DNA from: a virus
Taxonomy: Duplodnaviria > Heunggongvirae > Uroviricota > Caudoviricetes
Virus record (IMG/VR): IMGVR_UViG_2737471859_000003
DNA: 25,277 nt
Reading direction: 5' to 3' (one strand)
In this document: piece after piece, positions 1 through 25,277 of the stretch
Layout: every line of letters starts with the position of its first letter
How positions within the stretch are numbered: position 1 is the stretch's first letter
Notes under the pieces: model-generated
What the model saw: only the letters and a program-made list of their open reading frames with translations
Databases searched by the model: none
Told to the model about the DNA's origin: nothing
Made by a program: the position numbers and the translations under genes

Positions 1-1455
1 AGCATCCGTGTTAGCTGCGGCTGACTTCGCAATAAACCCAGTGAGAGTGGGCGACGAAATACCGACTGCTGCTGGCTGTTGTGTTGAAGTATAAGAGGGG
101 TCAATCTGCCCGGTCGTAATGATGACAATCCCTGACGGGAATGGAATTGGGAACGTATTAGATATTCCCGTTGATGATGAGTTACCTGCATTCGCAGATC
201 CCCACTGCAAAATGTATCCTCCCGGTAGTTTTTGATACCCAGATCCTGACGCGAAGGCGGACATGTCCGGTATCTGATTTGCCCCCGTCCCGACATTCAT
301 TTTCGATGCCGTTCCCAAACCAAGGTAATCAAGAACTCCCTGAGTGCTGGTTTTACCAAGAATGGCACGTCCAACACTTGTCAACGCGGTTAACGCGGCA
401 CGATCTGCCCCTGTAAAATATGGGAGTTTATCTGCTGATGTAGCAAGCTCTGCCAGCGCCGTCAGGGTGGCATCCTTCGGTTGCTTACCCGCAAGCGCGT
501 TAGTCATGGTGGTCGCAAAATTCGGGTCATTGCCCAGCGCCGCAGCCAGTTCGTTCAGCGTGTTCAGTGCATCAGGTGACGAATCTACAAGTGCGGCAAT
601 CGCGGCCATAACGAAAGCCGTGCTTGCGATCTGGGTACTATTAGTCCCCTGTGGCGCAGTTGGCGTCGTTGGCGTTCCGGTCAGTGCCGGGCTGTTTAAT
701 GGTGCTTTCTTGTTCGTTTCATCCATTACCGCCTTAACAGCTTTTGGTGTCGCTGCCAGCGTTTCAGACGTGCTGTTCGTGGCGCTACTGAGCTGAACAA
801 TCCCTTTTTGTGTAGTGGTGCCGTTCTGGGCGGTATATTTCCCGTTAGCCAGGTCATATGCAGCCTTAACCGCTTTCGGTGTTGCGGCCAGTGTTTCTGA
901 TTCACTGTTAATTGCACTGCTTAACTGAGTAAAACCTTTTACGGTCAGCGAGGCGTCCGGGTGACGTCGTGACTGTTCGTGCTCTGATATTTTATCATCC
1001 ACATATTTGCGGGTTGCCAGAACCACAGACGGGTCGATTTTCAGCGTGATGGCTTCGGTGTTCGTGACAACCAGAATCATGCGGATAGTCTGGGTGCGTC
1101 CACTGCCTTCCTGCAACTGCGGTTTGTACGTTTCCGGGCAGTTTGCCACCGCAATAAGTACGCCTTCATCATCATAAAGACCAATCTCACGGATCCAGAA
1201 TCCTCCCTCGTTTTCAGGGATGATTTGTTCCGCAATAATCTGGCTCTGATTGTTAGGGTCAACACTCAGAAGATTCAGCGGCGCAATGCGTTTCTGGTTA
1301 ATCAGTTTTGTTTGTGCAGGGTCTGGTGTTGGTAACACACCATTTGCATCACCAACGGCCATTTGCGTCAGATTCAGCTTACTGCCGAGCATCGTCGCGT
1401 TAGCCAGTCGTGCCGCGCCCTGATTAGTCAGAATGGCGTAGTATTTCACTGTCAT
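1..1455 (-). CDS. H: Tail fibre protein, P2 gpH-like; N-terminal ~485 codons only, gene continues beyond window start
   Basis: ATG at 1455..1453 overlaps the gpI stop (ATGA). Translation starts MTVKYYAILTNQGAARLANATMLGSKLNLTQMAVGDANG, resembling the P2 gpH N-terminus as I recall it. No complete ORF is listed in this frame, consistent with it staying open to position 1. Contains the TLAATPKAV-type repeats typical of P2 H. Confidence 0.8.
   Translation of the reverse strand, partial: MTVKYYAILTNQGAARLANATMLGSKLNLTQMAVGDANGVLPTPDPAQTKLINQKRIAPLNLLSVDPNNQSQIIAEQIIPENEGGFWIREIGLYDDEGVLIAVANCPETYKPQLQEGSGRTQTIRMILVVTNTEAITLKIDPSVVLATRKYVDDKISEHEQSRRHPDASLTVKGFTQLSSAINSESETLAATPKAVKAAYDLANGKYTAQNGTTTQKGIVQLSSATNSTSETLAATPKAVKAVMDETNKKAPLNSPALTGTPTTPTAPQGTNSTQIASTAFVMAAIAALVDSSPDALNTLNELAAALGNDPNFATTMTNALAGKQPKDATLTALAELATSADKLPYFTGADRAALTALTSVGRAILGKTSTQGVLDYLGLGTASKMNVGTGANQIPDMSAFASGSGYQKLPGGYILQWGSANAGNSSSTGISNTFPIPFPSGIVIITTGQIDPSYTSTQQPAAVGISSPTLTGFIAKSAAANTDA
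727..896 (-). repeat. Two ~50-bp direct repeat copies inside the tail fibre gene, each encoding an LAATPKAV-like peptide
   Basis: Plus-strand ACCGCCTTAACAGCTTTTGGTGTCGCTGCCAGCGTTTCAGA (~727-776) and GCAGCCTTAACCGCTTTCGGTGTTGCGGCCAGTGTTTCTGA (~847-896) are about 75% identical and in frame with H. Confidence 0.6.
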
Positions 1456-2060
1456 GCGTTTACTCTCAGATTATCAATTAAATGAATGGCCGGGGCAGGG
1501 AAATAATCCCCTTCGACAATAATGGACTCCGGGGTGTAGGGATAAACCGTCAGGGCATCGCCGTGATAGCATCCCGTACCAACGAAAATATTTCCGTTCA
1601 CACTCAGGCTGATCGCCAGCCCTGTCAGATGGCGACTTACTGGTTTTGCATCCGCAATAAGGCGCTCAAGTTCCTGATACATTTCATCGGTGATGCCCTG
1701 ATCAAGTACTCCGACAACAATGCGAAATGTTCCCGGCTCCTCGTTGAGTTGCCACCACTCCTTTACTTCAATCAGGTAGCCGAGAGGCTCTACGGCTCTT
1801 CGCAGTGCGCTGATGGTCCCTTTGTGTCGGTGTATCAGCCATGCATCACGAATCACCTGTCGCTTTGTCTCTTCCGGCCAGTTGCGATCCCAGCGGTCAA
1901 CGGAAAACGCCCAGGCGAGATAAGGCAGCAGATGCGCCGGGCATGTGTCCGGCGACCACAGCGTGTTGAGGTCTACCGGAATGTCTGTAATGCGTGTTCC
2001 GACGGCTTCGGCACAACGCATGAAACTGCTGGCTGATGGCGGTAACAGTGAATTACTCAT
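1452..2060 (-). CDS. I: Baseplate/tail protein, P2 gpI-like
   Basis: ORF-track frame 1452..2093; ATG at 2060 (MSNSLLPP...) preceded by AGGTGG. Contains WSPDTCPAHLLPYLAWAFSVDRWD, matching my recollection of P2 gpI. Sits between J and H as in P2. Confidence 0.8.
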   Translation of the reverse strand: MSNSLLPPSASSFMRCAEAVGTRITDIPVDLNTLWSPDTCPAHLLPYLAWAFSVDRWDRNWPEETKRQVIRDAWLIHRHKGTISALRRAVEPLGYLIEVKEWWQLNEEPGTFRIVVGVLDQGITDEMYQELERLIADAKPVSRHLTGLAISLSVNGNIFVGTGCYHGDALTVYPYTPESIIVEGDYFPAPAIHLIDNLRVNA

Positions 2061-2949
2061 TGCGCCCACCTTCGCTGATGGTGAATGACTCACAGCGCGC
2101 CGCCTGTATGTCGCTGATGGCCATATTCTGTGTGGGTTCGATTATCTCCACGCGTTGCACACCGTGCACATGCAGTGCGGCAGCAATGGCGGACAACGCC
2201 ACGTCCTGACCGATAAGCCCCTGTTCAGCCAGCCACTTCCTGAATGACGATTCAGCCGCAGCCAGAATAGGTTCGGATTCCGGGCCGGGGTAAAAGTACA
2301 GTTTTGCATTCAGCCGCCATGTCACGATTCTGGCGCTCTGTACCGTCAGGCGGTCAGCCACCGGGCGGGTATCCTCTGCATTCAGAACGGCGCGAACGGT
2401 ATTAAGCAACGCCTCCGTTGCTGTGCCGTCGCCCTCAGTGGACAGGATGGAAACCGTCACGTTGGCCGGAGACGGGCTGATGGCCCGCGCATCGCGTACC
2501 AGACCGCTGGCGCTGCGTGCAAAATACTCGTATGCACCTGACGGGCCAGCAACACTCAGACCGTCATACGCCCGTTGCGCCCGCAGTCTCAGCGAGGTGT
2601 CACTTTCCATCACTGCGTCGGTGGTATCCGTTGCCGGAGTGATAACCAGGCGCTTTGTGTTCATATTGCCCGCGAGGTTGTCCAGGTCTGCCCCGGCGCT
2701 GTGGCTTAGCATGCAGGCGCGTGCACCCTCATTGACCCGCTGGCGTAACAGCATTTCACGAAACGCTGTTGTCTGGGCGATAACGTTCAGGGGTTCCGAT
2801 TCCAGCTCCAGCGCGGCGGAGACGGCTTCACGCTGTTCGGCGGGATAAGCCGCAATCATCATGGCCTTTGTATCAGCCAGAATTGCCTCAAAGTCAGGCT
2901 CCGCGATGATGGCGGGGTCCGGTAACTGTGAAAGGTCAACGGCGGGCAT
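2053..2949 (-). CDS. J: Baseplate assembly protein, P2 gpJ-like
   Basis: 298-aa ORF with ATG start; size and position (W-J-I) match P2 gpJ (~302 aa). Confidence 0.8.
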   Translation of the reverse strand: MPAVDLSQLPDPAIIAEPDFEAILADTKAMMIAAYPAEQREAVSAALELESEPLNVIAQTTAFREMLLRQRVNEGARACMLSHSAGADLDNLAGNMNTKRLVITPATDTTDAVMESDTSLRLRAQRAYDGLSVAGPSGAYEYFARSASGLVRDARAISPSPANVTVSILSTEGDGTATEALLNTVRAVLNAEDTRPVADRLTVQSARIVTWRLNAKLYFYPGPESEPILAAAESSFRKWLAEQGLIGQDVALSAIAAALHVHGVQRVEIIEPTQNMAISDIQAARCESFTISEGGRNE

Positions 2950-2952
2950 GAT

Positions 2953-3303
2953 TTACTCCCTCAGCGTGATGGTTAATTCAACATTCTGCATGGTCTGCAT
3001 GACAGTGCCCGACAGCGTCACCCCGGCGCGGCCTCCCGCTTTCCAGACAACGTCGATGGCATCCAGGGCAATGCGGGGTTCCCATCGTGTCAGCGCAATC
3101 ACGGCAGCACTCATGCATTGCAGACGCGTGGTGTTATTCATGGGTTCGTCAATCAAATCAGGCACAAGGCTGCCATATTCCCGTCGCATAACCCGGCTTG
3201 CCAGCGGGGTGGTCAGGATGTCCCTGACTGACTGTTTCAGGTGCTCCATATCGTTCAGGTTTCCCGTTCCGTCCGGGTTCATTCCTGTGTAGCGGGTTGT
3301 CAC
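2953..3303 (-). CDS. W: Baseplate wedge protein, P2 gpW-like (gp25/lysozyme-like baseplate family)
   Basis: 116 aa; MTTRYTGMN...SRVMRREYGSL resembles P2 gpW (MTARYLGMN...SRVMRRDYGSL). GTG start per ORF track. Confidence 0.85.
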   Translation of the reverse strand: MTTRYTGMNPDGTGNLNDMEHLKQSVRDILTTPLASRVMRREYGSLVPDLIDEPMNNTTRLQCMSAAVIALTRWEPRIALDAIDVVWKAGGRAGVTLSGTVMQTMQNVELTITLRE

Positions 3304-3881
3304 TGTGGGCCTCCTGTCGAATCGCTGCCGCCTTTCACGCCACCGTGTTTATGCGTATGCACGGTAATGCCGTTTGAGGTGAAGTTGCCGCCGCTGTGCG
3401 TGATATTGCCGCTCATCTTTCCTCCTTTTGTGACGTCAATCGTCGCCGTTCTCAGAAGGTTTGTGCATTCCACGACGGGCGTATCCAGTTTCACGCTGAC
3501 GGATGCCTGTAAAGTGGCCGTTTTCATGCCGCTGGCGCTCAGTGCGCCAGCGTCCGCGTCGTAGCGGAACACCGCGCCGTCCGGCGCGCTGATCACGATT
3601 TCTTTCAGGCTTTTGCCGGGGGCCGGATTGGCATCACTCCACAGGCTGCCAATTATCATGGCGGTTTCCGGGTTGCCGCCAATGCAGGCAATTACCACCT
3701 GTTCGCCGGGTGATGGCGGCAGCCACACATTGAAGGCTCCCGCGCGCGTGGTGTTCCAGCGCAACCAGCCTGTTTCCAGTTCGCCGCTGCGAACGCGCAC
3801 GCGCCAGGACTTCTCATCAACTTCAGAGATGATCCCGGTGCGGATGATATTGCTCAGCAGTCGCATGAGTTCTGCGCTCAC
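3300..3881 (-). CDS. V: Baseplate spike/assembly protein, P2 gpV-like
   Basis: 193 aa; IIRTGII...VHTHKHGG motifs resemble P2 gpV; start overlaps the gpS stop. Confidence 0.85.
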   Translation of the reverse strand: MSAELMRLLSNIIRTGIISEVDEKSWRVRVRSGELETGWLRWNTTRAGAFNVWLPPSPGEQVVIACIGGNPETAMIIGSLWSDANPAPGKSLKEIVISAPDGAVFRYDADAGALSASGMKTATLQASVSVKLDTPVVECTNLLRTATIDVTKGGKMSGNITHSGGNFTSNGITVHTHKHGGVKGGSDSTGGPQ

Positions 3882-4513
3882 CGTACAGCCTCCGCAATCC
3901 GGCCCAGCACCGTGTTATAAATCAGGCGCTCATCTGCCTGGCTGATACCCAGCAGCTCACGTGCCGGGTAATTGGTGAAAATGCCCGGCGCAACCTGATC
4001 GCGCTCACCGAACTGATGAACGCGGGCAATACGTGCGGCCACGCCGCTGTAACCCACCGTCACACCGGAAGCATCTGCACGGGCTTTCAGGTAGCGGGCG
4101 GTGCGCAGTTTTACGAACATGGGGACGCGCTTTGTGCTGTCCTGGTTGATGCGCCGGGTGCGTATTTCCAGAAAACGGTCGATGTCATCCCGGTAAAACG
4201 TGCGGATATTGTTTTTATCCTCATCCCACCCGGTAATGGTTCGCCCGTATTTCCCCGTGTCGTGATGCCAGTTTTTCAGCGTGCGTGCTTCGTTATTCCA
4301 GATAAAGCGAATGCGTTCCTGTATCCGGGTTACGCGGCGTCTGCGTGGTGTCCACGCGGTCCCGTCCGGCGCTTTCTGTGACCGGATACGCGCCTGCTGG
4401 GCGCGGCGTAAATCCTGTGCCAGCTTTCTGGCGATGTTATTGATGGCCTGCTGACTCAGGCTGTCGCGGATGGCCTCAAAGGTTTCATCCACGCGGGTGA
4501 ATGCCTTATCCAT
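3878..4513 (-). CDS. S: Tail completion / virion morphogenesis protein, P2 gpS-like
   Basis: ORF frame 3878..4522; ATG at 4513 preceded by GGGGTGA. Position R-S-V as in P2. Start uncertain (GTG at 4522 is the alternative). Confidence 0.7.
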   Translation of the reverse strand: MDKAFTRVDETFEAIRDSLSQQAINNIARKLAQDLRRAQQARIRSQKAPDGTAWTPRRRRVTRIQERIRFIWNNEARTLKNWHHDTGKYGRTITGWDEDKNNIRTFYRDDIDRFLEIRTRRINQDSTKRVPMFVKLRTARYLKARADASGVTVGYSGVAARIARVHQFGERDQVAPGIFTNYPARELLGISQADERLIYNTVLGRIAEAVR

Positions 4514-4973
4514 CGCTTTCACCCCACGTCACATCCTGGAATACATGCGACCAGTCGCCTTCGGAAGATGGCAGGCGTGGTTTTGGCTCCGGCAGGTGTT
4601 CTGCCTGCGGAGTGCCCTGACTGCTGCGCGTGATGCGAACGCGTTCCCGCAGGGGGAGCGTAAACAGGAGATCGGCGCTGTCATCGTCATTGATAACGGC
4701 GGAGAATTTGATGTCCTGATTACGCTCAGGGTTGAGCAACAATTGTGGCTGATTTTCGGATAACCACGCCAGCAGCGGCAGCGTGAGGTCATCCAGCTCC
4801 CCGGCGTAATCCATGACAAACATCACCATCTGATAGCGGTAAACAAACGATGGGGTTTCTCCTGTCGTTTCAATGTTGCCGCTCTCCACGAAAATGGTGA
4901 ATTTTTCCGGGTTGGCCTGACACCATCGGCATGAACGGGTCATGGCTTCACGCAGGGAATCAGTTTTCAGCAT
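4506..4973 (-). CDS. R: Tail completion protein, P2 gpR-like
   Basis: 155 aa, the same length as P2 gpR; MLKTDSLREAM... resembles the P2 gpR N-terminus (MLKPDSLRRAL...). Confidence 0.8.
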   Translation of the reverse strand: MLKTDSLREAMTRSCRWCQANPEKFTIFVESGNIETTGETPSFVYRYQMVMFVMDYAGELDDLTLPLLAWLSENQPQLLLNPERNQDIKFSAVINDDDSADLLFTLPLRERVRITRSSQGTPQAEHLPEPKPRLPSSEGDWSHVFQDVTWGESDG

Positions 4974-5280
4974 GGTTGTTGTCCTCGTTGTTCAGTCGTT
5001 GCAGCCTGCGCTGTTCCAGTAATTCAATGGCCCGTTTATCCGCGTTACAGGTTTCCAGTGCATCCAGAAGGCGGTCGCCCCATATACCGAGATTTCCCCA
5101 TGTGGGAGTGTCAGGGAAGGGGGGAGGTGTTACCGGTATGGTCAGCGTCTGCGGTATAAGCCGGACTGACGGCGCTGGCCGTGGCGCGTTCTGCGTGCCT
5201 GCGCAACCTGTCAGTAAAACGAGCGTCAGGCAAAGCGTGGGCGCATTCATCTTTTGCAATATCGTTGCGTAACTGTTCAC
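4960..5280 (-). CDS. Outer-membrane spanin lipoprotein (o-spanin; Rz1/LysC-like), out-of-frame overlap with the i-spanin gene
   Basis: Lipoprotein signal with lipobox LLTGC (MNSYATILQKMNAPTLCLTLVLLTGCAG), then a proline-rich segment. Starts inside the i-spanin gene in another frame. Start is GTG 5280 or ATG 5250. Confidence 0.7.
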   Translation of the reverse strand: MNSYATILQKMNAPTLCLTLVLLTGCAGTQNAPRPAPSVRLIPQTLTIPVTPPPFPDTPTWGNLGIWGDRLLDALETCNADKRAIELLEQRRLQRLNNEDNNHAEN

Positions 5281-5518
5281 GTCTGGCCTCTCCGTCCTGA
5301 TTTCGCTGTTGATTTTCCACGCGGAGTTGCGCCAGCACCTGCTGCATATCCTGTACCCCGGTGCTGATGATATTCAGGTTGTCGACGGTGCTTTTCAGGG
5401 CGCTGGCCTGCGCTTCGTTTCTGGCGTTCTCCCGGCCCAGCGACCACGACAGACGCATGGATGTTCCCCATGCGGCAATCAGAAGGAAAGCGACGCCCAG
5501 CGTGGGCCAGAGCTTCAT
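5111..5518 (-). CDS. Inner-membrane spanin (i-spanin; Rz/LysB-like)
   Basis: ATG at 5518 overlaps the endolysin stop (ATGA). N-terminal TM helix (LWPTLGVAFLLIAAWG), then a charged, Q/R/E-rich, probably coiled-coil periplasmic domain; 135 aa. Confidence 0.75.
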   Translation of the reverse strand: MKLWPTLGVAFLLIAAWGTSMRLSWSLGRENARNEAQASALKSTVDNLNIISTGVQDMQQVLAQLRVENQQRNQDGEARREQLRNDIAKDECAHALPDARFTDRLRRHAERATASAVSPAYTADADHTGNTSPLP

Positions 5519-5907
5519 GCCGGATAGGCTCCGTGTGGTAACTGAAAATGCGGTCCGTCTTTCAGGGTCTTCCAGTCGCCGCCCCATTCCACCGGAATAT
5601 TCAGTTCCCGGCTGGCCTGTCTGAATGCTGCTGCGATTTTTTCGTACAGCGGCCATTCCCATGACACCTGGCTGCCGACATAAGCCACAACATCCACGGC
5701 ATGCCCCGTAAGGTGGCGGCTGTTCATGGTCTGGCTCTTACCCGTGGCCACCAGTTGCTTCTGGCGGTAACGGCTGCGCAACCCTTCGGTGATACCAAAA
5801 TCCACTTCCGAGATTTCCAGTGCCCGTCGGGTCACTTTCACCAGATCAGGATTTACGCCCTGCAAATTCTTTTCGCTCCGGCTGCTGAATTTAAATGTGT
5901 TGCTCAT
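5515..5907 (-). CDS. Endolysin, peptidase M15-type (zinc metallopeptidase; putative L-alanyl-D-glutamate endopeptidase), not the P2 gpK lysozyme type
   Basis: 130 aa; SRHLTGHAVDVV is the His/Asp zinc-binding signature of the LAS/M15 peptidase fold. Lies between holin and spanins; ATG overlaps the holin stop. Confidence 0.75.
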   Translation of the reverse strand: MSNTFKFSSRSEKNLQGVNPDLVKVTRRALEISEVDFGITEGLRSRYRQKQLVATGKSQTMNSRHLTGHAVDVVAYVGSQVSWEWPLYEKIAAAFRQASRELNIPVEWGGDWKTLKDGPHFQLPHGAYPA

Positions 5908-6227
5908 TCGTCCTTCTCCTTCACCCTGCGATTAAAGGCCGCAATAACCTTGTCGCGTGCTTTCTCTGCGCCCATAAAACCGATTGATGCGCCGATAAAC
6001 GTCACGGCATCTTCAGGAAACCCGAAGAAGCGCAACGACCCGGCCACGGCCATGGCAAGAACGCCGCACGCCAGCGATCCCGTTACGGTCTGAACCAGTG
6101 TTCGTCCGTCATAAAGACTCATCAGCGCGGAAATGCTGACTGCCGCGCCTACTGCATACACCGTTGGCAGGTGGTCAAAGAGCCACGCAATAACCTGCTC
6201 TGTGATCCCTGTTTGAATGGTGCTCAC
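5904..6227 (-). CDS. Holin (about three predicted TM segments, charged C-terminus)
   Basis: The track ORF 5904..6446 reads through gpX in another frame. The plausible start is GTG ~6227, 5 nt after GGGGGGAG, giving ~107 aa with three hydrophobic stretches and a KARDKVIAAFNRRVKEKDE tail. Start uncertain. Confidence 0.65.
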   Translation of the reverse strand: MSTIQTGITEQVIAWLFDHLPTVYAVGAAVSISALMSLYDGRTLVQTVTGSLACGVLAMAVAGSLRFFGFPEDAVTFIGASIGFMGAEKARDKVIAAFNRRVKEKDE

Positions 6228-6229
6228 TG

Positions 6230-6436
6230 CTACTCCCCCCACAACTGAATCATTTCTCGTTTCTTCTTCTCCGGCTCCGGCATCTCCACTTCCTGCCCGG
6301 CGTCCAGAAATACCTGTTGACAGAGTCCGGGGTTGGCATCCAGCACCTTTTCGGTGACGCCCTGCGTCGTGCCGTAGTACCGGAAACAGAGCGAATCCAC
6401 GGTGTCGCCTTCCAGTGCCTTCACTTTCATCAGCAC
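6230..6436 (-). CDS. X: Tail protein X, P2 gpX-like
   Basis: 68 aa (P2 gpX is 67 aa); lies between L and the lysis cassette as in P2. Confidence 0.8.
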   Translation of the reverse strand: MLMKVKALEGDTVDSLCFRYYGTTQGVTEKVLDANPGLCQQVFLDAGQEVEMPEPEKKKREMIQLWGE

Positions 6437-6933
6437 AACTCCGCAAAAATTCGCGGGCGGCGCAGAATGTCAGAGATGGCCCAGCTCACATCGCGCCACA
6501 AATCCGATGTCTGTATATCCAGTGCGTCCGCCCGGCGGTCGCCCTTATCCGTTGTGTCCGCATCGCGGTAACGCTCCAGAATCAGGGCGCGTGTGGCGGT
6601 ATAAACGGCATTGCGCCAGTGCCAGAGATTGACGCTTTCTCCGTTAATTACGGGTGCCGGAACATCGGCCAGCGTCTGATGGCCAGCCGCCTGTTGTTCC
6701 TGCTGCCACGCTTCCAGCTCGCGGGTAACGTGTGCCACGGCCCCGGTGGCGGTATGCAGCAGGCGGGAGGTGGTCACACGGCCCGGCAGTCGTATCGCCA
6801 GACGCAGCTCGCGCAGCACAATATCCGGCCAGAATGCACCCGCTGAAATGCGGGTATCACCATCATCGGTATCGGTGATGTCGTCCTCTGCGGGTCCGGG
6901 GTTGGTTCTGGCAACCATACTCATGGGGTTCAC
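6430..6933 (-). CDS. L: Head completion/stabilisation protein, P2 gpL-like
   Basis: 167 aa (P2 gpL ~169 aa) between M and X. Start is GTG 6933 per track, or ATG 6924 after AGGAG. Confidence 0.8.
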   Translation of the reverse strand: MNPMSMVARTNPGPAEDDITDTDDGDTRISAGAFWPDIVLRELRLAIRLPGRVTTSRLLHTATGAVAHVTRELEAWQQEQQAAGHQTLADVPAPVINGESVNLWHWRNAVYTATRALILERYRDADTTDKGDRRADALDIQTSDLWRDVSWAISDILRRPRIFAELC

Positions 6934-7025
6934 TCCTGAAAAAATCGGGCGGTGGGTGCGCGGTGTAAACGGTCACGGAGTCAAACCAGAACACCGCGCA
7001 CGCCGCCCGCTGACGGGGTCAGTCG

Positions 7026-7826
7026 TTAACCGCGCTTCGCCTTCTGCGTCGCGATGGTTTTTCGTGTTGCAGGCTTCCGCGTTGTCTTTTTACTTTTGCT
7101 GCTTTCGTCCTGCGTCTGCGGTGTGCTGGCATCTTCTGGTGCGGCTGCGGAATCGGCTTTCTTCAGGGCGCGGGAAAGGGTTGCAATCTCGCGTTTCACA
7201 CCTGCGTTCGGGTTCAGGTGCATCGCTTCGCGCAGCAGCTTCAGTGATGAGGCCATGCTGTCCGCATCGCTCAGGCCACGGCGGGCAAAGGCGCACGCCT
7301 TGCATAATTTGGCGCGCACTTCGTCCGGCATATCCTGGTTGGCGACAATTTCCCAAAGTGTGTCCAGTGGTTCGATAAAGGTGGACAAATCCGCGTCGGC
7401 ATCCGTCCCGGCCTGCGTCAGTACCGGGTTGCAGATTTCTTCGGTCAGCACTGTGGCAGCAGTACGGCCAAAGTTATCCGGCATAATGAGGTTGTGACGG
7501 ACCACATACGCACCAATACGCAGCGCAAGCGGAAGATCGCCGCAGTCAATCGCCCACACCATCAGCGTGGCAATCACTTCATCCTGCTGCCCGCCGTCAG
7601 CCTCCAGCGTTCCCTCAATCCAGCCGGAAAAGTCCGGCAACAACTCTTTTTTGATGGCGGCTTTCGCGCTTCTGGCCTGTACGCCCTTAAGCCGGGCCTG
7701 TGCCAGACGCAGACGATACAGCACCTCTTCATGCGCGGTACGCGCGGCGTGGTCCACGCCTTCATTCGCCCGGCCTGCGCGCTGTGCCATCACGTTCTGC
7801 CAGTGTTGCTGTGCAGGAGTAATCAT
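7026..7826 (-). CDS. M: Terminase small (endonuclease) subunit, P2 gpM-like
   Basis: 266 aa with a basic K/R-rich C-terminal tail; GGAGAG Shine-Dalgarno 6 nt before ATG; N-M-L order. Confidence 0.8.
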   Translation of the reverse strand: MITPAQQHWQNVMAQRAGRANEGVDHAARTAHEEVLYRLRLAQARLKGVQARSAKAAIKKELLPDFSGWIEGTLEADGGQQDEVIATLMVWAIDCGDLPLALRIGAYVVRHNLIMPDNFGRTAATVLTEEICNPVLTQAGTDADADLSTFIEPLDTLWEIVANQDMPDEVRAKLCKACAFARRGLSDADSMASSLKLLREAMHLNPNAGVKREIATLSRALKKADSAAAPEDASTPQTQDESSKSKKTTRKPATRKTIATQKAKRG

Positions 7827-7871
7827 TTTTTCTCTCCGTTACAGGCGGGCATGATGCCCGCCGTGAGTTGA

Positions 7872-8924
7872 TTAGCTGTCGGCGAACTTCAGGCCAGTGA
7901 CCATCGCGCACTTGCCATAGTCTTCAACGACATAAGCGTCATTGATGGACTGGTAGGTGGCGATGCGGTTGTATTCCGGTTCGTCTTTCATCAGACGACG
8001 CATTGAACCTTTCTGCCAGTAAATCGACAGGTTGTTGAACGAGGTGATCAGCATCGTTGAATCCGGGAAGAACGGCGCAAGGAACACGCCCAGCCCGCCA
8101 ATGGTGCGCGATGACAGAATGAGCTGCCCGGCGAGTAATTCCGCATTAGGATTCTGGCCGCTGATGCTGTTCAGCACGGGCAGACGCAGCGAGTTAAACA
8201 GGTTGCGCCCCATAATCACCACGAGGTCGTCAGCTTCCTTGTGCCATTCATCCAGCAGGGATGAGCGCGCGTCCTGTACCAGTGCATCAGCGTTCGCATA
8301 CTTACCCGCGTGCGCCACGGTGTTGTCCATGTTACGGGAGGTCAGCGTCACGTCATTCATAACGCGTTCGCTGGCGTCGGTTCTGATGTGCTCCAGCCAC
8401 CCCACGTTAACGTCCTGAAGCAACTTGTTGGTGCTGAAGTTGGACTCATCCGCGTGAGACGTGCCGTTGAAACCGATCATGATGCGGTCAAGCGCCACCT
8501 GTCGGGCAATCTGTGCGCTGATGCGGGACTGAAAATCAGGGTGTGCCGACCAGGCATCAAGCTGCGGATACGAAATAAACGTGTCGTAGTTCACCTGTTC
8601 ACACTGGTATTTGCGGTTTTTCAGATCAACCACGTTATTCGGGTTACGGCGTTTTGTGCCGTCATAACTGGTATTCGTGCGCGCAATCGGTCCTGTGGTA
8701 TCCAGGAGGATTTTTTCGCCTTTCTGGTCGGTCACGCCGATCACGTTAATTCTTTTCGTAAATTCGGTACTTTCCTTTGAGGCGTTTTCAAAACGCTGCT
8801 GCACCGCGGGTTCCACGGTAAATCGCGATACCAGTGCGGAAACCGGAATATTATTAAGCGACGCCTGCTGCGCCATATAGCAACCCAGCTTGTTGCGGGT
8901 AATATCTGACATCACCAGATTCAT
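7872..8924 (-). CDS. N: Major capsid protein, P2 gpN-like
   Basis: 350 aa; FTVEP, GEKI, NKYxC, YVVEDY and LSIY segments align with P2 gpN as I recall it. Confidence 0.9.
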   Translation of the reverse strand: MNLVMSDITRNKLGCYMAQQASLNNIPVSALVSRFTVEPAVQQRFENASKESTEFTKRINVIGVTDQKGEKILLDTTGPIARTNTSYDGTKRRNPNNVVDLKNRKYQCEQVNYDTFISYPQLDAWSAHPDFQSRISAQIARQVALDRIMIGFNGTSHADESNFSTNKLLQDVNVGWLEHIRTDASERVMNDVTLTSRNMDNTVAHAGKYANADALVQDARSSLLDEWHKEADDLVVIMGRNLFNSLRLPVLNSISGQNPNAELLAGQLILSSRTIGGLGVFLAPFFPDSTMLITSFNNLSIYWQKGSMRRLMKDEPEYNRIATYQSINDAYVVEDYGKCAMVTGLKFADS

Positions 8925-8947
8925 AAAAAATTTGCTCCTTTGTCTTA

Positions 8948-9784
8948 TCAGAAGTCAGCCAGCTGGTCGGAGGCTGCACCTGTTGCGGTGAACCGGTTCT
9001 GCGGATCGCCGTCCTGCGTGCGCAGTTTTTCCTTCAGTGCTGCCAGCTCTGTGGTCAGTGACGTAATTTTCTGGCGGTCCTGCTGATGGCGGGTTTCCAG
9101 CACATTAAAACGGTCGATAATGTCGGCCTGTGACGTTGCGACGCCTTCCACCGCTTCCTGAATACGGGAAAAACTGGCGTCATCCGCTTTGCGGCCACGG
9201 CCAATAATCCCCATTACGCGGTTAAACCACTGGGTGCCTTCTTCCTGGCGTTGTTCTGCCATTTCGATGATTTCAGACTCGATGGCTTCGGAGATAAGCG
9301 GCGCTTCACCCTGGACACTGTTGAACGTCATTACCGCCTGACGTTGCTGTGCCGTGAATTTCAGGCGCTCAGTGCCCAGGCTTGCCGGGGTGTCGGTCAT
9401 CGCCAGCCCGACCAGATAGGCGCGCCCGTTAACGGAGAACTGCGGGTGCAGTTCGATACTGGAATAGATTTTCTTGCCGTCCGCGACAAGCTGCTTCATG
9501 CGCTCGGTCGGTTCGATTTCTGCATACAGCGCAGTACGTCCGGCCAGCGGACCTTCCGTAATGTCTTCCGTACTCAGTGCGGTGACATCGCCCATTGCGG
9601 AAAATTCGCTTGACGGGCATGGCGAGAGATAGTGCTCAACGTTCACGCGGGCAGCGTAAACATCCGGGTTGAAGTTCTCGGCGGCTTCACGCAGATGCAC
9701 CGGACTGATTTCACGGCCATCAACAGTTGATCCGGAGACAGCCACGCGAAACTTTTTGCGGGATGTCTTTTTTTCATTAGCCAT
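8948..9784 (-). CDS. O: Capsid scaffolding protein, P2 gpO-like
   Basis: ORF frame 8948..9817; ATG at 9784 (MANEKKTSRKKFRVAVSGSTVDGREIS) aligns with the P2 gpO N-terminus and follows GAGGGG. Confidence 0.85.
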   Translation of the reverse strand: MANEKKTSRKKFRVAVSGSTVDGREISPVHLREAAENFNPDVYAARVNVEHYLSPCPSSEFSAMGDVTALSTEDITEGPLAGRTALYAEIEPTERMKQLVADGKKIYSSIELHPQFSVNGRAYLVGLAMTDTPASLGTERLKFTAQQRQAVMTFNSVQGEAPLISEAIESEIIEMAEQRQEEGTQWFNRVMGIIGRGRKADDASFSRIQEAVEGVATSQADIIDRFNVLETRHQQDRQKITSLTTELAALKEKLRTQDGDPQNRFTATGAASDQLADF

Positions 9785-9938
9785 AGTTTTTGCCCCTCTG
9801 ACTGGTTCTTCAGTCATGATGGCAAAGCGTAACAGGCTGATACAAAGGGCTTTTGTTGTAAGAAAACGGCCAGAACAGGGGGTTAAGGAGAACAGTTTCG
9901 CGCGCGGGTAATCTTCCTGTAATTACTCAGGGGGAGCA
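9785..9938. promoter_or_regulatory. Divergent late-promoter region between the O...H operon (minus) and the P-Q operon (plus)
   Basis: 154-bp non-coding gap between divergent starts, at the position of the Ogr-dependent P_O/P_P promoters in P2. I could not identify a clean TGT-N12-ACA activator site. Confidence 0.5.
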
Positions 9939-11690
9939 ATGATTCAGGACGCTTTTGTGCGCCAGCGTGCGCGGCAACTTTACTGGCAGGGTTATCCGCC
10001 CGCAGAAATATCACGTCTGATGGGAATAAACCCGAACACGATTTATGCGTGGAAAAAACGTGACCAGTGGGATGAAACGCCACCCGTGCAGCGTGTCACG
10101 CAGTCCATCGATGCGCGCCTCATCCAGCTTACTGAAAAACAGAATAAAACAGGCGGTGACTTTAAGGAAATAGACCTGCTGACCCGGCAGCTTAAAAAGC
10201 TGCATGATGGCCAGCCGGATGTGATGGCCGCAGGAAAGAAAGGCCGGGCGAAAAAACTCAAAAATCATTTCACGCCGGAACAGATTGCCGCACTGCGGGA
10301 AAAAATCATCAGCAGGCTGGAGTGGCATCAGCGTGGCTGGTTTGACTCCCTTACCCTTTGCAGGGAAGCCGGGATACGTAACAGGATGATCCTGAAATCC
10401 CGACAGATTGGGGCGACCTGGTATTTTGCACAGGAAGCACTGCTGATGGCGCTGCGTGACGATGTGGCGCAACCTTACCAGCGTAACCAGATTTTTTTGT
10501 CTGCGTCGCGTCGTCAGGCGTTCCAGTTTAAAAGCATTATTCAGAAGGCCGCGGCTGAAGTTGATGTGGAGCTGAAAGGGGGCGATAAAATCATCCTCTC
10601 AAACGGCGCAGAGCTGCATTTTCTCGGCACTTCTGCTGCGTCGGCACAGTCCTATACGGGCAATTTTTATTTTGATGAATTTTTCTGGGTCAGTCGCTTT
10701 GCTGAACTGCGCAAGGTGGCTGGCGCGATGGCAACCCTCAGCGGACTGCGGCGCACCTACTTCTCCACGCCATCCACCGAAACGCACGAGGCATACGCCT
10801 ACTGGAACGGCGACCGCTGGAACGAGAAAAAGGCCGCGCATAAACGCCAGCATTTTTCTGTGGACTGGAAAACGCTGCATAACGGGCTTATCTGCCCCGA
10901 CCGGACGTGGCGGCAAATTGTCACGCTGGAAGATGTGGTTAATCACGGCTGGAAACACACCGATATCGACGAAATTCGTGATGAAAACACCGAAGACGAG
11001 TTTCTCAATCTCTATATGTGTGAGTTTGTCCGCGAAGGGGAATCGGCATTTAACCTGAATATCCTGATTGGCTGCGGCGTTGACGGGTACGACGACTGGA
11101 AAGACTGGAAACCTTTTGCTCCCCGCCCGATGGGGAATCGTCCGGTATGGATTGGGTATGACGCAAACGGCAGCAGCGGCAACGGCGACAGCGGCGCTGT
11201 GTCCGTGGTGGTTCCTCCGGCTGTTCCTGGTGGCCGTTTTCGAACGGTGGAGACGCGACGCGTTCAGGGGCTGGAGTTTGAAGAACAGGCCAGAGTCATT
11301 GAAGAGTTCACGTATCGCTACAACGTGGAACACATCGGCATTGATGTGACGGGCGGGAACGGGGAGGCTGTTTATCAGATAGTGAAACGGTTTTTCCCTG
11401 CTGCTATTCCGTACACCTTCACGCTGTCATCAAAACGGTCGCTGGTACTGAAAATGCTGCAAATAATGCGTGCCGGGCGGTGGGAATACGATCGCGCCGA
11501 ACGCGAGCTGGTCGCGGCCTTTAACGCCGTGCGTAAGGTGAAAACACCGGGCGGCTTTATCACTTACGAAACGGACCGCGCGAGGGGGATCAGCCACGGC
11601 GACCTTGCGTGGGCAACCATGCTTGCTGTCATTAACGAACCGATTGGCGGCGAAGGAGAAAACGAGCGTTTCACGGTTATGGAGTTCTGA
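9939..11690 (+). CDS. P: Terminase large (ATPase) subunit, P2 gpP-like
   Basis: 583 aa (P2 gpP ~590 aa); GGGGGAG Shine-Dalgarno before ATG 9939; stop overlaps the Q start by 1 nt (TGATG). Confidence 0.9.
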   Translation: MIQDAFVRQRARQLYWQGYPPAEISRLMGINPNTIYAWKKRDQWDETPPVQRVTQSIDARLIQLTEKQNKTGGDFKEIDLLTRQLKKLHDGQPDVMAAGKKGRAKKLKNHFTPEQIAALREKIISRLEWHQRGWFDSLTLCREAGIRNRMILKSRQIGATWYFAQEALLMALRDDVAQPYQRNQIFLSASRRQAFQFKSIIQKAAAEVDVELKGGDKIILSNGAELHFLGTSAASAQSYTGNFYFDEFFWVSRFAELRKVAGAMATLSGLRRTYFSTPSTETHEAYAYWNGDRWNEKKAAHKRQHFSVDWKTLHNGLICPDRTWRQIVTLEDVVNHGWKHTDIDEIRDENTEDEFLNLYMCEFVREGESAFNLNILIGCGVDGYDDWKDWKPFAPRPMGNRPVWIGYDANGSSGNGDSGAVSVVVPPAVPGGRFRTVETRRVQGLEFEEQARVIEEFTYRYNVEHIGIDVTGGNGEAVYQIVKRFFPAAIPYTFTLSSKRSLVLKMLQIMRAGRWEYDRAERELVAAFNAVRKVKTPGGFITYETDRARGISHGDLAWATMLAVINEPIGGEGENERFTVMEF

Positions 11691-12736
11691 TGAGCAGAAA
11701 AAATAAAAAAGTGCGCATGAGTTCACGCATTGATCTCGCTGATGCGCTCAGGAAAGAATCATCGCTCAGTGCATTCACATTTGATGGTCCTTATCGCCTG
11801 ACCGGGCATGATCTGCTGGACAATATGTACTGTGCTGATAACGGGCGGTGGTATGAAACCCCGGTGGACTGGTACGGTCTGGCAAGAGCTGCCCGGCAAA
11901 CGTCCTGGCATCAGTCTGCGCTTTACTTTAAGCGCAATGTATTGCTCGGTTGCTACATCCCGCACCCGCTGCTTTCCCGGCAGGATTTCTCGGCGCTGGC
12001 GCTGGACTGGTTTGTGTTCGGTAACGCATTCCTTGAGCTTCGGAGCAATATGCTCGGCGAACCACTTAAATTACGGCACGCACTGGCGAAATACATGCGA
12101 CGCGGAAGCGATCTTGAATCATGGTGGTATGTGCAGGATGGCAAGGACGCGTTTCAGTTTCGCCCTGGCAAAGTGTGCCACCTGATGAATCCGGACATTA
12201 ACCAGGAAATTTACGGCATGCCGGAATATCTTGGCGCATTACTCTCGGCCAGCCTGTCTCATTCGGCGGACATGTTCAGAAAACTGTATTACGACAATGG
12301 ATCCCACGCCGGGTGCATCATCTACATCGGTGCAGCGCAGGTAAACCGCGAAAGCATGGACTCCCTGAAAGAAACGTTACAGGGTGCGCGTGGTGGTGGT
12401 GCGTTTAAAAACGTGCTCATCCATGCGCCCAACGGGGGCAAAGAGGGGGTGCAAATTTTGCCGTTCCAGCAGATCACCGCAAAGGATGAGTTCATGAATG
12501 TTAAGGCGGCATCCCGTGATGATGTGCTGGCTGCGCACCGCGTTCCGCCGCAACTGATGGGGGCGATGCCGGGCGAAAAAAGTGCGTTTGGTGATGTGGA
12601 GAAGGCAGCGCGGGTTTATGCAATTAACGAGCTGATGCCCGTAATGGAGGCCATGAAGCATATCAATGACTGGCTTGGCGAAGAGGTGATCCGTTTTAAC
12701 TCTTATGCTCTTCTTGATGAAAAAACAGCCCCGTGA
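11690..12736 (+). CDS. Q: Portal (capsid portal) protein, P2 gpQ-like
   Basis: 348 aa (P2 gpQ ~344 aa), directly downstream of P. Confidence 0.9.
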   Translation: MSRKNKKVRMSSRIDLADALRKESSLSAFTFDGPYRLTGHDLLDNMYCADNGRWYETPVDWYGLARAARQTSWHQSALYFKRNVLLGCYIPHPLLSRQDFSALALDWFVFGNAFLELRSNMLGEPLKLRHALAKYMRRGSDLESWWYVQDGKDAFQFRPGKVCHLMNPDINQEIYGMPEYLGALLSASLSHSADMFRKLYYDNGSHAGCIIYIGAAQVNRESMDSLKETLQGARGGGAFKNVLIHAPNGGKEGVQILPFQQITAKDEFMNVKAASRDDVLAAHRVPPQLMGAMPGEKSAFGDVEKAARVYAINELMPVMEAMKHINDWLGEEVIRFNSYALLDEKTAP

Positions 12737-12752
12737 TGGGGCTGTCCTTTTT
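12721..12752. terminator. Bidirectional rho-independent terminator shared by convergent Q and the 174-aa gene
   Basis: AAAAA-ACAGCCCC-GTGAT-GGGGCTGT-CCTTTTT: an 8-bp GC-rich stem with a 5-nt loop, flanked by an A-run and a T-run. The Q stop codon lies in the loop. Confidence 0.7.
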
Positions 12753-13275
12753 ACCAGAGTTGAACCATTTTCTGGGTGCCGTCAGGCTTGAGATTATCAA
12801 TTTCAGAGAGAACGTAATATTGAATGGCTTCACAAACGGTGGTGTAGGGTGAATTACCTTCTTTAAGTGGCACGATATTATTATTAACGCGAACCTGTAT
12901 TTCATCGTTATACATTGCGATCGAAACAGGAGTGTGTACGAACGCGACTTCGCCAGGTGTGTCGTCAACCACCGTTTCAATACTAAAAGTCAGTTTTCGC
13001 TCATCATTGCTGCCTCGTGCTTTGGGGGTAGCGGCAGGGATCTGGGATAAAGGCATTCTGCGAAATCCTTCGGCTGCTTCCAGTCCACATGAAACGTAAT
13101 GCTGGCGATTACCGTCGCTATCTGTCCAGGTCTGTGATGGCAGCTCCAGCGAGATTTCATAAGCATCAACAATGCCCTGGGCAAGGCGTACAAGCGGGGT
13201 CAGATCTTCATTGCGGCGAAAGCTCTCCTTTACCTGCTCCCGTTTTTCTCTTAACTGCTTGTAATTAATGACCAT
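12751..13275 (-). CDS. Hypothetical protein (174 aa), cargo gene of unknown function
   Basis: ATG at 13275 (MVINYKQLREKREQVK...) 8 nt after GGAGG; open for 174 codons; lower GC than flanking structural genes; no family recognised. Confidence 0.6.
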   Translation of the reverse strand: MVINYKQLREKREQVKESFRRNEDLTPLVRLAQGIVDAYEISLELPSQTWTDSDGNRQHYVSCGLEAAEGFRRMPLSQIPAATPKARGSNDERKLTFSIETVVDDTPGEVAFVHTPVSIAMYNDEIQVRVNNNIVPLKEGNSPYTTVCEAIQYYVLSEIDNLKPDGTQKMVQLW

Positions 13276-13376
13276 AAGACAGCCTCCATTGATTTCTTTG
13301 CTCGTATTTTGCACTTATGAAGTATGGTCGGCAAGGTGCCGTATCGCTGACGCGCTTCGCTTGTCTGCTGCTTCGC

Positions 13377-13401
13377 CGGGGCATAAAAAATTTATGCCCC
13401 G
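13377..13401. repeat. Perfect 25-nt palindrome CGGGGCATAAA-AAA-TTTATGCCCCG
   Basis: Read directly from sequence; 11-bp arms with a 3-nt centre, ~100 bp upstream of the 174-aa gene start. Function unknown. Confidence 0.5.
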
Positions 13402-13806
13402 ACTCTCCAGCTCCTGTATCAATCAGATAATTTCACGACGCCTTCCAGCTTATTGTCATCATCGACGGTCAGGCTCTTACGCAATCCCGCCGTGCTGACT
13501 GCATGTTCTCGTCGCCTCAGTGCGATTTTGACGGCCTTATCAGTCACCCCATCAAATCAAAAGCCCTCACGTATTTTTCACGCTCAGCGAGAGAAAGACA
13601 GCCATTCCGTTGTGTCGCTGCGACATCGTTCAGGGAATGCTGTTTACCCCCTGAAACGCGGGCTGTTCCCCCGTCACCTGCGCGCAGAAAAAGCGCGTTT
13701 TTTTGTGCACGCACGGATCCTTGACCGATCCAGCCGCCATGCGGGCCGGAAGGGCAAAAAGTCGTTCAAAAAAATTGTGCAAATTTGTGCGCTTTTGTGC
13801 AAAGAA

Positions 13807-13829
13807 ATGCCCCTCAAATTGAGGGGCAT
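13807..13829 (-). terminator. Putative terminator hairpin just downstream of the S8 protease gene
   Basis: Perfect palindrome ATGCCCCTCAA-A-TTGAGGGGCAT about 15 nt after the stop at 13844, followed on the minus strand by TTCTTTG. Confidence 0.5.
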
Positions 13830-13843
13830 TATGTCTTGAAGGA

Positions 13844-16069
13844 TTACGAACGAATAGGAATTGATGTTTGCGGTTGAATTGGCACGAGCACCTGATTATA
13901 AGTACGTAAAATTTCGTTATACAGGTCTTGGTGCTTTGATGCCTTAATGGTAATTATAAGAGCATACTTGATTTTTTCTGCCTTATGGCTGGCTATGCTT
14001 GCACCGGCCTCACGAGCGTTATAATGAATGTCAAATACAGGATTTTTTAGAGTTGAACCTAGCATGTTCTTCGAATTATGTAAGACGGTCTCCCATTTGC
14101 CCATGTCAGAACGTCGCTCACTTTCAGTTGAATATTTGGCCAGTTCAAAGAATCCCTTGGTTTCAGCATTTTGTTTTCCGTCTTTGATTTTTGAATCATT
14201 TGGCCGGAATGTCACTTCCAAACCAGCTTTTGTATAGGAAGCTGGGTCTTGTGGATCAGTGGTTGTTGCATAACAGAAAGTTGCCGCTAAGTTTATTCTA
14301 CCTTTCAAGCCACCTTCAGGTATTGGAAGAGGAGCGCGTAAGTATTTTCCTGGTTTCAATTCACCTTGGTAGACGATACGGGCAACACCATCAGGGCTGA
14401 CTATAATGTCGTTCAAGTCTTCAGGAAGTTTTCCCCAGCCAACTTCTGTACAAGGATGATCAAGCTGTTTTGACGCATGAATTAACAAAGCTTTGATTGC
14501 TAGTAGGCTCAAATCGTTCCCTAAAATTGCCCGAACACCAACAGCTGCTCGTAAGGCGTAAGGAGAGGCAAAGCTTGTTCCTAGCTGGGGTATGATTACA
14601 GGCTTCTTACCTTTACCTAAAACATGAAAGTACTCGTCTGTGTCACCACCAAACGCAACTAAATCCGGTTTCATCACGCCAGGACTTCTGCCTGGCCCAA
14701 TGGCGCTATATGGTGCTCGTTTCCATTCCGTATCATTAACTGTATCACAAGCACCAACAGCAAGAGCATTAACGCAATCGGCTGGTACTTGAATTCTTGC
14801 ATTACCAGACTTGCGATCCATTTCTCCATTGTTGCCAACAGCAACAGTCATTAATGTTTCACCATCACTTAACAAATCATCAATAACGGAAGTCCATGCA
14901 TGAACTTCCGTATCTTCAATTGGTAGGTCTGGACCTAAACTTAGATTGATAAACTGATACTGGCGAGACAACAATACCTCTTCAATAAAGCCCAAAGTTC
15001 GATATAGTTCCAGCGGATCTTCTTGGCAGGTCTTGTTGTCCAAAACTCTTAAGTTATCAATATAAGAGTATGGTCTTTTCGCTTCCGATTTATTACTTAT
15101 TGGTCCAAATAAAAAGGCTGAAGACACAGCTAAACCATGCTCTAAACCGTCTGGATCATCCTCTGCATGATCGTCCAAAACTCTATAGGATTTTAACCAT
15201 GGCGATATAGCGTGCTCTGATGGTAAACCACCATCAAGAATCGCAACTTTTATTTCTGAAGATACGGGGCCCTCAGCAGGCAATTTACACTGAGCTAAAG
15301 GACCGTAGTTCCTTTGTATTGGTCTAATCCCACGCAATCTTGGAACCGGTCTTATTACTCGTACAAATGTAAATTTCGCAAGCTTACTAATAGTAATTCT
15401 ATCGGCCTGGATTGGCACGAACCATAATGTACCAGCGGTAAAAGCTAATGAAGTATGTACTTTGATGTTCAAATTTGATGCAAACTGAACAAATTGTTGC
15501 TGAACCAAGTCTTGTTCATTATCTGGCAGTAAATGAACACCAACCTCAAAATACGAAGAATCCTGCTCACCAATGGTAATAATACGCTCTTCGGGTAAAT
15601 AGGCATCGAACCGTTCTATGCGTGCAAAATCAATCGCTTCGTCAGAAAACTCTTTGAGTCCTGACACCCAATGAGGTAACTCTTTGAAGGATTCTCTTTT
15701 ACCAGCAACAAACATTTGTGTCGTAGTTACTTCTGACACAGTAACTTTTCGCTTCCAGCTTTGAGGCGTAATTTTTACCGTCCTGCTGCCAATAGACGTT
15801 AACCCGGTAGACTTAAGCATTTTTGCAGGAAAAAAAGAGCGTGCAATATAGCTCGGATTCAACGTCAACTTAGCCACAGCATAATCATAAGGACATGCCT
15901 GACTGGGTAAATCATCAAAATTTTCTATAGTAGATGCAATTTGCGGCAATAACCGTTGTTTCGATTCGTAAAGAGAATAAACCTCAGCTTTTCCGGGCAC
16001 TCTTTTAGGACCAGGAATATCGCTGGTTAATAATTCGCCGCGTCCAATCAGAAAATTAGTTTTCGCCAT
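13844..16069 (-). CDS. Subtilisin-like (peptidase S8) serine protease, 741 aa, with N- and C-terminal extensions of unknown function; tentatively IetS-like
   Basis: Catalytic triad motifs in subtilase order: Asp in VAILDGG, His in EHGLAVSS, Ser in GTSFASP. AAGGAG Shine-Dalgarno 5 nt before the ATG. AT-rich codon usage unlike the phage backbone. Confidence 0.8.
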   Translation of the reverse strand: MAKTNFLIGRGELLTSDIPGPKRVPGKAEVYSLYESKQRLLPQIASTIENFDDLPSQACPYDYAVAKLTLNPSYIARSFFPAKMLKSTGLTSIGSRTVKITPQSWKRKVTVSEVTTTQMFVAGKRESFKELPHWVSGLKEFSDEAIDFARIERFDAYLPEERIITIGEQDSSYFEVGVHLLPDNEQDLVQQQFVQFASNLNIKVHTSLAFTAGTLWFVPIQADRITISKLAKFTFVRVIRPVPRLRGIRPIQRNYGPLAQCKLPAEGPVSSEIKVAILDGGLPSEHAISPWLKSYRVLDDHAEDDPDGLEHGLAVSSAFLFGPISNKSEAKRPYSYIDNLRVLDNKTCQEDPLELYRTLGFIEEVLLSRQYQFINLSLGPDLPIEDTEVHAWTSVIDDLLSDGETLMTVAVGNNGEMDRKSGNARIQVPADCVNALAVGACDTVNDTEWKRAPYSAIGPGRSPGVMKPDLVAFGGDTDEYFHVLGKGKKPVIIPQLGTSFASPYALRAAVGVRAILGNDLSLLAIKALLIHASKQLDHPCTEVGWGKLPEDLNDIIVSPDGVARIVYQGELKPGKYLRAPLPIPEGGLKGRINLAATFCYATTTDPQDPASYTKAGLEVTFRPNDSKIKDGKQNAETKGFFELAKYSTESERRSDMGKWETVLHNSKNMLGSTLKNPVFDIHYNAREAGASIASHKAEKIKYALIITIKASKHQDLYNEILRTYNQVLVPIQPQTSIPIRS

Positions 16070-16092
16070 ACATACTCCTTATCTATGCTGTA

Positions 16093-17214
16093 TTACATTT
16101 TTTGACTGTATTTTCTAATTGTATCCCTACTGACTCCGGTTAAGTCTGATATGGCATGCTGGGATAATTTAGAATTTCTTTTTAGAGTAACTGCAATTTC
16201 TTTACGTTCATTCCTGTCTAATTCTGATAAACCATCTTTAATGAACGACCCAATCAACTCTTCATCTGAGGAAATACCTAAAGCGACCGAACGTCGGAAT
16301 TTGTTGATAGAACGCTCAATATTACTAAAAGATTCATTTTTGAACATAATAGCCAGTAGATCTATCCAACGTGCAAAAATCGCGTAGTCGGGACCTGAAA
16401 AGCGTTTAATTGCTTCTTTAATACTTTCGCTATCTGGCTTCTCAAAATTGAGCACTAAATCAAAACGTCTCCATAGTGCTGGATCAATCAACTCAGCGAA
16501 GTTAGTTGCAGCAAGTAACAAACTAGAAGACGGCCATTCGTCAACCTCCTGGAGTATTACGGTAACAAGTCTTTTTAATTCTCCAACATCAGAATCATCA
16601 CTTCTCTTTTTGGCGATTGAATCAATTTCATCTAACAGAAGAACGCACGGCCCTTTCTTCGCAAAATCTAGAGCTGCCCGAAGGTTATTTCCGCTTTTGC
16701 CCAGATAGCTGCTCATTACTGCCGTTAAATCAAGAACGTAAAAAGGAACCCCTAATTTCTGAGCTAACCAGCTTGCCGTAAGTGTTTTACCTACACCCGG
16801 AGGGCCAACAAAAATGGCAGAGCGTGTTGGTTGTAAGCCGAGAGTCTTGAGGCGATCGATGTGCTTCCGCTCAAGAATAATTTGATCCAGTGAGTCTTCT
16901 ATCTGACTGGACAGTAGAGGTTTGCTCACAATCTTTTCATTTGGTGCTTTAAGCAAGGTAAGCCTTGACTCCTCGTCCACAGGCATGGTTTGAGGCAGCG
17001 CTTGTTTTGGTGCGGTAACCTTACGCAGGCTTTGTGCAGGCTTTTGCGGTTTATTTCGTAGATAAAGATCAAGCTGCTCGGATAGAGCAGGCATAGTTTC
17101 CCGATATTTACGCACCAAGCGAGCGACATATAACCGAACGTCATCATACTGTTCAGTTATTACCAGTCTAACTAGTTGGGCTAAATCTGACTGAATACCA
17201 CCTAAGTCGCCCAT
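16093..17214 (-). CDS. Classical AAA+ ATPase, 373 aa; tentatively IetA-like
   Basis: Walker A GPPGVGKT, Walker B LLLDEID, sensor-1 / second-region-of-homology LLLAATNFAELIDPALWRRFD. The extreme C-terminus LSQHAISDLTGVSRDTIRKY looks like a helix-turn-helix. 23-nt gap to the protease gene suggests an operon. Confidence 0.8.
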   Translation of the reverse strand: MGDLGGIQSDLAQLVRLVITEQYDDVRLYVARLVRKYRETMPALSEQLDLYLRNKPQKPAQSLRKVTAPKQALPQTMPVDEESRLTLLKAPNEKIVSKPLLSSQIEDSLDQIILERKHIDRLKTLGLQPTRSAIFVGPPGVGKTLTASWLAQKLGVPFYVLDLTAVMSSYLGKSGNNLRAALDFAKKGPCVLLLDEIDSIAKKRSDDSDVGELKRLVTVILQEVDEWPSSSLLLAATNFAELIDPALWRRFDLVLNFEKPDSESIKEAIKRFSGPDYAIFARWIDLLAIMFKNESFSNIERSINKFRRSVALGISSDEELIGSFIKDGLSELDRNERKEIAVTLKRNSKLSQHAISDLTGVSRDTIRKYSQKM

Positions 17215-17394
17215 CTTAACTGTAACCTCTTGATTTTAAGTGAATTGAAAAAGCATTTAACTGGACTATTTATAGTATTGCACTTTTTTATCAAACAGGG
17301 AAGAGGAATACTATATGAAATTACAGTGTGCCTCATGGAACGTCCTTACCATGTCTAAACTCTACCTTCATACAATTGATGATTTCTTTCTTGG
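17215..17394 (-). promoter_or_regulatory. AT-rich spacer between gene A and the ATPase gene; probable promoter region of the ATPase-protease operon
   Basis: 180-bp AT-rich non-coding stretch; minus strand contains TTGATA...TATAAAT-like hexamers ~55 nt upstream of the ATPase ATG, but the spacing is suboptimal. Confidence 0.3.
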
Positions 17395-20178
17395 TTATTT
17401 TTTCTTCTCGCTATTGCCTTTGTCCTGCAACAGACCCGCCTTGTGACGTGCGCGTTCAGTGGTTTCATTGATTCTCTGTGCGTGCTCTGCGTCACGGATG
17501 GCGCGCAGCATGTCAGAAAGCACGGTAACGGGAGTTTTCATGGTGTTCTGGTCCTGCTGAATTGTGGATGCCAGGCGTGCAGCGGCTTCAGGGTCTGATG
17601 CCCCGAGCTGTTTCAGATAGCTGGAAACCGGGTTATGGCGGATTTCCGTGCTGTTTACGCCGTGATTACGGCTCAGGCGCTGCCAGAGCTGCGTGATTCG
17701 GCTGTCCGGTCGGGTATCTGGTTTGCGTACAATTTCAAATCCCTGCGGTGCAATGATGCTGCCGTCAACGTACAGACTGCCGCCTCGTAACAGGTGCTGC
17801 ATCTGCTGTTCACCGATATGCAGGCCGAGAGATTCGGCAGATTCCCGCCATTCTTTAGCGAGTAATTCGTGGTTATCAGGCAAAGGCCGCTGCTGTTTGC
17901 GGCTCTGTGTCCAGCTCTGCATTTCATCACTGCTGTTTTTTGCCTGTTTGTCACGAAGCGAACGCATCAGCGCCCGGCGTTCGTGCCGTTTCAGTGAGCG
18001 CATCCATTCGTTCACTTCAACGCCGTCAGGGAGCTGCGGCCACGGTGCTGGCCGTTCTTCCGGCTGTTCTGTCCCGTTGTTGTCCGTTTCCTGTACACGG
18101 GGACAGTTATTGCCACGAGTCCAAGGGGCGGCAGAGCCGCCCTGAAGGTCAAAACCATTTTCGTGGGTGCTGTCTTCCGCTTCCGGTTTACGTCTTACCA
18201 GCTTCCAGTTATCCGGGTGCGTGCACACACGGGAGGATTCCCCGATGAGTGGCGACCAGATCCCGTAAATCTGTACACTCTGTTCGCCGTAATCGTTCAG
18301 CTCATCTGCGAGGTCGTAGGCTGTGCGAATCAGGTAGTCCTTGCGCGGAACAAGTACGCCACCCTGTTTTTCAATGTAGGTGGCAAAACACCCGGCATCA
18401 GCGGCAGCAAGAACCGCATCCATTGCGTCATCCTTCAGCCGTTGCGGGCCCTCCGGGTTGCGTGCCATCTGGCTGGCAAGGCGGCGGAGTTCACGCCACA
18501 CCTGACGGGAGGGGATGCCAAAGAACTGGAACTGGCGGACCCGGTGAAGGCGCGCCCAGCCGATGGCGCGCTCCACGCTCTCGGCCATTGATTTTCCGGT
18601 TTCGTGGTCAACGCGTGGCTTGCCCGTTTTCGGGTCGATGCCATCTACGGCGCGGCTGTCCAGGTTTTTTCCGATGTAGGTCGCGATATAGCTGGTTGGT
18701 GTGCCTTTTGAGCCGTCGACATACTCCGCCTTAAAGCGCGGAGTAATATCATCGCCCAGTTCGTGACGATCTTCCTGAATGGCAATATCGCGGGTGATGG
18801 CCACGATGCTGTCGATTTCTTCCGGATGAGCAAAGACCATCATATGCCAGTGCACGGTGCCGTCATGGTGAGGCTCCACCGTGCGGATGCCATACCAGCG
18901 CAGGCCGTCGCGGTTCAGTTTTTTGCGGACCGCCGCAAAAAACGTGTTAACCAGGTAATCGCTGGAGTCGCGCATGGTGGCCCCGTTCCATTTGGGATTC
19001 GGATGACCGTTCTCCGTTGTTGCGTGGTATTTTGACGGGCAGGTGACAGTCAGAAACACCGCTTTGTCACCACGGGCTTCGGCCAGAAGTTCCAGCCCCT
19101 TCATGGTGGCCATCATTTCTGCCTTACGGTGAACCGGGTTACTTACTCCCGCGTAATACACTGTCTCGAGATCAATCGTGAACCCGTCTTCATTTTCCAG
19201 CATGAAACTTTTCAGGAAATCGCGTGTTTTCTCGCGCTGTGCGCGAAATTCACTTAATGCGTCCTGGCTCAGATAGGGTGATGTTTTTCTGGAAACCAGA
19301 CAGGCGGCGCGAAGTTGTTCTTCTCTCCACTCGCAACGTAAAAGCCACAGTTTGCGTTTCCACCATTCCGCACAGGTCAGGCGAAGGATTGCACCCGGCA
19401 GCAGTTCCGTGTCCGGTTCGTTCCTCCGGTCTTTGTCTGTTGTCAGTGCGTCATAATGCGGAGGCATGGCGTGCAGGTGTAACGCCATGCGGGCCAGCAT
19501 CTGATACGCCTTCAGCGTTACATCCATGGTCAGCTCGCCATCAGTCGCACCAAAGCCATCGCAGAGCTTTTCGAAGGTGCTGCTGAACATCGCCGCCGTC
19601 ATGGTGGCCAGCGTCTGTATCTGGTGTTTGTTGAGCTGCGGCAGGTAAAGCAAATCGTCCAGGCGTTCGCGTCCGGCAATGGAGCGATAACCCGGTGTCA
19701 GCCAGCGGCTGTCGGTGCGGTCCAGACGTCCGAATATTTTGCGCAGGGTTCCGCGTGCATAGCGTTCCGCCTGCCAGCTCTTTTTGCCTTTCTGGCGATC
19801 GGCTTCCTGTTTTTTGCGCAGGAAAGAGAGGTGGCGGCTCAGTGGTTCACGCAGATAAACAGGTAGTGCCTTTAGTGTGGCAAAGGCACGGGCTACCGGG
19901 TCTTGTTCTGTTGCCCGGCGCTTACTGATGATGCTCTGTGCCAGCTTTTCACGCTGTCCGGCTTCCTCAAGGGATGCCATGAGTTTTTTACCCATGGCGG
20001 ATTGTGCGAAAAAGGCTTCTTCCTTCGCTTCCTGTTCTTCCTGTGCCCTTTTGTCCGCCTCAAGGTAGTAACGGATGGCGCGTTGCAGGTCGGTTTCAGT
20101 TTCCTGCCTGCGCTCCGTAAATCTGGCCGGATCAATGGCTGGCCGTGGTTCATTCCAGCTCCATGCAAACTCACTCAT
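17395..20178 (-). CDS. A: Replication initiation endonuclease (rolling-circle, HUH-type), P2 gpA-like
   Basis: ATG at 20178 (MSEFAWSWNEP...) overlaps the upstream gene stop (ATGA). HUH motif in TVHWHMMVF and paired tyrosines in SYIATYIGKN, as in P2/phiX174 A proteins. ~927 aa versus ~761 aa in P2. Confidence 0.8.
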   Translation of the reverse strand: MSEFAWSWNEPRPAIDPARFTERRQETETDLQRAIRYYLEADKRAQEEQEAKEEAFFAQSAMGKKLMASLEEAGQREKLAQSIISKRRATEQDPVARAFATLKALPVYLREPLSRHLSFLRKKQEADRQKGKKSWQAERYARGTLRKIFGRLDRTDSRWLTPGYRSIAGRERLDDLLYLPQLNKHQIQTLATMTAAMFSSTFEKLCDGFGATDGELTMDVTLKAYQMLARMALHLHAMPPHYDALTTDKDRRNEPDTELLPGAILRLTCAEWWKRKLWLLRCEWREEQLRAACLVSRKTSPYLSQDALSEFRAQREKTRDFLKSFMLENEDGFTIDLETVYYAGVSNPVHRKAEMMATMKGLELLAEARGDKAVFLTVTCPSKYHATTENGHPNPKWNGATMRDSSDYLVNTFFAAVRKKLNRDGLRWYGIRTVEPHHDGTVHWHMMVFAHPEEIDSIVAITRDIAIQEDRHELGDDITPRFKAEYVDGSKGTPTSYIATYIGKNLDSRAVDGIDPKTGKPRVDHETGKSMAESVERAIGWARLHRVRQFQFFGIPSRQVWRELRRLASQMARNPEGPQRLKDDAMDAVLAAADAGCFATYIEKQGGVLVPRKDYLIRTAYDLADELNDYGEQSVQIYGIWSPLIGESSRVCTHPDNWKLVRRKPEAEDSTHENGFDLQGGSAAPWTRGNNCPRVQETDNNGTEQPEERPAPWPQLPDGVEVNEWMRSLKRHERRALMRSLRDKQAKNSSDEMQSWTQSRKQQRPLPDNHELLAKEWRESAESLGLHIGEQQMQHLLRGGSLYVDGSIIAPQGFEIVRKPDTRPDSRITQLWQRLSRNHGVNSTEIRHNPVSSYLKQLGASDPEAAARLASTIQQDQNTMKTPVTVLSDMLRAIRDAEHAQRINETTERARHKAGLLQDKGNSEKKK

Positions 20179-20564
20179 GGCTGGTATCCCGTCACGCGCT
20201 GCCACTCCTGCGAGAAGATGGCGGAAAGGCGGTTAAATTCAGCGGTGTATTCACTCAGCGAGGCACACCCGCCAGCAGTGCGATGCGCCAGCATTGCCGC
20301 AAATACGGAGGCCGGGGAGTCATAATACGCCAGCAGTGATTCGCCGTGTGGTGTCAGGCAGTGCAACGCCAGCCCGTGTGGTGTGAAATCCACGCGGTAG
20401 CAGTCGTCTACTGTGAAATAAAGGGTGTCCGCATTCTCCGGTTTTGTGGTGCGTGCTCTGTTGTCACGACCACGGATGTAGAGATCAAATAATCCCTGAA
20501 GAATGGGAGCCAGACGGGTGTCCTGTGTGCGCACCCATCTTGTGAAGTCATGAGCGTCAATCAT
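20175..20564 (-). CDS. Hypothetical early-operon protein (129 aa)
   Basis: ATG start; stop overlaps the A start codon, implying translational coupling; no family recognised. Confidence 0.55.
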   Translation of the reverse strand: MIDAHDFTRWVRTQDTRLAPILQGLFDLYIRGRDNRARTTKPENADTLYFTVDDCYRVDFTPHGLALHCLTPHGESLLAYYDSPASVFAAMLAHRTAGGCASLSEYTAEFNRLSAIFSQEWQRVTGYQP

Positions 20565-20636
20565 GCTGCAATTCTCTTTACTACAGGTGTGCGAAGGCCT
20601 CCCGCCGCAAGGTGCAGGAAAGGCCTGGAACAGGAA

Positions 20637-20867
20637 TTAATGGAGTTTGTTTTGCTGCTGAAAGAGCTGCTGAAGCTCGCGCAGATCATCCGCCAGATAG
20701 CTGAAAACAGCGGATGAATAGAGGTTTGAAAGTTCGCAGCTACGCTCATGCAGCATATTGATGTGCATGATTTTAGCGACGCGGAATGCGCGGGAAAGTC
20801 TGCGGTTGATTTCAGTCTGGATGTGACGACGCTCCGCGATAGCGCGGTGCTGTTTGCGGTTTGCCAT
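20637..20867 (-). CDS. Hypothetical small basic protein (76 aa)
   Basis: ATG at 20867 with an AGAGG upstream; the overlapping 206-aa track ORF in another frame is low-complexity and was rejected. Confidence 0.5.
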   Translation of the reverse strand: MANRKQHRAIAERRHIQTEINRRLSRAFRVAKIMHINMLHERSCELSNLYSSAVFSYLADDLRELQQLFQQQNKLH

Positions 20868-21192
20868 GGTGTTTGGCCTCTTCGTTTGTGAGTTTTTGGA
20901 TACTCACCAACCAGAGTTGAGAATCTCGGGGTGGCGAGACGTACGGGGTTCTCAACACCGGCAAACGAAGAAACCGGCCCGACCGAAGTCGGCCCCGTAC
21001 GCCCCACCATAATTCGTGTGCGAAAAAGACGTGGCAATACAGTACGCACAAAAAAACCGCTGGCGCGGTTGTGCGCTTCGTTTGTCAGCAGGTTGAGAAT
21101 CCCGGCACCCGTTTTATGAGGTGCAGCAGAAATGTAACCTGACTGATTGCGGCATGGCAAGCGGTTTTTTTGTGTGTGCATGCTCTGATTTC
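20868..21192. other. ~325-bp structured non-coding region in the early operon (candidate regulatory site or small RNA)
   Basis: GTTGAGAATCYCGG occurs at ~20916 and ~21092 as a direct repeat; the first copy pairs with GTTCTCAAC at ~20949; GTACGGGG and CCCCGTAC are inverted ~45 nt apart; an imperfect long hairpin around AACCGCTGGCGCGGTT lies at ~21045-21075 next to A/T runs. Confidence 0.4.
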
Positions 21193-21492
21193 TTACTGGT
21201 TCAGAAAAAAATCAAAAACCTTGTCAATGCGTTGCAACAGCTCTTGCTGTATTGCTTCCGGCGTTTCCGGTTCGCCTGGCGCCTCCAATGTCGCGCAGAA
21301 ATCAGCGATTTCATGATGGAGCGTCAGGCGAATGGCAGGAGCCGTGGTTCTGGCGTGCTCCAGCTCATCCAGCAATGCCAGCACCGCAGACGGCGAGAGC
21401 ATTGCGCGAAATGCCAGTAATTTTTGAGGTGTTGCCATTCGTTGCAGGGCAAATGCCAGTTCGCGTAGCTTCTGGTGGTTGATGGTGCTCAT
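21193..21492 (-). CDS. Hypothetical early-operon protein (99 aa)
   Basis: ATG start; start overlaps the stop of the upstream 88-aa gene. Confidence 0.5.
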   Translation of the reverse strand: MSTINHQKLRELAFALQRMATPQKLLAFRAMLSPSAVLALLDELEHARTTAPAIRLTLHHEIADFCATLEAPGEPETPEAIQQELLQRIDKVFDFFLNQ

Positions 21493-21755
21493 GTTCTGGC
21501 TTCCTTCAGTAGCTGGTTAAACATGTGAGTCAGTGGATTGCTACACCCGAACGGCATCGGGTTTACGTGGTAAGAAGCCTGGCCTCCAGTTTTGCGAGCG
21601 CGACCACCTGTGCTGCGGTTTGTTCTGATGACTAAGCCGCCGCGCCAAAGTTGGCGTAACTCAGCATTAATGGCTGTGGTTGGAGTATTCAGTGCTGCTG
21701 CGATTTCTCCGCCGCTACAACCCGGATGGGTAGCGATGTAGTCCAGAATGGTCAT
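21489..21755 (-). CDS. Putative small DNA-binding protein (88 aa)
   Basis: N-terminus MTILDYIATHPGCSGGEIAAALN resembles winged-helix regulator N-termini (impression only); ATGA overlaps with both neighbours. Confidence 0.45.
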   Translation of the reverse strand: MTILDYIATHPGCSGGEIAAALNTPTTAINAELRQLWRGGLVIRTNRSTGGRARKTGGQASYHVNPMPFGCSNPLTHMFNQLLKEART

Positions 21756-21955
21756 CTGCGTGGCTCCTGTACCTGTCGGATAAGATTCACCCGCGCCACG
21801 TTGGTGGCGCAGAAATAAGTGCCGTCAGTGAGGTAGATGTGGTGTGCATCCTTTTCCGAACGATGTTTGTCGATAGTGGTAATCAGTCGTTCGTCGACCT
21901 CGTATTCGCGCCCTCTGGAGGTAAAGCGAACGACGGGAAAATGCTTAATTGCCAT
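21752..21955 (-). CDS. Hypothetical small protein (67 aa)
   Basis: ATG at 21955 preceded by AAGGGGGG. Confidence 0.5.
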   Translation of the reverse strand: MAIKHFPVVRFTSRGREYEVDERLITTIDKHRSEKDAHHIYLTDGTYFCATNVARVNLIRQVQEPRR

Positions 21956-21979
21956 TGCGCCCCCCTTTGTCCAGTAACC

Positions 21980-22390
21980 CTATGCGTTAAATACGGTGTG
22001 TCGGGCGTCATCAATGAATGCAACTTGAGAGCGCTCTATCAGGCGGAGATTTGTCAGAAGCGCTGATTCCCTTATGGGGTGAGGAGTGATCAGGTATTTG
22101 TCCTGTAATCCGGCAATAATGGTGTATCGCTGTAGCTCCGAGCCAATTGTGTAAATAAGGCGTCCGGTGTTAGATAAATCCAGTCCGGTGACTGGTTGAG
22201 TTTTGAAAAGCGTAAGTTCCGCACCCTGTTCTTCGATGATTTTGGCGGCTTCTGCCGTGACTTTTGCGACTATCATTGTGTGGGTCGCGACGTCTATATG
22301 ATTATTTGCTACGGCTTTTTTCGCTACTTCGCTTTCCATCTTTGAAATTTCTTTCAGTGCTCTGATGATACCTTCTTCTTTTGCGTGCAT
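21980..22390 (-). CDS. Hypothetical protein (136 aa), AT-rich moron-like gene
   Basis: ATG at 22390 preceded by GGAGA; lower GC than neighbouring genes; followed by an AT-rich non-coding stretch. Confidence 0.55.
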   Translation of the reverse strand: MHAKEEGIIRALKEISKMESEVAKKAVANNHIDVATHTMIVAKVTAEAAKIIEEQGAELTLFKTQPVTGLDLSNTGRLIYTIGSELQRYTIIAGLQDKYLITPHPIRESALLTNLRLIERSQVAFIDDARHTVFNA

Positions 22391-22483
22391 TTTTGTATCT
22401 CCGTTATCTGCGTGTGCGAATACCTCCGTTAATACGGATGGTTTTCACGTTTTCTTATTTAATTTGATGTTTTATTTGTATCG

Positions 22484-22597
22484 TTATTCACCAGTGAAAA
22501 AACGTTCAATCTTTTTTACTGAATGAATAATTCGCATAATCCCAATGGCGCAGGCCACTGAAATAATCAGAGCAAGCCATGAAATAAATATACTCAT
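22484..22597 (-). CDS. Small hydrophobic peptide (~37 aa, single predicted TM helix), below the ORF-track length cut-off
   Basis: ATG at 22597..22595 overlaps the stop of the 80-aa gene (ATGA); by-eye translation MSIFISWLALIISVACAIGIMRIIHSVKKIERFFTGE. End coordinate approximate. Confidence 0.4.
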   Translation of the reverse strand: MSIFISWLALIISVACAIGIMRIIHSVKKIERFFTGE

Positions 22598-22836
22598 GCG
22601 ATATTCCCCAGCTTATACGGTTCAATATGTTCCCCGCATTCTGCGGCACAGATTAGCTCGGAAAGTTCGTTAAGTGCATCCAGATCATCAGCGTAAAAAG
22701 CCACGTCATACAGACTCCGGATTGCCCTGGTCAATGAGTCACGGGCTGCACGTTCAGCATGAGCGCCTGATGCACTTAAGCGAAAATAAAAACGCTCAAG
22801 TGCTTTGTTAATGAGAGTTTTATATTCTTTGCCCAT
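22594..22836 (-). CDS. Hypothetical protein (80 aa)
   Basis: ATG start with an AAGGG upstream. Confidence 0.5.
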   Translation of the reverse strand: MGKEYKTLINKALERFYFRLSASGAHAERAARDSLTRAIRSLYDVAFYADDLDALNELSELICAAECGEHIEPYKLGNIA

Positions 22837-22847
22837 CGCAACGCCCT

Positions 22848-23126
22848 TTAATCTGCTTTCTGAATTTCAGCTTCTGAATCCATACAAATAATTTCGATAT
22901 ATGGTTCATCGCCATTAACCTGACGTGCCTTTTCAGCTTCGCTAATGATTTCTCGCACGGTCTGGTACGGAAGCTCCACAGTCAAGCGCGTACCGTTCAG
23001 ATAAACGTAAGTAGCTGCGTTTTTTTCGGATGGAACAACTCCGTCAATGGCTGATGCGCGTAATAACAGTTCACCGCGAAAATCAATAAAACGGATAAAT
23101 ACACCTTGTGCATGCTCTTTGGTCAT
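22848..23126 (-). CDS. Hypothetical protein (~92 aa)
   Basis: Track ORF 22848..23186 begins with TTG; the first ATG is at 23126 after AGGTG, clear of the upstream gene stop at 23137. Confidence 0.5.
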   Translation of the reverse strand: MTKEHAQGVFIRFIDFRGELLLRASAIDGVVPSEKNAATYVYLNGTRLTVELPYQTVREIISEAEKARQVNGDEPYIEIICMDSEAEIQKAD

Positions 23127-23136
23127 AAAGCACCTG

Positions 23137-23478
23137 TTATAAATCAGCCTGTTTAATAAAACTTTGCCCGCGAAGCAGACGATCAACCGTGCGTAGTGCT
23201 TCGTATAATGTGAAATCCTGCCCGAACTGATTGTCGCCGCAGCTCAATGCAAAAATGCGGTTTCCGGTAAACGGATTGCGTGGACATTTGCGGACCACGA
23301 TTCCAGCTTTCTCAATCAGCCAGGCATGCTCGCCGATTTGTTTTACTGGGTAGCCATCCGGCGTTGCGTGTGTATCACTCAGGCTGTAGCGGATGTTGCT
23401 GCGTGATGCGCTGGTAGCGAAACGGTTAGCGTGGCGTTCAGCACCATTACGAAAGCGTGAATTACGTTGCTGTTTCAT
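23137..23478 (-). CDS. Hypothetical early protein (113 aa)
   Basis: ATG at 23478 preceded by GGGAG; first gene after cox. Confidence 0.5.
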   Translation of the reverse strand: MKQQRNSRFRNGAERHANRFATSASRSNIRYSLSDTHATPDGYPVKQIGEHAWLIEKAGIVVRKCPRNPFTGNRIFALSCGDNQFGQDFTLYEALRTVDRLLRGQSFIKQADL

Positions 23479-23496
23479 ATCAAAACTCCCTGCATC

Positions 23497-23823
23497 TCAT
23501 GCAGCAAAATTAAGAAAGCCTAATCCCAAATCTTCCGCCAGCTTCTTAGCTTTATTAAGCCAGTGGTTGCGCCAATCTTTACGCTCAGGAGGAAGCTGTT
23601 TCGTTGCGTCATAGACCATTTCGAGCCACTCGTTCCATAAGATGAGGAGGCGGCGTGAACTTCCTTCCTCGCCTAAAACTTCACGCTCAGTAGCCAGAGG
23701 GATGAGCCGACGTTCCACCAACTTTCTTACGGCTGATTCGGTCTTGCCCGTGCGGCGGGCAAATTCATCGACGGTGATGGGGTCTGGGATCTTAAACAAT
23801 GCCCTCAATAGTTCTTCATTCAT
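23497..23823 (-). CDS. cox: Cox-like excisionase / early transcriptional regulator
   Basis: ATG at 23823 (MNEELLRALFKIPDPITVDEFARRTGKTESAVRKLVERRLIP...) after GGGAGA; HTH-like N-terminus and W-rich C-terminus reminiscent of P2 Cox; divergent from C as in P2. Confidence 0.7.
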   Translation of the reverse strand: MNEELLRALFKIPDPITVDEFARRTGKTESAVRKLVERRLIPLATEREVLGEEGSSRRLLILWNEWLEMVYDATKQLPPERKDWRNHWLNKAKKLAEDLGLGFLNFAA

Positions 23824-23918
23824 GTGATAATCTCCCTGTTTGGGGTATTTCTTGCGACGGATGCCCCAAATCAAACTCATTTGTATAAACATTAATACAG
23901 ACGTTGGAGAATTGCAAC
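23824..23918. promoter_or_regulatory. Immunity switch region: divergent early (Pe) and repressor (Pc) promoters with putative operators
   Basis: 95-bp gap between divergent cox and C. Contains inverted repeat TTTGGGG...CCCCAAA with arms ~18 nt apart. Confidence 0.6.
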
Positions 23919-24221
23919 ATGCGTATGACTATTGGAGAGCGCATAAAAATCATGCGTGAAAGCGAGAGACTTACTAGCCTCCCGGATACAGCAAAAATGC
24001 TTGGTTTAAACCGTGATGCTCTGTGGAGATATGAAAGCGGTAAAACTATCCCTAATGCTGAAGTAATTGAGCAAATACTAAACAACCCCAGATTTGAGAA
24101 ATATGCGTTGTGGTTTATGACTGGAAAAATTGCGCCTGAATCCGGGCAGATAGCTCCGGCTCTCGCACACTATGGGCAAGAGCCAACGGACTTACCCCCA
24201 TCCGAAAGGAAAATTGGTTAA
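23919..24221 (+). CDS. C: Immunity repressor, P2 C-like
   Basis: ATG at 23919, 8 nt after GGAGA. YALWFMTGKIAPESGQIAPALAHYGQE closely matches P2 C (YTLWFMTNQIAPESGQIAPALAHFGQN) as I recall it. Confidence 0.85.
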   Translation: MRMTIGERIKIMRESERLTSLPDTAKMLGLNRDALWRYESGKTIPNAEVIEQILNNPRFEKYALWFMTGKIAPESGQIAPALAHYGQEPTDLPPSERKIG

Positions 24222-24287
24222 CCCTTTATTATTCTTACGTTTTACAAACTGGAAATGTCTTTCCTCGTTTCACCGGAGGGCTTGCCA

Positions 24288-25277
24288 ATGGCAATTAAAG
24301 CGCTCGATGGTGGACGGTATAAAGTGGATGTTAGACCGCGTGGCCGAAGTGGACGTCGGATTCAGCGGATTTTTAAGAAAAAGGCAGATGCAGTGGCCTT
24401 TGAGCGTTATGTTCTCAGCCACATGCACGATAAGGAATGGCTTGAAAAGCCAACAGAGCAACGTCATCTCTCAGATCTGCTTCCGTTATGGTGGGAATTG
24501 GGTGGACGCAATAAGCCATATGCTAACGGCGTTCTAACCAGGTTGAAAAAAATCATCAAAGAAATGAATGATCCAAGGGTTAGCCAGATTAATGCTCGTT
24601 TCATGGCCGCTTATCGAAGCTCCCGTTTATCCTTGGGAGTAAAAGAGTCTACTGTTCGGCGTGATGAGTCGGATCTCGGAGGAATGTTTACACTCCTGGC
24701 AAATGCCGGGGAATTTCACGGAGAAAATCCGCTCCGCGCCCTCCCCTCTTTGAAACGAAAATCACCCGAAATGACGTATCTCACCACGGAAGAAATCGCC
24801 AAATTACTGGATGCAGTAAGCGGTGATGCCCGGCGGATTACGCTACTTTGTCTCAGTACTGGTGCGAGATGGGGAGAAGCGAAAAATCTGCGCGCGGAAC
24901 ACATCATCAATAACCGCGTGACGTTTAACAAAACTAAAAACGGAAAAGTTCGAATTATTCCTGTCTCTGATGAAGTTGTTAGTGAGATCAAAACAAAGAA
25001 ATCCGGCCTTTTGTTTGACGTCAATTATGAGGAATATCGCAAGGTGCTTCGCAGTGTTAAGCCTGACCTACCGAAAGGGCAGGCTGTACATGTTCTACGC
25101 CATACCTTTGCAGCTCACTTTATGATTAATGGAGGAAATATACTTACGCTCCAGCGAATTATGGGGCACGCCACGATCCAGCAAACTATGACCTATGCGC
25201 ACCTCGCTCCTGATTTCCTCCAGGAGGCAATTTCACTTAATCCGTTAAAAGGAGGTATCCACATTTCATCCACATAA
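24288..25277 (+). CDS. int: Tyrosine integrase, P2 Int-like
   Basis: ATG at 24288 (MAIKALDGGRYKVDV...) after GGAGGG. LSTGARWGEA, HVLRHTFA and YAHLAP match P2 Int catalytic regions. Stop codon is the last 3 nt of the window. Confidence 0.9.
   Translation: MAIKALDGGRYKVDVRPRGRSGRRIQRIFKKKADAVAFERYVLSHMHDKEWLEKPTEQRHLSDLLPLWWELGGRNKPYANGVLTRLKKIIKEMNDPRVSQINARFMAAYRSSRLSLGVKESTVRRDESDLGGMFTLLANAGEFHGENPLRALPSLKRKSPEMTYLTTEEIAKLLDAVSGDARRITLLCLSTGARWGEAKNLRAEHIINNRVTFNKTKNGKVRIIPVSDEVVSEIKTKKSGLLFDVNYEEYRKVLRSVKPDLPKGQAVHVLRHTFAAHFMINGGNILTLQRIMGHATIQQTMTYAHLAPDFLQEAISLNPLKGGIHISST

Follow-up and report, generated by a model that had tools for sequence, protein, structure and literature searches.

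The window analyzed here, a 25,277-nucleotide stretch of Caudoviricetes DNA (IMG/VR record IMGVR_UViG_2737471859_000003), holds an AT-rich, 3.6-kb segment at 13804-17430 (minus strand) that was swapped as one cassette into an otherwise conserved phage backbone. This segment very probably is an ietAS defence cassette placed in the gpA-gpQ hotspot of a P2-like prophage, with an anti-phage role that would be exerted through a protease toxin and an ATPase antitoxin. From this analysis, the basis for that reading is the composition, the breakpoints, the membership in profile families, the catalytic motifs, the population distribution and the prior cataloguing of the locus. The window is a P2-like E. 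coli prophage of the P88/Xuanwuvirus type. The backbone DNA is 92-97% identical to P88-like phages and the gene order is the one found in annotated relatives.

Results

Composition of the window

An AT-rich island between the portal gene and the replication gene had been predicted by eye at 12737-17394, and the computed values agree with it. GC is 0.430 in this interval versus 0.555 in the backbone on its left (1-12711) and 0.554 in the backbone on its right (17431-21964). In windows of 500 bp, GC is 0.37-0.45 across 13751-17250 and 0.53-0.61 in the structural genes. The core at 13804-17430 has a GC of 0.411, which relative to the backbone corresponds to z = -17.4 (binomial). Outside the island, no 3371-bp window with a GC below 0.46 was found in the whole stretch. 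The A/T-rich codons remarked upon in the protease and ATPase genes are measurable as well, GC3 being 0.321 in ietS and 0.350 in ietA versus 0.59-0.68 in the structural genes; in gpA it is 0.615. Codon usage in ietA and ietS diverges from the backbone with a JSD of 0.10-0.12. Thirteen of 14 backbone genes fall between 0.02 and 0.08, the exception being a 206-aa regulator ORF at 0.108. The segment can be told from its flanks by both sliding-window GC and codon usage.

The interval 12737-17394 is, however, three separate things rather than one island: an accessory module at 12712-13346, a conserved block at 13347-13803, and the cassette itself from 13804 to about 17430. The edges had been predicted to coincide with the stops of gpQ and gpA. 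On the right this is essentially correct: homology to other prophages comes back within the gpA gene, about 10-14 codons from its 3' end. On the left it is not, because the 635-bp module (GC 0.468) and the 457-bp conserved block (GC 0.525) intervene; the swapped, strongly AT-rich unit starts about 1.07 kb from the gpQ stop at 12737.

Flanks of the cassette

The portal gene gpQ (11690-12736, plus strand) is the conserved left flank of the hotspot and not cargo. It matches Pfam Phage_portal at 8.3e-18, has a GC of 0.528 and a GC3 of 0.593, and is named 'phage portal protein' by RefSeq in strain M1/5. A terminator scan found a terminator-like hairpin directly after the gpQ stop (12725-12745, plus strand), with a 9-bp stem containing six GC pairs and then a T-run. 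Between gpQ and the cos block, the module at 12712-13346 is present in the related prophages L001 and L002 and absent from L003, L004 and L012. In the latter three, 12711 is joined to 13347 via about 21 bp of other sequence. The module is 99.4% identical to that of strain M1/5, the neighboring backbone being 93-98% identical, and is a second accessory module that is independent of the ietAS cassette. Its 174-aa hypothetical ORF (12751-13275, minus strand; RefSeq WP_000236495) extends to 13314 in the longest ORF reading.

The block at 13347-13803 carries the packaging (cos) region and belongs to the backbone, not to the cargo. It was found in every related prophage examined: it is 94-96% identical in L003 and L004, forms part of the continuous match of L002 and has matches in L011 and L012 too. 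For the linear phage record NC_049391 (P88_4B11), both ends map between 13756 and 13757, 47 bp from the cassette. The 19-nt cos sequence of P2 was not found, either exactly or with up to three mismatches. In a local alignment with the circularised P2 junction, the best resemblance to this 19-nt cohesive end is weak (13/19, at 13660-13678). Both candidate cos positions lie in the conserved block and at most 150 bp from the cassette.

On the other side, the gpA replication endonuclease (17395-20205, minus strand; Pfam Phage_GPA, 2.5e-131) is the conserved right flank. Its last 10-14 codons or so (17395-17437) belong to the swapped segment, and the C-terminal tail of gpA varies with the cargo. 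Here the protein ends in ...LLQDKGNSEKKK followed by the stop; L002, L003 and L004 each have a different tail.

Comparison of the slot among prophages

Other E. coli prophages carry unrelated genes in the same slot: ParM/partition genes in L002, a KAP NTPase in L003, and an AAA ATPase with a Dam methylase in L004. The portal and gpA flanks are 96-98% identical in these prophages despite the differing cargo, as expected from the earlier proposal that the island is cargo, acquired horizontally by a phage whose backbone is conserved. BLAST comparison with the three prophages carrying other cargos placed the breakpoints at 13801-13807 and 17424-17438. The conserved block terminates in a triple TTGTGCA motif (13775-13803), and in the four junctions compared (the window, L002, L003 and L004) the cargo variants diverge directly 3' of it. 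Because all cargo variants split right after the motif, it probably marks the left recombination junction. Besides the two genes, the cassette includes a putative promoter region of its own, a terminator-like hairpin and the gpA tail. The alignment to related prophages thus confirmed a swapped slot, but the slot is not the only variable part: the module at 12712-13346 varies independently of it, the block at 13347-13803 is conserved, and mosaicism extends to further parts of the prophage.

Only short, chance-level direct or inverted repeats flank the island. ORF, profile and Pfam searches found no transposase or integrase gene within it, no tRNA or tmRNA gene was found in the whole stretch, and an Rfam search of 12600-17600 returned no match. 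Transposition or site-specific insertion of the cassette was considered and rejected, there being no flanking repeats beyond chance level.

Distribution among E. coli genomes

To place the locus among sequenced strains, 5426 complete E. coli genomes were searched. With 11000-19000 as the query, 2475 of them gave a match, and only 42 covered at least 80% of it (flanks and cassette). The cassette is carried by 44 genomes, and in 43 of these the match spans 80% or more of it with no less than 99% identity. None of the complete E. coli genomes matches the whole stretch; the best reaches 89% coverage at 96.8% identity. The identity of the cassette in the 43 genomes is 99.5-100% versus about 96-97% for the surrounding backbones, suggesting that the cassette spread recently. 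In strain M1/5, where the locus is 98.4% identical, the cassette is 99.72% identical and the flanks 93-98%.

The early/immunity/integrase end of the window (21965-25277) is a second part with lower GC (0.457), so GC alone is no proof of acquisition. The low GC could instead be intrinsic to native phage genes, being regulatory, H-NS-silenced or set by expression level, with the segment then part of the ancestral backbone. We consider this very improbable: about 98% of the genomes sharing the flanks lack the segment and have unrelated genes between the same breakpoints instead. The cassette is moreover better conserved than its flanks, with relatives that are found on plasmids as well as in phages of distant taxa. 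A native-backbone origin of the low-GC segment is already refuted by these comparative data.

Broken copies of the cassette also occur. In strain E06 the protease gene is interrupted by ISKpn26, one genome retains a 41% fragment, and a cassette homologue on an Enterobacter plasmid is split by ISEc52. Such copies would fit a decaying remnant without present function. That reading is highly unlikely for the cassette in the window, where neither ORF is truncated and every catalytic motif is present, and 43 genomes keep the cassette nearly unchanged.

The ATPase and protease genes

The first gene of the cassette, ietA (16093-17214, minus strand), encodes a 373-aa AAA+ ATPase with a C-terminal HTH (RefSeq WP_000502620). 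Residues 9-372 match positions 5-370 of the 374 in the PADLOC IetA profile PDLC02196, its full length, at 1e-77, and Pfam AAA matches at 2.6e-30. The Walker A motif (GPPGVGKT, 137-144), Walker B motif (LLLDEID, 192-198), sensor-1 (N238) and Arg finger (RR, 249-250) are intact. The HTH-type matches, at residues 333-372, are weak; the ATPase is labeled AAA/HTH_50 in the tables of Rousset et al. (PMC9122126). A search of the PDB found no solved IetA structure, the closest entries being generic AAA modules of the Cdc48/p97 type.

Directly downstream and in the same orientation is ietS (13844-16069, minus strand), encoding a 741-aa subtilisin-like (S8) serine protease (RefSeq WP_001556981). The gap between the two genes is 23 bp, which implies an operon. 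IetS residues 36-726 match positions 38-733 of the 749 in the PADLOC IetS profile PDLC02197 (6.7e-52, near full length), and residues 271-546 match Pfam Peptidase_S8 at 2.5e-19. D279, H311 and N413 align to D32, H64 and N155 of subtilisin E, and the GTSFASP motif gives S499; the Asp/His/Ser triad and the oxyanion Asn are thus intact. A search of the PDB found no solved IetS structure and matched only subtilisins (E about 1e-4). Homologues of IetS are widespread on plasmids, including those of Agrobacterium. The closest match in a plasmid record outside the Enterobacteriaceae is an Agrobacterium plasmid IetS, 54% identical and with the same order of ATPase then protease.

Given the order and orientation of the genes and the near full-length matches of both proteins to the IetA and IetS profiles, the cassette appears to encode the two-gene IetAS anti-phage/toxin-antitoxin system, with IetA as the ATPase and IetS as the protease. 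The best-matching NCBIfam families for the pair are likewise IteA and IteS. Neither protein reaches the equivalog cut-off of its model: IteA_antiphage (NF042959) matches IetA at 5.2e-66 with 223 bits, below the 510-bit cut-off, and IteS_antiphage (NF042956) matches IetS at 9.3e-40 with 137 bits, below the 900-bit cut-off. Their RefSeq names are generic ('AAA family ATPase' and 'S8 family peptidase'). IetA shares only 43% identity with the representative of the variant common at the hotspot, system 7. By its NCBIfam scores, the pair is a diverged subfamily rather than an equivalog of the model seeds. Because the variant is diverged from both the NCBIfam models and the common variant, we infer the activity of the cassette by homology.

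A protease and an ATPase could also be phage morphogenesis or replication functions, a prohead protease and a packaging or remodelling ATPase, that are AT-rich by chance. Both genes lie next to the portal and terminase genes and the cos region, and both proteins belong to PHROG families that recur in phage genomes (IetS matches phrog_3964 at 2.8e-255). However, most related prophages do without these genes, which are therefore dispensable, and a full P2-type head module (gpO scaffold, gpN capsid, gpM and gpP) is already present, in agreement with annotated relatives. The best profile matches of the two proteins are to models of defence systems, and we regard a morphogenetic or replicative role as extremely improbable.

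Signals around the gene pair

Upstream of ietA is an intergenic leader (17215-17394, minus strand) with a GC of 0.328. It contains a promoter-like TTGATA-18-AATAGT at 17294-17265, and AGAGG precedes the ietA ATG by 10 nt. A promoter scan found eight promoter-like sites in the scanned region, not above chance (8.9 expected), so the ietA promoter in 17215-17394 is proposed as a putative one only.

A terminator-like hairpin specific to the cassette (13806-13830, minus strand) lies 14 nt downstream of the ietS stop. Its RNA folds at -21.4 kcal/mol (z = -4.9), and none of 200 shuffles folds as well. The consensus terminator scan missed this hairpin because its T-tract is weak (UUUCUUUG). The hairpin that L002 has at the corresponding position is a different one.

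Discussion

The gpA-gpQ, cos-adjacent hotspot for accessory genes in E. coli P2-like phages has been described (Rousset et al. 2022, Cell Host Microbe, PMC9122126). Table S5A of that study contains the arrangement WP_000502620, WP_001556981 and WP_000236495, the same three accessions with which the locus of strain M1/5 is annotated. Table S5B gives system 7 as 'ietAS (Gao et al, 2020)', with 400 of 18,150 loci (PMC9122126). System 7 occupies the same site with the same AAA/HTH ATPase, Peptidase_S8 and small hypothetical ORF as found here, but its representative is of a different lineage, and ietAS was without an experimental test in that work. In the published arrangement the small ORF is part of the system, whereas here it belongs to an independent module on the opposite side of cos. 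The hotspot, the IetAS system and the exact gene arrangement are thus already published, and biologically nothing is new in them.

In phage P2 the genes orf91, tin and old lie between A and cosR. The old/tin locus shares with the ietAS cassette the slot between gpA and cosR, the direction relative to gpA and the presence of lysogenic-conversion genes that exclude other phages. The proteins differ: in P2, Old is a nuclease/ATPase of the OLD family, Tin is a protein that blocks T-even phages, and neither is related to IetA or IetS. The backbones differ as well, Peduovirus in P2 and P88-like (Xuanwuvirus) here, and the 19-nt cos of P2 is not conserved in the window.

As in the IetAS systems known from Gao et al. 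2020, PADLOC and NCBIfam and in those of B. cereus and E. coli ECOR52 assayed by other groups, the ATPase gene precedes that of the S8 protease, and the catalytic triad and Walker motifs are intact, though the scores are well below the equivalog cut-offs. The ietHAS variant has a helicase as a third gene (PMC13069673), which is absent here. The first description of ietA/ietS was as a toxin-antitoxin pair for plasmid stability, the system of Agrobacterium pTiC58 (Yamamoto et al. 2009, J Bacteriol). That system consists of the same two proteins and follows the same principle, with a protease toxin and an AAA-ATPase antitoxin; it is carried by a plasmid, while the carrier here is a temperate phage and the role expected of the pair would be lysogen defence. 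[quoted passage not shown] For one IetAS homologue, abortive infection is set off by a phage protein (10.1101/2022.08.27.505566).

On this background, the cassette most likely arrived via homologous recombination within conserved flanking sequence, the cos block to its left and the gpA 3' end to its right. Expression of the pair in the lysogen would start from the putative AT-rich promoter of the cassette. IetS, the subtilisin-like protease, would be the toxic effector, and IetA, Cdc48-like and with a C-terminal HTH, would restrain it. A protein of an infecting phage may then release or activate the protease, and the activated IetS would halt the cell or kill it while the phage cycle is still incomplete. 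Such abortive infection would protect the clonal population of lysogens and therefore the prophage. The toxin and antitoxin roles and the abortive infection in this scheme are taken from the literature.

Alternatively, the cassette may mainly serve addiction (post-segregational killing) and so stabilise the prophage, or an episomal form of it, rather than act against phages. This would be consistent with the first description of ietAS as a plasmid-stability pair and with the many IetS homologues on plasmids. ParM-type partition genes occupy the identical slot in about one quarter of P2-like phages and may permit plasmid-like maintenance (Rousset et al., PMC9122126). In addition, E. coli ietAS cloned from ECOR52, for which a location in a prophage was noted, gave limited protection on its own (10.1101/2022.08.21.504612). 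Defence by IetAS homologues has nonetheless been shown experimentally, with the phage trigger known for one of them, and the two roles are not exclusive. We consider it unlikely that addiction is the main role.

Beyond the preferred reading of a defence cassette, IetAS may have a second role in the addiction to, or maintenance of, the prophage. As a plasmid-derived toxin-antitoxin pair it would then be functionally interchangeable with ParM/partition genes as one of the 'stay-in-the-cell' modules of an episomally persisting phage, with defence as a by-product. Separately, the diverged IetAS lineage may sense a different trigger, and the 174-aa ORF might be accessory, either anti-defence or immunity-like. 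We offer these extensions as speculation and hold them to be rather doubtful.

The trigger, the substrates of the protease and the stabilisation of the carrier are questions of the whole IetAS family, not of this locus. For one hotspot, breakpoints are now given to the base pair, after the triple TTGTGCA motif that ends the cos block and inside the last gpA codons. A simple compositional reading was able to pick out defence cargo in a prophage.

Composition and boundaries of the island

Between the portal gene gpQ (11690-12736, Pfam Phage_portal) and the P2-type replication endonuclease gene gpA (17395-20205, Phage_GPA, 2.5e-131), the original prediction placed an AT-rich island at 12737-17394, with edges at the gpQ and gpA stops. 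The composition was borne out. In a sliding-window profile, GC is 0.53-0.61 in the structural genes, drops to 0.37-0.45 over about 13.75-17.25 kb and is back at 0.56-0.59 in the replication gene. Computed GC is 0.430 for the predicted island versus 0.555 for the left (1-12711) and 0.554 for the right (17431-21964) backbone. The core (13804-17430) is lower still at 0.411 (binomial z = -17.4 against the backbone), and no 3371-bp stretch with GC below 0.46 lies outside the island in the 25,277-nt window. Third-position GC is 0.321 and 0.350 in the two large island genes, compared with 0.59-0.68 in the head, tail and terminase genes and 0.615 in gpA. In codon usage the two cargo genes diverge from the backbone with JSD values of 0.117 and 0.100, against 0.02-0.08 for 13 of 14 backbone genes. 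These computed values confirm the by-eye GC estimate and the A/T-rich codon runs.

The island is, however, a composite; its composition had been read correctly and its left boundary wrongly. Pairwise BLAST against prophages sharing the flanks divides it into a 635-bp module with one 174-aa ORF (12712-13346, GC 0.468), a backbone block conserved in every relative compared (13347-13803, GC 0.525) and the segment actually swapped (13804 to about 17430). The left edge was thus about 1.07 kb off, while the right edge held, with the junction 10-14 codons inside gpA. P88-like (Xuanwuvirus) phages match the surrounding backbone at 92-97% identity.

Mapped onto the window, the linear phage record NC_049391 begins and ends at 13756|13757, and the best resemblance to the P2 cohesive end, a weak one, is at 13660-13678. 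Because both fall in the block 13347-13803, it probably contains the packaging site (cos), with these positions as candidate cuts. At the left junction all variants are alike through a triple TTGTGCA motif (13775-13803, TTGTGCAAATTTGTGCGCTTTTGTGCAAA) and diverge directly after it; in each one examined, this motif closes the conserved block of the cos region. It may serve to bind terminase or a host factor, or mark a recombination boundary.

At the right junction homology restarts 10-14 codons ahead of the gpA stop, so each cargo brings its own gpA C-terminal tail. The last 10-30 or so codons of gpA (3' end, 17395-17437) are cargo-dependent, placing the right recombination junction inside gpA; the tail in the window ends ...LLQDKGNSEKKK*, and three related prophages with other cargo (L002-L004) have three other tails. 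This tail appears dispensable or variable. Repeat, ORF/domain, tRNA and Rfam searches found no flanking repeats, transposase, integrase, tRNA or Rfam element at the cassette, which makes homologous recombination in the conserved flanks the likeliest route of exchange.

The 635-bp module, which lies between gpQ and the cos block, is present in L001 and L002 and cleanly absent from L003, L004 and L012, all related prophages. It co-occurs with different hotspot cargos (IetAS in the window, ParM in L002), and its 99.4% identity to strain M1/5 is above that of the surrounding backbone. Its minus-strand ORF (12751-13275; WP_000236495, phrog_5091) belongs to a narrow family found only in Enterobacteriaceae, with no annotated domain. 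Its AF2 model, of moderate confidence, starts with two helices, continues with an antiparallel sheet and ends in a helix; the fold matches are generic only.

The cassette encodes a diverged IetAS pair

The gpA-gpQ hotspot beside cos was already defined by Rousset et al. 2022, with 18,150 loci and 1,650 arrangements (PMC9122126). Their curated Table S5B lists "Peptidase_S8 | AAA" as system 7 (400 loci), labelled "ietAS (Gao et al, 2020)", and one arrangement has three RefSeq proteins identical to those of the 98.4%-identical M1/5 locus (PMC9122126). The cassette in this hotspot is therefore already known.

Two co-oriented minus-strand genes, 23 bp apart, make up the cassette. The 373-aa product of ietA (16093-17214) matches PADLOC IetA over its full length (1e-77) and Pfam AAA; its PDB matches are Cdc48/p97-type AAA modules, the Walker A, Walker B, sensor-1 and arginine-finger motifs are present, and the C-terminus has weak HTH-type matches. 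The 741-aa product of ietS (13844-16069) matches PADLOC IetS over nearly its full length (6.7e-52) and Pfam Peptidase_S8, with D279, H311 and N413 aligned with subtilisin catalytic residues and S499 in a GTSFASP motif. Downstream of ietS is a strong hairpin (13806-13830, -21.4 kcal/mol, z = -4.9). The 180-bp leader upstream of ietA (32.8% GC) has a promoter-like site; such sites were no commoner in the scanned region than chance predicts.

The best NCBIfam matches are the "IteA" and "IteS" anti-phage equivalogs, far under their curated cut-offs (223 bits against 510 and 137 against 900), and IetA shares only 43% identity with the sequence that represents the commonest variant in the hotspot. 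Judging from these values, the cassette is a diverged branch of the IetAS family and not a copy of a tested system.

Distribution and horizontal acquisition

We surveyed 5426 complete E. coli genomes with window 11000-19000 as query. Matching sequence was found in 2475, only 42 of which cover at least 80% of the query (flanks and ietAS cargo). The cassette alone is in 44 genomes, always chromosomal and in single copy, at 99% identity or more in 43; among the matches listed it usually adjoins the replication endonuclease gene. ParM/partition genes, a KAP NTPase, or an AAA ATPase with a Dam methylase fill the same slot in relatives, and in phage P2 orf91, tin and old occupy its equivalent.

Against M1/5 the cassette is 99.72% identical and the flanking backbone 98.1%, 93.4% and 96.6%. 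Several carriers have 99.8-99.9% identity in the cassette versus about 96-97% across the prophage, and the cassette alone reaches 100% identity in strains STEC384 and STEC379. The whole window was not found in any one complete E. coli genome of the collection (best match 89% coverage, 96.8% identity); one cassette thus sits in several diverged backbones. This comparison of flanks and cargo supports the proposal of a horizontally acquired cassette in a conserved phage backbone.

In strain CFSAN051542 (L010, NZ_CP020835, 4001-7373) the same gpQ-gpA slot holds an ietAS variant of roughly 85% DNA identity. The P2-like backbone there is clearly different: its gpA is shorter, and Dam and exonuclease genes lie downstream. 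If the system 7 representative, at 43% identity, is counted too, at least three IetAS lineages use the hotspot. More distant homologues of IetS are carried by an Enterobacter phage, by a Pseudomonas Pf phage and by Paenibacillus phages, as well as by plasmids from Agrobacterium, Rhizobium, Streptomyces and others, with the gene order unchanged. Inactivated ietS copies exist in related loci (NZ_CM143910, H61; NZ_CP077515, H87; NZ_CP077309, H99). ISKpn26 interrupts ietS in strain E06, an O111:H8 strain has just 41% of the cassette left, and a 607-kb Enterobacter hormaechei plasmid encodes an 89.7%-identical IetS split by ISEc52.

Replacement is not confined to the island, a point that the original prediction had suggested checking: the tail-fibre tip, early-gene patches and the immunity/integrase module also differ among relatives, the IetAS block being the largest and lowest in GC. 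In the distal tail-fibre region (1-730 and 1255-1616) homologues are absent or 73-80% identical in related prophages, the usual host-range mosaic. The S103EC prophage (L011) has an extra 1.9-kb gene, annotated as coding for a DUF6645 domain protein, between a tail gene and the lysis genes (4491-6368), where the window has just 93 unmatched bp (4932-5024); this interval looks like a second cargo slot, empty here. Phage P88_4B11 and prophage L012 have other sequence in place of a small lower-GC segment (21965-22409, 0.454), which may be a further moron in the early-gene region. Its minus-strand 136-aa protein (21980-22390, phrog_9338) has no match in an NCBIfam search. The cox-like, repressor and integrase end (23489-25277) is unlike the modules of relatives and has a GC of about 0.46, so the island is not the sole AT-richer part of the window. 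Integrases of relatives adjoin dmsA (L011) and pdxB (L012), which means that the site of integration changes along with the module.

Possible role of the cassette

[quoted passage not shown] Anti-phage defence, needing protease activity, was shown later, and its mechanism "remains unknown" as of 2026 (PMC13069673). For a Bacillus homologue, expressing one phage protein is enough for toxicity, and liquid-culture behaviour is consistent with abortive infection (10.1101/2022.08.27.505566). The prophage-borne ietAS of E. coli ECOR52, when cloned, had limited activity alone (10.1101/2022.08.21.504612). From these findings on homologues we infer, by analogy, that the cassette may be a lysogenic-conversion abortive-infection module. 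IetA would restrain IetS in the absence of incoming phage, and a protein of the incoming phage would release the IetS protease.

To the known hotspot our analysis makes small additions: the cassette breakpoints to the base pair, the 174-aa ORF as an independent module across cos from the cassette, and a gpA tail and a terminator that are specific to each cargo.

Follow-up and report, generated by a model that had tools for sequence, protein, structure and literature searches.

The stretch of DNA analysed here (25,277 nucleotides, hereafter the window) represents a P88-like prophage of E. coli (genus Xuanwuvirus, family Peduoviridae, P2 family). Its genes (Table 1) run in the order scaffold, large terminase (TerL), portal, spacer, cargo and gpA, which matches the order in P2 (the records of P2 and 186 were compared), with capsid and scaffold genes lying between the gpM homologue and TerL. 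The spacer, which is our main concern, extends from the ATG (at 13275) of a minus-strand gene for a 174-aa protein to the stop codon (at 13844) of a minus-strand gene for a 741-aa protein. It lies past the terminase and portal genes and ahead of the replication/cargo arm, and this is where, beside the portal gene, the cohesive ends of P2 and 186 are located; in P2-like phages, cos and a defence hotspot lie between gpQ and gpA (Rousset et al. 2022, PMC9122126).

A first-pass annotation of the DNA had described the spacer as non-coding and as containing two perfect palindromes, three TTGTGC repeats and a CGCGC hairpin followed by a run of T. Each of these features is indeed present in the place given for it, and the non-coding character of the spacer is borne out: in the seven relatives compared, the internal ORFs have no third-codon-position bias, and an Rfam search of the spacer gave no match at E up to 1. 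Small ORFs within the spacer appear as hypothetical proteins in some GenBank records, without a coding signature; a 42-aa ORF present in some of these records has changed mostly non-synonymously, and the variable sites of the spacer show no codon periodicity. What the annotation missed was the probable cos core in which the TTGTGC repeats and the CGCGC hairpin are embedded; its list of features, and its view of the second palindrome as a terminator, have stood.

In phage P88 and most relatives, the portal stop codon is immediately to the left of the equivalent of position 13347. In the window, a global alignment shows that homology to P88 ends at 12711 and restarts at 13346, a 634-bp insertion having replaced 20 bp. 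The inserted module supplies a new C-terminus for the portal protein, a bidirectional terminator, the gene for the 174-aa protein and a weak promoter-like site, which was read from the sequence and was not flagged in a promoter scan of the window. In phiCTX and phiRSY1 there are extra genes in a similar position (PMC5694545).

Table 1. Features of the window in and around the spacer, in order of position
Feature	Position	Strand	Basis or comment
Small terminase, gpM homologue	7026-7826	minus	
Large terminase (TerL)	9939-11690		
Portal (gpQ)	11690-12736		
Inserted gene module (moron), relative to phage P88	12712-13345	minus	Global alignment to P88
Bidirectional terminator	12725-12745		Folding; also flagged in terminator consensus scan
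Gene for 174-aa protein, phrog_5091, function unknown	12751-13275	minus	Family scans
Weak promoter-like site, TTGCCG-17-CAAAAT	13334-13306	minus	Inferred from sequence reading
Palindrome 1, CGGGGCATAAAAAATTTATGCCCCG	13377-13401	plus	11-nt perfect arms, 3-nt loop
Xuanwuvirus-specific non-coding spacer	13402-13642	none	90-95% conserved, within Xuanwuvirus only
Probable cos core	13643-13802	plus	Block common to distant P2-family genera and a satellite-like element
Candidate 19-nt cohesive-end segment, GGGCTGTTCCCCCGTCACC	13660-13678	minus	Minus strand reads GGTGACGGGGGAACAGCCC; P2 has GGCGAGGCGGGGAAAGCAC; P2 register
19-nt slot with CGCGC...GCGCG hairpin	13679-13697	plus	Equivalent of CGCCCGCTTCACGGGGCGG hairpin in the P2 55-bp core
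T-run + GTGCAC	13698-13710	plus	Solitary first cos repeat, at +45
Variable cos spacer	13711-13774	none	
Inverted repeat GGATC...GATCC	13715-13731		In variable cos spacer
G-rich element, CATGCGGGCCGGAAGGGCA	13738-13756		In variable cos spacer
A7 run	13768-13774		In variable cos spacer
Three TTGTGC(A) direct repeats	13775-13801	plus	At +117, +127 and +137; putative small-terminase recognition array and right-hand edge of the probable cos
Palindrome 2, ATGCCCCTCAAATTGAGGGGCAT	13807-13829	minus	Extends to 12-nt arms at 13806-13830
IetS-like S8 peptidase	13844-16069	minus	PADLOC IetS, 6.7e-52; Pfam Peptidase_S8
IetA-like AAA ATPase	16093-17214	minus	PADLOC IetA, 1e-77; Pfam AAA
gpA replication protein homologue	17395-20205		

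A conserved block with sharp borders

Sixteen Xuanwuvirus phage records, none of them with an annotated cos, contain the segment 13347-13802 at 91-95% identity, and 13640-13810 has matches in 1148 of the 5426 complete E. coli genomes (one relative, the STEC384 prophage, is 100% identical to the window over an 801-nt query, 13700-14500). To the right the homology stops abruptly: it ends at 13801-13808 in more than 500 E. coli genomes and continues into ietS in 44, and among relatives the cargo differs, the switch taking place within about 5 nt of 13802. When 95 unique IMG/VR relatives were aligned, the conservation of columns was seen to drop to zero right past +141 (offsets are counted from an anchor at 13660), after the third repeat.

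Alignments with more distant relatives (Novemvirus phiT5282H, a Kluyvera prophage, the E. coli P2-like prophage L007, an Arsenophonus contig and the satellite-like element described below) resolved the block into five modules: GGGCTGTTCCCCCGTCACCTGCGCGC (13660-13685), which hardly varies; a stretch of constant length but variable sequence; the T-run with GTGCA (13698-13709); some 60 nt of variable spacer; and the A-run with three GTGCA repeats. A genome-wide pattern scan with a 16-mer, TTGTGCAAATTTGTGC, gave mostly chance matches, 5 of the 120 (L023, L070, L108, L109 and L130) being cos-like and relevant.

The satellite-like element (L008, from E. coli NCTC9082, and present in 55 complete E. 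coli genomes) matches 13643-13801 at 81.6% identity. Among its genes are those for an integrase, a large primase, an Ogr/Delta-like protein and a major head protein of P2 type; there are no portal, terminase or tail genes nearby. Over the 871-bp stretch compared, this putative satellite and the P88-like phages have in common only the block of about 160 bp (13637/13643-13801), which includes neither palindrome 1 nor the next 240 nt on the right. P2 and P4 have only cos in common (PMC9122126), and the pairing of the satellite-like element with the P88-like phages mirrors this. No satellites were found among the 92 testable IMG/VR loci, the portal gene adjoining the site in all 92.

A repeat register in common with P2, 186 and P4

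Does the block resemble known P2-family cos sites? By overall sequence, the window cannot be aligned with P2 cos above chance: Smith-Waterman comparisons of P2 or P4 cos with the window gave scores within the range of shuffled sequences, and the 55-bp core of P2, 186 and P4 cos (Ziermann and Calendar 1990, as cited in PMC5694545 and PMC3931495), when its P2 version was compared ungapped with the window, reached 28/55, which is among the top 6 of 50,446 positions and is not unique. Sequence conservation of the 55-bp core was thus not found; what is conserved is its architecture and register.

The three TTGTGC repeats recorded in the first pass (starting positions 13775, 13785 and 13795) are spaced exactly 10 bp apart, and there is a fourth copy at 13703. 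As the hexamer is not enriched over the window as a whole (19 seen, 22 expected), the signal lies in its clustering and phasing. With the anchor at 13660, GTGCA occurs at +45, +117, +127 and +137 in the window, phiT5282H, the Kluyvera prophage and the satellite-like element. When P2, P4 and 186 are anchored, ungapped, on their experimentally known 19-nt cohesive end, RTGCA (in the form ATGCA) is found at +43, +115, +125 and +137/138, TTTTAATGCA at +43 being the equivalent of the solitary repeat, so that all four repeats of the window fall within 2 nt of their P2/P4/186 positions. Of the 95 unique IMG/VR relatives, 84 have TGCA in register at the first offset, 73 at the second, 66 at the third and 65 at the fourth. 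This arrangement of repeats, which we derived from P2, P4 and 186 and which is not a published definition, is thus present in the window, and a template scan (P2-derived spacings, any 5-mer, at most one mismatch) picked out a single site in the 25 kb, at 13704/13705 on the plus strand, any hit at all being obtained in 3 of 200 Markov simulations.

The likeness extends to the layout as a whole, which in P2, P4, 186 and the window consists of a conserved C-rich/G-rich 19-mer (in the window, the candidate cohesive end), a 19-nt slot, a T-run with RTGCA, and three further RTGCA copies about 72, 82 and 92-95 nt past the first; the motif itself differs, being GTGCA in the window and ATGCA in P2, P4 and 186. 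In phiCTX (NC_003278), repeats R3-R6 and an IHF site are annotated around cosL/cosR, so repeats flank this P2-family cos also; CTGCA or CTGCG is found there at offsets (about +44, +116 and +125) that agree with the register of the window, the motif base being different. The cohesive end of phiCTX is annotated as 21 nt, and an IHF site was not identified in the window. From the match of register with P2, P4 and 186, it seems likely that the TTGTGC repeats are the cos repeats of this lineage.

The 19-nt slot contains the CGCGC hairpin of the first-pass annotation (arms at 13681-13685 and 13693-13697, then T7 at 13698-13704). A consensus scan marked it as terminator-like, and it folds no better than shuffled sequences (z -0.4); phiT5282H, L007, the satellite-like element and many IMG/VR lineages do not keep its 3' arm, and its inner base pair is broken in about half of the Xuanwuvirus copies. 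The stable, conserved stem of an intrinsic terminator was therefore not found here. Judged by position, the hairpin fills the slot of the P2 cos-core hairpin, as a weak and lineage-specific occupant.

Like the cos sites of P2, 186 and P4, the site is portal-adjacent, abuts a cargo/defence hotspot and is common to phage and satellite. It is further from the portal gene than the 167 nt of P2: about 313 nt away in P88, and more than 900 nt away in the window, where the insertion has lengthened the distance. Taken together, the synteny, the borders of conservation, the sharing with a satellite-like element and the identity of register make it probable (at roughly 0.8, in our estimation) that the spacer is the cos (cohesive-end packaging) region of this P88-like prophage. 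By position, architecture and satellite sharing the site belongs to the P2-family cos class, while failing the strict test of 55-bp sequence; it adds a so far unannotated case to a familiar class of sites, and is not a new type of element. A literature search (with limited access) found no description of the cos of P88 or of any Xuanwuvirus.

Where might the DNA be cut?

In the P2 register, the cohesive end would correspond to 13660-13678, which is the most conserved block across genera. The minus strand here is identical to the P2 19-mer at 13 of 19 positions (14-15 of 19 in relatives), a score tied with those of eight other sites in the window, so the assignment rests on register and position and not on sequence identity. 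Chuche and P88_4B11 have deletions of 5-7 nt in the left half of the proposed 19-mer, and the left half is also the variable one among published P2-family cohesive ends. We lean, if only by a little, towards 13660-13678 as the candidate cut site.

A cut elsewhere in the same cos region, at the G-rich CATGCGGGCCGGAAGGGCA between the solitary and the triple repeats, would imply a core rearranged in comparison with P2. In LR595891 (P88_4B11), the only linear Xuanwuvirus record, the first base corresponds exactly to 13756 and the last to 13757, as if the DNA had been cut 78 nt to the right of our proposed site; a look-up of literature and records gave no account of how these ends were chosen. The element is also G-rich like the cohesive ends of the P2 family, and it is kept in Xuanwuvirus, Novemvirus and the satellite-like element. 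However, L007 and the Arsenophonus contig lack it, yet retain the other blocks and their spacing, and a cut at this position would need an inversion and a move relative to the layout of P2, P4 and 186, which the anchor at 13660 reproduces within 2 nt. We therefore regard a cut at the G-rich element as unlikely. When the ends of IMG/VR contigs were used as a proxy for physical genome ends, they showed no clustering at any candidate site. Two early guesses of our own may be mentioned: a match of CCGTCA...GCGCGC to the P2 flank was dropped, and a by-eye match of the G-rich stretch at 13738-13756 to the P2 19-mer was demoted, because the ungapped register fits P2, P4 and 186 within 2 nt.

Hairpins on either side of the probable cos region

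Perfect hairpin palindromes whose arms reach 9 nt or more number only five in the window, and two of these are inside the spacer (in Markov simulations, about 0.8 entries were expected, compared with 12 observed). The first-pass annotation had proposed RNA folding of both strands and a search for the palindromes in other prophages as checks. Folding gave -20 to -24 kcal/mol for both palindromes, far better than shuffled sequences (z -5.1 to -5.9). In the relatives the two fared differently, palindrome 1 being kept across Xuanwuvirus and palindrome 2 being limited to those with ietS cargo.

Palindrome 1 (plus strand, -22.2 kcal/mol; minus strand, -24.4 kcal/mol; z about -5.9) is identical in all seven Xuanwuvirus records and in 44 of 46 IMG/VR relatives, and in the P88-type phages P88 and P88_4B11 it lies about 27 nt past the portal stop codon. 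The same post-portal slot is occupied by the annotated terminators tQ in P2 and tW in 186, and by unrelated GC-rich hairpins in phiT5282H and L007. Maintenance of a structure at this position, with differing sequence, points to a hairpin that acts at the level of the transcript. Unlike tQ and tW, palindrome 1, for which the first pass had already noted the want of a U-tract, has none on either strand: ACUCUCC comes after the stem on the plus strand and GCGAAGC on the minus strand, so it is not a canonical intrinsic terminator but would be a transcript-end or stabilising hairpin at the tQ position. We take it to be an old hairpin from the 3' end of the late terminase-portal operon, serving perhaps as a weak terminator or as an RNA stabiliser. 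In the window prophage the 634-bp module, with its own terminator, has displaced it, and now parts it from the portal gene.

The first-pass annotation saw palindrome 1 as a possible protein-binding site, and a sequence-specific binding site or a DNA cruciform would agree with its perfect 11-bp inverted repeat, its want of a U-tract on both strands and its virtual invariance in Xuanwuvirus, where the surrounding 80 nt are the least variable of the spacer. This low variability may, though, be just an extension of that of the portal gene, which is 99% identical; the palindrome does not recur elsewhere in the window; and tQ, tW and the unrelated hairpins of phiT5282H and L007 share its post-portal position. 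We think such a role improbable. Nor would packaging seem to need palindrome 1, since the satellite-like element is without it.

Palindrome 2, on the other side of the cos region, starts 14 nt past the stop codon of ietS. On the minus strand it forms a stem of 9-11 bp (-20.4 kcal/mol, z -5.6) followed by the tail UUUCUUUG, i.e. a stem-loop with a U-rich tract, though a simple terminator scan of the window did not list it. It falls outside the conserved block and is present only where there is ietS cargo (44 genomes); other cargos have their own, different hairpins in the same place, usually at the start of the cargo. The earlier suggestion that palindrome 2 is probably the operon terminator is thus supported by the proximity of the ietS stop codon, by the UUUCUUUG tail and by its occurrence with ietS cargo only, and as far as sequence can tell it is the intrinsic minus-strand terminator of the ietA-ietS cargo operon. 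It may also work in both directions, and so block read-through on the plus strand. The GGGGCAT/ATGCCCC arm common to the two palindromes, to which the first-pass annotation had drawn attention, is real, but we read it as coincidence and reject it as a meaningful link: one palindrome is part of the core and the other of the cargo, and they do not co-occur in relatives.

The ietA-ietS pair is a leftward defence operon in a cos-adjacent cargo hotspot (13844-17214); the NCBIfam models IteS and IteA match the two genes below their own cut-offs. The setting is that of the cos-proximal defence hotspot of P2-like phages (PMC9122126), in which variable cargo lies between gpA and cos/gpQ, the cargo in the window being an IetAS-like pair; the window differs in having an additional, smaller insertion on the portal side of cos (12712-13345). 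In 186, terminator t95b ends the operon of the rightward region just ahead of cos, and palindrome 2 is placed likewise; palindrome 2, however, is part of mobile cargo rather than of the backbone. The cos region is thus flanked by the transcript-end hairpins of the neighbouring operons, the exact transcript ends being those that we infer from folding and position.

How might the repeats work?

In phage lambda, the R sites of cosB are bound by the small terminase gpNu1, and cos of HK97 is reportedly recognised by that phage's own small terminase. The same working model, in which a short array of repeats beside the nicking site recruits the small terminase, can be applied to the window; the proteins and sequences of lambda and HK97 are unrelated to those of the window, and the comparison is one of analogy only. 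On that analogy, it is rather likely that the TTGTGC repeats are binding sites for the small terminase (a literature search found no report of gpM binding to repeats for any P2-family phage). During lytic growth, the gpM homologue would then recognise the GTGCA-repeat array, comprising one copy at 13703-13710 and three, spaced one helical turn apart, at 13775-13801. This would position the large terminase for staggered nicks, most likely around GGGCTGTTCCCCCGTCACC (13660-13678), and so give 5' cohesive ends of about 19 nt, as in P2. A satellite bearing the same 160-bp block would be packaged by the terminase of its helper.

Could the repeats instead serve transcription, as operators or as parts of a promoter for the cargo or early genes nearby? 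Direct repeats in phase are a typical feature of the sites to which regulators bind, and in P2 the equivalent ATGCA cluster and the -35 region of the old-tin promoter overlap (annotated transcript starts, 33424/33426). However, the repeats stay in register whatever cargo follows and in whichever orientation, the adjacent operon of the window is transcribed towards them and ends ahead of them, the satellite-like element and P4 retain them beside unrelated genes, and a scan of the window found no sigma-70-like site at the repeats. We therefore consider regulation in place of packaging to be very unlikely.

The sharp border past the third repeat, where every relative changes cargo within about 5 nt of 13802, might suggest a target for site-specific recombination by which cargo is swapped, instead of or besides packaging, and it has been speculated that cos ends promote exchange at the hotspot (PMC9122126). 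Against this, the cargos seen here include no recombinase gene, the left-hand cargo (the 174-aa module) was inserted at a different type of junction, and selection for an intact cos would yield an equally sharp border. A recombination target is accordingly a still less attractive proposition than an operator. Replication-origin iterons, to which the 10-bp phase of the three repeats and the flanking A7 and T7 runs might point, are barely credible, as the prophage has a gpA homologue (the P2 origin lies inside gene A and is nicked by gpA), and as the satellite-like element has a separate iteron-rich region, with GGTTACA repeats, beside its own primase gene.

Possible implications for packaging and satellite piracy in the P2 family

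If the packaging-site reading is correct, the block shows where cos, so far not annotated, is to be found in a very common prophage lineage (about 21% of complete E. coli genomes have it), and sets the right-hand border of the defence-cargo hotspot of this lineage at about 13802. Such an assignment of a P88-type cos does not overturn current understanding. The core could be useful for making cosmids or transducing particles from P88-like phages.

From P2, 186 and P4 to phiCTX and the P88 clade, the repeats keep their spacing but not their motif base, which is A in the first three, C in phiCTX, and G in the satellite-like element and the P88/Novemvirus clade; this offers a simple rule for finding cos in the P2 family. 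Rather tentatively, we propose that the four phased NTGCA copies, each at a set distance from the cut, form a small-terminase recognition code for the family, the variable base setting the specificity between helper and satellite; in a literature search with limited access, we found no statement that P2-family cos repeats have fixed offsets with a first base that varies by lineage, and no description of a satellite family with its own P2-type capsid protein. If there is such a code, the P88-type cos would be a separate class for piracy, served by a satellite family that, unlike P4, has a P2-type capsid protein of its own, and the rule of spacing and motif may predict which satellites can be packaged by a given helper.

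The cos region, also carried by a satellite-like element

A P88-type cos (the DNA-packaging site) is carried not only by phages but also by a satellite-like element in E. coli NCTC9082 (NZ_LR134080.1, 4010320-4017778), with elements of the same type in 54 further complete genomes. The gene products listed for it are in the table below, and it has an iteron-rich stretch (about 5400-5670, counted within this locus) of GGTTACA/TGTAACC repeats. No homologues of psu or sid were detected among the five satellite genes scanned, and we found no description of such an element in the literature. Within the cos spacer the window has an inverted repeat, GGATC...GATCC, whose two GATC (Dam) sites lie 11 bp apart. 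Two GGATCC sites occupy the equivalent place in most relatives; in the satellite this place is taken by another inverted repeat, CGCCCTCCGGGCG.

The only linear Xuanwuvirus record, LR595891.1, is cut between the equivalents of window positions 13756 and 13757. This is 78 nt further right than the P2 register would place the cohesive-end segment. Its cut may mark either a physical end or else an arbitrary choice.

Triple repeats of the TTGTGCAAATTTGTGCAAAT type were also seen about 100 nt from the 3' ends of tRNA genes in unrelated Bacteroidota genomes (an Aquimarina and a Bacteroidetes MAG); these are probably either unrelated chance matches or sites linked to integrative elements.

Features of the window and of the satellite-like element
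Feature	Location	Coordinates	Strand
Small terminase gene	window	7026-7826	
Perfect palindrome GGCGGGCATGATGCCCGCC	window, between small terminase and capsid genes	7844-7862	
Capsid gene	window	7872-8924	
Inserted module	window	12712-13345	
New portal C-terminus	inserted module		
Bidirectional terminator	inserted module	12725-12745	
174-aa gene	inserted module	12751-13275	minus
GGATC...GATCC inverted repeat	window, cos spacer	13715-13731	
IetA/IetS-like pair	window	13844-17214	
Perfect palindrome GTTTTTTGCGGACCGCCGCAAAAAAC (11-nt arms)	window, gpA replication gene	18918-18943	
P2-type major head protein, own, with 118-aa N-terminal extension	satellite		
236-aa unknown protein	satellite		
Ogr/Delta-like protein	satellite		
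Integrase	satellite		
889-aa primase (protein)	satellite		

Further palindromes

As the P2 replication origin lies within gene A, the palindrome inside the gpA gene may be connected with the origin. The palindrome in the short gap between the capsid and small terminase genes, which also contains GGGCAT/ATGCCC, may be an intra-operon attenuator or an RNA-stability hairpin.

Genes on either side of cos

The cos-proximal cargo is matched strongly in PADLOC as an IetA/IetS-like pair but in NCBIfam its scores fall short of the cut-offs set for the equivalog models of IteA and IteS, which makes it a divergent IetA/IetS variant. P88 has instead parM/partition genes between gpA and cos. In the Novemvirus phiT5282H a related S8 peptidase occupies the equivalent place, with a terminator hairpin that differs from the window's.

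On the other side, a self-contained gene module has been inserted between the portal gene and the portal's ancestral hairpin, replacing 20 bp of P88. Its 174-aa gene matches phrog_5091 (a family of unknown function) and has no match in Pfam, PADLOC or NCBIfam. The module is also present in PhiR44_2, vB_EcoM-569R5, vB_EcoM-705R2 and the record named Entero_P88_NC_026014(23). It may represent another small site for cargo, this one on the side of cos where the portal gene lies.

Follow-up and report, generated by a model that had tools for sequence, protein, structure and literature searches.

Two adjacent, co-oriented genes encoding an ATPase and then a protease lie between replication gene A and portal gene Q of a P2-like prophage of E. 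coli related to phage P88, and this location raises the question of whether the pair is anti-phage cargo, an addiction module or part of the phage's own life cycle. In the window, i.e. the whole stretch of 25,277 nucleotides analyzed here, the ORF list gives exactly two such genes, with the limits and the 23-nt gap described in the original prediction. Both are on the minus strand: ietA, as we name it for the reasons given below, spans 16093..17214 and encodes a classical AAA+ ATPase of 373 amino acids, and ietS spans 13844..16069 and encodes an S8 subtilase of 741 amino acids. The 23-nt spacer (16070..16092, minus strand) carries an AAGGAG ribosome-binding site, and this spacing with a ribosome-binding site implies that ietA and ietS are on a single transcript. 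The ATPase-protease order and the tight spacing are kept in the homologous loci examined in five other genera; a 4-nt overlap takes the place of the spacer in the homologues from Stenotrophomonas and Burkholderia. Directly 3' of ietS, and after ietS only, an intrinsic terminator (13802..13837, minus strand), made up of a G+C-rich hairpin of 11 bp and then UUUCUUU, closes the two-gene operon; it folds with -19.4 kcal/mol (z = -4.84), and 0/200 shuffled sequences fold as well.

The original prediction had placed the pair between genes A and Q. Both flanks were identified, but Q is not the direct neighbor. The upstream anchor, P2 replication gene A (gpA; 17395..20205, minus strand), matches Phage_GPA in Pfam with 2.5e-131 and is named "replication endonuclease" by RefSeq in strain M1/5, in which the locus is 99.1% identical. 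The downstream anchor, portal gene Q (11690..12736, plus strand), is annotated as portal in the M1/5 locus. Between ietAS and Q lie a cos-proximal segment (about 13343-13807), which is conserved among P2-like phages and adjoins the portal gene in the related ones, and an ORF of 174 amino acids (ORF174; 12751..13275). We do not give the exact cos site because the P2 and 186 cos sequences, searched for with up to 6 mismatches, gave matches at chance level only. ORF174 was considered as a third ietAS component and rejected: the terminator and the cos-proximal segment separate it from ietS, it is missing in most of the ietAS prophages listed, in which the matches start downstream at query position 644, and phage PhiR44_2, with a different cargo in the same slot, carries ORF174 beside that cargo.

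Judged by sequence, the window pair is an intact ietAS, a known anti-phage/toxin-antitoxin family. IetA contains GPPGVGKT (residues 137-144), LLLDEID (192-198), ATN (236-238) and DPALWRRFD (244-252) and matches AAA PF00004 in Pfam over residues 134-258 (2.6e-30), while IetS contains ILDGG (277-281, with D279), HGLAVSS (311-317, with H311) and GTSFASP (497-503, with S499) and matches Peptidase_S8 PF00082 over residues 271-546 (2.5e-19). Thus, the motifs from which a classical AAA+ ATPase and a full subtilase triad had been called are all in place. In PADLOC, the window proteins match only the IetA and IetS models and generic AAA models. The family matches are full length, with IetA residues 9-372 aligned to positions 5-370 of 374 in PDLC02196 (1e-77) and IetS residues 36-726 aligned to positions 38-733 of 749 in PDLC02197 (6.7e-52). 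The profile searches in Pfam and PADLOC that had been proposed as a check therefore returned AAA, Peptidase_S8, IetA and IetS, and the proposal of ietAS held; as a member of this known family, the pair does not qualify as a new ATPase-protease module, the alternative considered. As in the ietAS of Gao et al. 2020, the operon is ATPase-first, and the encoded pair consists of an AAA+ ATPase and a roughly 740-residue S8 protease.

The window ietAS is nevertheless, on sequence comparison, a separate, diverged lineage. The top match of IetA in NCBIfam is IteA NF042959 (full length, 5.2e-66), which scores 223.3 bits where the cut-off is 510; the only match of IetS is IteS NF042956 (full length), which scores 136.6 bits where the cut-off is 900. 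Hence, the pair is a family member outside the narrow equivalog group. Proteins named IteS by PGAP have about 23-28% identity to the window IetS, and it is these identities together with the scores below the equivalog cut-offs that argue for a separate lineage. The sub-cut-off scores also explain why RefSeq names the pair in M1/5 only generically, as "AAA family ATPase" and "S8 family peptidase". The ietAS common in E. coli P2-like elements differs from that in the window, with 43% identity in IetA and 33% in the N-terminal half of IetS. The ietA/ietS genes of pTiC58 (NC_003065 97873-101373) have the same order and encode the same domain pair. Their IetA has 35% identity to the window IetA in the AAA cores (E 1e-41) but, at 328 amino acids, lacks the C-terminal helix-turn-helix (HTH) that is probable in the 373-residue window protein; their IetS, with 836 amino acids versus 741, is related at the profile level only, with a marginal BLASTP E of 0.01 and catalytic domains that are about 21% identical. 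We link the two IetS proteins because both match the PADLOC IetS models; the pTiC58 pair matches the same PADLOC models as the window pair, more weakly. The ietHAS system (Liu et al. 2026, NAR gkag308) shares ietA and ietS with the window but requires a third gene, ietH, for an SNF2-type helicase, whereas the window has no helicase gene between gpA and the portal gene: no SNF2-family helicase domain was found in the further ORFs of at least 60 amino acids in 13314-17394, and only two genes are annotated in this interval in M1/5. The window lineage is large: the scored candidates include more than 2,200 homologues at E <= 1e-10, of which the best 120 have at least 65% identity.

Is the pair cargo or a part of the phage? 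According to Rousset et al. 2022, the P2 gpA-gpQ interval is a defense hotspot in which several occupants have been validated and cargo turns over quickly (PMC9122126). Table S4 of that article lists WP_000502620, WP_001556981 and WP_000236495 between gpA and gpQ. The window IetA is 100% identical to the first of these, IetS is identical to the second at 739/741 positions (2 residues differ), and the third is the neighboring 174-aa ORF. In the same source, the AAA|Peptidase_S8 class carries the label "ietAS (Gao et al, 2020)" and is counted as system 7, with 400 loci the 7th most abundant P2 cargo; in its available text, we found no experimental test of ietAS (PMC9122126). Thus, the original prediction of anti-phage cargo in the P2 old/tin slot agrees with a published hotspot in which this very trio of accessions is recorded; the pair is already catalogued as P2-like prophage cargo and is flagged by standard tools such as PADLOC. 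P2 old/tin and the window ietAS occupy the same cos-proximal cargo slot from gene A to gene Q, and old/tin exclude other phages (PMC9122126), but the P2 old/tin proteins are unrelated to IetA and IetS. As a discovery, the locus therefore adds little, ietAS being a named system and its carriage in the P2 hotspot being published.

The position of the pair inside a prophage, beside replication and packaging genes, would also fit a role in the phage's own life cycle, for example in morphogenesis or maturation, as a protease and its chaperone, or in counter-defense. We regard this as very improbable. Of the ~1142 E. coli genomes with matching flanks, only 42 have the pair, a megablast search of 50,697 phage records with the operon gave no match, and tblastn of phage records gave distant homologues only. 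The pair has a G+C content of 41.6%, compared to 53.9% outside it in the window, which would be expected of acquired cargo, and none of the P2 capsid and scaffold genes is missing from the remainder of the window. Moreover, ietAS pairs are found in chromosomal and plasmid contexts without nearby phage genes. On these grounds of rarity, foreign G+C content and non-phage contexts, we rejected a core phage function. In the same slot, Serratia prophages carry a 77%-identical pair and the isolated Enterobacter phage phiT5282H a 38%-identical pair; outside P2, pairs are found in Stenotrophomonas, Burkholderia, Photorhabdus and Salmonella. Across genera, and in phage and non-phage contexts alike, ietA and ietS are always inherited together.

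Based on these data and on what is reported for homologues, we suggest, with a probability of roughly 85%, that the window contains an intact ietAS as exchangeable gpA-gpQ cargo and that abortive infection by a restrained toxin is the best explanation of its function. In this model, which builds on analogy, IetS would be a cytoplasmic protease with toxic activity, and IetA would restrain it in a manner that requires ATPase activity and would thus be antitoxin-like. During infection, a phage protein would lift the restraint by IetA, and the freed IetS would cut cell or phage proteins. As a result, the infected cell would arrest or die before phage release, and the resident P2-like prophage and the host population would be protected. 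In ietHAS, ietS is assigned as the toxin and ietA behaves as the antitoxin, defense requires protease activity, and an ietA mutant was not clonable; its authors call the mechanism unknown (PMC13069673). A B. cereus system shows abortive-infection behavior triggered by SPbeta yosG (bioRxiv 10.1101/2022.08.27.505566). The ietAS of E. coli ECOR52 gives weak defense alone and synergy with Zorya II; the primers used to clone it were compared to the window to see whether the window pair is this allele, and they gave no match at up to 3 mismatches. Phage protection that requires the catalytic residues has been shown in other ietAS systems. In the literature, we found no experimental test of the window lineage. 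IS insertions in ietS were found in E. coli E06 and in an Enterobacter hormaechei plasmid; they are compatible with a cost but prove nothing.

The same toxin-antitoxin logic could serve addiction by post-segregational killing: in cells in which the element is lost or inactivated, IetA would no longer restrain the longer-lived IetS, which would kill them, the module would mainly stabilize the prophage, and the anti-phage effect would be secondary. The history of the system speaks for this reading, as the first description of ietAS was of a toxin-antitoxin system that stabilizes the plasmid pTiC58 (Yamamoto 2009, cited in PMC13069673). IetS homologues are also found on many plasmids (62 PLSDB records). 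The regulatory features point in the same direction. An HTH together with an inverted repeat is typical of autoregulated toxin-antitoxin operons, and the window pair has candidates for both. The C-terminal region of IetA probably ends in an HTH (about residues 335-372), as suggested by weak, sub-threshold Pfam matches to HTH_11 (1.3e-3) and HTH_23 (5.2e-3) and by conservation within the subfamily; a PDB sequence search with the C-terminal 65 residues was uninformative on the HTH. The regulatory region (17215..17394, minus strand), from the gpA stop codon to the ietA start codon, contains a 15-nt inverted repeat upstream of ietA with arms at 17271-17285 and 17301-17315 and a perfect 9-bp core (TATAGTATT/AATACTATA). 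The arms are identical between E. coli and Serratia, while the proteins have diverged by 16-23%, and the ietA ribosome-binding site, AGAGG, follows the repeat. The HTH of IetA probably autoregulates the operon at this repeat. A conserved block on the minus strand, GTGCAATACTATAAATAGTCCA (about 17262-17283), is kept in six taxa and resembles an extended -10 element; a generic sigma-70 scan showed no enrichment, with 8 sites versus 8.6 expected in shuffled sequence, and we therefore only infer a promoter here. Against a mainly addictive role stand the phage-dependent toxicity and protection observed in homologues and the location in a fast-turnover hotspot with validated defense for several occupants (PMC9122126). 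Addiction as the main function is possible, although we do not consider it probable; the addiction and defense roles are not mutually exclusive.

How could IetA act on IetS? IetA consists of an N-terminal helical region (residues 1 to about 105), a classical-clade AAA+ module (about 110-275) and the C-terminal region described above. The Walker A lysine K143, Walker B D195/E196, sensor-1 N238 and Arg fingers R249/R250 are present, and K143, D195 and E196 are invariant; conservation extends to the pore loop, the Walker motifs and the Arg fingers. Pore loop 1 is intact (Y170-L171-G172), and because this aromatic-hydrophobic-Gly loop is kept, IetA looks like a hexameric unfoldase at the sequence level. 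Its best PDB sequence matches are to Cdc48/p97/VAT (1e-44 to 1e-47). These features could be taken to mean that the pair is a two-component ATP-dependent protease like ClpXP or the proteasome, in which an IetA hexamer would unfold specific phage proteins and pass them to IetS, so that infection would be blocked directly and the cell would survive. The similarity of IetA to Cdc48/p97, VAT and proteasomal ATPases, the intact pore loop and Arg fingers, and the strict co-inheritance and translational coupling of ietA and ietS favor this arrangement. However, subtilases are open-cleft, monomeric endopeptidases without a gated chamber. In addition, IetS alone is reported to be toxic and loss of IetA function is not tolerated in the homologous system (PMC13069673), which fits restraint better than delivery, and the B. 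cereus homologue behaves as an abortive-infection system (bioRxiv 10.1101/2022.08.27.505566). For these reasons, we consider delivery of phage proteins to IetS unlikely.

For restraint of a toxic IetS by IetA, the predicted structure of IetS points to a control point. Structure prediction of the regions flanking the protease domain had been suggested, and it returned ferredoxin-like modules on the N-terminal side and a β-sandwich on the C-terminal side. The AlphaFold2 model from a 75-sequence, two-clade alignment (pLDDT 80.7, pTM 0.86) replaced an earlier one from 45 close homologues, in which the catalytic domain had a mean pLDDT of 54.8 and for which Foldseek matches were weak. In the new model, the N-terminal part (residues 1-270; 15260..16069, minus strand) is predicted to form a short tail and then tandem ferredoxin-like β-α-β-β-α-β modules, one at about 31-150 and one at about 151-241. 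The latter appears similar to the I9 propeptides of subtilases. In the linker after the modules, a basic/proline motif (R237, R240, P243, R246, P250, R253) is conserved. The S8 catalytic domain (residues 271-548; 14426..15259, minus strand) carries D279, H311, S499 and the oxyanion Asn N413 within VGNNG (411-415), and these four residues are invariant in 75 IetS homologues from two clades. The predicted C-terminal β-sandwich (residues 549-741 with the stop codon; 13844..14425, minus strand) is KP-43-like. Thus, in the model, IetS has the build of an unprocessed pro-subtilase, in which an I9-propeptide-like module precedes the S8 domain and a KP-43-like C-terminal β-domain; this is new in the present analysis. 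Given this build, the I9-like N-terminal module probably keeps IetS in a zymogen state.

The pro-subtilases KP-43 (1wmd), Tk-SP (3afg/9ues), pro-subtilisin E (3whi, unprocessed) and PCSK9 have 9-23% identity to IetS. They are secreted, whereas IetS has no recognizable N-terminal hydrophobic signal sequence in its first 30 residues, as judged by eye; unlike them, IetS also has an extra upstream ferredoxin-like module and an AAA+ ATPase partner. A PDB sequence search for solved IetA or IetS structures found none; all matches were generic ones to Cdc48/p97 and subtilisin. Because IetA looks like an unfoldase, the likely control point would be ATP-driven remodeling of IetS or its prodomain by IetA. 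More tentatively, we speculate that the IetS lineage consists of cytoplasmic zymogens in which the I9-like prodomain (about 151-241) and the Arg/Pro linker form a switch worked by IetA, which would either keep IetS latent or strip the prodomain on sensing a phage protein. If so, the switch would be the first concrete, testable mechanism for ietAS, and it would be unusual in that an AAA+ machine gates a subtilase zymogen within a bacterial cell. The pro-subtilase-like architecture of IetS and the pore loop and probable HTH of IetA make specific mutants and assays possible, in a lineage that is large and recurrent in P2-like prophages of E. coli and Serratia and yet generically named in RefSeq. 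Many of the E. coli matches listed are porcine ETEC strains.

The ATPase-protease pair in this P2-like prophage is securely identified as an ietAS system. In support of the original prediction, the PADLOC models for IetA (the AAA+ ATPase) and IetS (the S8 subtilase) match the two proteins end to end (1e-77 and 6.7e-52, respectively). The two co-oriented genes were also placed exactly, i.e. as minus-strand ORFs at 17214..16093 (ietA, 373 aa) and 16069..13844 (ietS, 741 aa), and the 23-nt gap between them contains an AAGGAG ribosome-binding site. All motifs quoted in that prediction are present at the expected positions, namely Walker A GPPGVGKT (residues 137-144), Walker B LLLDEID (192-198), ATN (236-238) and DPALWRRFD (244-252) in IetA, and ILDGG (D279), HGLAVSS (H311) and GTSFASP (S499) in IetS, which also contains VGNNG (N413). 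The two domain assignments hold in Pfam (AAA, 2.6e-30 in the ATPase; Peptidase_S8, 2.5e-19 in the protease), and an alignment with subtilisin E shows that the catalytic triad and the oxyanion Asn of IetS are correctly placed. IetA is a classical-clade AAA+ ATPase with Cdc48/p97, VAT and the proteasomal ATPases as its nearest solved relatives. Walker A, Walker B, sensor-1 N238 and R249/R250 are invariant, and pore loop 1 (Y170-L171-G172; homologues have Y/L/F, L/M and G at the three positions) lines up with the Cdc48 D2 loop W-F-G. This set of features is what one expects in a substrate-threading AAA+ unfoldase.

The gene upstream of the pair encodes P2 gpA (Phage_GPA, 2.5e-131), and the remaining window is that of a P2-like prophage with tail, lysis, capsid, terminase, portal, Cox and integrase genes. 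A core phage function for ietA and ietS is excluded because the pair is sporadically distributed, has a foreign G+C content (41.6% vs 53.9% elsewhere in the window) and also occurs outside phages. Among complete RefSeq E. coli genomes, at least 80% of the locus is present in 42 of 5,426, while the flanking genes are matched in ~1,142; the closest match is strain M1/5 (99.1% nucleotide identity). The window IetA and WP_000502620 have the same sequence, and IetS differs from WP_001556981 by two residues. The system is already known and the window gene pair is already listed in the literature, since Rousset et al. 2022 (PMC9122126), who described the interval from gpA to gpQ as a defence hotspot, assigned 400 loci to its AAA|Peptidase_S8 class (system 7), labelled “ietAS (Gao et al, 2020)”. 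In porcine ETEC surveys, ietAS was reported in 35 of 79 strains (PMC11267873), and many porcine ETEC strains are among the BLAST matches listed for the window locus. The top NCBIfam matches are IteA for IetA and, as the sole match, IteS for IetS, both with full-length coverage and with scores far under the equivalog cut-offs (223 bits vs 510 and 137 vs 900, respectively); the NCBIfam spelling is IteA/IteS, not Iet. Because these cut-offs exclude this large lineage, RefSeq (PGAP) gives the proteins the generic names “AAA family ATPase” and “S8 family peptidase”. In PHROGs, they fall into two families of unknown function.

The window lineage is other than the one that has been studied. Compared to a representative of the common E. 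coli P2 ietAS, IetA is 43% identical and the N-terminal half of IetS 33%. The founding pTiC58 pair (NC_003065, 97873-101373) is matched by the same PADLOC models with weaker scores; its AAA core is 35% identical to that of the window, while its IetS gives only a marginal BLASTP match. The cloning primers for ECOR52 ietAS, the system tested by Wu et al., have no match in the window and, thus, ECOR52 carries a different allele. The window lineage is large and well conserved: more than 2,200 of the candidate proteins examined had E <= 1e-10, and the top 120 are at least 65% identical and nearly all full length (738-741 aa). Across the loci examined, ietA and ietS always co-occur. The pair occupies the gpA-portal slot in Serratia prophages (IetS 77% identical) and in the isolated Peduoviridae phage phiT5282H of Enterobacter (38% identity), in whose record the ATPase is labelled ftsH. 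It is also plasmid-borne and occurs outside P2 settings in Stenotrophomonas, Burkholderia, Photorhabdus and Salmonella. At a chromosomal Stenotrophomonas locus, ietAS adjoins a gene for a 479-aa trypsin-like protease (2720-4159) and lies near an SLFN-like helicase gene (12620 onwards), in what looks like a small defence island. Insertion sequences interrupt the ietS homologue of E. coli E06 (NZ_CM143910.1) and that of an Enterobacter hormaechei plasmid (NZ_CP077309.1); one of the two genes carries an IS5-like ISKpn26 and the other an IS3-like ISEc52, and such repeated disruption would be consistent with a toxin that is costly to its host.

The regions flanking the subtilase domain, which the original prediction could not assign, have now been modelled. 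A first AlphaFold2 run on IetS with 45 homologues of 65-92% identity gave a confident N-terminal domain and a subtilase fold with pLDDT <50. With a 75-sequence alignment to which a second clade at ~38% identity had been added, pLDDT was 80.7 and pTM increased from 0.44 to 0.86; thus, shallow alignments can fail even on familiar folds. In the model, the N-terminal ~270 residues are predicted to form two ferredoxin-like modules, the second at the position of a subtilase propeptide. This assignment is based on the longer alignments with pro-forms (ProN-Tk-SP, 388 residues; unprocessed pro-subtilisin E, 317) than with mature subtilases (only ~224-250). The C-terminal ~190 residues are modelled as a beta-sandwich domain. 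A junction motif (R237, R240, P243, R246, P250, R253) is common to both clades, and by reading, no hydrophobic signal sequence was seen in the first 30 residues.

Directly 3' of ietS, a strong hairpin is followed by UUUCUUU (13802-13837; -19.4 kcal/mol, z = -4.84). Upstream of ietA, the block GTGCAATACTATAAATAGTCCA (TGCAATACTATAAATAGTCCA), which resembles an extended -10 element, is recognisable in six taxa (E. coli, Serratia, Photorhabdus, Salmonella, Stenotrophomonas and Burkholderia), and in E. coli and Serratia it is flanked by a perfect 9-bp inverted repeat, TATAGTATT/AATACTATA. Block and repeat (17262-17315, minus strand) are a candidate promoter and operator for a probable C-terminal HTH of IetA. 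The corresponding segment, LSQHAISDLTGVSRDTIRKY, has only sub-threshold HTH matches; it is conserved in the window and phiT5282H lineages, while pTiC58 IetA lacks it. Because of this conserved segment and the upstream repeat, it is reasonable to suggest that IetA autoregulates its operon.

Work on ietAS homologues assigns the toxin role to IetS and the antitoxin role to IetA; defence needs protease activity, and cloning of a mutated ietA was not achieved (PMC13069673). The B. cereus system shows abortive-infection behaviour with SPbeta yosG as the trigger (bioRxiv 10.1101/2022.08.27.505566), and an E. coli ietAS gave weak protection by itself and synergy with Zorya II. Our literature searches found no mechanistic or structural paper on ietAS. 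For the window system, we infer that IetA would restrain latent IetS in an ATP-dependent manner and that a phage protein would disturb this restraint; proteolysis by IetS would then arrest or kill the infected cell, and the population bearing the prophage would be protected. We hypothesize that the modelled I9-like prodomain of IetS is the element acted on by IetA. The alternative of a ClpXP-like degradation machine is a poorer fit to the toxin/antitoxin genetics. It is plausible that ietAS is mainly a prophage addiction module, which would be compatible with a role in defence. The remaining value of the window pair lies in its lineage, for which we found no experimental test, the annotation gap and this structure-based mechanism hypothesis.

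A 174-aa ORF (WP_000236495; 12751-13275, minus strand; phrog_5091, unknown function) between the portal gene and the cos-proximal conserved segment has no match in Pfam, NCBIfam or PADLOC. It is missing from most listed ietAS-carrying prophages, whose matches start downstream at query position 644, and is present in phages PhiR44_2, vB_EcoM-569R5 and vB_EcoM-705R2, where the hotspot holds quite different cargo. The ORF is a second insertion, independent of ietAS, and its position may represent a small cargo site, so far unrecognised, that lies to the portal side of cos. At the early/immunity end of the prophage (22000-25000), the G+C content is lower (0.44-0.47), and a DUF4761 protein (23137-23478, minus strand; 7e-69) is encoded next to the Cox-like regulator and the integrase.

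Follow-up and report, generated by a model that had tools for sequence, protein, structure and literature searches.

The AAA+ ATPase of the IetAS anti-phage system ends in a conserved helix-turn-helix predicted to recognize operators at its own promoter and start codon

IetAS has been validated as a system that protects against phages and stabilises plasmids (PMC13069673). The described versions, namely IetAS (the pTiC58 iet locus; Gao_Iet) and its SGI1 homologue SgiAT, share the same operon, in which the gene for an AAA+ ATPase is followed by that for an S8 subtilase, and both are found on mobile elements. Experiments on homologues identified it as an anti-phage system, and in these the ATPase was reported to be the antitoxin and the S8 protease the toxin (PMC13069673, PMC5006074). 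The anti-phage mechanism and the trigger have been described as unknown (PMC13069673). The authors of the SGI1 study read their sgiAT data as a need for positive activation (PMC5006074). In the searchable literature we found no mention of a helix-turn-helix (HTH), of DNA binding or of autoregulation in connection with IetA or SgiA, though an earlier description may exist. Neither the system nor the type of domain is new; what appears to be undescribed is the family-wide HTH, its operator, and the correspondence between residues of the former and bases of the latter.

The locus analyzed here is part of a window of 25,277 nucleotides of viral DNA (IMG/VR record IMGVR_UViG_2737471859_000003), which is the whole stretch to which all coordinates refer (Table 1). 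The 373-aa product of its ietA gene matches the PADLOC profile PDLC02196 with E=1e-77, residues 9-372 aligning to positions 5-370 of the 374 in the profile. Together with the subtilase gene downstream, whose product likewise matches its PADLOC profile along the full length, it is the known IetA-IetS pair, situated in the variable hotspot between the gpA and portal genes of a P2-like E. coli prophage. The initial annotation of this DNA had spoken of an ATPase partnered with a protease; the pair is indeed present, but its identity as the known system, evident from PADLOC, had gone unrecognized. Against the NCBIfam IteA_antiphage model (NF042959) IetA scores 223 bits (E=5e-66), below the equivalog cut-off of 510 bits, and IetS scores 137 bits against the IteS equivalog, for which the cut-off is 900. 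The pair thus represents a divergent subfamily, belonging to the family without being an NCBI equivalog. Compared with IetAS and SgiAT the locus shows no essential difference, and its C-terminal HTH and operator are the part that has apparently escaped description.

The neighbors of ietAS in the window are a P2-type replication protein with a Phage_GPA domain (17395-20205), a portal protein, a terminase and an integrase. Of 5426 complete E. coli genomes, 43 have this same insertion between genes annotated as "replication endonuclease" and "phage portal protein". The gpA-type protein, encoded on the minus strand, has 936 aa, of which the Phage_GPA domain covers only residues 194-518, followed by a C-terminal extension of about 400 residues without a domain match. 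The large terminase subunit has an N-terminal HTH_23/gpP-like ATPase-subunit domain (Terminase_5; 9939-10130, plus strand), which is ordinary in P2-type terminases. The same hotspot holds, between the portal gene and ietS, a 187-aa ORF (12751-13314, minus strand) that is separated from ietS by a non-coding gap of 530 bp (13315-13843); it is annotated as "hypothetical protein" in E. coli M1/5 and has no match in Pfam or NCBIfam. In E. coli E06 (NZ_CM143910.1, 1650255-1655610) an otherwise identical locus is recovered in two pieces, and an IS5-like ISKpn26 transposase and two S8-peptidase fragments are annotated under the match, the protease gene probably being disrupted in this strain. For comparison, we fetched 80 ietA loci from many phyla. 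In nearly all of these ietS lies directly downstream of ietA; one locus (L064) has no IetS match, and a few others have partial or more distant ones.

Table 1. Features of the ietAS locus in the 25,277-nt window
Feature	Position	Strand	Basis or remark
ietA, classical-clade AAA+ ATPase with C-terminal HTH, 373 aa	16093..17214	-	PADLOC, Pfam, NCBIfam, Foldseek
ietS, S8 (subtilase) peptidase, 741 aa, 23 nt downstream of ietA	13844..16069	-	PADLOC IetS E=6.7e-52; Pfam Peptidase_S8 E=2.5e-19
Tri-helical HTH domain, residues 334-373	16096..16215	-	AlphaFold2, sub-threshold Pfam matches, homologous tails, PDB profile matches
HTH helix 2, residues 352-359 (QHAISDLT)	16138..16161	-	AlphaFold2, conservation
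Predicted recognition helix, residues 363-372 (RDTIRKYSQK)	16099..16128	-	AlphaFold2, conservation, hhalign
Exact candidate operator half-site TAGTCCA	17262..17268	-	54 nt before ietA ATG; 5 nt downstream of inferred -10
Near-consensus inverted pair TGGGCGA-N23-TAGCCCA (O2), start codon to codon 13	17177..17213	-	Family motif
Inferred promoter: -35 TTCCCT (17297-17302), 17-nt spacer, TG (17281-17282), -10 AATACT (17274-17279)	17274..17302	-	Phylogenetic footprint
Weak additional site CGTTCCA at -128, one mismatch	17336..17342	-	Motif match
Inverted repeat ATATAGTATT/AATACTATA, bracketing -35 and overlapping -10	17271..17315		Not the IetA family motif

In IetA, an N-terminal helical domain precedes a classical AAA+ module, and a small tri-helical HTH follows the lid of the latter. 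The Pfam AAA domain (PF00004) is found in residues 134-258 (E=2.6e-30), and the protein shows the features of the AAA+ core, namely Walker A, Walker B, sensor 1 and the arginine fingers, with G137, G140, G142, K143, D198, N238 and R250 invariant in an alignment of 106 sequences. Its structural neighbors in Foldseek searches are the D1 domain of p97, FtsH and the Rpt subunits. The Pfam scan recovered PF00004 and generic AAA families, Sigma54_activat (PF00158, with its GAFTGA loop) being absent from it. A pore-loop-like S-Y-L-G is seen after Walker A at residues 169-172 (16699-16710, minus strand), and S168, S169, L171 and G172 are nearly invariant in the family. This motif suggests that IetA threads a substrate, possibly IetS.

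The peptide KLSQHAISDLTGVSRDTIRKYSQKM forms residues 349-373 of IetA, and positions 16093-16095 are the stop codon. Among relatives at 64-95% identity, L344, L350, Q352, S356, T359 and S362-K368 are invariant, and beyond K368 the tails vary freely in length and composition. Few parts of the protein are conserved as well across the family as the tail motif SQ..S.LTGVSRDTIRK, which persists in 122 cluster representatives at 35-58% identity; in the alignment of 106 sequences, which spans 34-95% identity, R363 is the sole invariant residue outside the ATPase/nucleotide-binding core, and T365 is more than 90% conserved. The profile search that had been proposed for the last 60 residues gave a divided result, in that IetA itself stays below the gathering score of every Pfam HTH model (HTH_24 18.2 versus 21.9 bits, HTH_11 18.2 versus 25), but 17 Pfam HTH families match this segment with E of 0.002-0.17, all in one shared register. 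In the tails of homologs HTH_23 matches 32 of 79 (best E=2.7e-10) and HTH_7 matches 18 of 79, with HTH_psq (8.9e-10), HTH_29 (9.2e-9) and HTH_28 also recovered. When a profile of these 79 tails was compared with the PDB, the best matches were all DNA-binding HTHs, including the DeoR DNA-binding domain (2.7e-4), a Fis-like domain (4.2e-4) and the IS21 transposase IstA.

The IetA motif SQ...TGVSRDTIRK is in register with NQ...MGINRGTLRKK of Fis, and hhalign places R363, T365 and R367-K368 opposite R85, T87 and R89-K90 of Fis, which we take to be DNA-contacting residues. The Pfam model HTH_8 matches only 2 of the 79 tails, whereas HTH_23 and HTH_7 match most often; the HTHs of serine recombinases and transposases (HTH_7, HTH_23, HTH_28) are among the closest known counterparts of the IetA tail. 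AlphaFold2 predicts, for the full protein, helices at residues 334-347, 352-359 and 363-372 that follow the lid helices (pLDDT ~97), and the same three helices for the isolated tail (pLDDT 94); helices 2 and 3 are joined by a tight turn that contains G360. These confident helices argue that the tail is neither disordered nor part of the AAA lid, the outcome that would have spoken against an HTH. Fold searches with the 60-residue tail model were compatible with an HTH, though not discriminating.

These observations confirm, at the level of sequence and structural model, that IetA ends in a conserved HTH of about 40 residues. The HTH that had been proposed at this C-terminus is hence upheld on four independent grounds, namely the Pfam matches in one register, the conservation together with the homologous tails, the AlphaFold2 models and the PDB profile matches; the residue pattern offered for it was in the correct register, except that its "IA" should read IS, and its extent (16093-16200) was correctly located, though the domain begins slightly upstream, at residue 334 (16215). 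Database entries that lack the tail could have suggested a tail-less subfamily; we rejected this, as these short entries seem to be truncated or frameshifted sequences. A distant IetA-like ATPase with an S8 peptidase downstream is found on pRi plasmids of Rhizobium rhizogenes (pRi1724; 2983-4107 of locus L088). Its C-terminus is likewise an HTH (GVSRQAIYAYLKQ), whose recognition helix differs, and no obvious TnGTCCA sites are seen upstream. The plasmid pTiC58 was not among the 40 plasmid matches listed.

An unbiased count of k-mers in the 150 nt upstream of ietA recovered TAGTCCA/GTGGACTA in 28 of 77 loci, the maximum in mononucleotide-shuffled upstream regions being 14. The density of T-N-[GT]-TCCA across 79 loci is 8.8 per kb in the 160 nt upstream of ietA against 1.28 per kb elsewhere, an approximately 7-fold difference. 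The enriched half-site, seen in loci from many phyla, can be typed as T[AC]GTCCA (7 bp). In 31 of 79 loci it forms an inverted (-,+) pair in the fixed arrangement GTGGACnA...TnGTCCAC, and 25 of the 32 upstream inverted pairs are spaced by exactly 30-31 nt. The right arm of the pair lies about 45-55 nt before the ietA start codon, and a half-site in its orientation recurs 40-60 nt upstream across phyla, at -51 to -55 in the closest beta/gamma-proteobacterial relatives. The beta/gamma-proteobacterial loci display a conserved -35 and TG-extended -10 footprint, with the right arm starting 4-5 nt past the -10; typically the pair brackets the inferred promoter, such that the left arm lies over the -35 region and the right arm at the transcription start. 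Upstream of ietA in three loci with the recognition helix ISRPTVKK (L057, L066 and L069), the control region contains four to seven GGTAA/TTACC sites, some of them direct repeats and most of them spaced by about 20 nt, unlike the 30-nt inverted pair.

Pairs of equal spacing that had been counted as background all proved to lie at +1/+31 of ietA, with the form aTGGA[AC]GA-N23-TT[AC]GTCCA. The exact version of this intragenic pair is present in 12 loci and runs from the start codon to codons 12-13. The codons underlying its right arm are strongly skewed, codon 12 (Val) being GTC in 20 of 23 genes (6.8 expected from each gene's own usage, p=2e-8) and codon 11 (Leu) being TTA or CTA in 20 of 22 (7.1 expected, p=2e-8). 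Judged from this codon usage, the start-codon pair is preserved by biased codon choice.

The half-site varies with the second residue of the predicted recognition helix (D364 in IetA), reading GTCCA with D, TTCCA with E, ATCCA with N and TACCA with P or A. GTCCA occurs at 53 of the 57 loci with RDT helices and at 1 of the 14 with E, P or A helices (p=5e-10); TCTTCCA without GTCCA is seen with 5 of 6 RET helices compared to 1 of 57 loci (p=5e-6); and TACCA accompanies all 8 of the [RH]-[PA]-T helices as against 2 of 63 loci (p=4e-9). These p-values are optimistic, as the loci were counted as independent despite their shared ancestry. In the sole locus with an RNT helix (L060), TGATCCA occupies the upstream as well as the intragenic position. 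D364 is hence the specificity-correlated residue of IetA. Upstream DNA is not alignable at the distances seen within the family, and where the upstream site changes, so does the intragenic one. This, in conjunction with the covariation, provides the strongest argument that the HTH itself reads the half-sites, and indicates, from sequence comparisons, that it is a sequence-specific DNA-binding domain whose recognition helix would read half-sites of the T[AC]GTCCA type.

The control region of ietA in the window shows a reduced form of this arrangement, with one exact half-site at the start site and the near-consensus O2 pair over the start codon. Each arm of O2 has one mismatch to the family consensus, and it is the only near-consensus pair in the 25-kb window. 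The left arm expected 30 nt upstream of the exact TAGTCCA is absent, its place being taken by the -35-like TTCCCT, and it is likewise missing in the clade to which the locus belongs. Same-orientation sites at -121 to -131 in several other loci lend weak support to the additional CGTTCCA. A scan of the region with the sigma-70 consensus showed no enrichment (7 matches found versus 7.3 expected from shuffles) and proposed an overlapping alternative promoter, TTGATA-18-AATAGT; since the hexamer pair differs as well, the promoter is assigned from conservation only. The elements ATATAGTATT and AATACTATA form a perfect inverted repeat of 9-10 bp (17271-17285 and 17301-17315), which is conserved in the P2-borne ietAS loci of Salmonella, Serratia and, in part, Klebsiella, and is absent from a non-P2 Salmonella locus. 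As a family operator this repeat was rejected, since it occurs only in enterobacterial loci carried by P2-type phages and is unlike the cross-phylum motif; it may be the site for a second, phage-encoded regulator.

We consider it probable, from the comparative sequence evidence, that IetA, as an AAA+ antitoxin with sequence-specific DNA binding, represses its own operon, ietAS. Its HTHs would occupy the sites over the promoter, the start site and the start codon, and the bound protein would occlude RNA polymerase and the early transcribed region, thereby repressing the operon in a manner resembling the DNA-binding antitoxins of type II toxin-antitoxin (TA) systems. A spacing of 30 bp corresponds to about 100 A and three helical turns, which is too wide for a compact dimer; speculatively, it could be spanned by HTHs from different protomers of the IetA ring. 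We infer DNA binding by IetA, repression as its consequence and the ring-spanning of 30 bp, the choice of repression over activation being drawn only from the position of the sites. The absence of the upstream left arm in the window, the single mismatch in each start-codon arm and the sub-threshold Pfam scores of the HTH run against autoregulation.

HTH antitoxins of type II TA systems autorepress through palindromic operators in their own promoters. IetA would share with them (HigA, MqsA and Xre-type antitoxins) an HTH on the antitoxin and, by prediction, palindromic operators in its own promoter and autorepression. Unlike these small and labile proteins, IetA is a 373-aa ATP-driven machine, its half-sites lie 30 bp apart whereas theirs are adjacent, and it has a second predicted operator inside the coding sequence. 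DnaA, which autoregulates its own promoter, and the enhancer-binding proteins of the NtrC family likewise have, C-terminal to an AAA+ module, a small HTH that reads short repeated boxes. In contrast to these, which belong respectively to the initiator and the sigma-54 activator clades, the ATPase of IetA belongs to the classical clade typified by p97, FtsH and Rpt, and it lacks the sigma-54 interaction domain of the NtrC type.

That the HTH binds the same sites as an activator or a dual regulator, in the manner of the AAA+ enhancer-binding proteins with Fis-type HTHs, appears quite unlikely. Such a role would be consistent with the order of the AAA+ module and the HTH, with the Fis-like register of the motif, with the overlap of the left arm and the -35 region, which is a binding position of class II activators too, and with the suggestion of the SGI1 authors that sgiAT requires positive activation (PMC5006074). 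Yet the right arm falls at or just after the -10 and the start site, and the second pair over the start codon, all of which are positions typical of repressors, and the classical AAA domain (PF00004) is accompanied by no match to a sigma-54 interaction domain. The autoregulator, one of the two roles suggested in the initial annotation, gains support from the inverted repeats conserved around the promoter and over the start codon and from their covariation with the helix. The other role, that of a nucleic-acid sensor, remains unsupported, the cognate sites having been found only in IetA's own control region. In its explicit form, this reading has IetA binding phage DNA and thereby releasing or activating the IetS protease, and we regard it as very unlikely, even though a DNA-binding-type domain on a defence ATPase and the unknown trigger of the anti-phage activity (PMC13069673) might recommend it. 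A single 7-bp specificity would be unexpected in a protein that has to sense phages of diverse kinds. The recognition helix, conserved across phyla, covaries with sites in the system's own promoter, and the 25-kb prophage window contains no other consensus pair.

The repeats could instead act at the level of RNA, as a leader hairpin sequestering the start codon, or bind another factor, with the tail being an HTH-like interface for protein-protein interactions, for instance with IetS. Two observations are in line with this idea, namely the complementarity of the start-codon arm to both the downstream arm and the site at -54, and the symmetric change, TGGGCGA/TAGCCCA, that both start-codon arms share in the clade of the window. 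It is nonetheless highly improbable, given that the identity of the half-site follows a residue of the recognition helix and that conservation extends to the sequence itself, beyond mere complementarity. Moreover, in the beta/gamma-proteobacterial loci with a footprinted promoter the left arm, 30 nt upstream of the right one, would fall on the -35 region and hence would not be transcribed; the arms differ at positions 2-3 in several loci, implying that pairing is not maintained; and the leader RNA of the window folds no better than its shuffled versions (z=+1.56).

Beyond the autoregulation favored here, an unlikely extension would make IetA a ring seated on DNA. Protomers facing each other across an AAA+ hexamer would use their HTHs to grip half-sites some 100 A (30 bp) from one another, at the promoter and likewise over the start codon, with operator occupancy coupled to the ATPase and antitoxin activities. 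Stripping of IetA from the DNA, or a halt to its resynthesis, would then free IetS, and host DNA degradation, transcription shut-off or decoy DNA during infection could serve as triggers. If this were true, the HTH would help to decide when the defence is triggered, going beyond housekeeping autoregulation.

On the whole, residue 364 corresponds to the half-site in a simple way, D going with G, E with T, N with A, and P or A with TA. This residue-to-base correspondence provides the field with handles in the form of point mutants of R363, D364 and T365, defined DNA probes and specificity swaps, which would separate regulation from neutralisation and help to find out whether activation involves a loss of DNA binding. 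The predicted operator within the coding sequence would be strong enough to constrain codon choice across phyla, and IetA brings the classical clade into the small group of AAA+ ATPases that carry an HTH at the C-terminus, exemplified by DnaA and the NtrC-type proteins.

Follow-up and report, generated by a model that had tools for sequence, protein, structure and literature searches.

An IsrK/C4-type antisense RNA cassette in the early operon of a P88-like, P2-family prophage

The c4 antisense RNA of the immI region of phages P1 and P7, reportedly described by Citron and Schuster in 1990, is said to control icd-ant through sites arranged as a1 b1, a' b' and a2 b2. In P1 and P7, this RNA is processed by RNase P, its b' element occludes the ribosome-binding site of the target and its a' element gives specificity (PMC5320573, PMC12197685). 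The c4 and c4-a1b1 motifs have been catalogued (PMC2864571), and the IsrK/C4 RNAs of enterobacterial prophages are the counterparts of the seqA/CI RNA in P4, as well as of the P1, P7 and N15 c4 systems (PMC3632133). The P4 cassette is composed of seqA, the CI RNA (seqB) and seqC, and controls the left operon (kil, epsilon, alpha). Its promoter is PLE, located directly upstream of the leader. The CI RNA acts mainly through premature transcription termination and not through a simple translational block (PMC4825925, PMC3632133). For N15, the anti-immunity region, as summarised in the citing paper, comprises a CA RNA, an icd-like gene and antA/B/C (Ravin et al. 1999, cited in PMC3632133). A different picture has been drawn for the Salmonella prophage Gifsy-1, where IsrK promotes translation of the downstream 'orf45'/anrP in trans, and where its toxicity was not relieved by constitutive expression of the C4-equivalent region (PMC4825925).

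The locus described here belongs to a viral record (IMGVR_UViG_2737471859_000003) of 25,277 nucleotides, the whole of which is called the window below. It is a P2-family prophage whose nearest phage records are P88-like Xuanwuvirus genomes, with 86-92% identity. Its minus strand carries, from the right end, the integrase, an HTH repressor and Cox, followed by a series of small ORFs, and positions 20868-21192 form a gap between two minus-strand genes. The C repressor of the prophage is located at 23904-24221. This gap is occupied by a known kind of element, an immunity cassette of the P1/P7 immI, P4 seqA-CI-seqC and N15 type. Our analysis establishes its family membership, its structure, the positions of all six pairing sites and their co-variation. 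The features, in the order in which they are met on the minus strand, are:

21492..21193, minus strand: 99-aa Ead/Ea22-like ORF bordering the gap
21157..21177, minus strand: A-tract arm ACACACAAAAAAACCGCTTGC, left edge of the conserved cassette
21131..21160, minus strand: predicted sigma-70 promoter P(isrK), TTGCCA (TTCGCA-type), 18-nt spacer, TACATT
21124..21050, minus strand: IsrK-like RNA, equivalent to P4 seqA and to the P1 a1b1 leader (Rfam RF01394)
21092..21105, minus strand: a1 site CCGGGATTCTCAAC, the right-hand direct repeat, co-varying with a'
21076..21084, minus strand: b1 site CAAACGAAG, co-varying with b'
21070..21050, minus strand: intrinsic terminator AACCGCGCCAGCGGTT with its U7 tract (terminator scan, Rfam 3' hairpin, fold)
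21014..20927, minus strand: C4-type antisense RNA (Rfam RF01695)
20962..20971, minus strand: b' element UCUUCGUUUG, loop of the second C4 hairpin, complementary to b1 and b2
20944..20956, minus strand: a' element GUUGAGAACCCCG, inverted copy of the repeat, complementary to a1 and a2
20916..20929, minus strand: a2 site CCGAGATTCTCAAC, the left-hand direct repeat, immediately 3' of C4
20888..20907, minus strand: small hairpin GTGAGT...ACTCAC between a2 and b2, read from the sequence
20877..20888, minus strand: b2 site CAAACGAAGAGG, containing the Shine-Dalgarno AAGAGG
20637..20867, minus strand: 76-aa 'derepression protein', homologue of P4 epsilon (Pfam PF25738, BLASTP, RefSeq name)
20175..20564, minus strand: ORF129 (phrog_3237, 201 bits)
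17395..20178, minus strand: gpA replication endonuclease (Pfam Phage_GPA, 437.9 bits; the RefSeq start maps to 20178)

The same pair of isrK and C4 matches is found in P1, P4, N15, ST64B, Stx-converting phages and P88. In P1 (NC_005856) the order is that of the window, where the promoter is a predicted one, with similar spacings: the constitutive promoter P51b is followed by a1, b1, C4 and a2, then by b2, which overlies the ribosome-binding site, and by the first ORF. As in P1 and P7, whose heteroimmunity lies in a'/b', these elements would carry specificity in the window. The two differ in backbone, that of P1 against that of a P2-family myovirus, and in what the cassette governs: icd-ant1/2 in P1, whereas in the window the cassette is placed inside the early operon and is followed by the epsilon-like protein, ORF129 and gpA. 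The P1 leader scores 35 bits on isrK and 51.0 on c4-a1b1, whereas the leader of the window is a terminated IsrK-type RNA. After RNase P processing P1 C4 measures about 77 nt, against 79 nt for the mature form predicted here. P4 presents the same succession of isrK (8692..8615), C4 (8507..8420), epsilon homologue and replication protein. However, its two RNAs are separated by 107 nt instead of 35 nt, extra ORFs precede epsilon, the replication protein is the alpha primase-helicase and not a gpA nickase, and its a/b sequences are different. P4 orf151 is also unrelated to ORF129: no similarity was detected between the two, and the relatives found for ORF129 are those of its PHROG family.

Outside the P88 group, N15 is the nearest system by DNA sequence, with 74% identity along 197 nt. 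It has both Rfam matches and the same a-site core TTCTCAA, but another b site (TACAAGAAG against CAAACGAAG), gp32, gp31 and Ant downstream, and a linear plasmid-prophage backbone. The Gifsy-1 locus IsrK/STnc1160 ('orf45')/AnrP resembles that of the window by its isrK family RNA, its leaky intrinsic terminator, its processed RNA of about 80 nt, its antirepressor-type gene and the complementarity of IsrK to downstream RNA. It differs by a lambdoid instead of a P2-like backbone and by the published model, which has IsrK as a trans activator and takes the C4-equivalent for a coding orf45 (PMC4825925).

An earlier note on this DNA, made from the letters alone, had described the gap as a highly structured stretch, free of credible ORFs and bounded by direct repeats about 175 bp apart, and had put forward a small regulatory RNA among its possible functions. 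We agree that it contains no credible ORF: the sole long one overlaps the next gene out of frame, with a sub-threshold Pfam match. Dyad symmetry is dense (17 inverted-repeat pairs within 900 bp). The repeat GTTGAGAATCYCGG is present twice, 176 bp apart from start to start, its 14-mer copies being GTTGAGAATCTCGG at 20916-20929 and GTTGAGAATCCCGG at 21092-21105 (plus-strand coordinates). These copies cannot be regarded as boundaries of the island, as both lie inside the gap: read along the minus strand, the right-hand gene is 48 bp away and the left-hand one 87 bp. With up to 2 mismatches, the 14-mer pattern is matched 3 times in the window, where 0.23 matches would be expected; none of 100 shuffles reached that number. 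The third copy, overlooked in the note, is inverted and located at 20943-20956. A second triad, CTTCGTTTG/CAAACGAAG, had also been missed; beyond its members at 20880-20888, 20962-20970 and 21076-21084, the 25-kb window contains no exact copy. When other possible trans targets of a'/b' were looked for in the rest of the window, no a or b motif was found: both are confined to the locus.

The Rfam search and RNA folding proposed in the note bore out the small regulatory RNA and revealed two families, C4 and isrK, both matched in full length, above the gathering score and on the minus strand; they are the sole Rfam matches in the 25-kb window. The C4 match (RF01695) reaches 79.2 bits for a gathering score of 45 (E 1.8e-15, model positions 1-87 of 87), which exceeds the scores of P1 (68.8) and P4 (74.9) themselves. 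The 79-nt core folds on the minus strand with -48.1 kcal/mol (z = -4.98, none of 200 shuffles being as good), and more weakly, with -35.3 kcal/mol, on the opposite strand. Both the minimum-energy fold and the centroid fold reproduce the family consensus exactly, a long closing stem around two hairpins. Taking the register from P1 C4 (L009, our P1 locus, 344-420), the mature C4 is predicted at 21008..20930, from GGU... to ...CCACC. With its AAUUAU leader, GGU 5' end and ...CCACC 3' end the precursor is compatible with cleavage by RNase P, for which GGW is the described motif (PMC5320573). The single-stranded core of a', GUUGAGAA (20956..20949), is found directly 3' of the second hairpin.

The isrK match (RF01394) reaches 62.0 bits for a gathering score of 50 (E 1.7e-12, model positions 1-77 of 77). 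The RNA consists of a 5' hairpin, a1, b1 and an intrinsic terminator, and the full-length match covers the family features, namely the 5' hairpin, the middle hairpin and the Rho-independent terminator. The terminator hairpin with its U7 was also detected by a separate terminator scan; the internal terminator envisaged in the note was right in part, as the end of the isrK-like RNA. The c4-a1b1 model (RF03163, gathering score 46.7) matched nothing in the window when E was relaxed to 10, nor did it match P88-like loci with E limited to 0.01; the leader of the window fits the isrK model, which overlaps c4-a1b1.

The promoter P(isrK), with a predicted start at the G at 21124, has weak hexamers (9 of 12 consensus matches in a consensus scan). 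In the six sequences read (the window, P1, P4, N15, PA2 and ST64B), a -10-like hexamer ends 6 nt before the start of the isrK model, and its P1 counterpart (L009 219-224) is the annotated P1c4/P51b -10. It is this positional homology that points to the predicted promoter. The A-tract arm at 21157-21177 is 90% complementary to 21044-21064. Despite differing upstream junctions, more than 80 P88-like loci share it unchanged, bar one substitution in a single locus (L102), and the isrK terminator is, like the arm, essentially invariant among them. In equilibrium folds, transcripts that contain the arm lose the isrK terminator hairpin. The arm may be an UP element, or else an anti-terminator partner of the isrK terminator.

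How the sites co-vary was followed in two sets of sequences. The first is an alignment of 17 phages (A1). For the second, IMG/VR was scanned with the 76-aa protein, which gave 80 P88-like loci, and 33 distinct upstream sequences were aligned (A2). Genome contigs, with one genome per species, contributed 3 related loci, and the variants were taken from viral contigs. All 17 phages contain the exact complement of their a' heptamer, both at isrK position 26-27 and 1-8 nt past C4, although the heptamer takes 13 sequence forms among them. In A1, 86.7% of the a1-a' and b1-b' positions are paired, versus 55.9% in shuffles and 29-53% in slid controls, with compensatory changes in 15 of the 17 pairs. 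MAFFT set the downstream sites of A1 out of register between groups, so that a2 and b2 were judged from an alignment-free own-against-other matrix and from A2. In the all-against-all matrix, the complement of a' was found downstream in 16/17 phages for their own a' versus 13/272 for foreign ones, and that of b' in 14/17 versus 14/272, the foreign matches coming mostly from phages with an identical core. Among the 33 P88-like variants, pairing amounts to 95.7% for a1-a'/b1-b' and 93.5% for a'-a2/b'-b2, versus 26-54% in slid controls. There, b1-b' is paired in 100% of the cells, and b'-b2 in 95.3%, with compensatory changes in 6 of its 11 pairs. The six sites represent 21% of the columns and 49% of the entropy on a nearly invariant scaffold.

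Both downstream sites occupy the positions known from P1, a2 corresponding to L009 424-430 and b2 to L009 453-460, with icd starting at 471; the a'-a2 pairs co-vary. The a'-a2 duplex has 8 contiguous pairs. The b'-b2 duplex, of 10 pairs, or 12 if two G-U are included, covers AAGAGG, whose end is 9 nt upstream of the ATG at 20867. A stem like the small hairpin between the two sites is visible in relatives. Since the layout reproduces the annotated P1 order a1, b1, C4, a2, b2, icd, the direct repeat is a1 plus a2, that is, two mRNA sites pairing with a'.

The first gene after the cassette encodes a 76-aa protein matching the Pfam family Derepression (PF25738), though by a narrow margin (29.3 bits for a cut-off of 27), and P4 epsilon by BLASTP (29% identity over 66 aa, E 1e-8). 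RefSeq names its product 'derepression protein', and in the P4 annotation epsilon is the protein derepressing the P2 prophage. A search of solved structures with the 76-aa protein gave nothing meaningful, and the downstream proteins had no NCBIfam matches. The stop codon of ORF129 overlaps the gpA start (ATGA), and gpA is the last gene of the operon downstream of the cassette. In relatives, C4 is followed by an antirepressor gene (Ant, Rha or BRO type) or by a short leader ORF such as icd or kil; in Gifsy-1, the post-C4 gene encodes the antirepressor AnrP (PMC4825925).

Taken together, we consider it very probable that the minus strand of the island expresses an immunity cassette of the IsrK/C4 antisense-RNA type, in which C4 blocks the epsilon-like gene. 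P(isrK), at 21160..21131, would direct transcription from about 21124, and most transcripts would end at the hairpin-U7 at 21070..21050, giving an IsrK-like RNA of about 75 nt that carries a1 and b1. The C4 precursor would be carried by read-through transcripts and by those coming from the C-repressed early promoter upstream. On the analogy of P1 and P7, RNase P would cut before the GGU at 21008 and release a cloverleaf-like RNA of about 79 nt, in which a hairpin loop displays b' and the unpaired stretch next to it displays a'. This RNA would pair with a2 (20929..20916) and b2 (20888..20877) of the mRNA; the b'-b2 duplex would mask the Shine-Dalgarno and leave the epsilon-like gene untranslated, and premature Rho-dependent termination on the untranslated mRNA would hold down ORF129 and gpA as well. 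The a1/b1 sites present in IsrK and in the leader would offer alternative partners to C4, as a decoy or a modulator. Finally, the a/b sequences, which differ among near-identical prophages, would set the specificity of this RNA immunity. We infer the processing, the sign of regulation, the polarity on gpA and the antirepressor role of the epsilon-like protein from P1, P7, P4, N15 and Gifsy-1. Hfq binding and discrete accumulation of the IsrK-like RNA are likewise predicted as traits of its family, and the repression in trans of an antirepressor or lytic function, giving immunity, as a trait of the C4 family. The trans activation described in Gifsy-1, read together with the complementarity of a1/b1, suggests that IsrK is an anti-antisense decoy.

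Two other modes of action can be proposed for the same RNAs. As in P4, the C4-like RNA could pair with a1/b1 and a2/b2 on the nascent transcript and provoke premature termination before the epsilon-like gene and gpA, its chief role then being to keep gpA off in the lysogen, with translational occlusion as a secondary effect. We regard this as possible but somewhat doubtful. The order isrK, C4, epsilon homologue and replication protein is that of P4, where the termination mechanism has been summarised (PMC4825925, PMC3632133), the upstream and downstream site pairs are both kept by co-variation, and the annotation of 186 records terminators acting on untranslated gene A transcripts. However, the terminator scan revealed no intrinsic terminator between C4 and the ATG at 20867, its sole match past the isrK terminator, at 20986..20974, being within the C4 hairpins, and the location of b2 over the Shine-Dalgarno, as in P1, fits translational control. 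The two mechanisms are in any case compatible with each other. Alternatively, the IsrK-like RNA could act in trans on the read-through transcript, as proposed for Gifsy-1, remodelling its structure and activating translation, while 'C4' would be a cis-inhibitory structure. The 62-bit isrK match with its own terminator, the complementarity of a1/b1 to a'/b', by which IsrK could titrate or unfold C4, and the 139-fold activation of anrP translation shown experimentally in Gifsy-1 (PMC4825925) speak for this reading, which we nevertheless hold to be unlikely. Indeed, a2/b2 co-vary with a'/b' as strongly as a1/b1 do, which is predicted for a repressing C4-mRNA duplex and would be needless if IsrK-C4 pairing alone mattered. 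Against the Gifsy-1 model, the co-variation of these sequences thus supports such a duplex. Moreover, the genetics of P1, P7 and N15, as reported in the citing papers, make C4-type RNAs repressors (cited in PMC3632133, PMC5320573). Activation of the Gifsy-1 kind is best seen as an added layer, with IsrK as anti-antisense, and not as a replacement.

Readings that dispense with an antisense RNA fare much worse. That the region codes for a protein of the 'Ash family', or another small protein, with incidental repeats, might be thought from a 206-aa ORF that spans the gap (20561..21181, minus strand) and has a Phage_ASH match of 20.3 bits, and from the CDS drawn in some records: 'similar to ash family protein' in PV468777, a minus-strand hypothetical in P88, gene 32 in N15 and 'cI' in P4. 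This match is below the Pfam cut-off of 26 and was the only one obtained when the ORF and four other ORFs of the gap were compared with Pfam. The existing annotations conflict even over the strand, P4 'cI' is an RNA gene according to the P4 literature as relayed by PMC4825925 and PMC3632133, and translations of this RNA region seem to underlie the Ash family itself. We reject the coding hypothesis, which appears extremely improbable, because the ORF overlaps the epsilon-like gene in another frame, because the relatives contain indels (net frame-shifting in L069 of A2), and because the substitutions are compensatory for RNA pairing and not synonymous. Scarcely any credit can be given either to the footprint of an inserted element or to an array of protein-binding sites, both of which the note had contemplated, the repeats being in the one case target-site duplications or ends of a small MITE-like element and the dyads in the other an array of DNA sites recognised by a protein. 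Copies of a 14-bp direct repeat set 176 bp apart, dense dyads and the lack of the region in P2 and 186 could evoke such structures. But a third, inverted copy is located between the direct ones, and all three change together while their flanks are fixed. The layout is identical in the unrelated backbones of P1, P4, N15 and lambdoid phages, as expected of a1/a2 targets of an antisense RNA encoded between them, and on these two observations we reject the insertion. The comparison with P2-like phages suggested in the note leads to the same conclusion, as P2 and 186 lack the whole cassette with the epsilon-like gene and not merely the inter-repeat stretch. As for a binding array, the sites co-vary as RNA pairs, and the edge G-U pairs of b'-b2 (e.g. 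columns 166-260, in 26 of 33 sequences) are valid only in minus-strand RNA, which argues against DNA sites.

In P2 and 186, neither of the two Rfam RNAs was found and no epsilon-like gene precedes A. The antirepressor of phage 186 is the LexA-controlled Tum, and P2 is not known to have an antirepressor. An epsilon-like antirepressor, and probably gpA too, under antisense-RNA control would represent a third control route beside these two, and antisense control of an antirepressor would bear on the induction of very common prophages. The mechanism invoked for the island is a textbook one in phages, and no new principle is implied. On the other hand, its setting, the early operon of P88-like (Xuanwuvirus) P2-family prophages, seems undescribed: our literature search, in a limited collection, returned no paper on an IsrK/C4 cassette in P88-like phages, which is weak evidence of absence.

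A broader reading would join three ideas: the cassette gates the epsilon-like antirepressor together with the essential gpA within the early operon, the isrK terminator is bypassed in an arm-dependent way, and the a/b types result from diversifying selection. The arm at 21157-21177 may let early-promoter transcripts pass the isrK terminator, where P(isrK) transcripts would stop. Because the satellite P4 and a lineage of the helper type share an isrK-C4-epsilon cassette, the a/b variety could reflect diversifying selection. We give this combination, absent from the literature searched, as a speculation whose truth as a whole seems to us quite improbable; if true, it would mean that co-resident P2-like prophages and P4-like satellites compete over immunity at the level of RNA.

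Of 5426 complete E. coli genomes, 1291, about a quarter, contain some form of the cassette, and only 10 records have at least 99% identity to the region of the window; E. coli TUM1880 and GPEC548 carry this variant with 100% identity. The P88-like variants comprise 5 a-types and 13-14 b-types in 17 a/b combinations, of which that of the window (a = TTCTCAAC, b = CAAACGAAG) is a minority type. These 17 combinations on a nearly invariant scaffold offer a natural set for the study of heteroimmunity and for designable RNA regulators. The cassette is unannotated in the two RefSeq records inspected and is sometimes covered by spurious CDS calls, while GenBank LC710661 annotates both RNAs side by side.

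Upstream of the promoter of the IsrK/C4 antisense-RNA immunity cassette lies a 21-nt arm, ACACACAAAAAAACCGCTTGC (window 21157-21177), which displays 90% complementarity to the 3′ half of the isrK terminator together with its U tract (21044-21064). In equilibrium folds, transcripts containing this arm lose the isrK terminator hairpin. The arm is unchanged in more than 80 P88-like loci, apart from one substitution (in L102), despite their differing upstream junctions. The arm may act as an anti-terminator whose effect depends on the promoter, or may be no more than the A-tract of an UP element.

Another complementary stretch, GGTTGGTGAG (window 20901-20910, minus strand), is situated between a2 and b2, the pairing sites that follow C4. 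Its partner is the 3′ strand of the stem that closes C4, to which it is complementary at 8 of 9 positions in the window as against 9 of 9 in N15 and P4. Such complementarity is found in N15, P4 and also PA2. In an unprocessed transcript, this stretch could form an alternative hairpin presenting a2 in the loop.

The spacer between isrK and C4 also contains a second promoter-like site:

21009-21037, minus strand: TTGCCA, 17 nt, AATTAT, matching 9 of 12 consensus positions

The conserved C4 leader, AAUUAU, supplies its -10 hexamer. The site is probably fortuitous, because the -35 is not kept in P88 or phiSM.

ORFs overlapping the IsrK/C4 RNA genes match Pfam PF10554 (Phage_ASH, ‘Ash protein family’):

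P4 (L007) 8168-8584: the old ‘cI’ ORF, 59.7 bits
N15 (L003) 2600-2890: gene 32, 28 bits
Window 20561-21181, minus strand: a spurious 206-aa ORF, 20.3 bits

This family may be largely translated RNA sequence.

Further downstream in the operon, the replication endonuclease gene gpA (window 17395-20205) has a longest ORF of 936 aa, compared with 761 aa for P2 gpA; the RefSeq call is of about 927 aa, from an ATG at 20178. The Phage_GPA domain is confined to residues 194-518, and the protein therefore carries long additional N- and C-terminal regions. Directly 3′ of gpA is an IetA/IetS anti-phage defence pair (window 13844-17214, minus strand):

16093..17214, minus strand: IetA AAA ATPase, PADLOC IetA match of 260 bits
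13844..16069, minus strand: IetS subtilase, PADLOC IetS match of 175 bits

P88 instead carries ParM-like partition genes at this position, and for this reason the site just downstream of gpA looks like a variable cargo slot.

Two other Rfam RNAs were encountered in the related loci:

Phage phi191 (L013) 2523-2606: sRNA-Xcc1, 79.6 bits, between a Rha-like gene and an antirepressor gene
P88-like phage PV468777 (L001) 14-148: STnc130, 137 bits, adjoining the integrase end

Follow-up and report, generated by a model that had tools for sequence, protein, structure and literature searches.

The open reading frame (ORF) at positions 22484–22597 on the minus strand of the window, which is the whole stretch of 25,277 nucleotides analysed here, very probably encodes a real, translated small membrane protein of a prophage early operon. 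The best explanation of the observations as a whole, which we hold with a probability of about 0.5, is a genuine 37-residue inner-membrane protein acting as an early lytic effector. The more specific proposal that the protein exerts its effect on a host target is tentative and somewhat doubtful. Since an ORF of 37 codons alone is not beyond chance, the significance of the gene rests on its conservation. Judged from the substitutions found among its relatives, the amino acid sequence of the peptide is under purifying selection.

Coding region and its position in the early operon

According to sequence comparisons, the window is a P88-like prophage of Escherichia coli (Xuanwuvirus, Peduoviridae, P2 family). 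A region of 601 nt was found with 100% identity in several E. coli chromosomes and with 95–98% identity in most related phage records (P88, P884B11, vB_EcoM-569R5, Citrobacter phage Shae_phiSM and others); the identity to phage Chuche was 90%. The following features define the peptide gene and its surroundings:

23904–24221, plus strand: C-type helix-turn-helix immunity repressor, divergent from cox (Pfam, PHROG; annotation of the P2/186 switch)
23497–23823, minus strand: Cox-family gene, the first gene of the early lytic operon (annotation, Pfam, PHROG)
23137–23478, minus strand: 113-aa DUF4761 early gene of the same operon (Pfam)
22848–23126, minus strand: 92-aa early gene (phrog_3800) of the same operon (PHROG)
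22594–22836, minus strand: 80-aa DUF4754 (PF15946) gene, the coupled upstream partner (Pfam E=2.8e-54)
22604–22609, minus strand: weak Shine-Dalgarno-like GGGGAA, 6 nt 5' of the peptide ATG, within the DUF4754 coding sequence
22594–22597, minus strand: ATGA start/stop overlap of the DUF4754 and peptide genes, indicative of translational coupling
22484–22597, minus strand: predicted coding sequence (including TAA) of the 37-aa small membrane protein, orthologue of P88 gp07 and WP_000021648.1 (conservation, selection, transmembrane helix)

The peptide ORF extends from the ATG at 22597 to a TAA (codons ATG AGT ATA ... GGT GAA TAA) and specifies the sequence MSIFISWLALIISVACAIGIMRIIHSVKKIERFFTGE. 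Its start codon (22597–22595) shares two bases with the TGA (22596–22594) of the 80-aa gene, so the overlap described in the sequence-only reading was confirmed, as was the location of the gene in a prophage early region, namely the early operon of the P88-like prophage. The Shine-Dalgarno-like sequence before the peptide is GGGGAA or GGGAAA in the main lineage, GGGAG in three further loci (L088-90) and GAGGAG, a good Shine-Dalgarno sequence, in the most distant lineage (L095). Overlaps of the ATGA type are common and generic in phage operons and are no proof of functional linkage.

The genes on the minus strand are arranged in the order cox, DUF4761, 92-aa gene, DUF4754 and the 37-aa peptide, with gaps of 18, 10, 11 and −4 nt, and this first block thus reads as one translationally compact unit downstream of a P2-type switch. 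The integrase gene, like that of the C-type repressor, lies on the plus strand and is divergent from the early operon. In the early lytic operon, the peptide gene thus closes the tightly packed promoter-proximal block as its fifth cistron. That the block is driven by the early promoter is inferred from P2 and 186, and by the same analogy the C-type repressor would silence the early operon in a lysogen. A promoter scan of the region yielded three promoter-like sites against 4.0 expected by chance, none of them antisense within the peptide ORF. Beyond a gap of 93 nt, the minus strand continues with a 136-aa gene (phrog_9338), a 67-aa gene, a gene for a MarR-type winged helix-turn-helix protein, an Ead/Ea22-like gene, the C4/isrK motifs, a Tum-like gene and the replication gene A.

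The product of the DUF4754 gene was modelled by AlphaFold2 as two helices (residues 4–48 and 52–66; pLDDT 88.8), and a PDB fold search with this model gave no match at E<1. Database entries with a 'long DUF4754' of 103–128 aa, which could be taken for natural fusions, are frameshifted read-throughs.

Annotation and distribution of the gene

The peptide gene had been considered unannotated when it was read from the sequence; this did not hold. PGAP annotates the identical CDS as a 'hypothetical protein' (WP_000021648.1) at the 100%-identical CFS3292 locus, and gp07 of Escherichia phage P88 (YP_009113050.1), labelled 'membrane protein', is 97% identical to the window peptide. The label in vB_EcoM-569R5 is 'putative membrane protein' and the names in UniProt include 'Prophage membrane protein'; the exact peptide sequence is present in a cluster of 183 members. 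With P88 gp07 and the WP_000021648 group (Xuanwuvirus early-operon proteins of 37–41 aa) the peptide shares sequence similarity as well as the position, with a 4-nt ATGA overlap, after a DUF4754-type gene. It is the same gene at the same position, for which these entries carry annotation labels only, and as a sequence feature it is therefore already in the databases.

The region occurs in approximately 1385 of 5426 complete E. coli genomes, so that about a quarter of them carry the peptide; O157:H7 and ST131 strains are among them. When 60 of the 1386 matching complete E. coli genome records were sampled at even spacing, a CDS was annotated at the peptide locus in 58, the other two being deletion remnants. 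A contig labelled as the Gram-positive Vagococcus sp. WN89Y (L004, NZ_JBQPOM010000071.1) also contains an early region of the E. coli P88-like kind with the peptide, at 98% identity, which is probably due to assembly contamination or mislabelling.

Searches with the peptide in Pfam, PHROG, NCBIfam, PADLOC and PDB sequences gave no significant match; the best Pfam hit, YiaAB, was insignificant (E=0.058). Among 1.84 billion proteins clustered at 50% identity, six representatives were found, all of the same family as the peptide. They come from Escherichia and a few other Enterobacteriaceae; the family is thus narrow and much of its conservation is shallow. Cluster members of 28 and 34 aa are N-terminally shortened gene calls. 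In the literature, neither the peptide nor DUF4754 was found mentioned in any paper. By these searches, the peptide stands outside every described family and shows no homology to a characterised one, though annotated.

Conservation and selection

The relatives of the peptide gene were collected as 93 loci from IMG/VR, GenBank phages and E. albertii and E. coli contigs, representing 34 distinct nucleotide versions. The ATGA overlap was present in 92 of the 92 loci of this set having an intact DUF4754 gene, and the peptide ORF was open through codon 33 in each of them. Among the related loci, 95 were usable, and each of them had an intact ATGA junction and intact codons 1–30. The one exception to the absence of disruptions in codons 1–30 is the record of phage 503458 (NC_049341.1; L091, 125-470), in which small indels interrupt the DUF4754 gene, the peptide ORF and also the replication gene. 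Because several indels are spread across neighbouring genes, this record was treated as low-quality sequence; the breaks look like the result of error-prone sequencing, not biology. Both the ORF and its ATGA junction were thus found to be kept in close and distant relatives.

The pattern of substitutions points to selection at the protein level. Synonymous changes made up 28 of the 52 distinct site variants, each counted once, where 24.5% would be expected under neutrality (binomial p=5e-6), and the variable sites in the 34 distinct versions were distributed over codon positions 1, 2 and 3 as 11, 5 and 20 (binomial p=0.005). The annotated frame had a pN/pS ratio of 0.216; the five alternative frames gave values from 0.29 to 1.47, with stops in 25–34 of the 34 sequences. 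All substitutions at peptide positions 3–21 were hydrophobic-for-hydrophobic, small-for-small or polar (S13A, A17T, I20T), and no replacement brought a charged residue or a proline into this segment. The synonymous diversity of the peptide ORF (pS 0.205) is not lower than that of DUF4754 (0.197), which speaks against the conservation being due to an RNA or DNA element that overlaps the ORF.

The strongest single datum for the peptide being a gene is, at the level of sequence, the most distant lineage (L095/P0067). Its peptide of 41 aa is 57% identical to that of the window and its upstream 80-aa protein is 31% identical to the window DUF4754, and the ATGA overlap is retained there together with the GAGGAG sequence mentioned above.

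Predicted helix, topology and C-terminal variation

The short ORF was originally described as one strongly hydrophobic helix followed by a basic tail, and this description agrees with our calculations. For residues 3–21, the mean Kyte-Doolittle value is 2.55 and the simple Hessa insertion sum is −2.5 kcal/mol, i.e. this segment is hydrophobic enough for a transmembrane (TM) helix. The N-terminal flank consists of two uncharged residues (M-S), and the tail (residues 22–37) contains four K/R, one H and two E; its hydrophobic moment is high (1.64). A single-sequence AlphaFold2 model shows one helix over residues 2–34 (pLDDT 90). The hydrophobic moment of the TM helix is very low (0.30 vs 1.30 for TisB) and there is no polar pore-lining face; the hydropathy is comparable to that of HokB. 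By prediction, the peptide falls within the size and single-TM range of both type I membrane toxins (<60 aa) and small membrane regulators (<~50 aa).

The peptide is predicted to be a single-pass inner-membrane protein with N-out/C-in orientation. According to the positive-inside rule, the two-residue uncharged N-terminus would face the periplasm and the basic amphipathic tail (RIIHSVKKIERFF) would be cytoplasmic. The positions invariant across all variants are M1, S6, W7, L10, I11, G19, I23, I24, K28, I30 and F34. A conserved helical face with the small residues S6, S13 and A17 seemed to be visible by eye; the helical periodicity of conservation was not significant in shuffle tests (p=0.20 for residues 2–36 and p=0.42 for the TM segment), which counts against claiming a specific binding interface on the peptide.

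The C-terminal part, in which two homopolymer runs are found, is plastic:

22497–22502, minus strand: T6 run (sense strand) in codons 32–34, the −1 frameshift site behind the 45-aa tail variants, including that of phage PhiR44_2
22512–22517, minus strand: A6 run (sense strand) in codons 27–29, the second frameshift site; the tails of two variants (P0064, P0065) start ...SVKRL

A −1 frameshift in the T6 or A6 run was found in eight IMG/VR loci, in several cluster representatives and in the viable phage PhiR44_2. It exchanges the last 4–9 residues of the peptide and yields a 45-aa form. In another viable phage, Chuche, a TAG at codon 31 shortens the peptide to 30 aa, and in one lineage the tail is lengthened to 41 aa with KRRK. 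As viable phages carry rewritten or truncated tails, the functional core would consist of the helix and the first juxtamembrane residues (VKKI). Either the phage can do without the last residues of the peptide, or it can dispense with the gene as a whole, whose homopolymers would then be its vulnerable sites; both readings fit an accessory function of a protein with such a core.

Gap and hairpin downstream of the gene

The AT-rich non-coding stretch that the sequence-only reading placed after the ORF was found as described, and it contains a conserved hairpin:

22391–22483, minus strand: A/T-rich intergenic gap of 93 nt which ends the conserved promoter-proximal block; variable cargo follows, with the next gene starting at 22390
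22425–22438, minus strand: 5-bp GC-rich hairpin TCCGY-N4-RCGGA within the gap, ~45 nt past the peptide stop

Across 18 distinct sequences, 98.9% of the cells of the hairpin stem were paired and the loop was variable. The closing pair switches between CG and UA in four sequences, probably as one event, and the hairpin is also conserved in the most distant lineage. On the sense strand it is not followed by a U-run; on the plus strand it is followed by TGGTTTTCAC (a T-tract). Its position matches that of tR1 in phage 186 and of the rho-independent terminator in P2. The hairpin may serve for RNA processing or mark a recombination joint, or it may be a terminator that is weak or degenerate. The homology among the relatives breaks just past the hairpin and the cargo differs there; the peptide gene is hence the last gene of the conserved promoter-proximal block.

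The first cargo gene in the window is the 136-aa gene (21980–22390, minus strand; phrog_9338, no Pfam), which belongs to the variable cargo and is absent from P88. In P88-type phages the hairpin is directly followed by the 67-aa gene, and their homology to the window starts near 22410. On the plus strand, a promoter-like TTGAAA-16-GATGAT (22342–22369) precedes the hairpin and T-tract (22425–22448) by ~55 nt, and the pair could give a short RNA antisense to the ribosome-binding site of the 136-aa gene. Since the region has fewer promoter-like sites than expected by chance, such an antisense sRNA is only a lead and is not claimed.

Possible role of the peptide

We propose that the peptide acts as an early lytic effector in the following way. 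Its transcription would start from the C-repressed early promoter and the peptide would consequently be made only after infection or induction. Ribosomes terminating on the DUF4754 gene would re-initiate at the overlapping ATG, aided by the weak Shine-Dalgarno sequence. Once inserted in the inner membrane, the helix (invariant S6, W7, L10, I11, G19, I23, I24 and K28) may dock on or perturb a host inner-membrane component, and the task of the peptide would be a non-essential one in host takeover or exclusion during early lytic growth, with an operon position like that of the 186 fil/dhr pair. A further, speculative and rather doubtful extension is that the peptide founds a new family of phage single-helix inhibitors of a host inner-membrane machine (the divisome, lipid II/envelope synthesis or a DNA-entry channel), maybe together with DUF4754; an inhibitor of this kind would explain why the peptide has stayed at 57% identity while its partner drifted to 31%.

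Several known systems resemble the peptide in part. In phage 186, which has the same P2-family early-operon arrangement, fil (blocking division) and dhr (blocking host replication) are annotated immediately before tR1, and in P2 orf78-B is followed by a terminator. The fil-dhr genes are small, non-essential and overlapping, and lie just before the first hairpin or terminator. The likeness of the peptide to the 186 Fil slot is an analogy of position only; Fil and Dhr, in contrast to the peptide, have no TM segments and are not homologous to it. A resemblance noticed by eye between IMRIIHSVKK of the peptide and IIRIVHFVIK at the C-terminus of 186 Fil was rejected: BLASTP produced no alignment, and hhalign against PF10893 (DUF2724) gave a probability of 0.4% with E=0.14. 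The Fil C-terminus is itself variable. Small TM proteins that target host envelope machines include LysM of levivirus M (acting on MurJ), Gp56 of SPO1 and SidA of Caulobacter. Each is described as a single TM helix protein of ~30–40 aa binding an essential inner-membrane protein, which is the kind of mechanism proposed here for the peptide, although they occur in other phage types and other genomic contexts.

Small membrane proteins which modulate larger membrane proteins are a described class (PMC12648545). Like the peptide, its members MgtS, MgrB, AcrZ and MgtR are shorter than 50 aa and have a single TM helix, which is conserved in a sequence-specific way and shortly flanked on both sides, whereas the peptide is phage-encoded, located in an early lytic operon and without sequence homology to them. 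The peptide belongs in kind with the small single-pass membrane proteins (PMC12648545) and with the small early host-takeover genes of P2-family phages.

The peptide might alternatively be a membrane-depolarising toxin similar to type I toxins (TisB, Hok, DinQ, Ldr), which would oligomerise, dissipate the proton motive force and halt host metabolism early. Its size, single TM helix and short charged C-terminal extension match those of type I membrane toxins (PMC12648545), i.e. the similar size and the order of hydrophobic helix and charged extension of Hok/Gef, TisB, DinQ, Ldr, Ibs and Fst; its hydropathy is near that of HokB, and the TM segment tolerates many conservative exchanges, as that of pore-formers often does. 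We nevertheless consider a toxin unlikely. The peptide matches none of the Hok, Ldr, TisB, Ibs or Fst Pfam families and is translationally coupled within a polycistronic operon instead of forming a stand-alone unit. The sequence search supported no antisense promoter or terminator and no Rfam sRNA (no Rfam motif matched within 22300–22900 at E<=0.4). With its start overlapping the preceding stop, the ORF has no independent, structured mRNA with a Shine-Dalgarno sequence sequestered in a long 5' UTR, and its synonymous sites show no extra constraint. The low hydrophobic moment of the helix speaks against an amphipathic pore, and depolarising its host ahead of replication would come at a cost for the phage. 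Another possible role is superinfection exclusion, in which the peptide would, like T4 Imm or HK97 gp15, block the entry of incoming phage DNA at the inner membrane in early lytic growth or in the lysogen; this overlaps with the early lytic effector proposed above. Small bitopic inner-membrane proteins are the usual DNA-entry blockers (T4 Imm, P22 SieA, HK97 gp15) and the form of the peptide is typical of them. T4 imm is an early lytic gene, so that early expression of the peptide fits exclusion, and a non-essential gene is compatible with it as well. The position in the early operon agrees with early-lytic and not with lysogenic timing: the operon, in which the gene lies downstream of cox, would be shut off by the C repressor, and the promoter scan singled out no promoter of the gene's own, which makes exclusion in the lysogen unlikely. 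As the peptide has neither a PADLOC match nor homology to known Sie proteins, we regard exclusion as quite improbable. A lysis regulator, a role which had been suggested for such peptides, is unlikely because the holin/endolysin cassette (holin PF05106 within 5904–6446, M15 endolysin 5515–5907) is situated >16 kb away in the late region; the peptide lies outside this cassette and matches no holin family in Pfam or PHROG.

The constant neighbourhood of DUF4754 suggests another possibility, namely that the peptide is an anchor or obligate subunit of this protein: coupling would ensure ~1:1 synthesis, and through the cytoplasmic amphipathic tail the soluble helical DUF4754 would be held at the inner membrane, where both would act as a pair. 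The adjacency of the two genes and their ATGA overlap are constant, even in the lineage where the partner is only 31% identical, no homologue of the peptide was found without the upstream 80-aa gene, and an amphipathic face is made up of I23, I24, I30 and F34, which are hydrophobic and invariant positions of the tail. The tail-mediated interaction is weakened, however, by the viable phages in which the tail past residues 30–33 is replaced or lost. The partner evolves much faster than the peptide, the overlap is of a generic type and the fold of DUF4754 gives no hint of function, so that we assign a low probability to the anchor. It is far less probable still that there is no functional protein at all, the ORF being open by chance or having a role in cis, as a translated leader for read-through of the hairpin and gap or as an overlapping DNA or RNA element. 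Such a role would be in keeping with the shortness of the ORF, its end ~45 nt before a conserved hairpin located where 186 and P2 have terminators, and the C-terminal frameshift and nonsense variants. Against it stand the frame-specific synonymous excess with conservative replacements only, the retention of 57% identity beside a neighbour which dropped to 31%, the freely varying synonymous sites and the undisrupted codons 1–30 in 95 loci.

If the early lytic effector has a target in the host membrane, a compact and easily synthesised inhibitor of 30–37 residues would be added to phage-derived tools, and the promoter-proximal early genes of Xuanwuvirus phages would gain a first function. Should there be no phenotype, the peptide is one more small accessory ORF. 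No current concept is challenged by the finding.

Other features of the window

A pair of anti-phage defence genes, ietAS, was found on the minus strand at 13844–16069 and 16093–17214, between replication gene A and the late genes, i.e. at a hotspot of the P2 old/tin type; PADLOC matched IetS, an S8 subtilase, at E=7e-52 and IetA, an AAA ATPase, at E=1e-77. Rfam detected a C4 antisense RNA (20927–21014, minus strand; 79 bits) and isrK (21050–21124, minus strand; 62 bits) just upstream of the Tum-like 'Derepression' gene (20637–20867). The 206-aa ORF at 20561–21181 that overlaps C4 and isrK is probably spurious.
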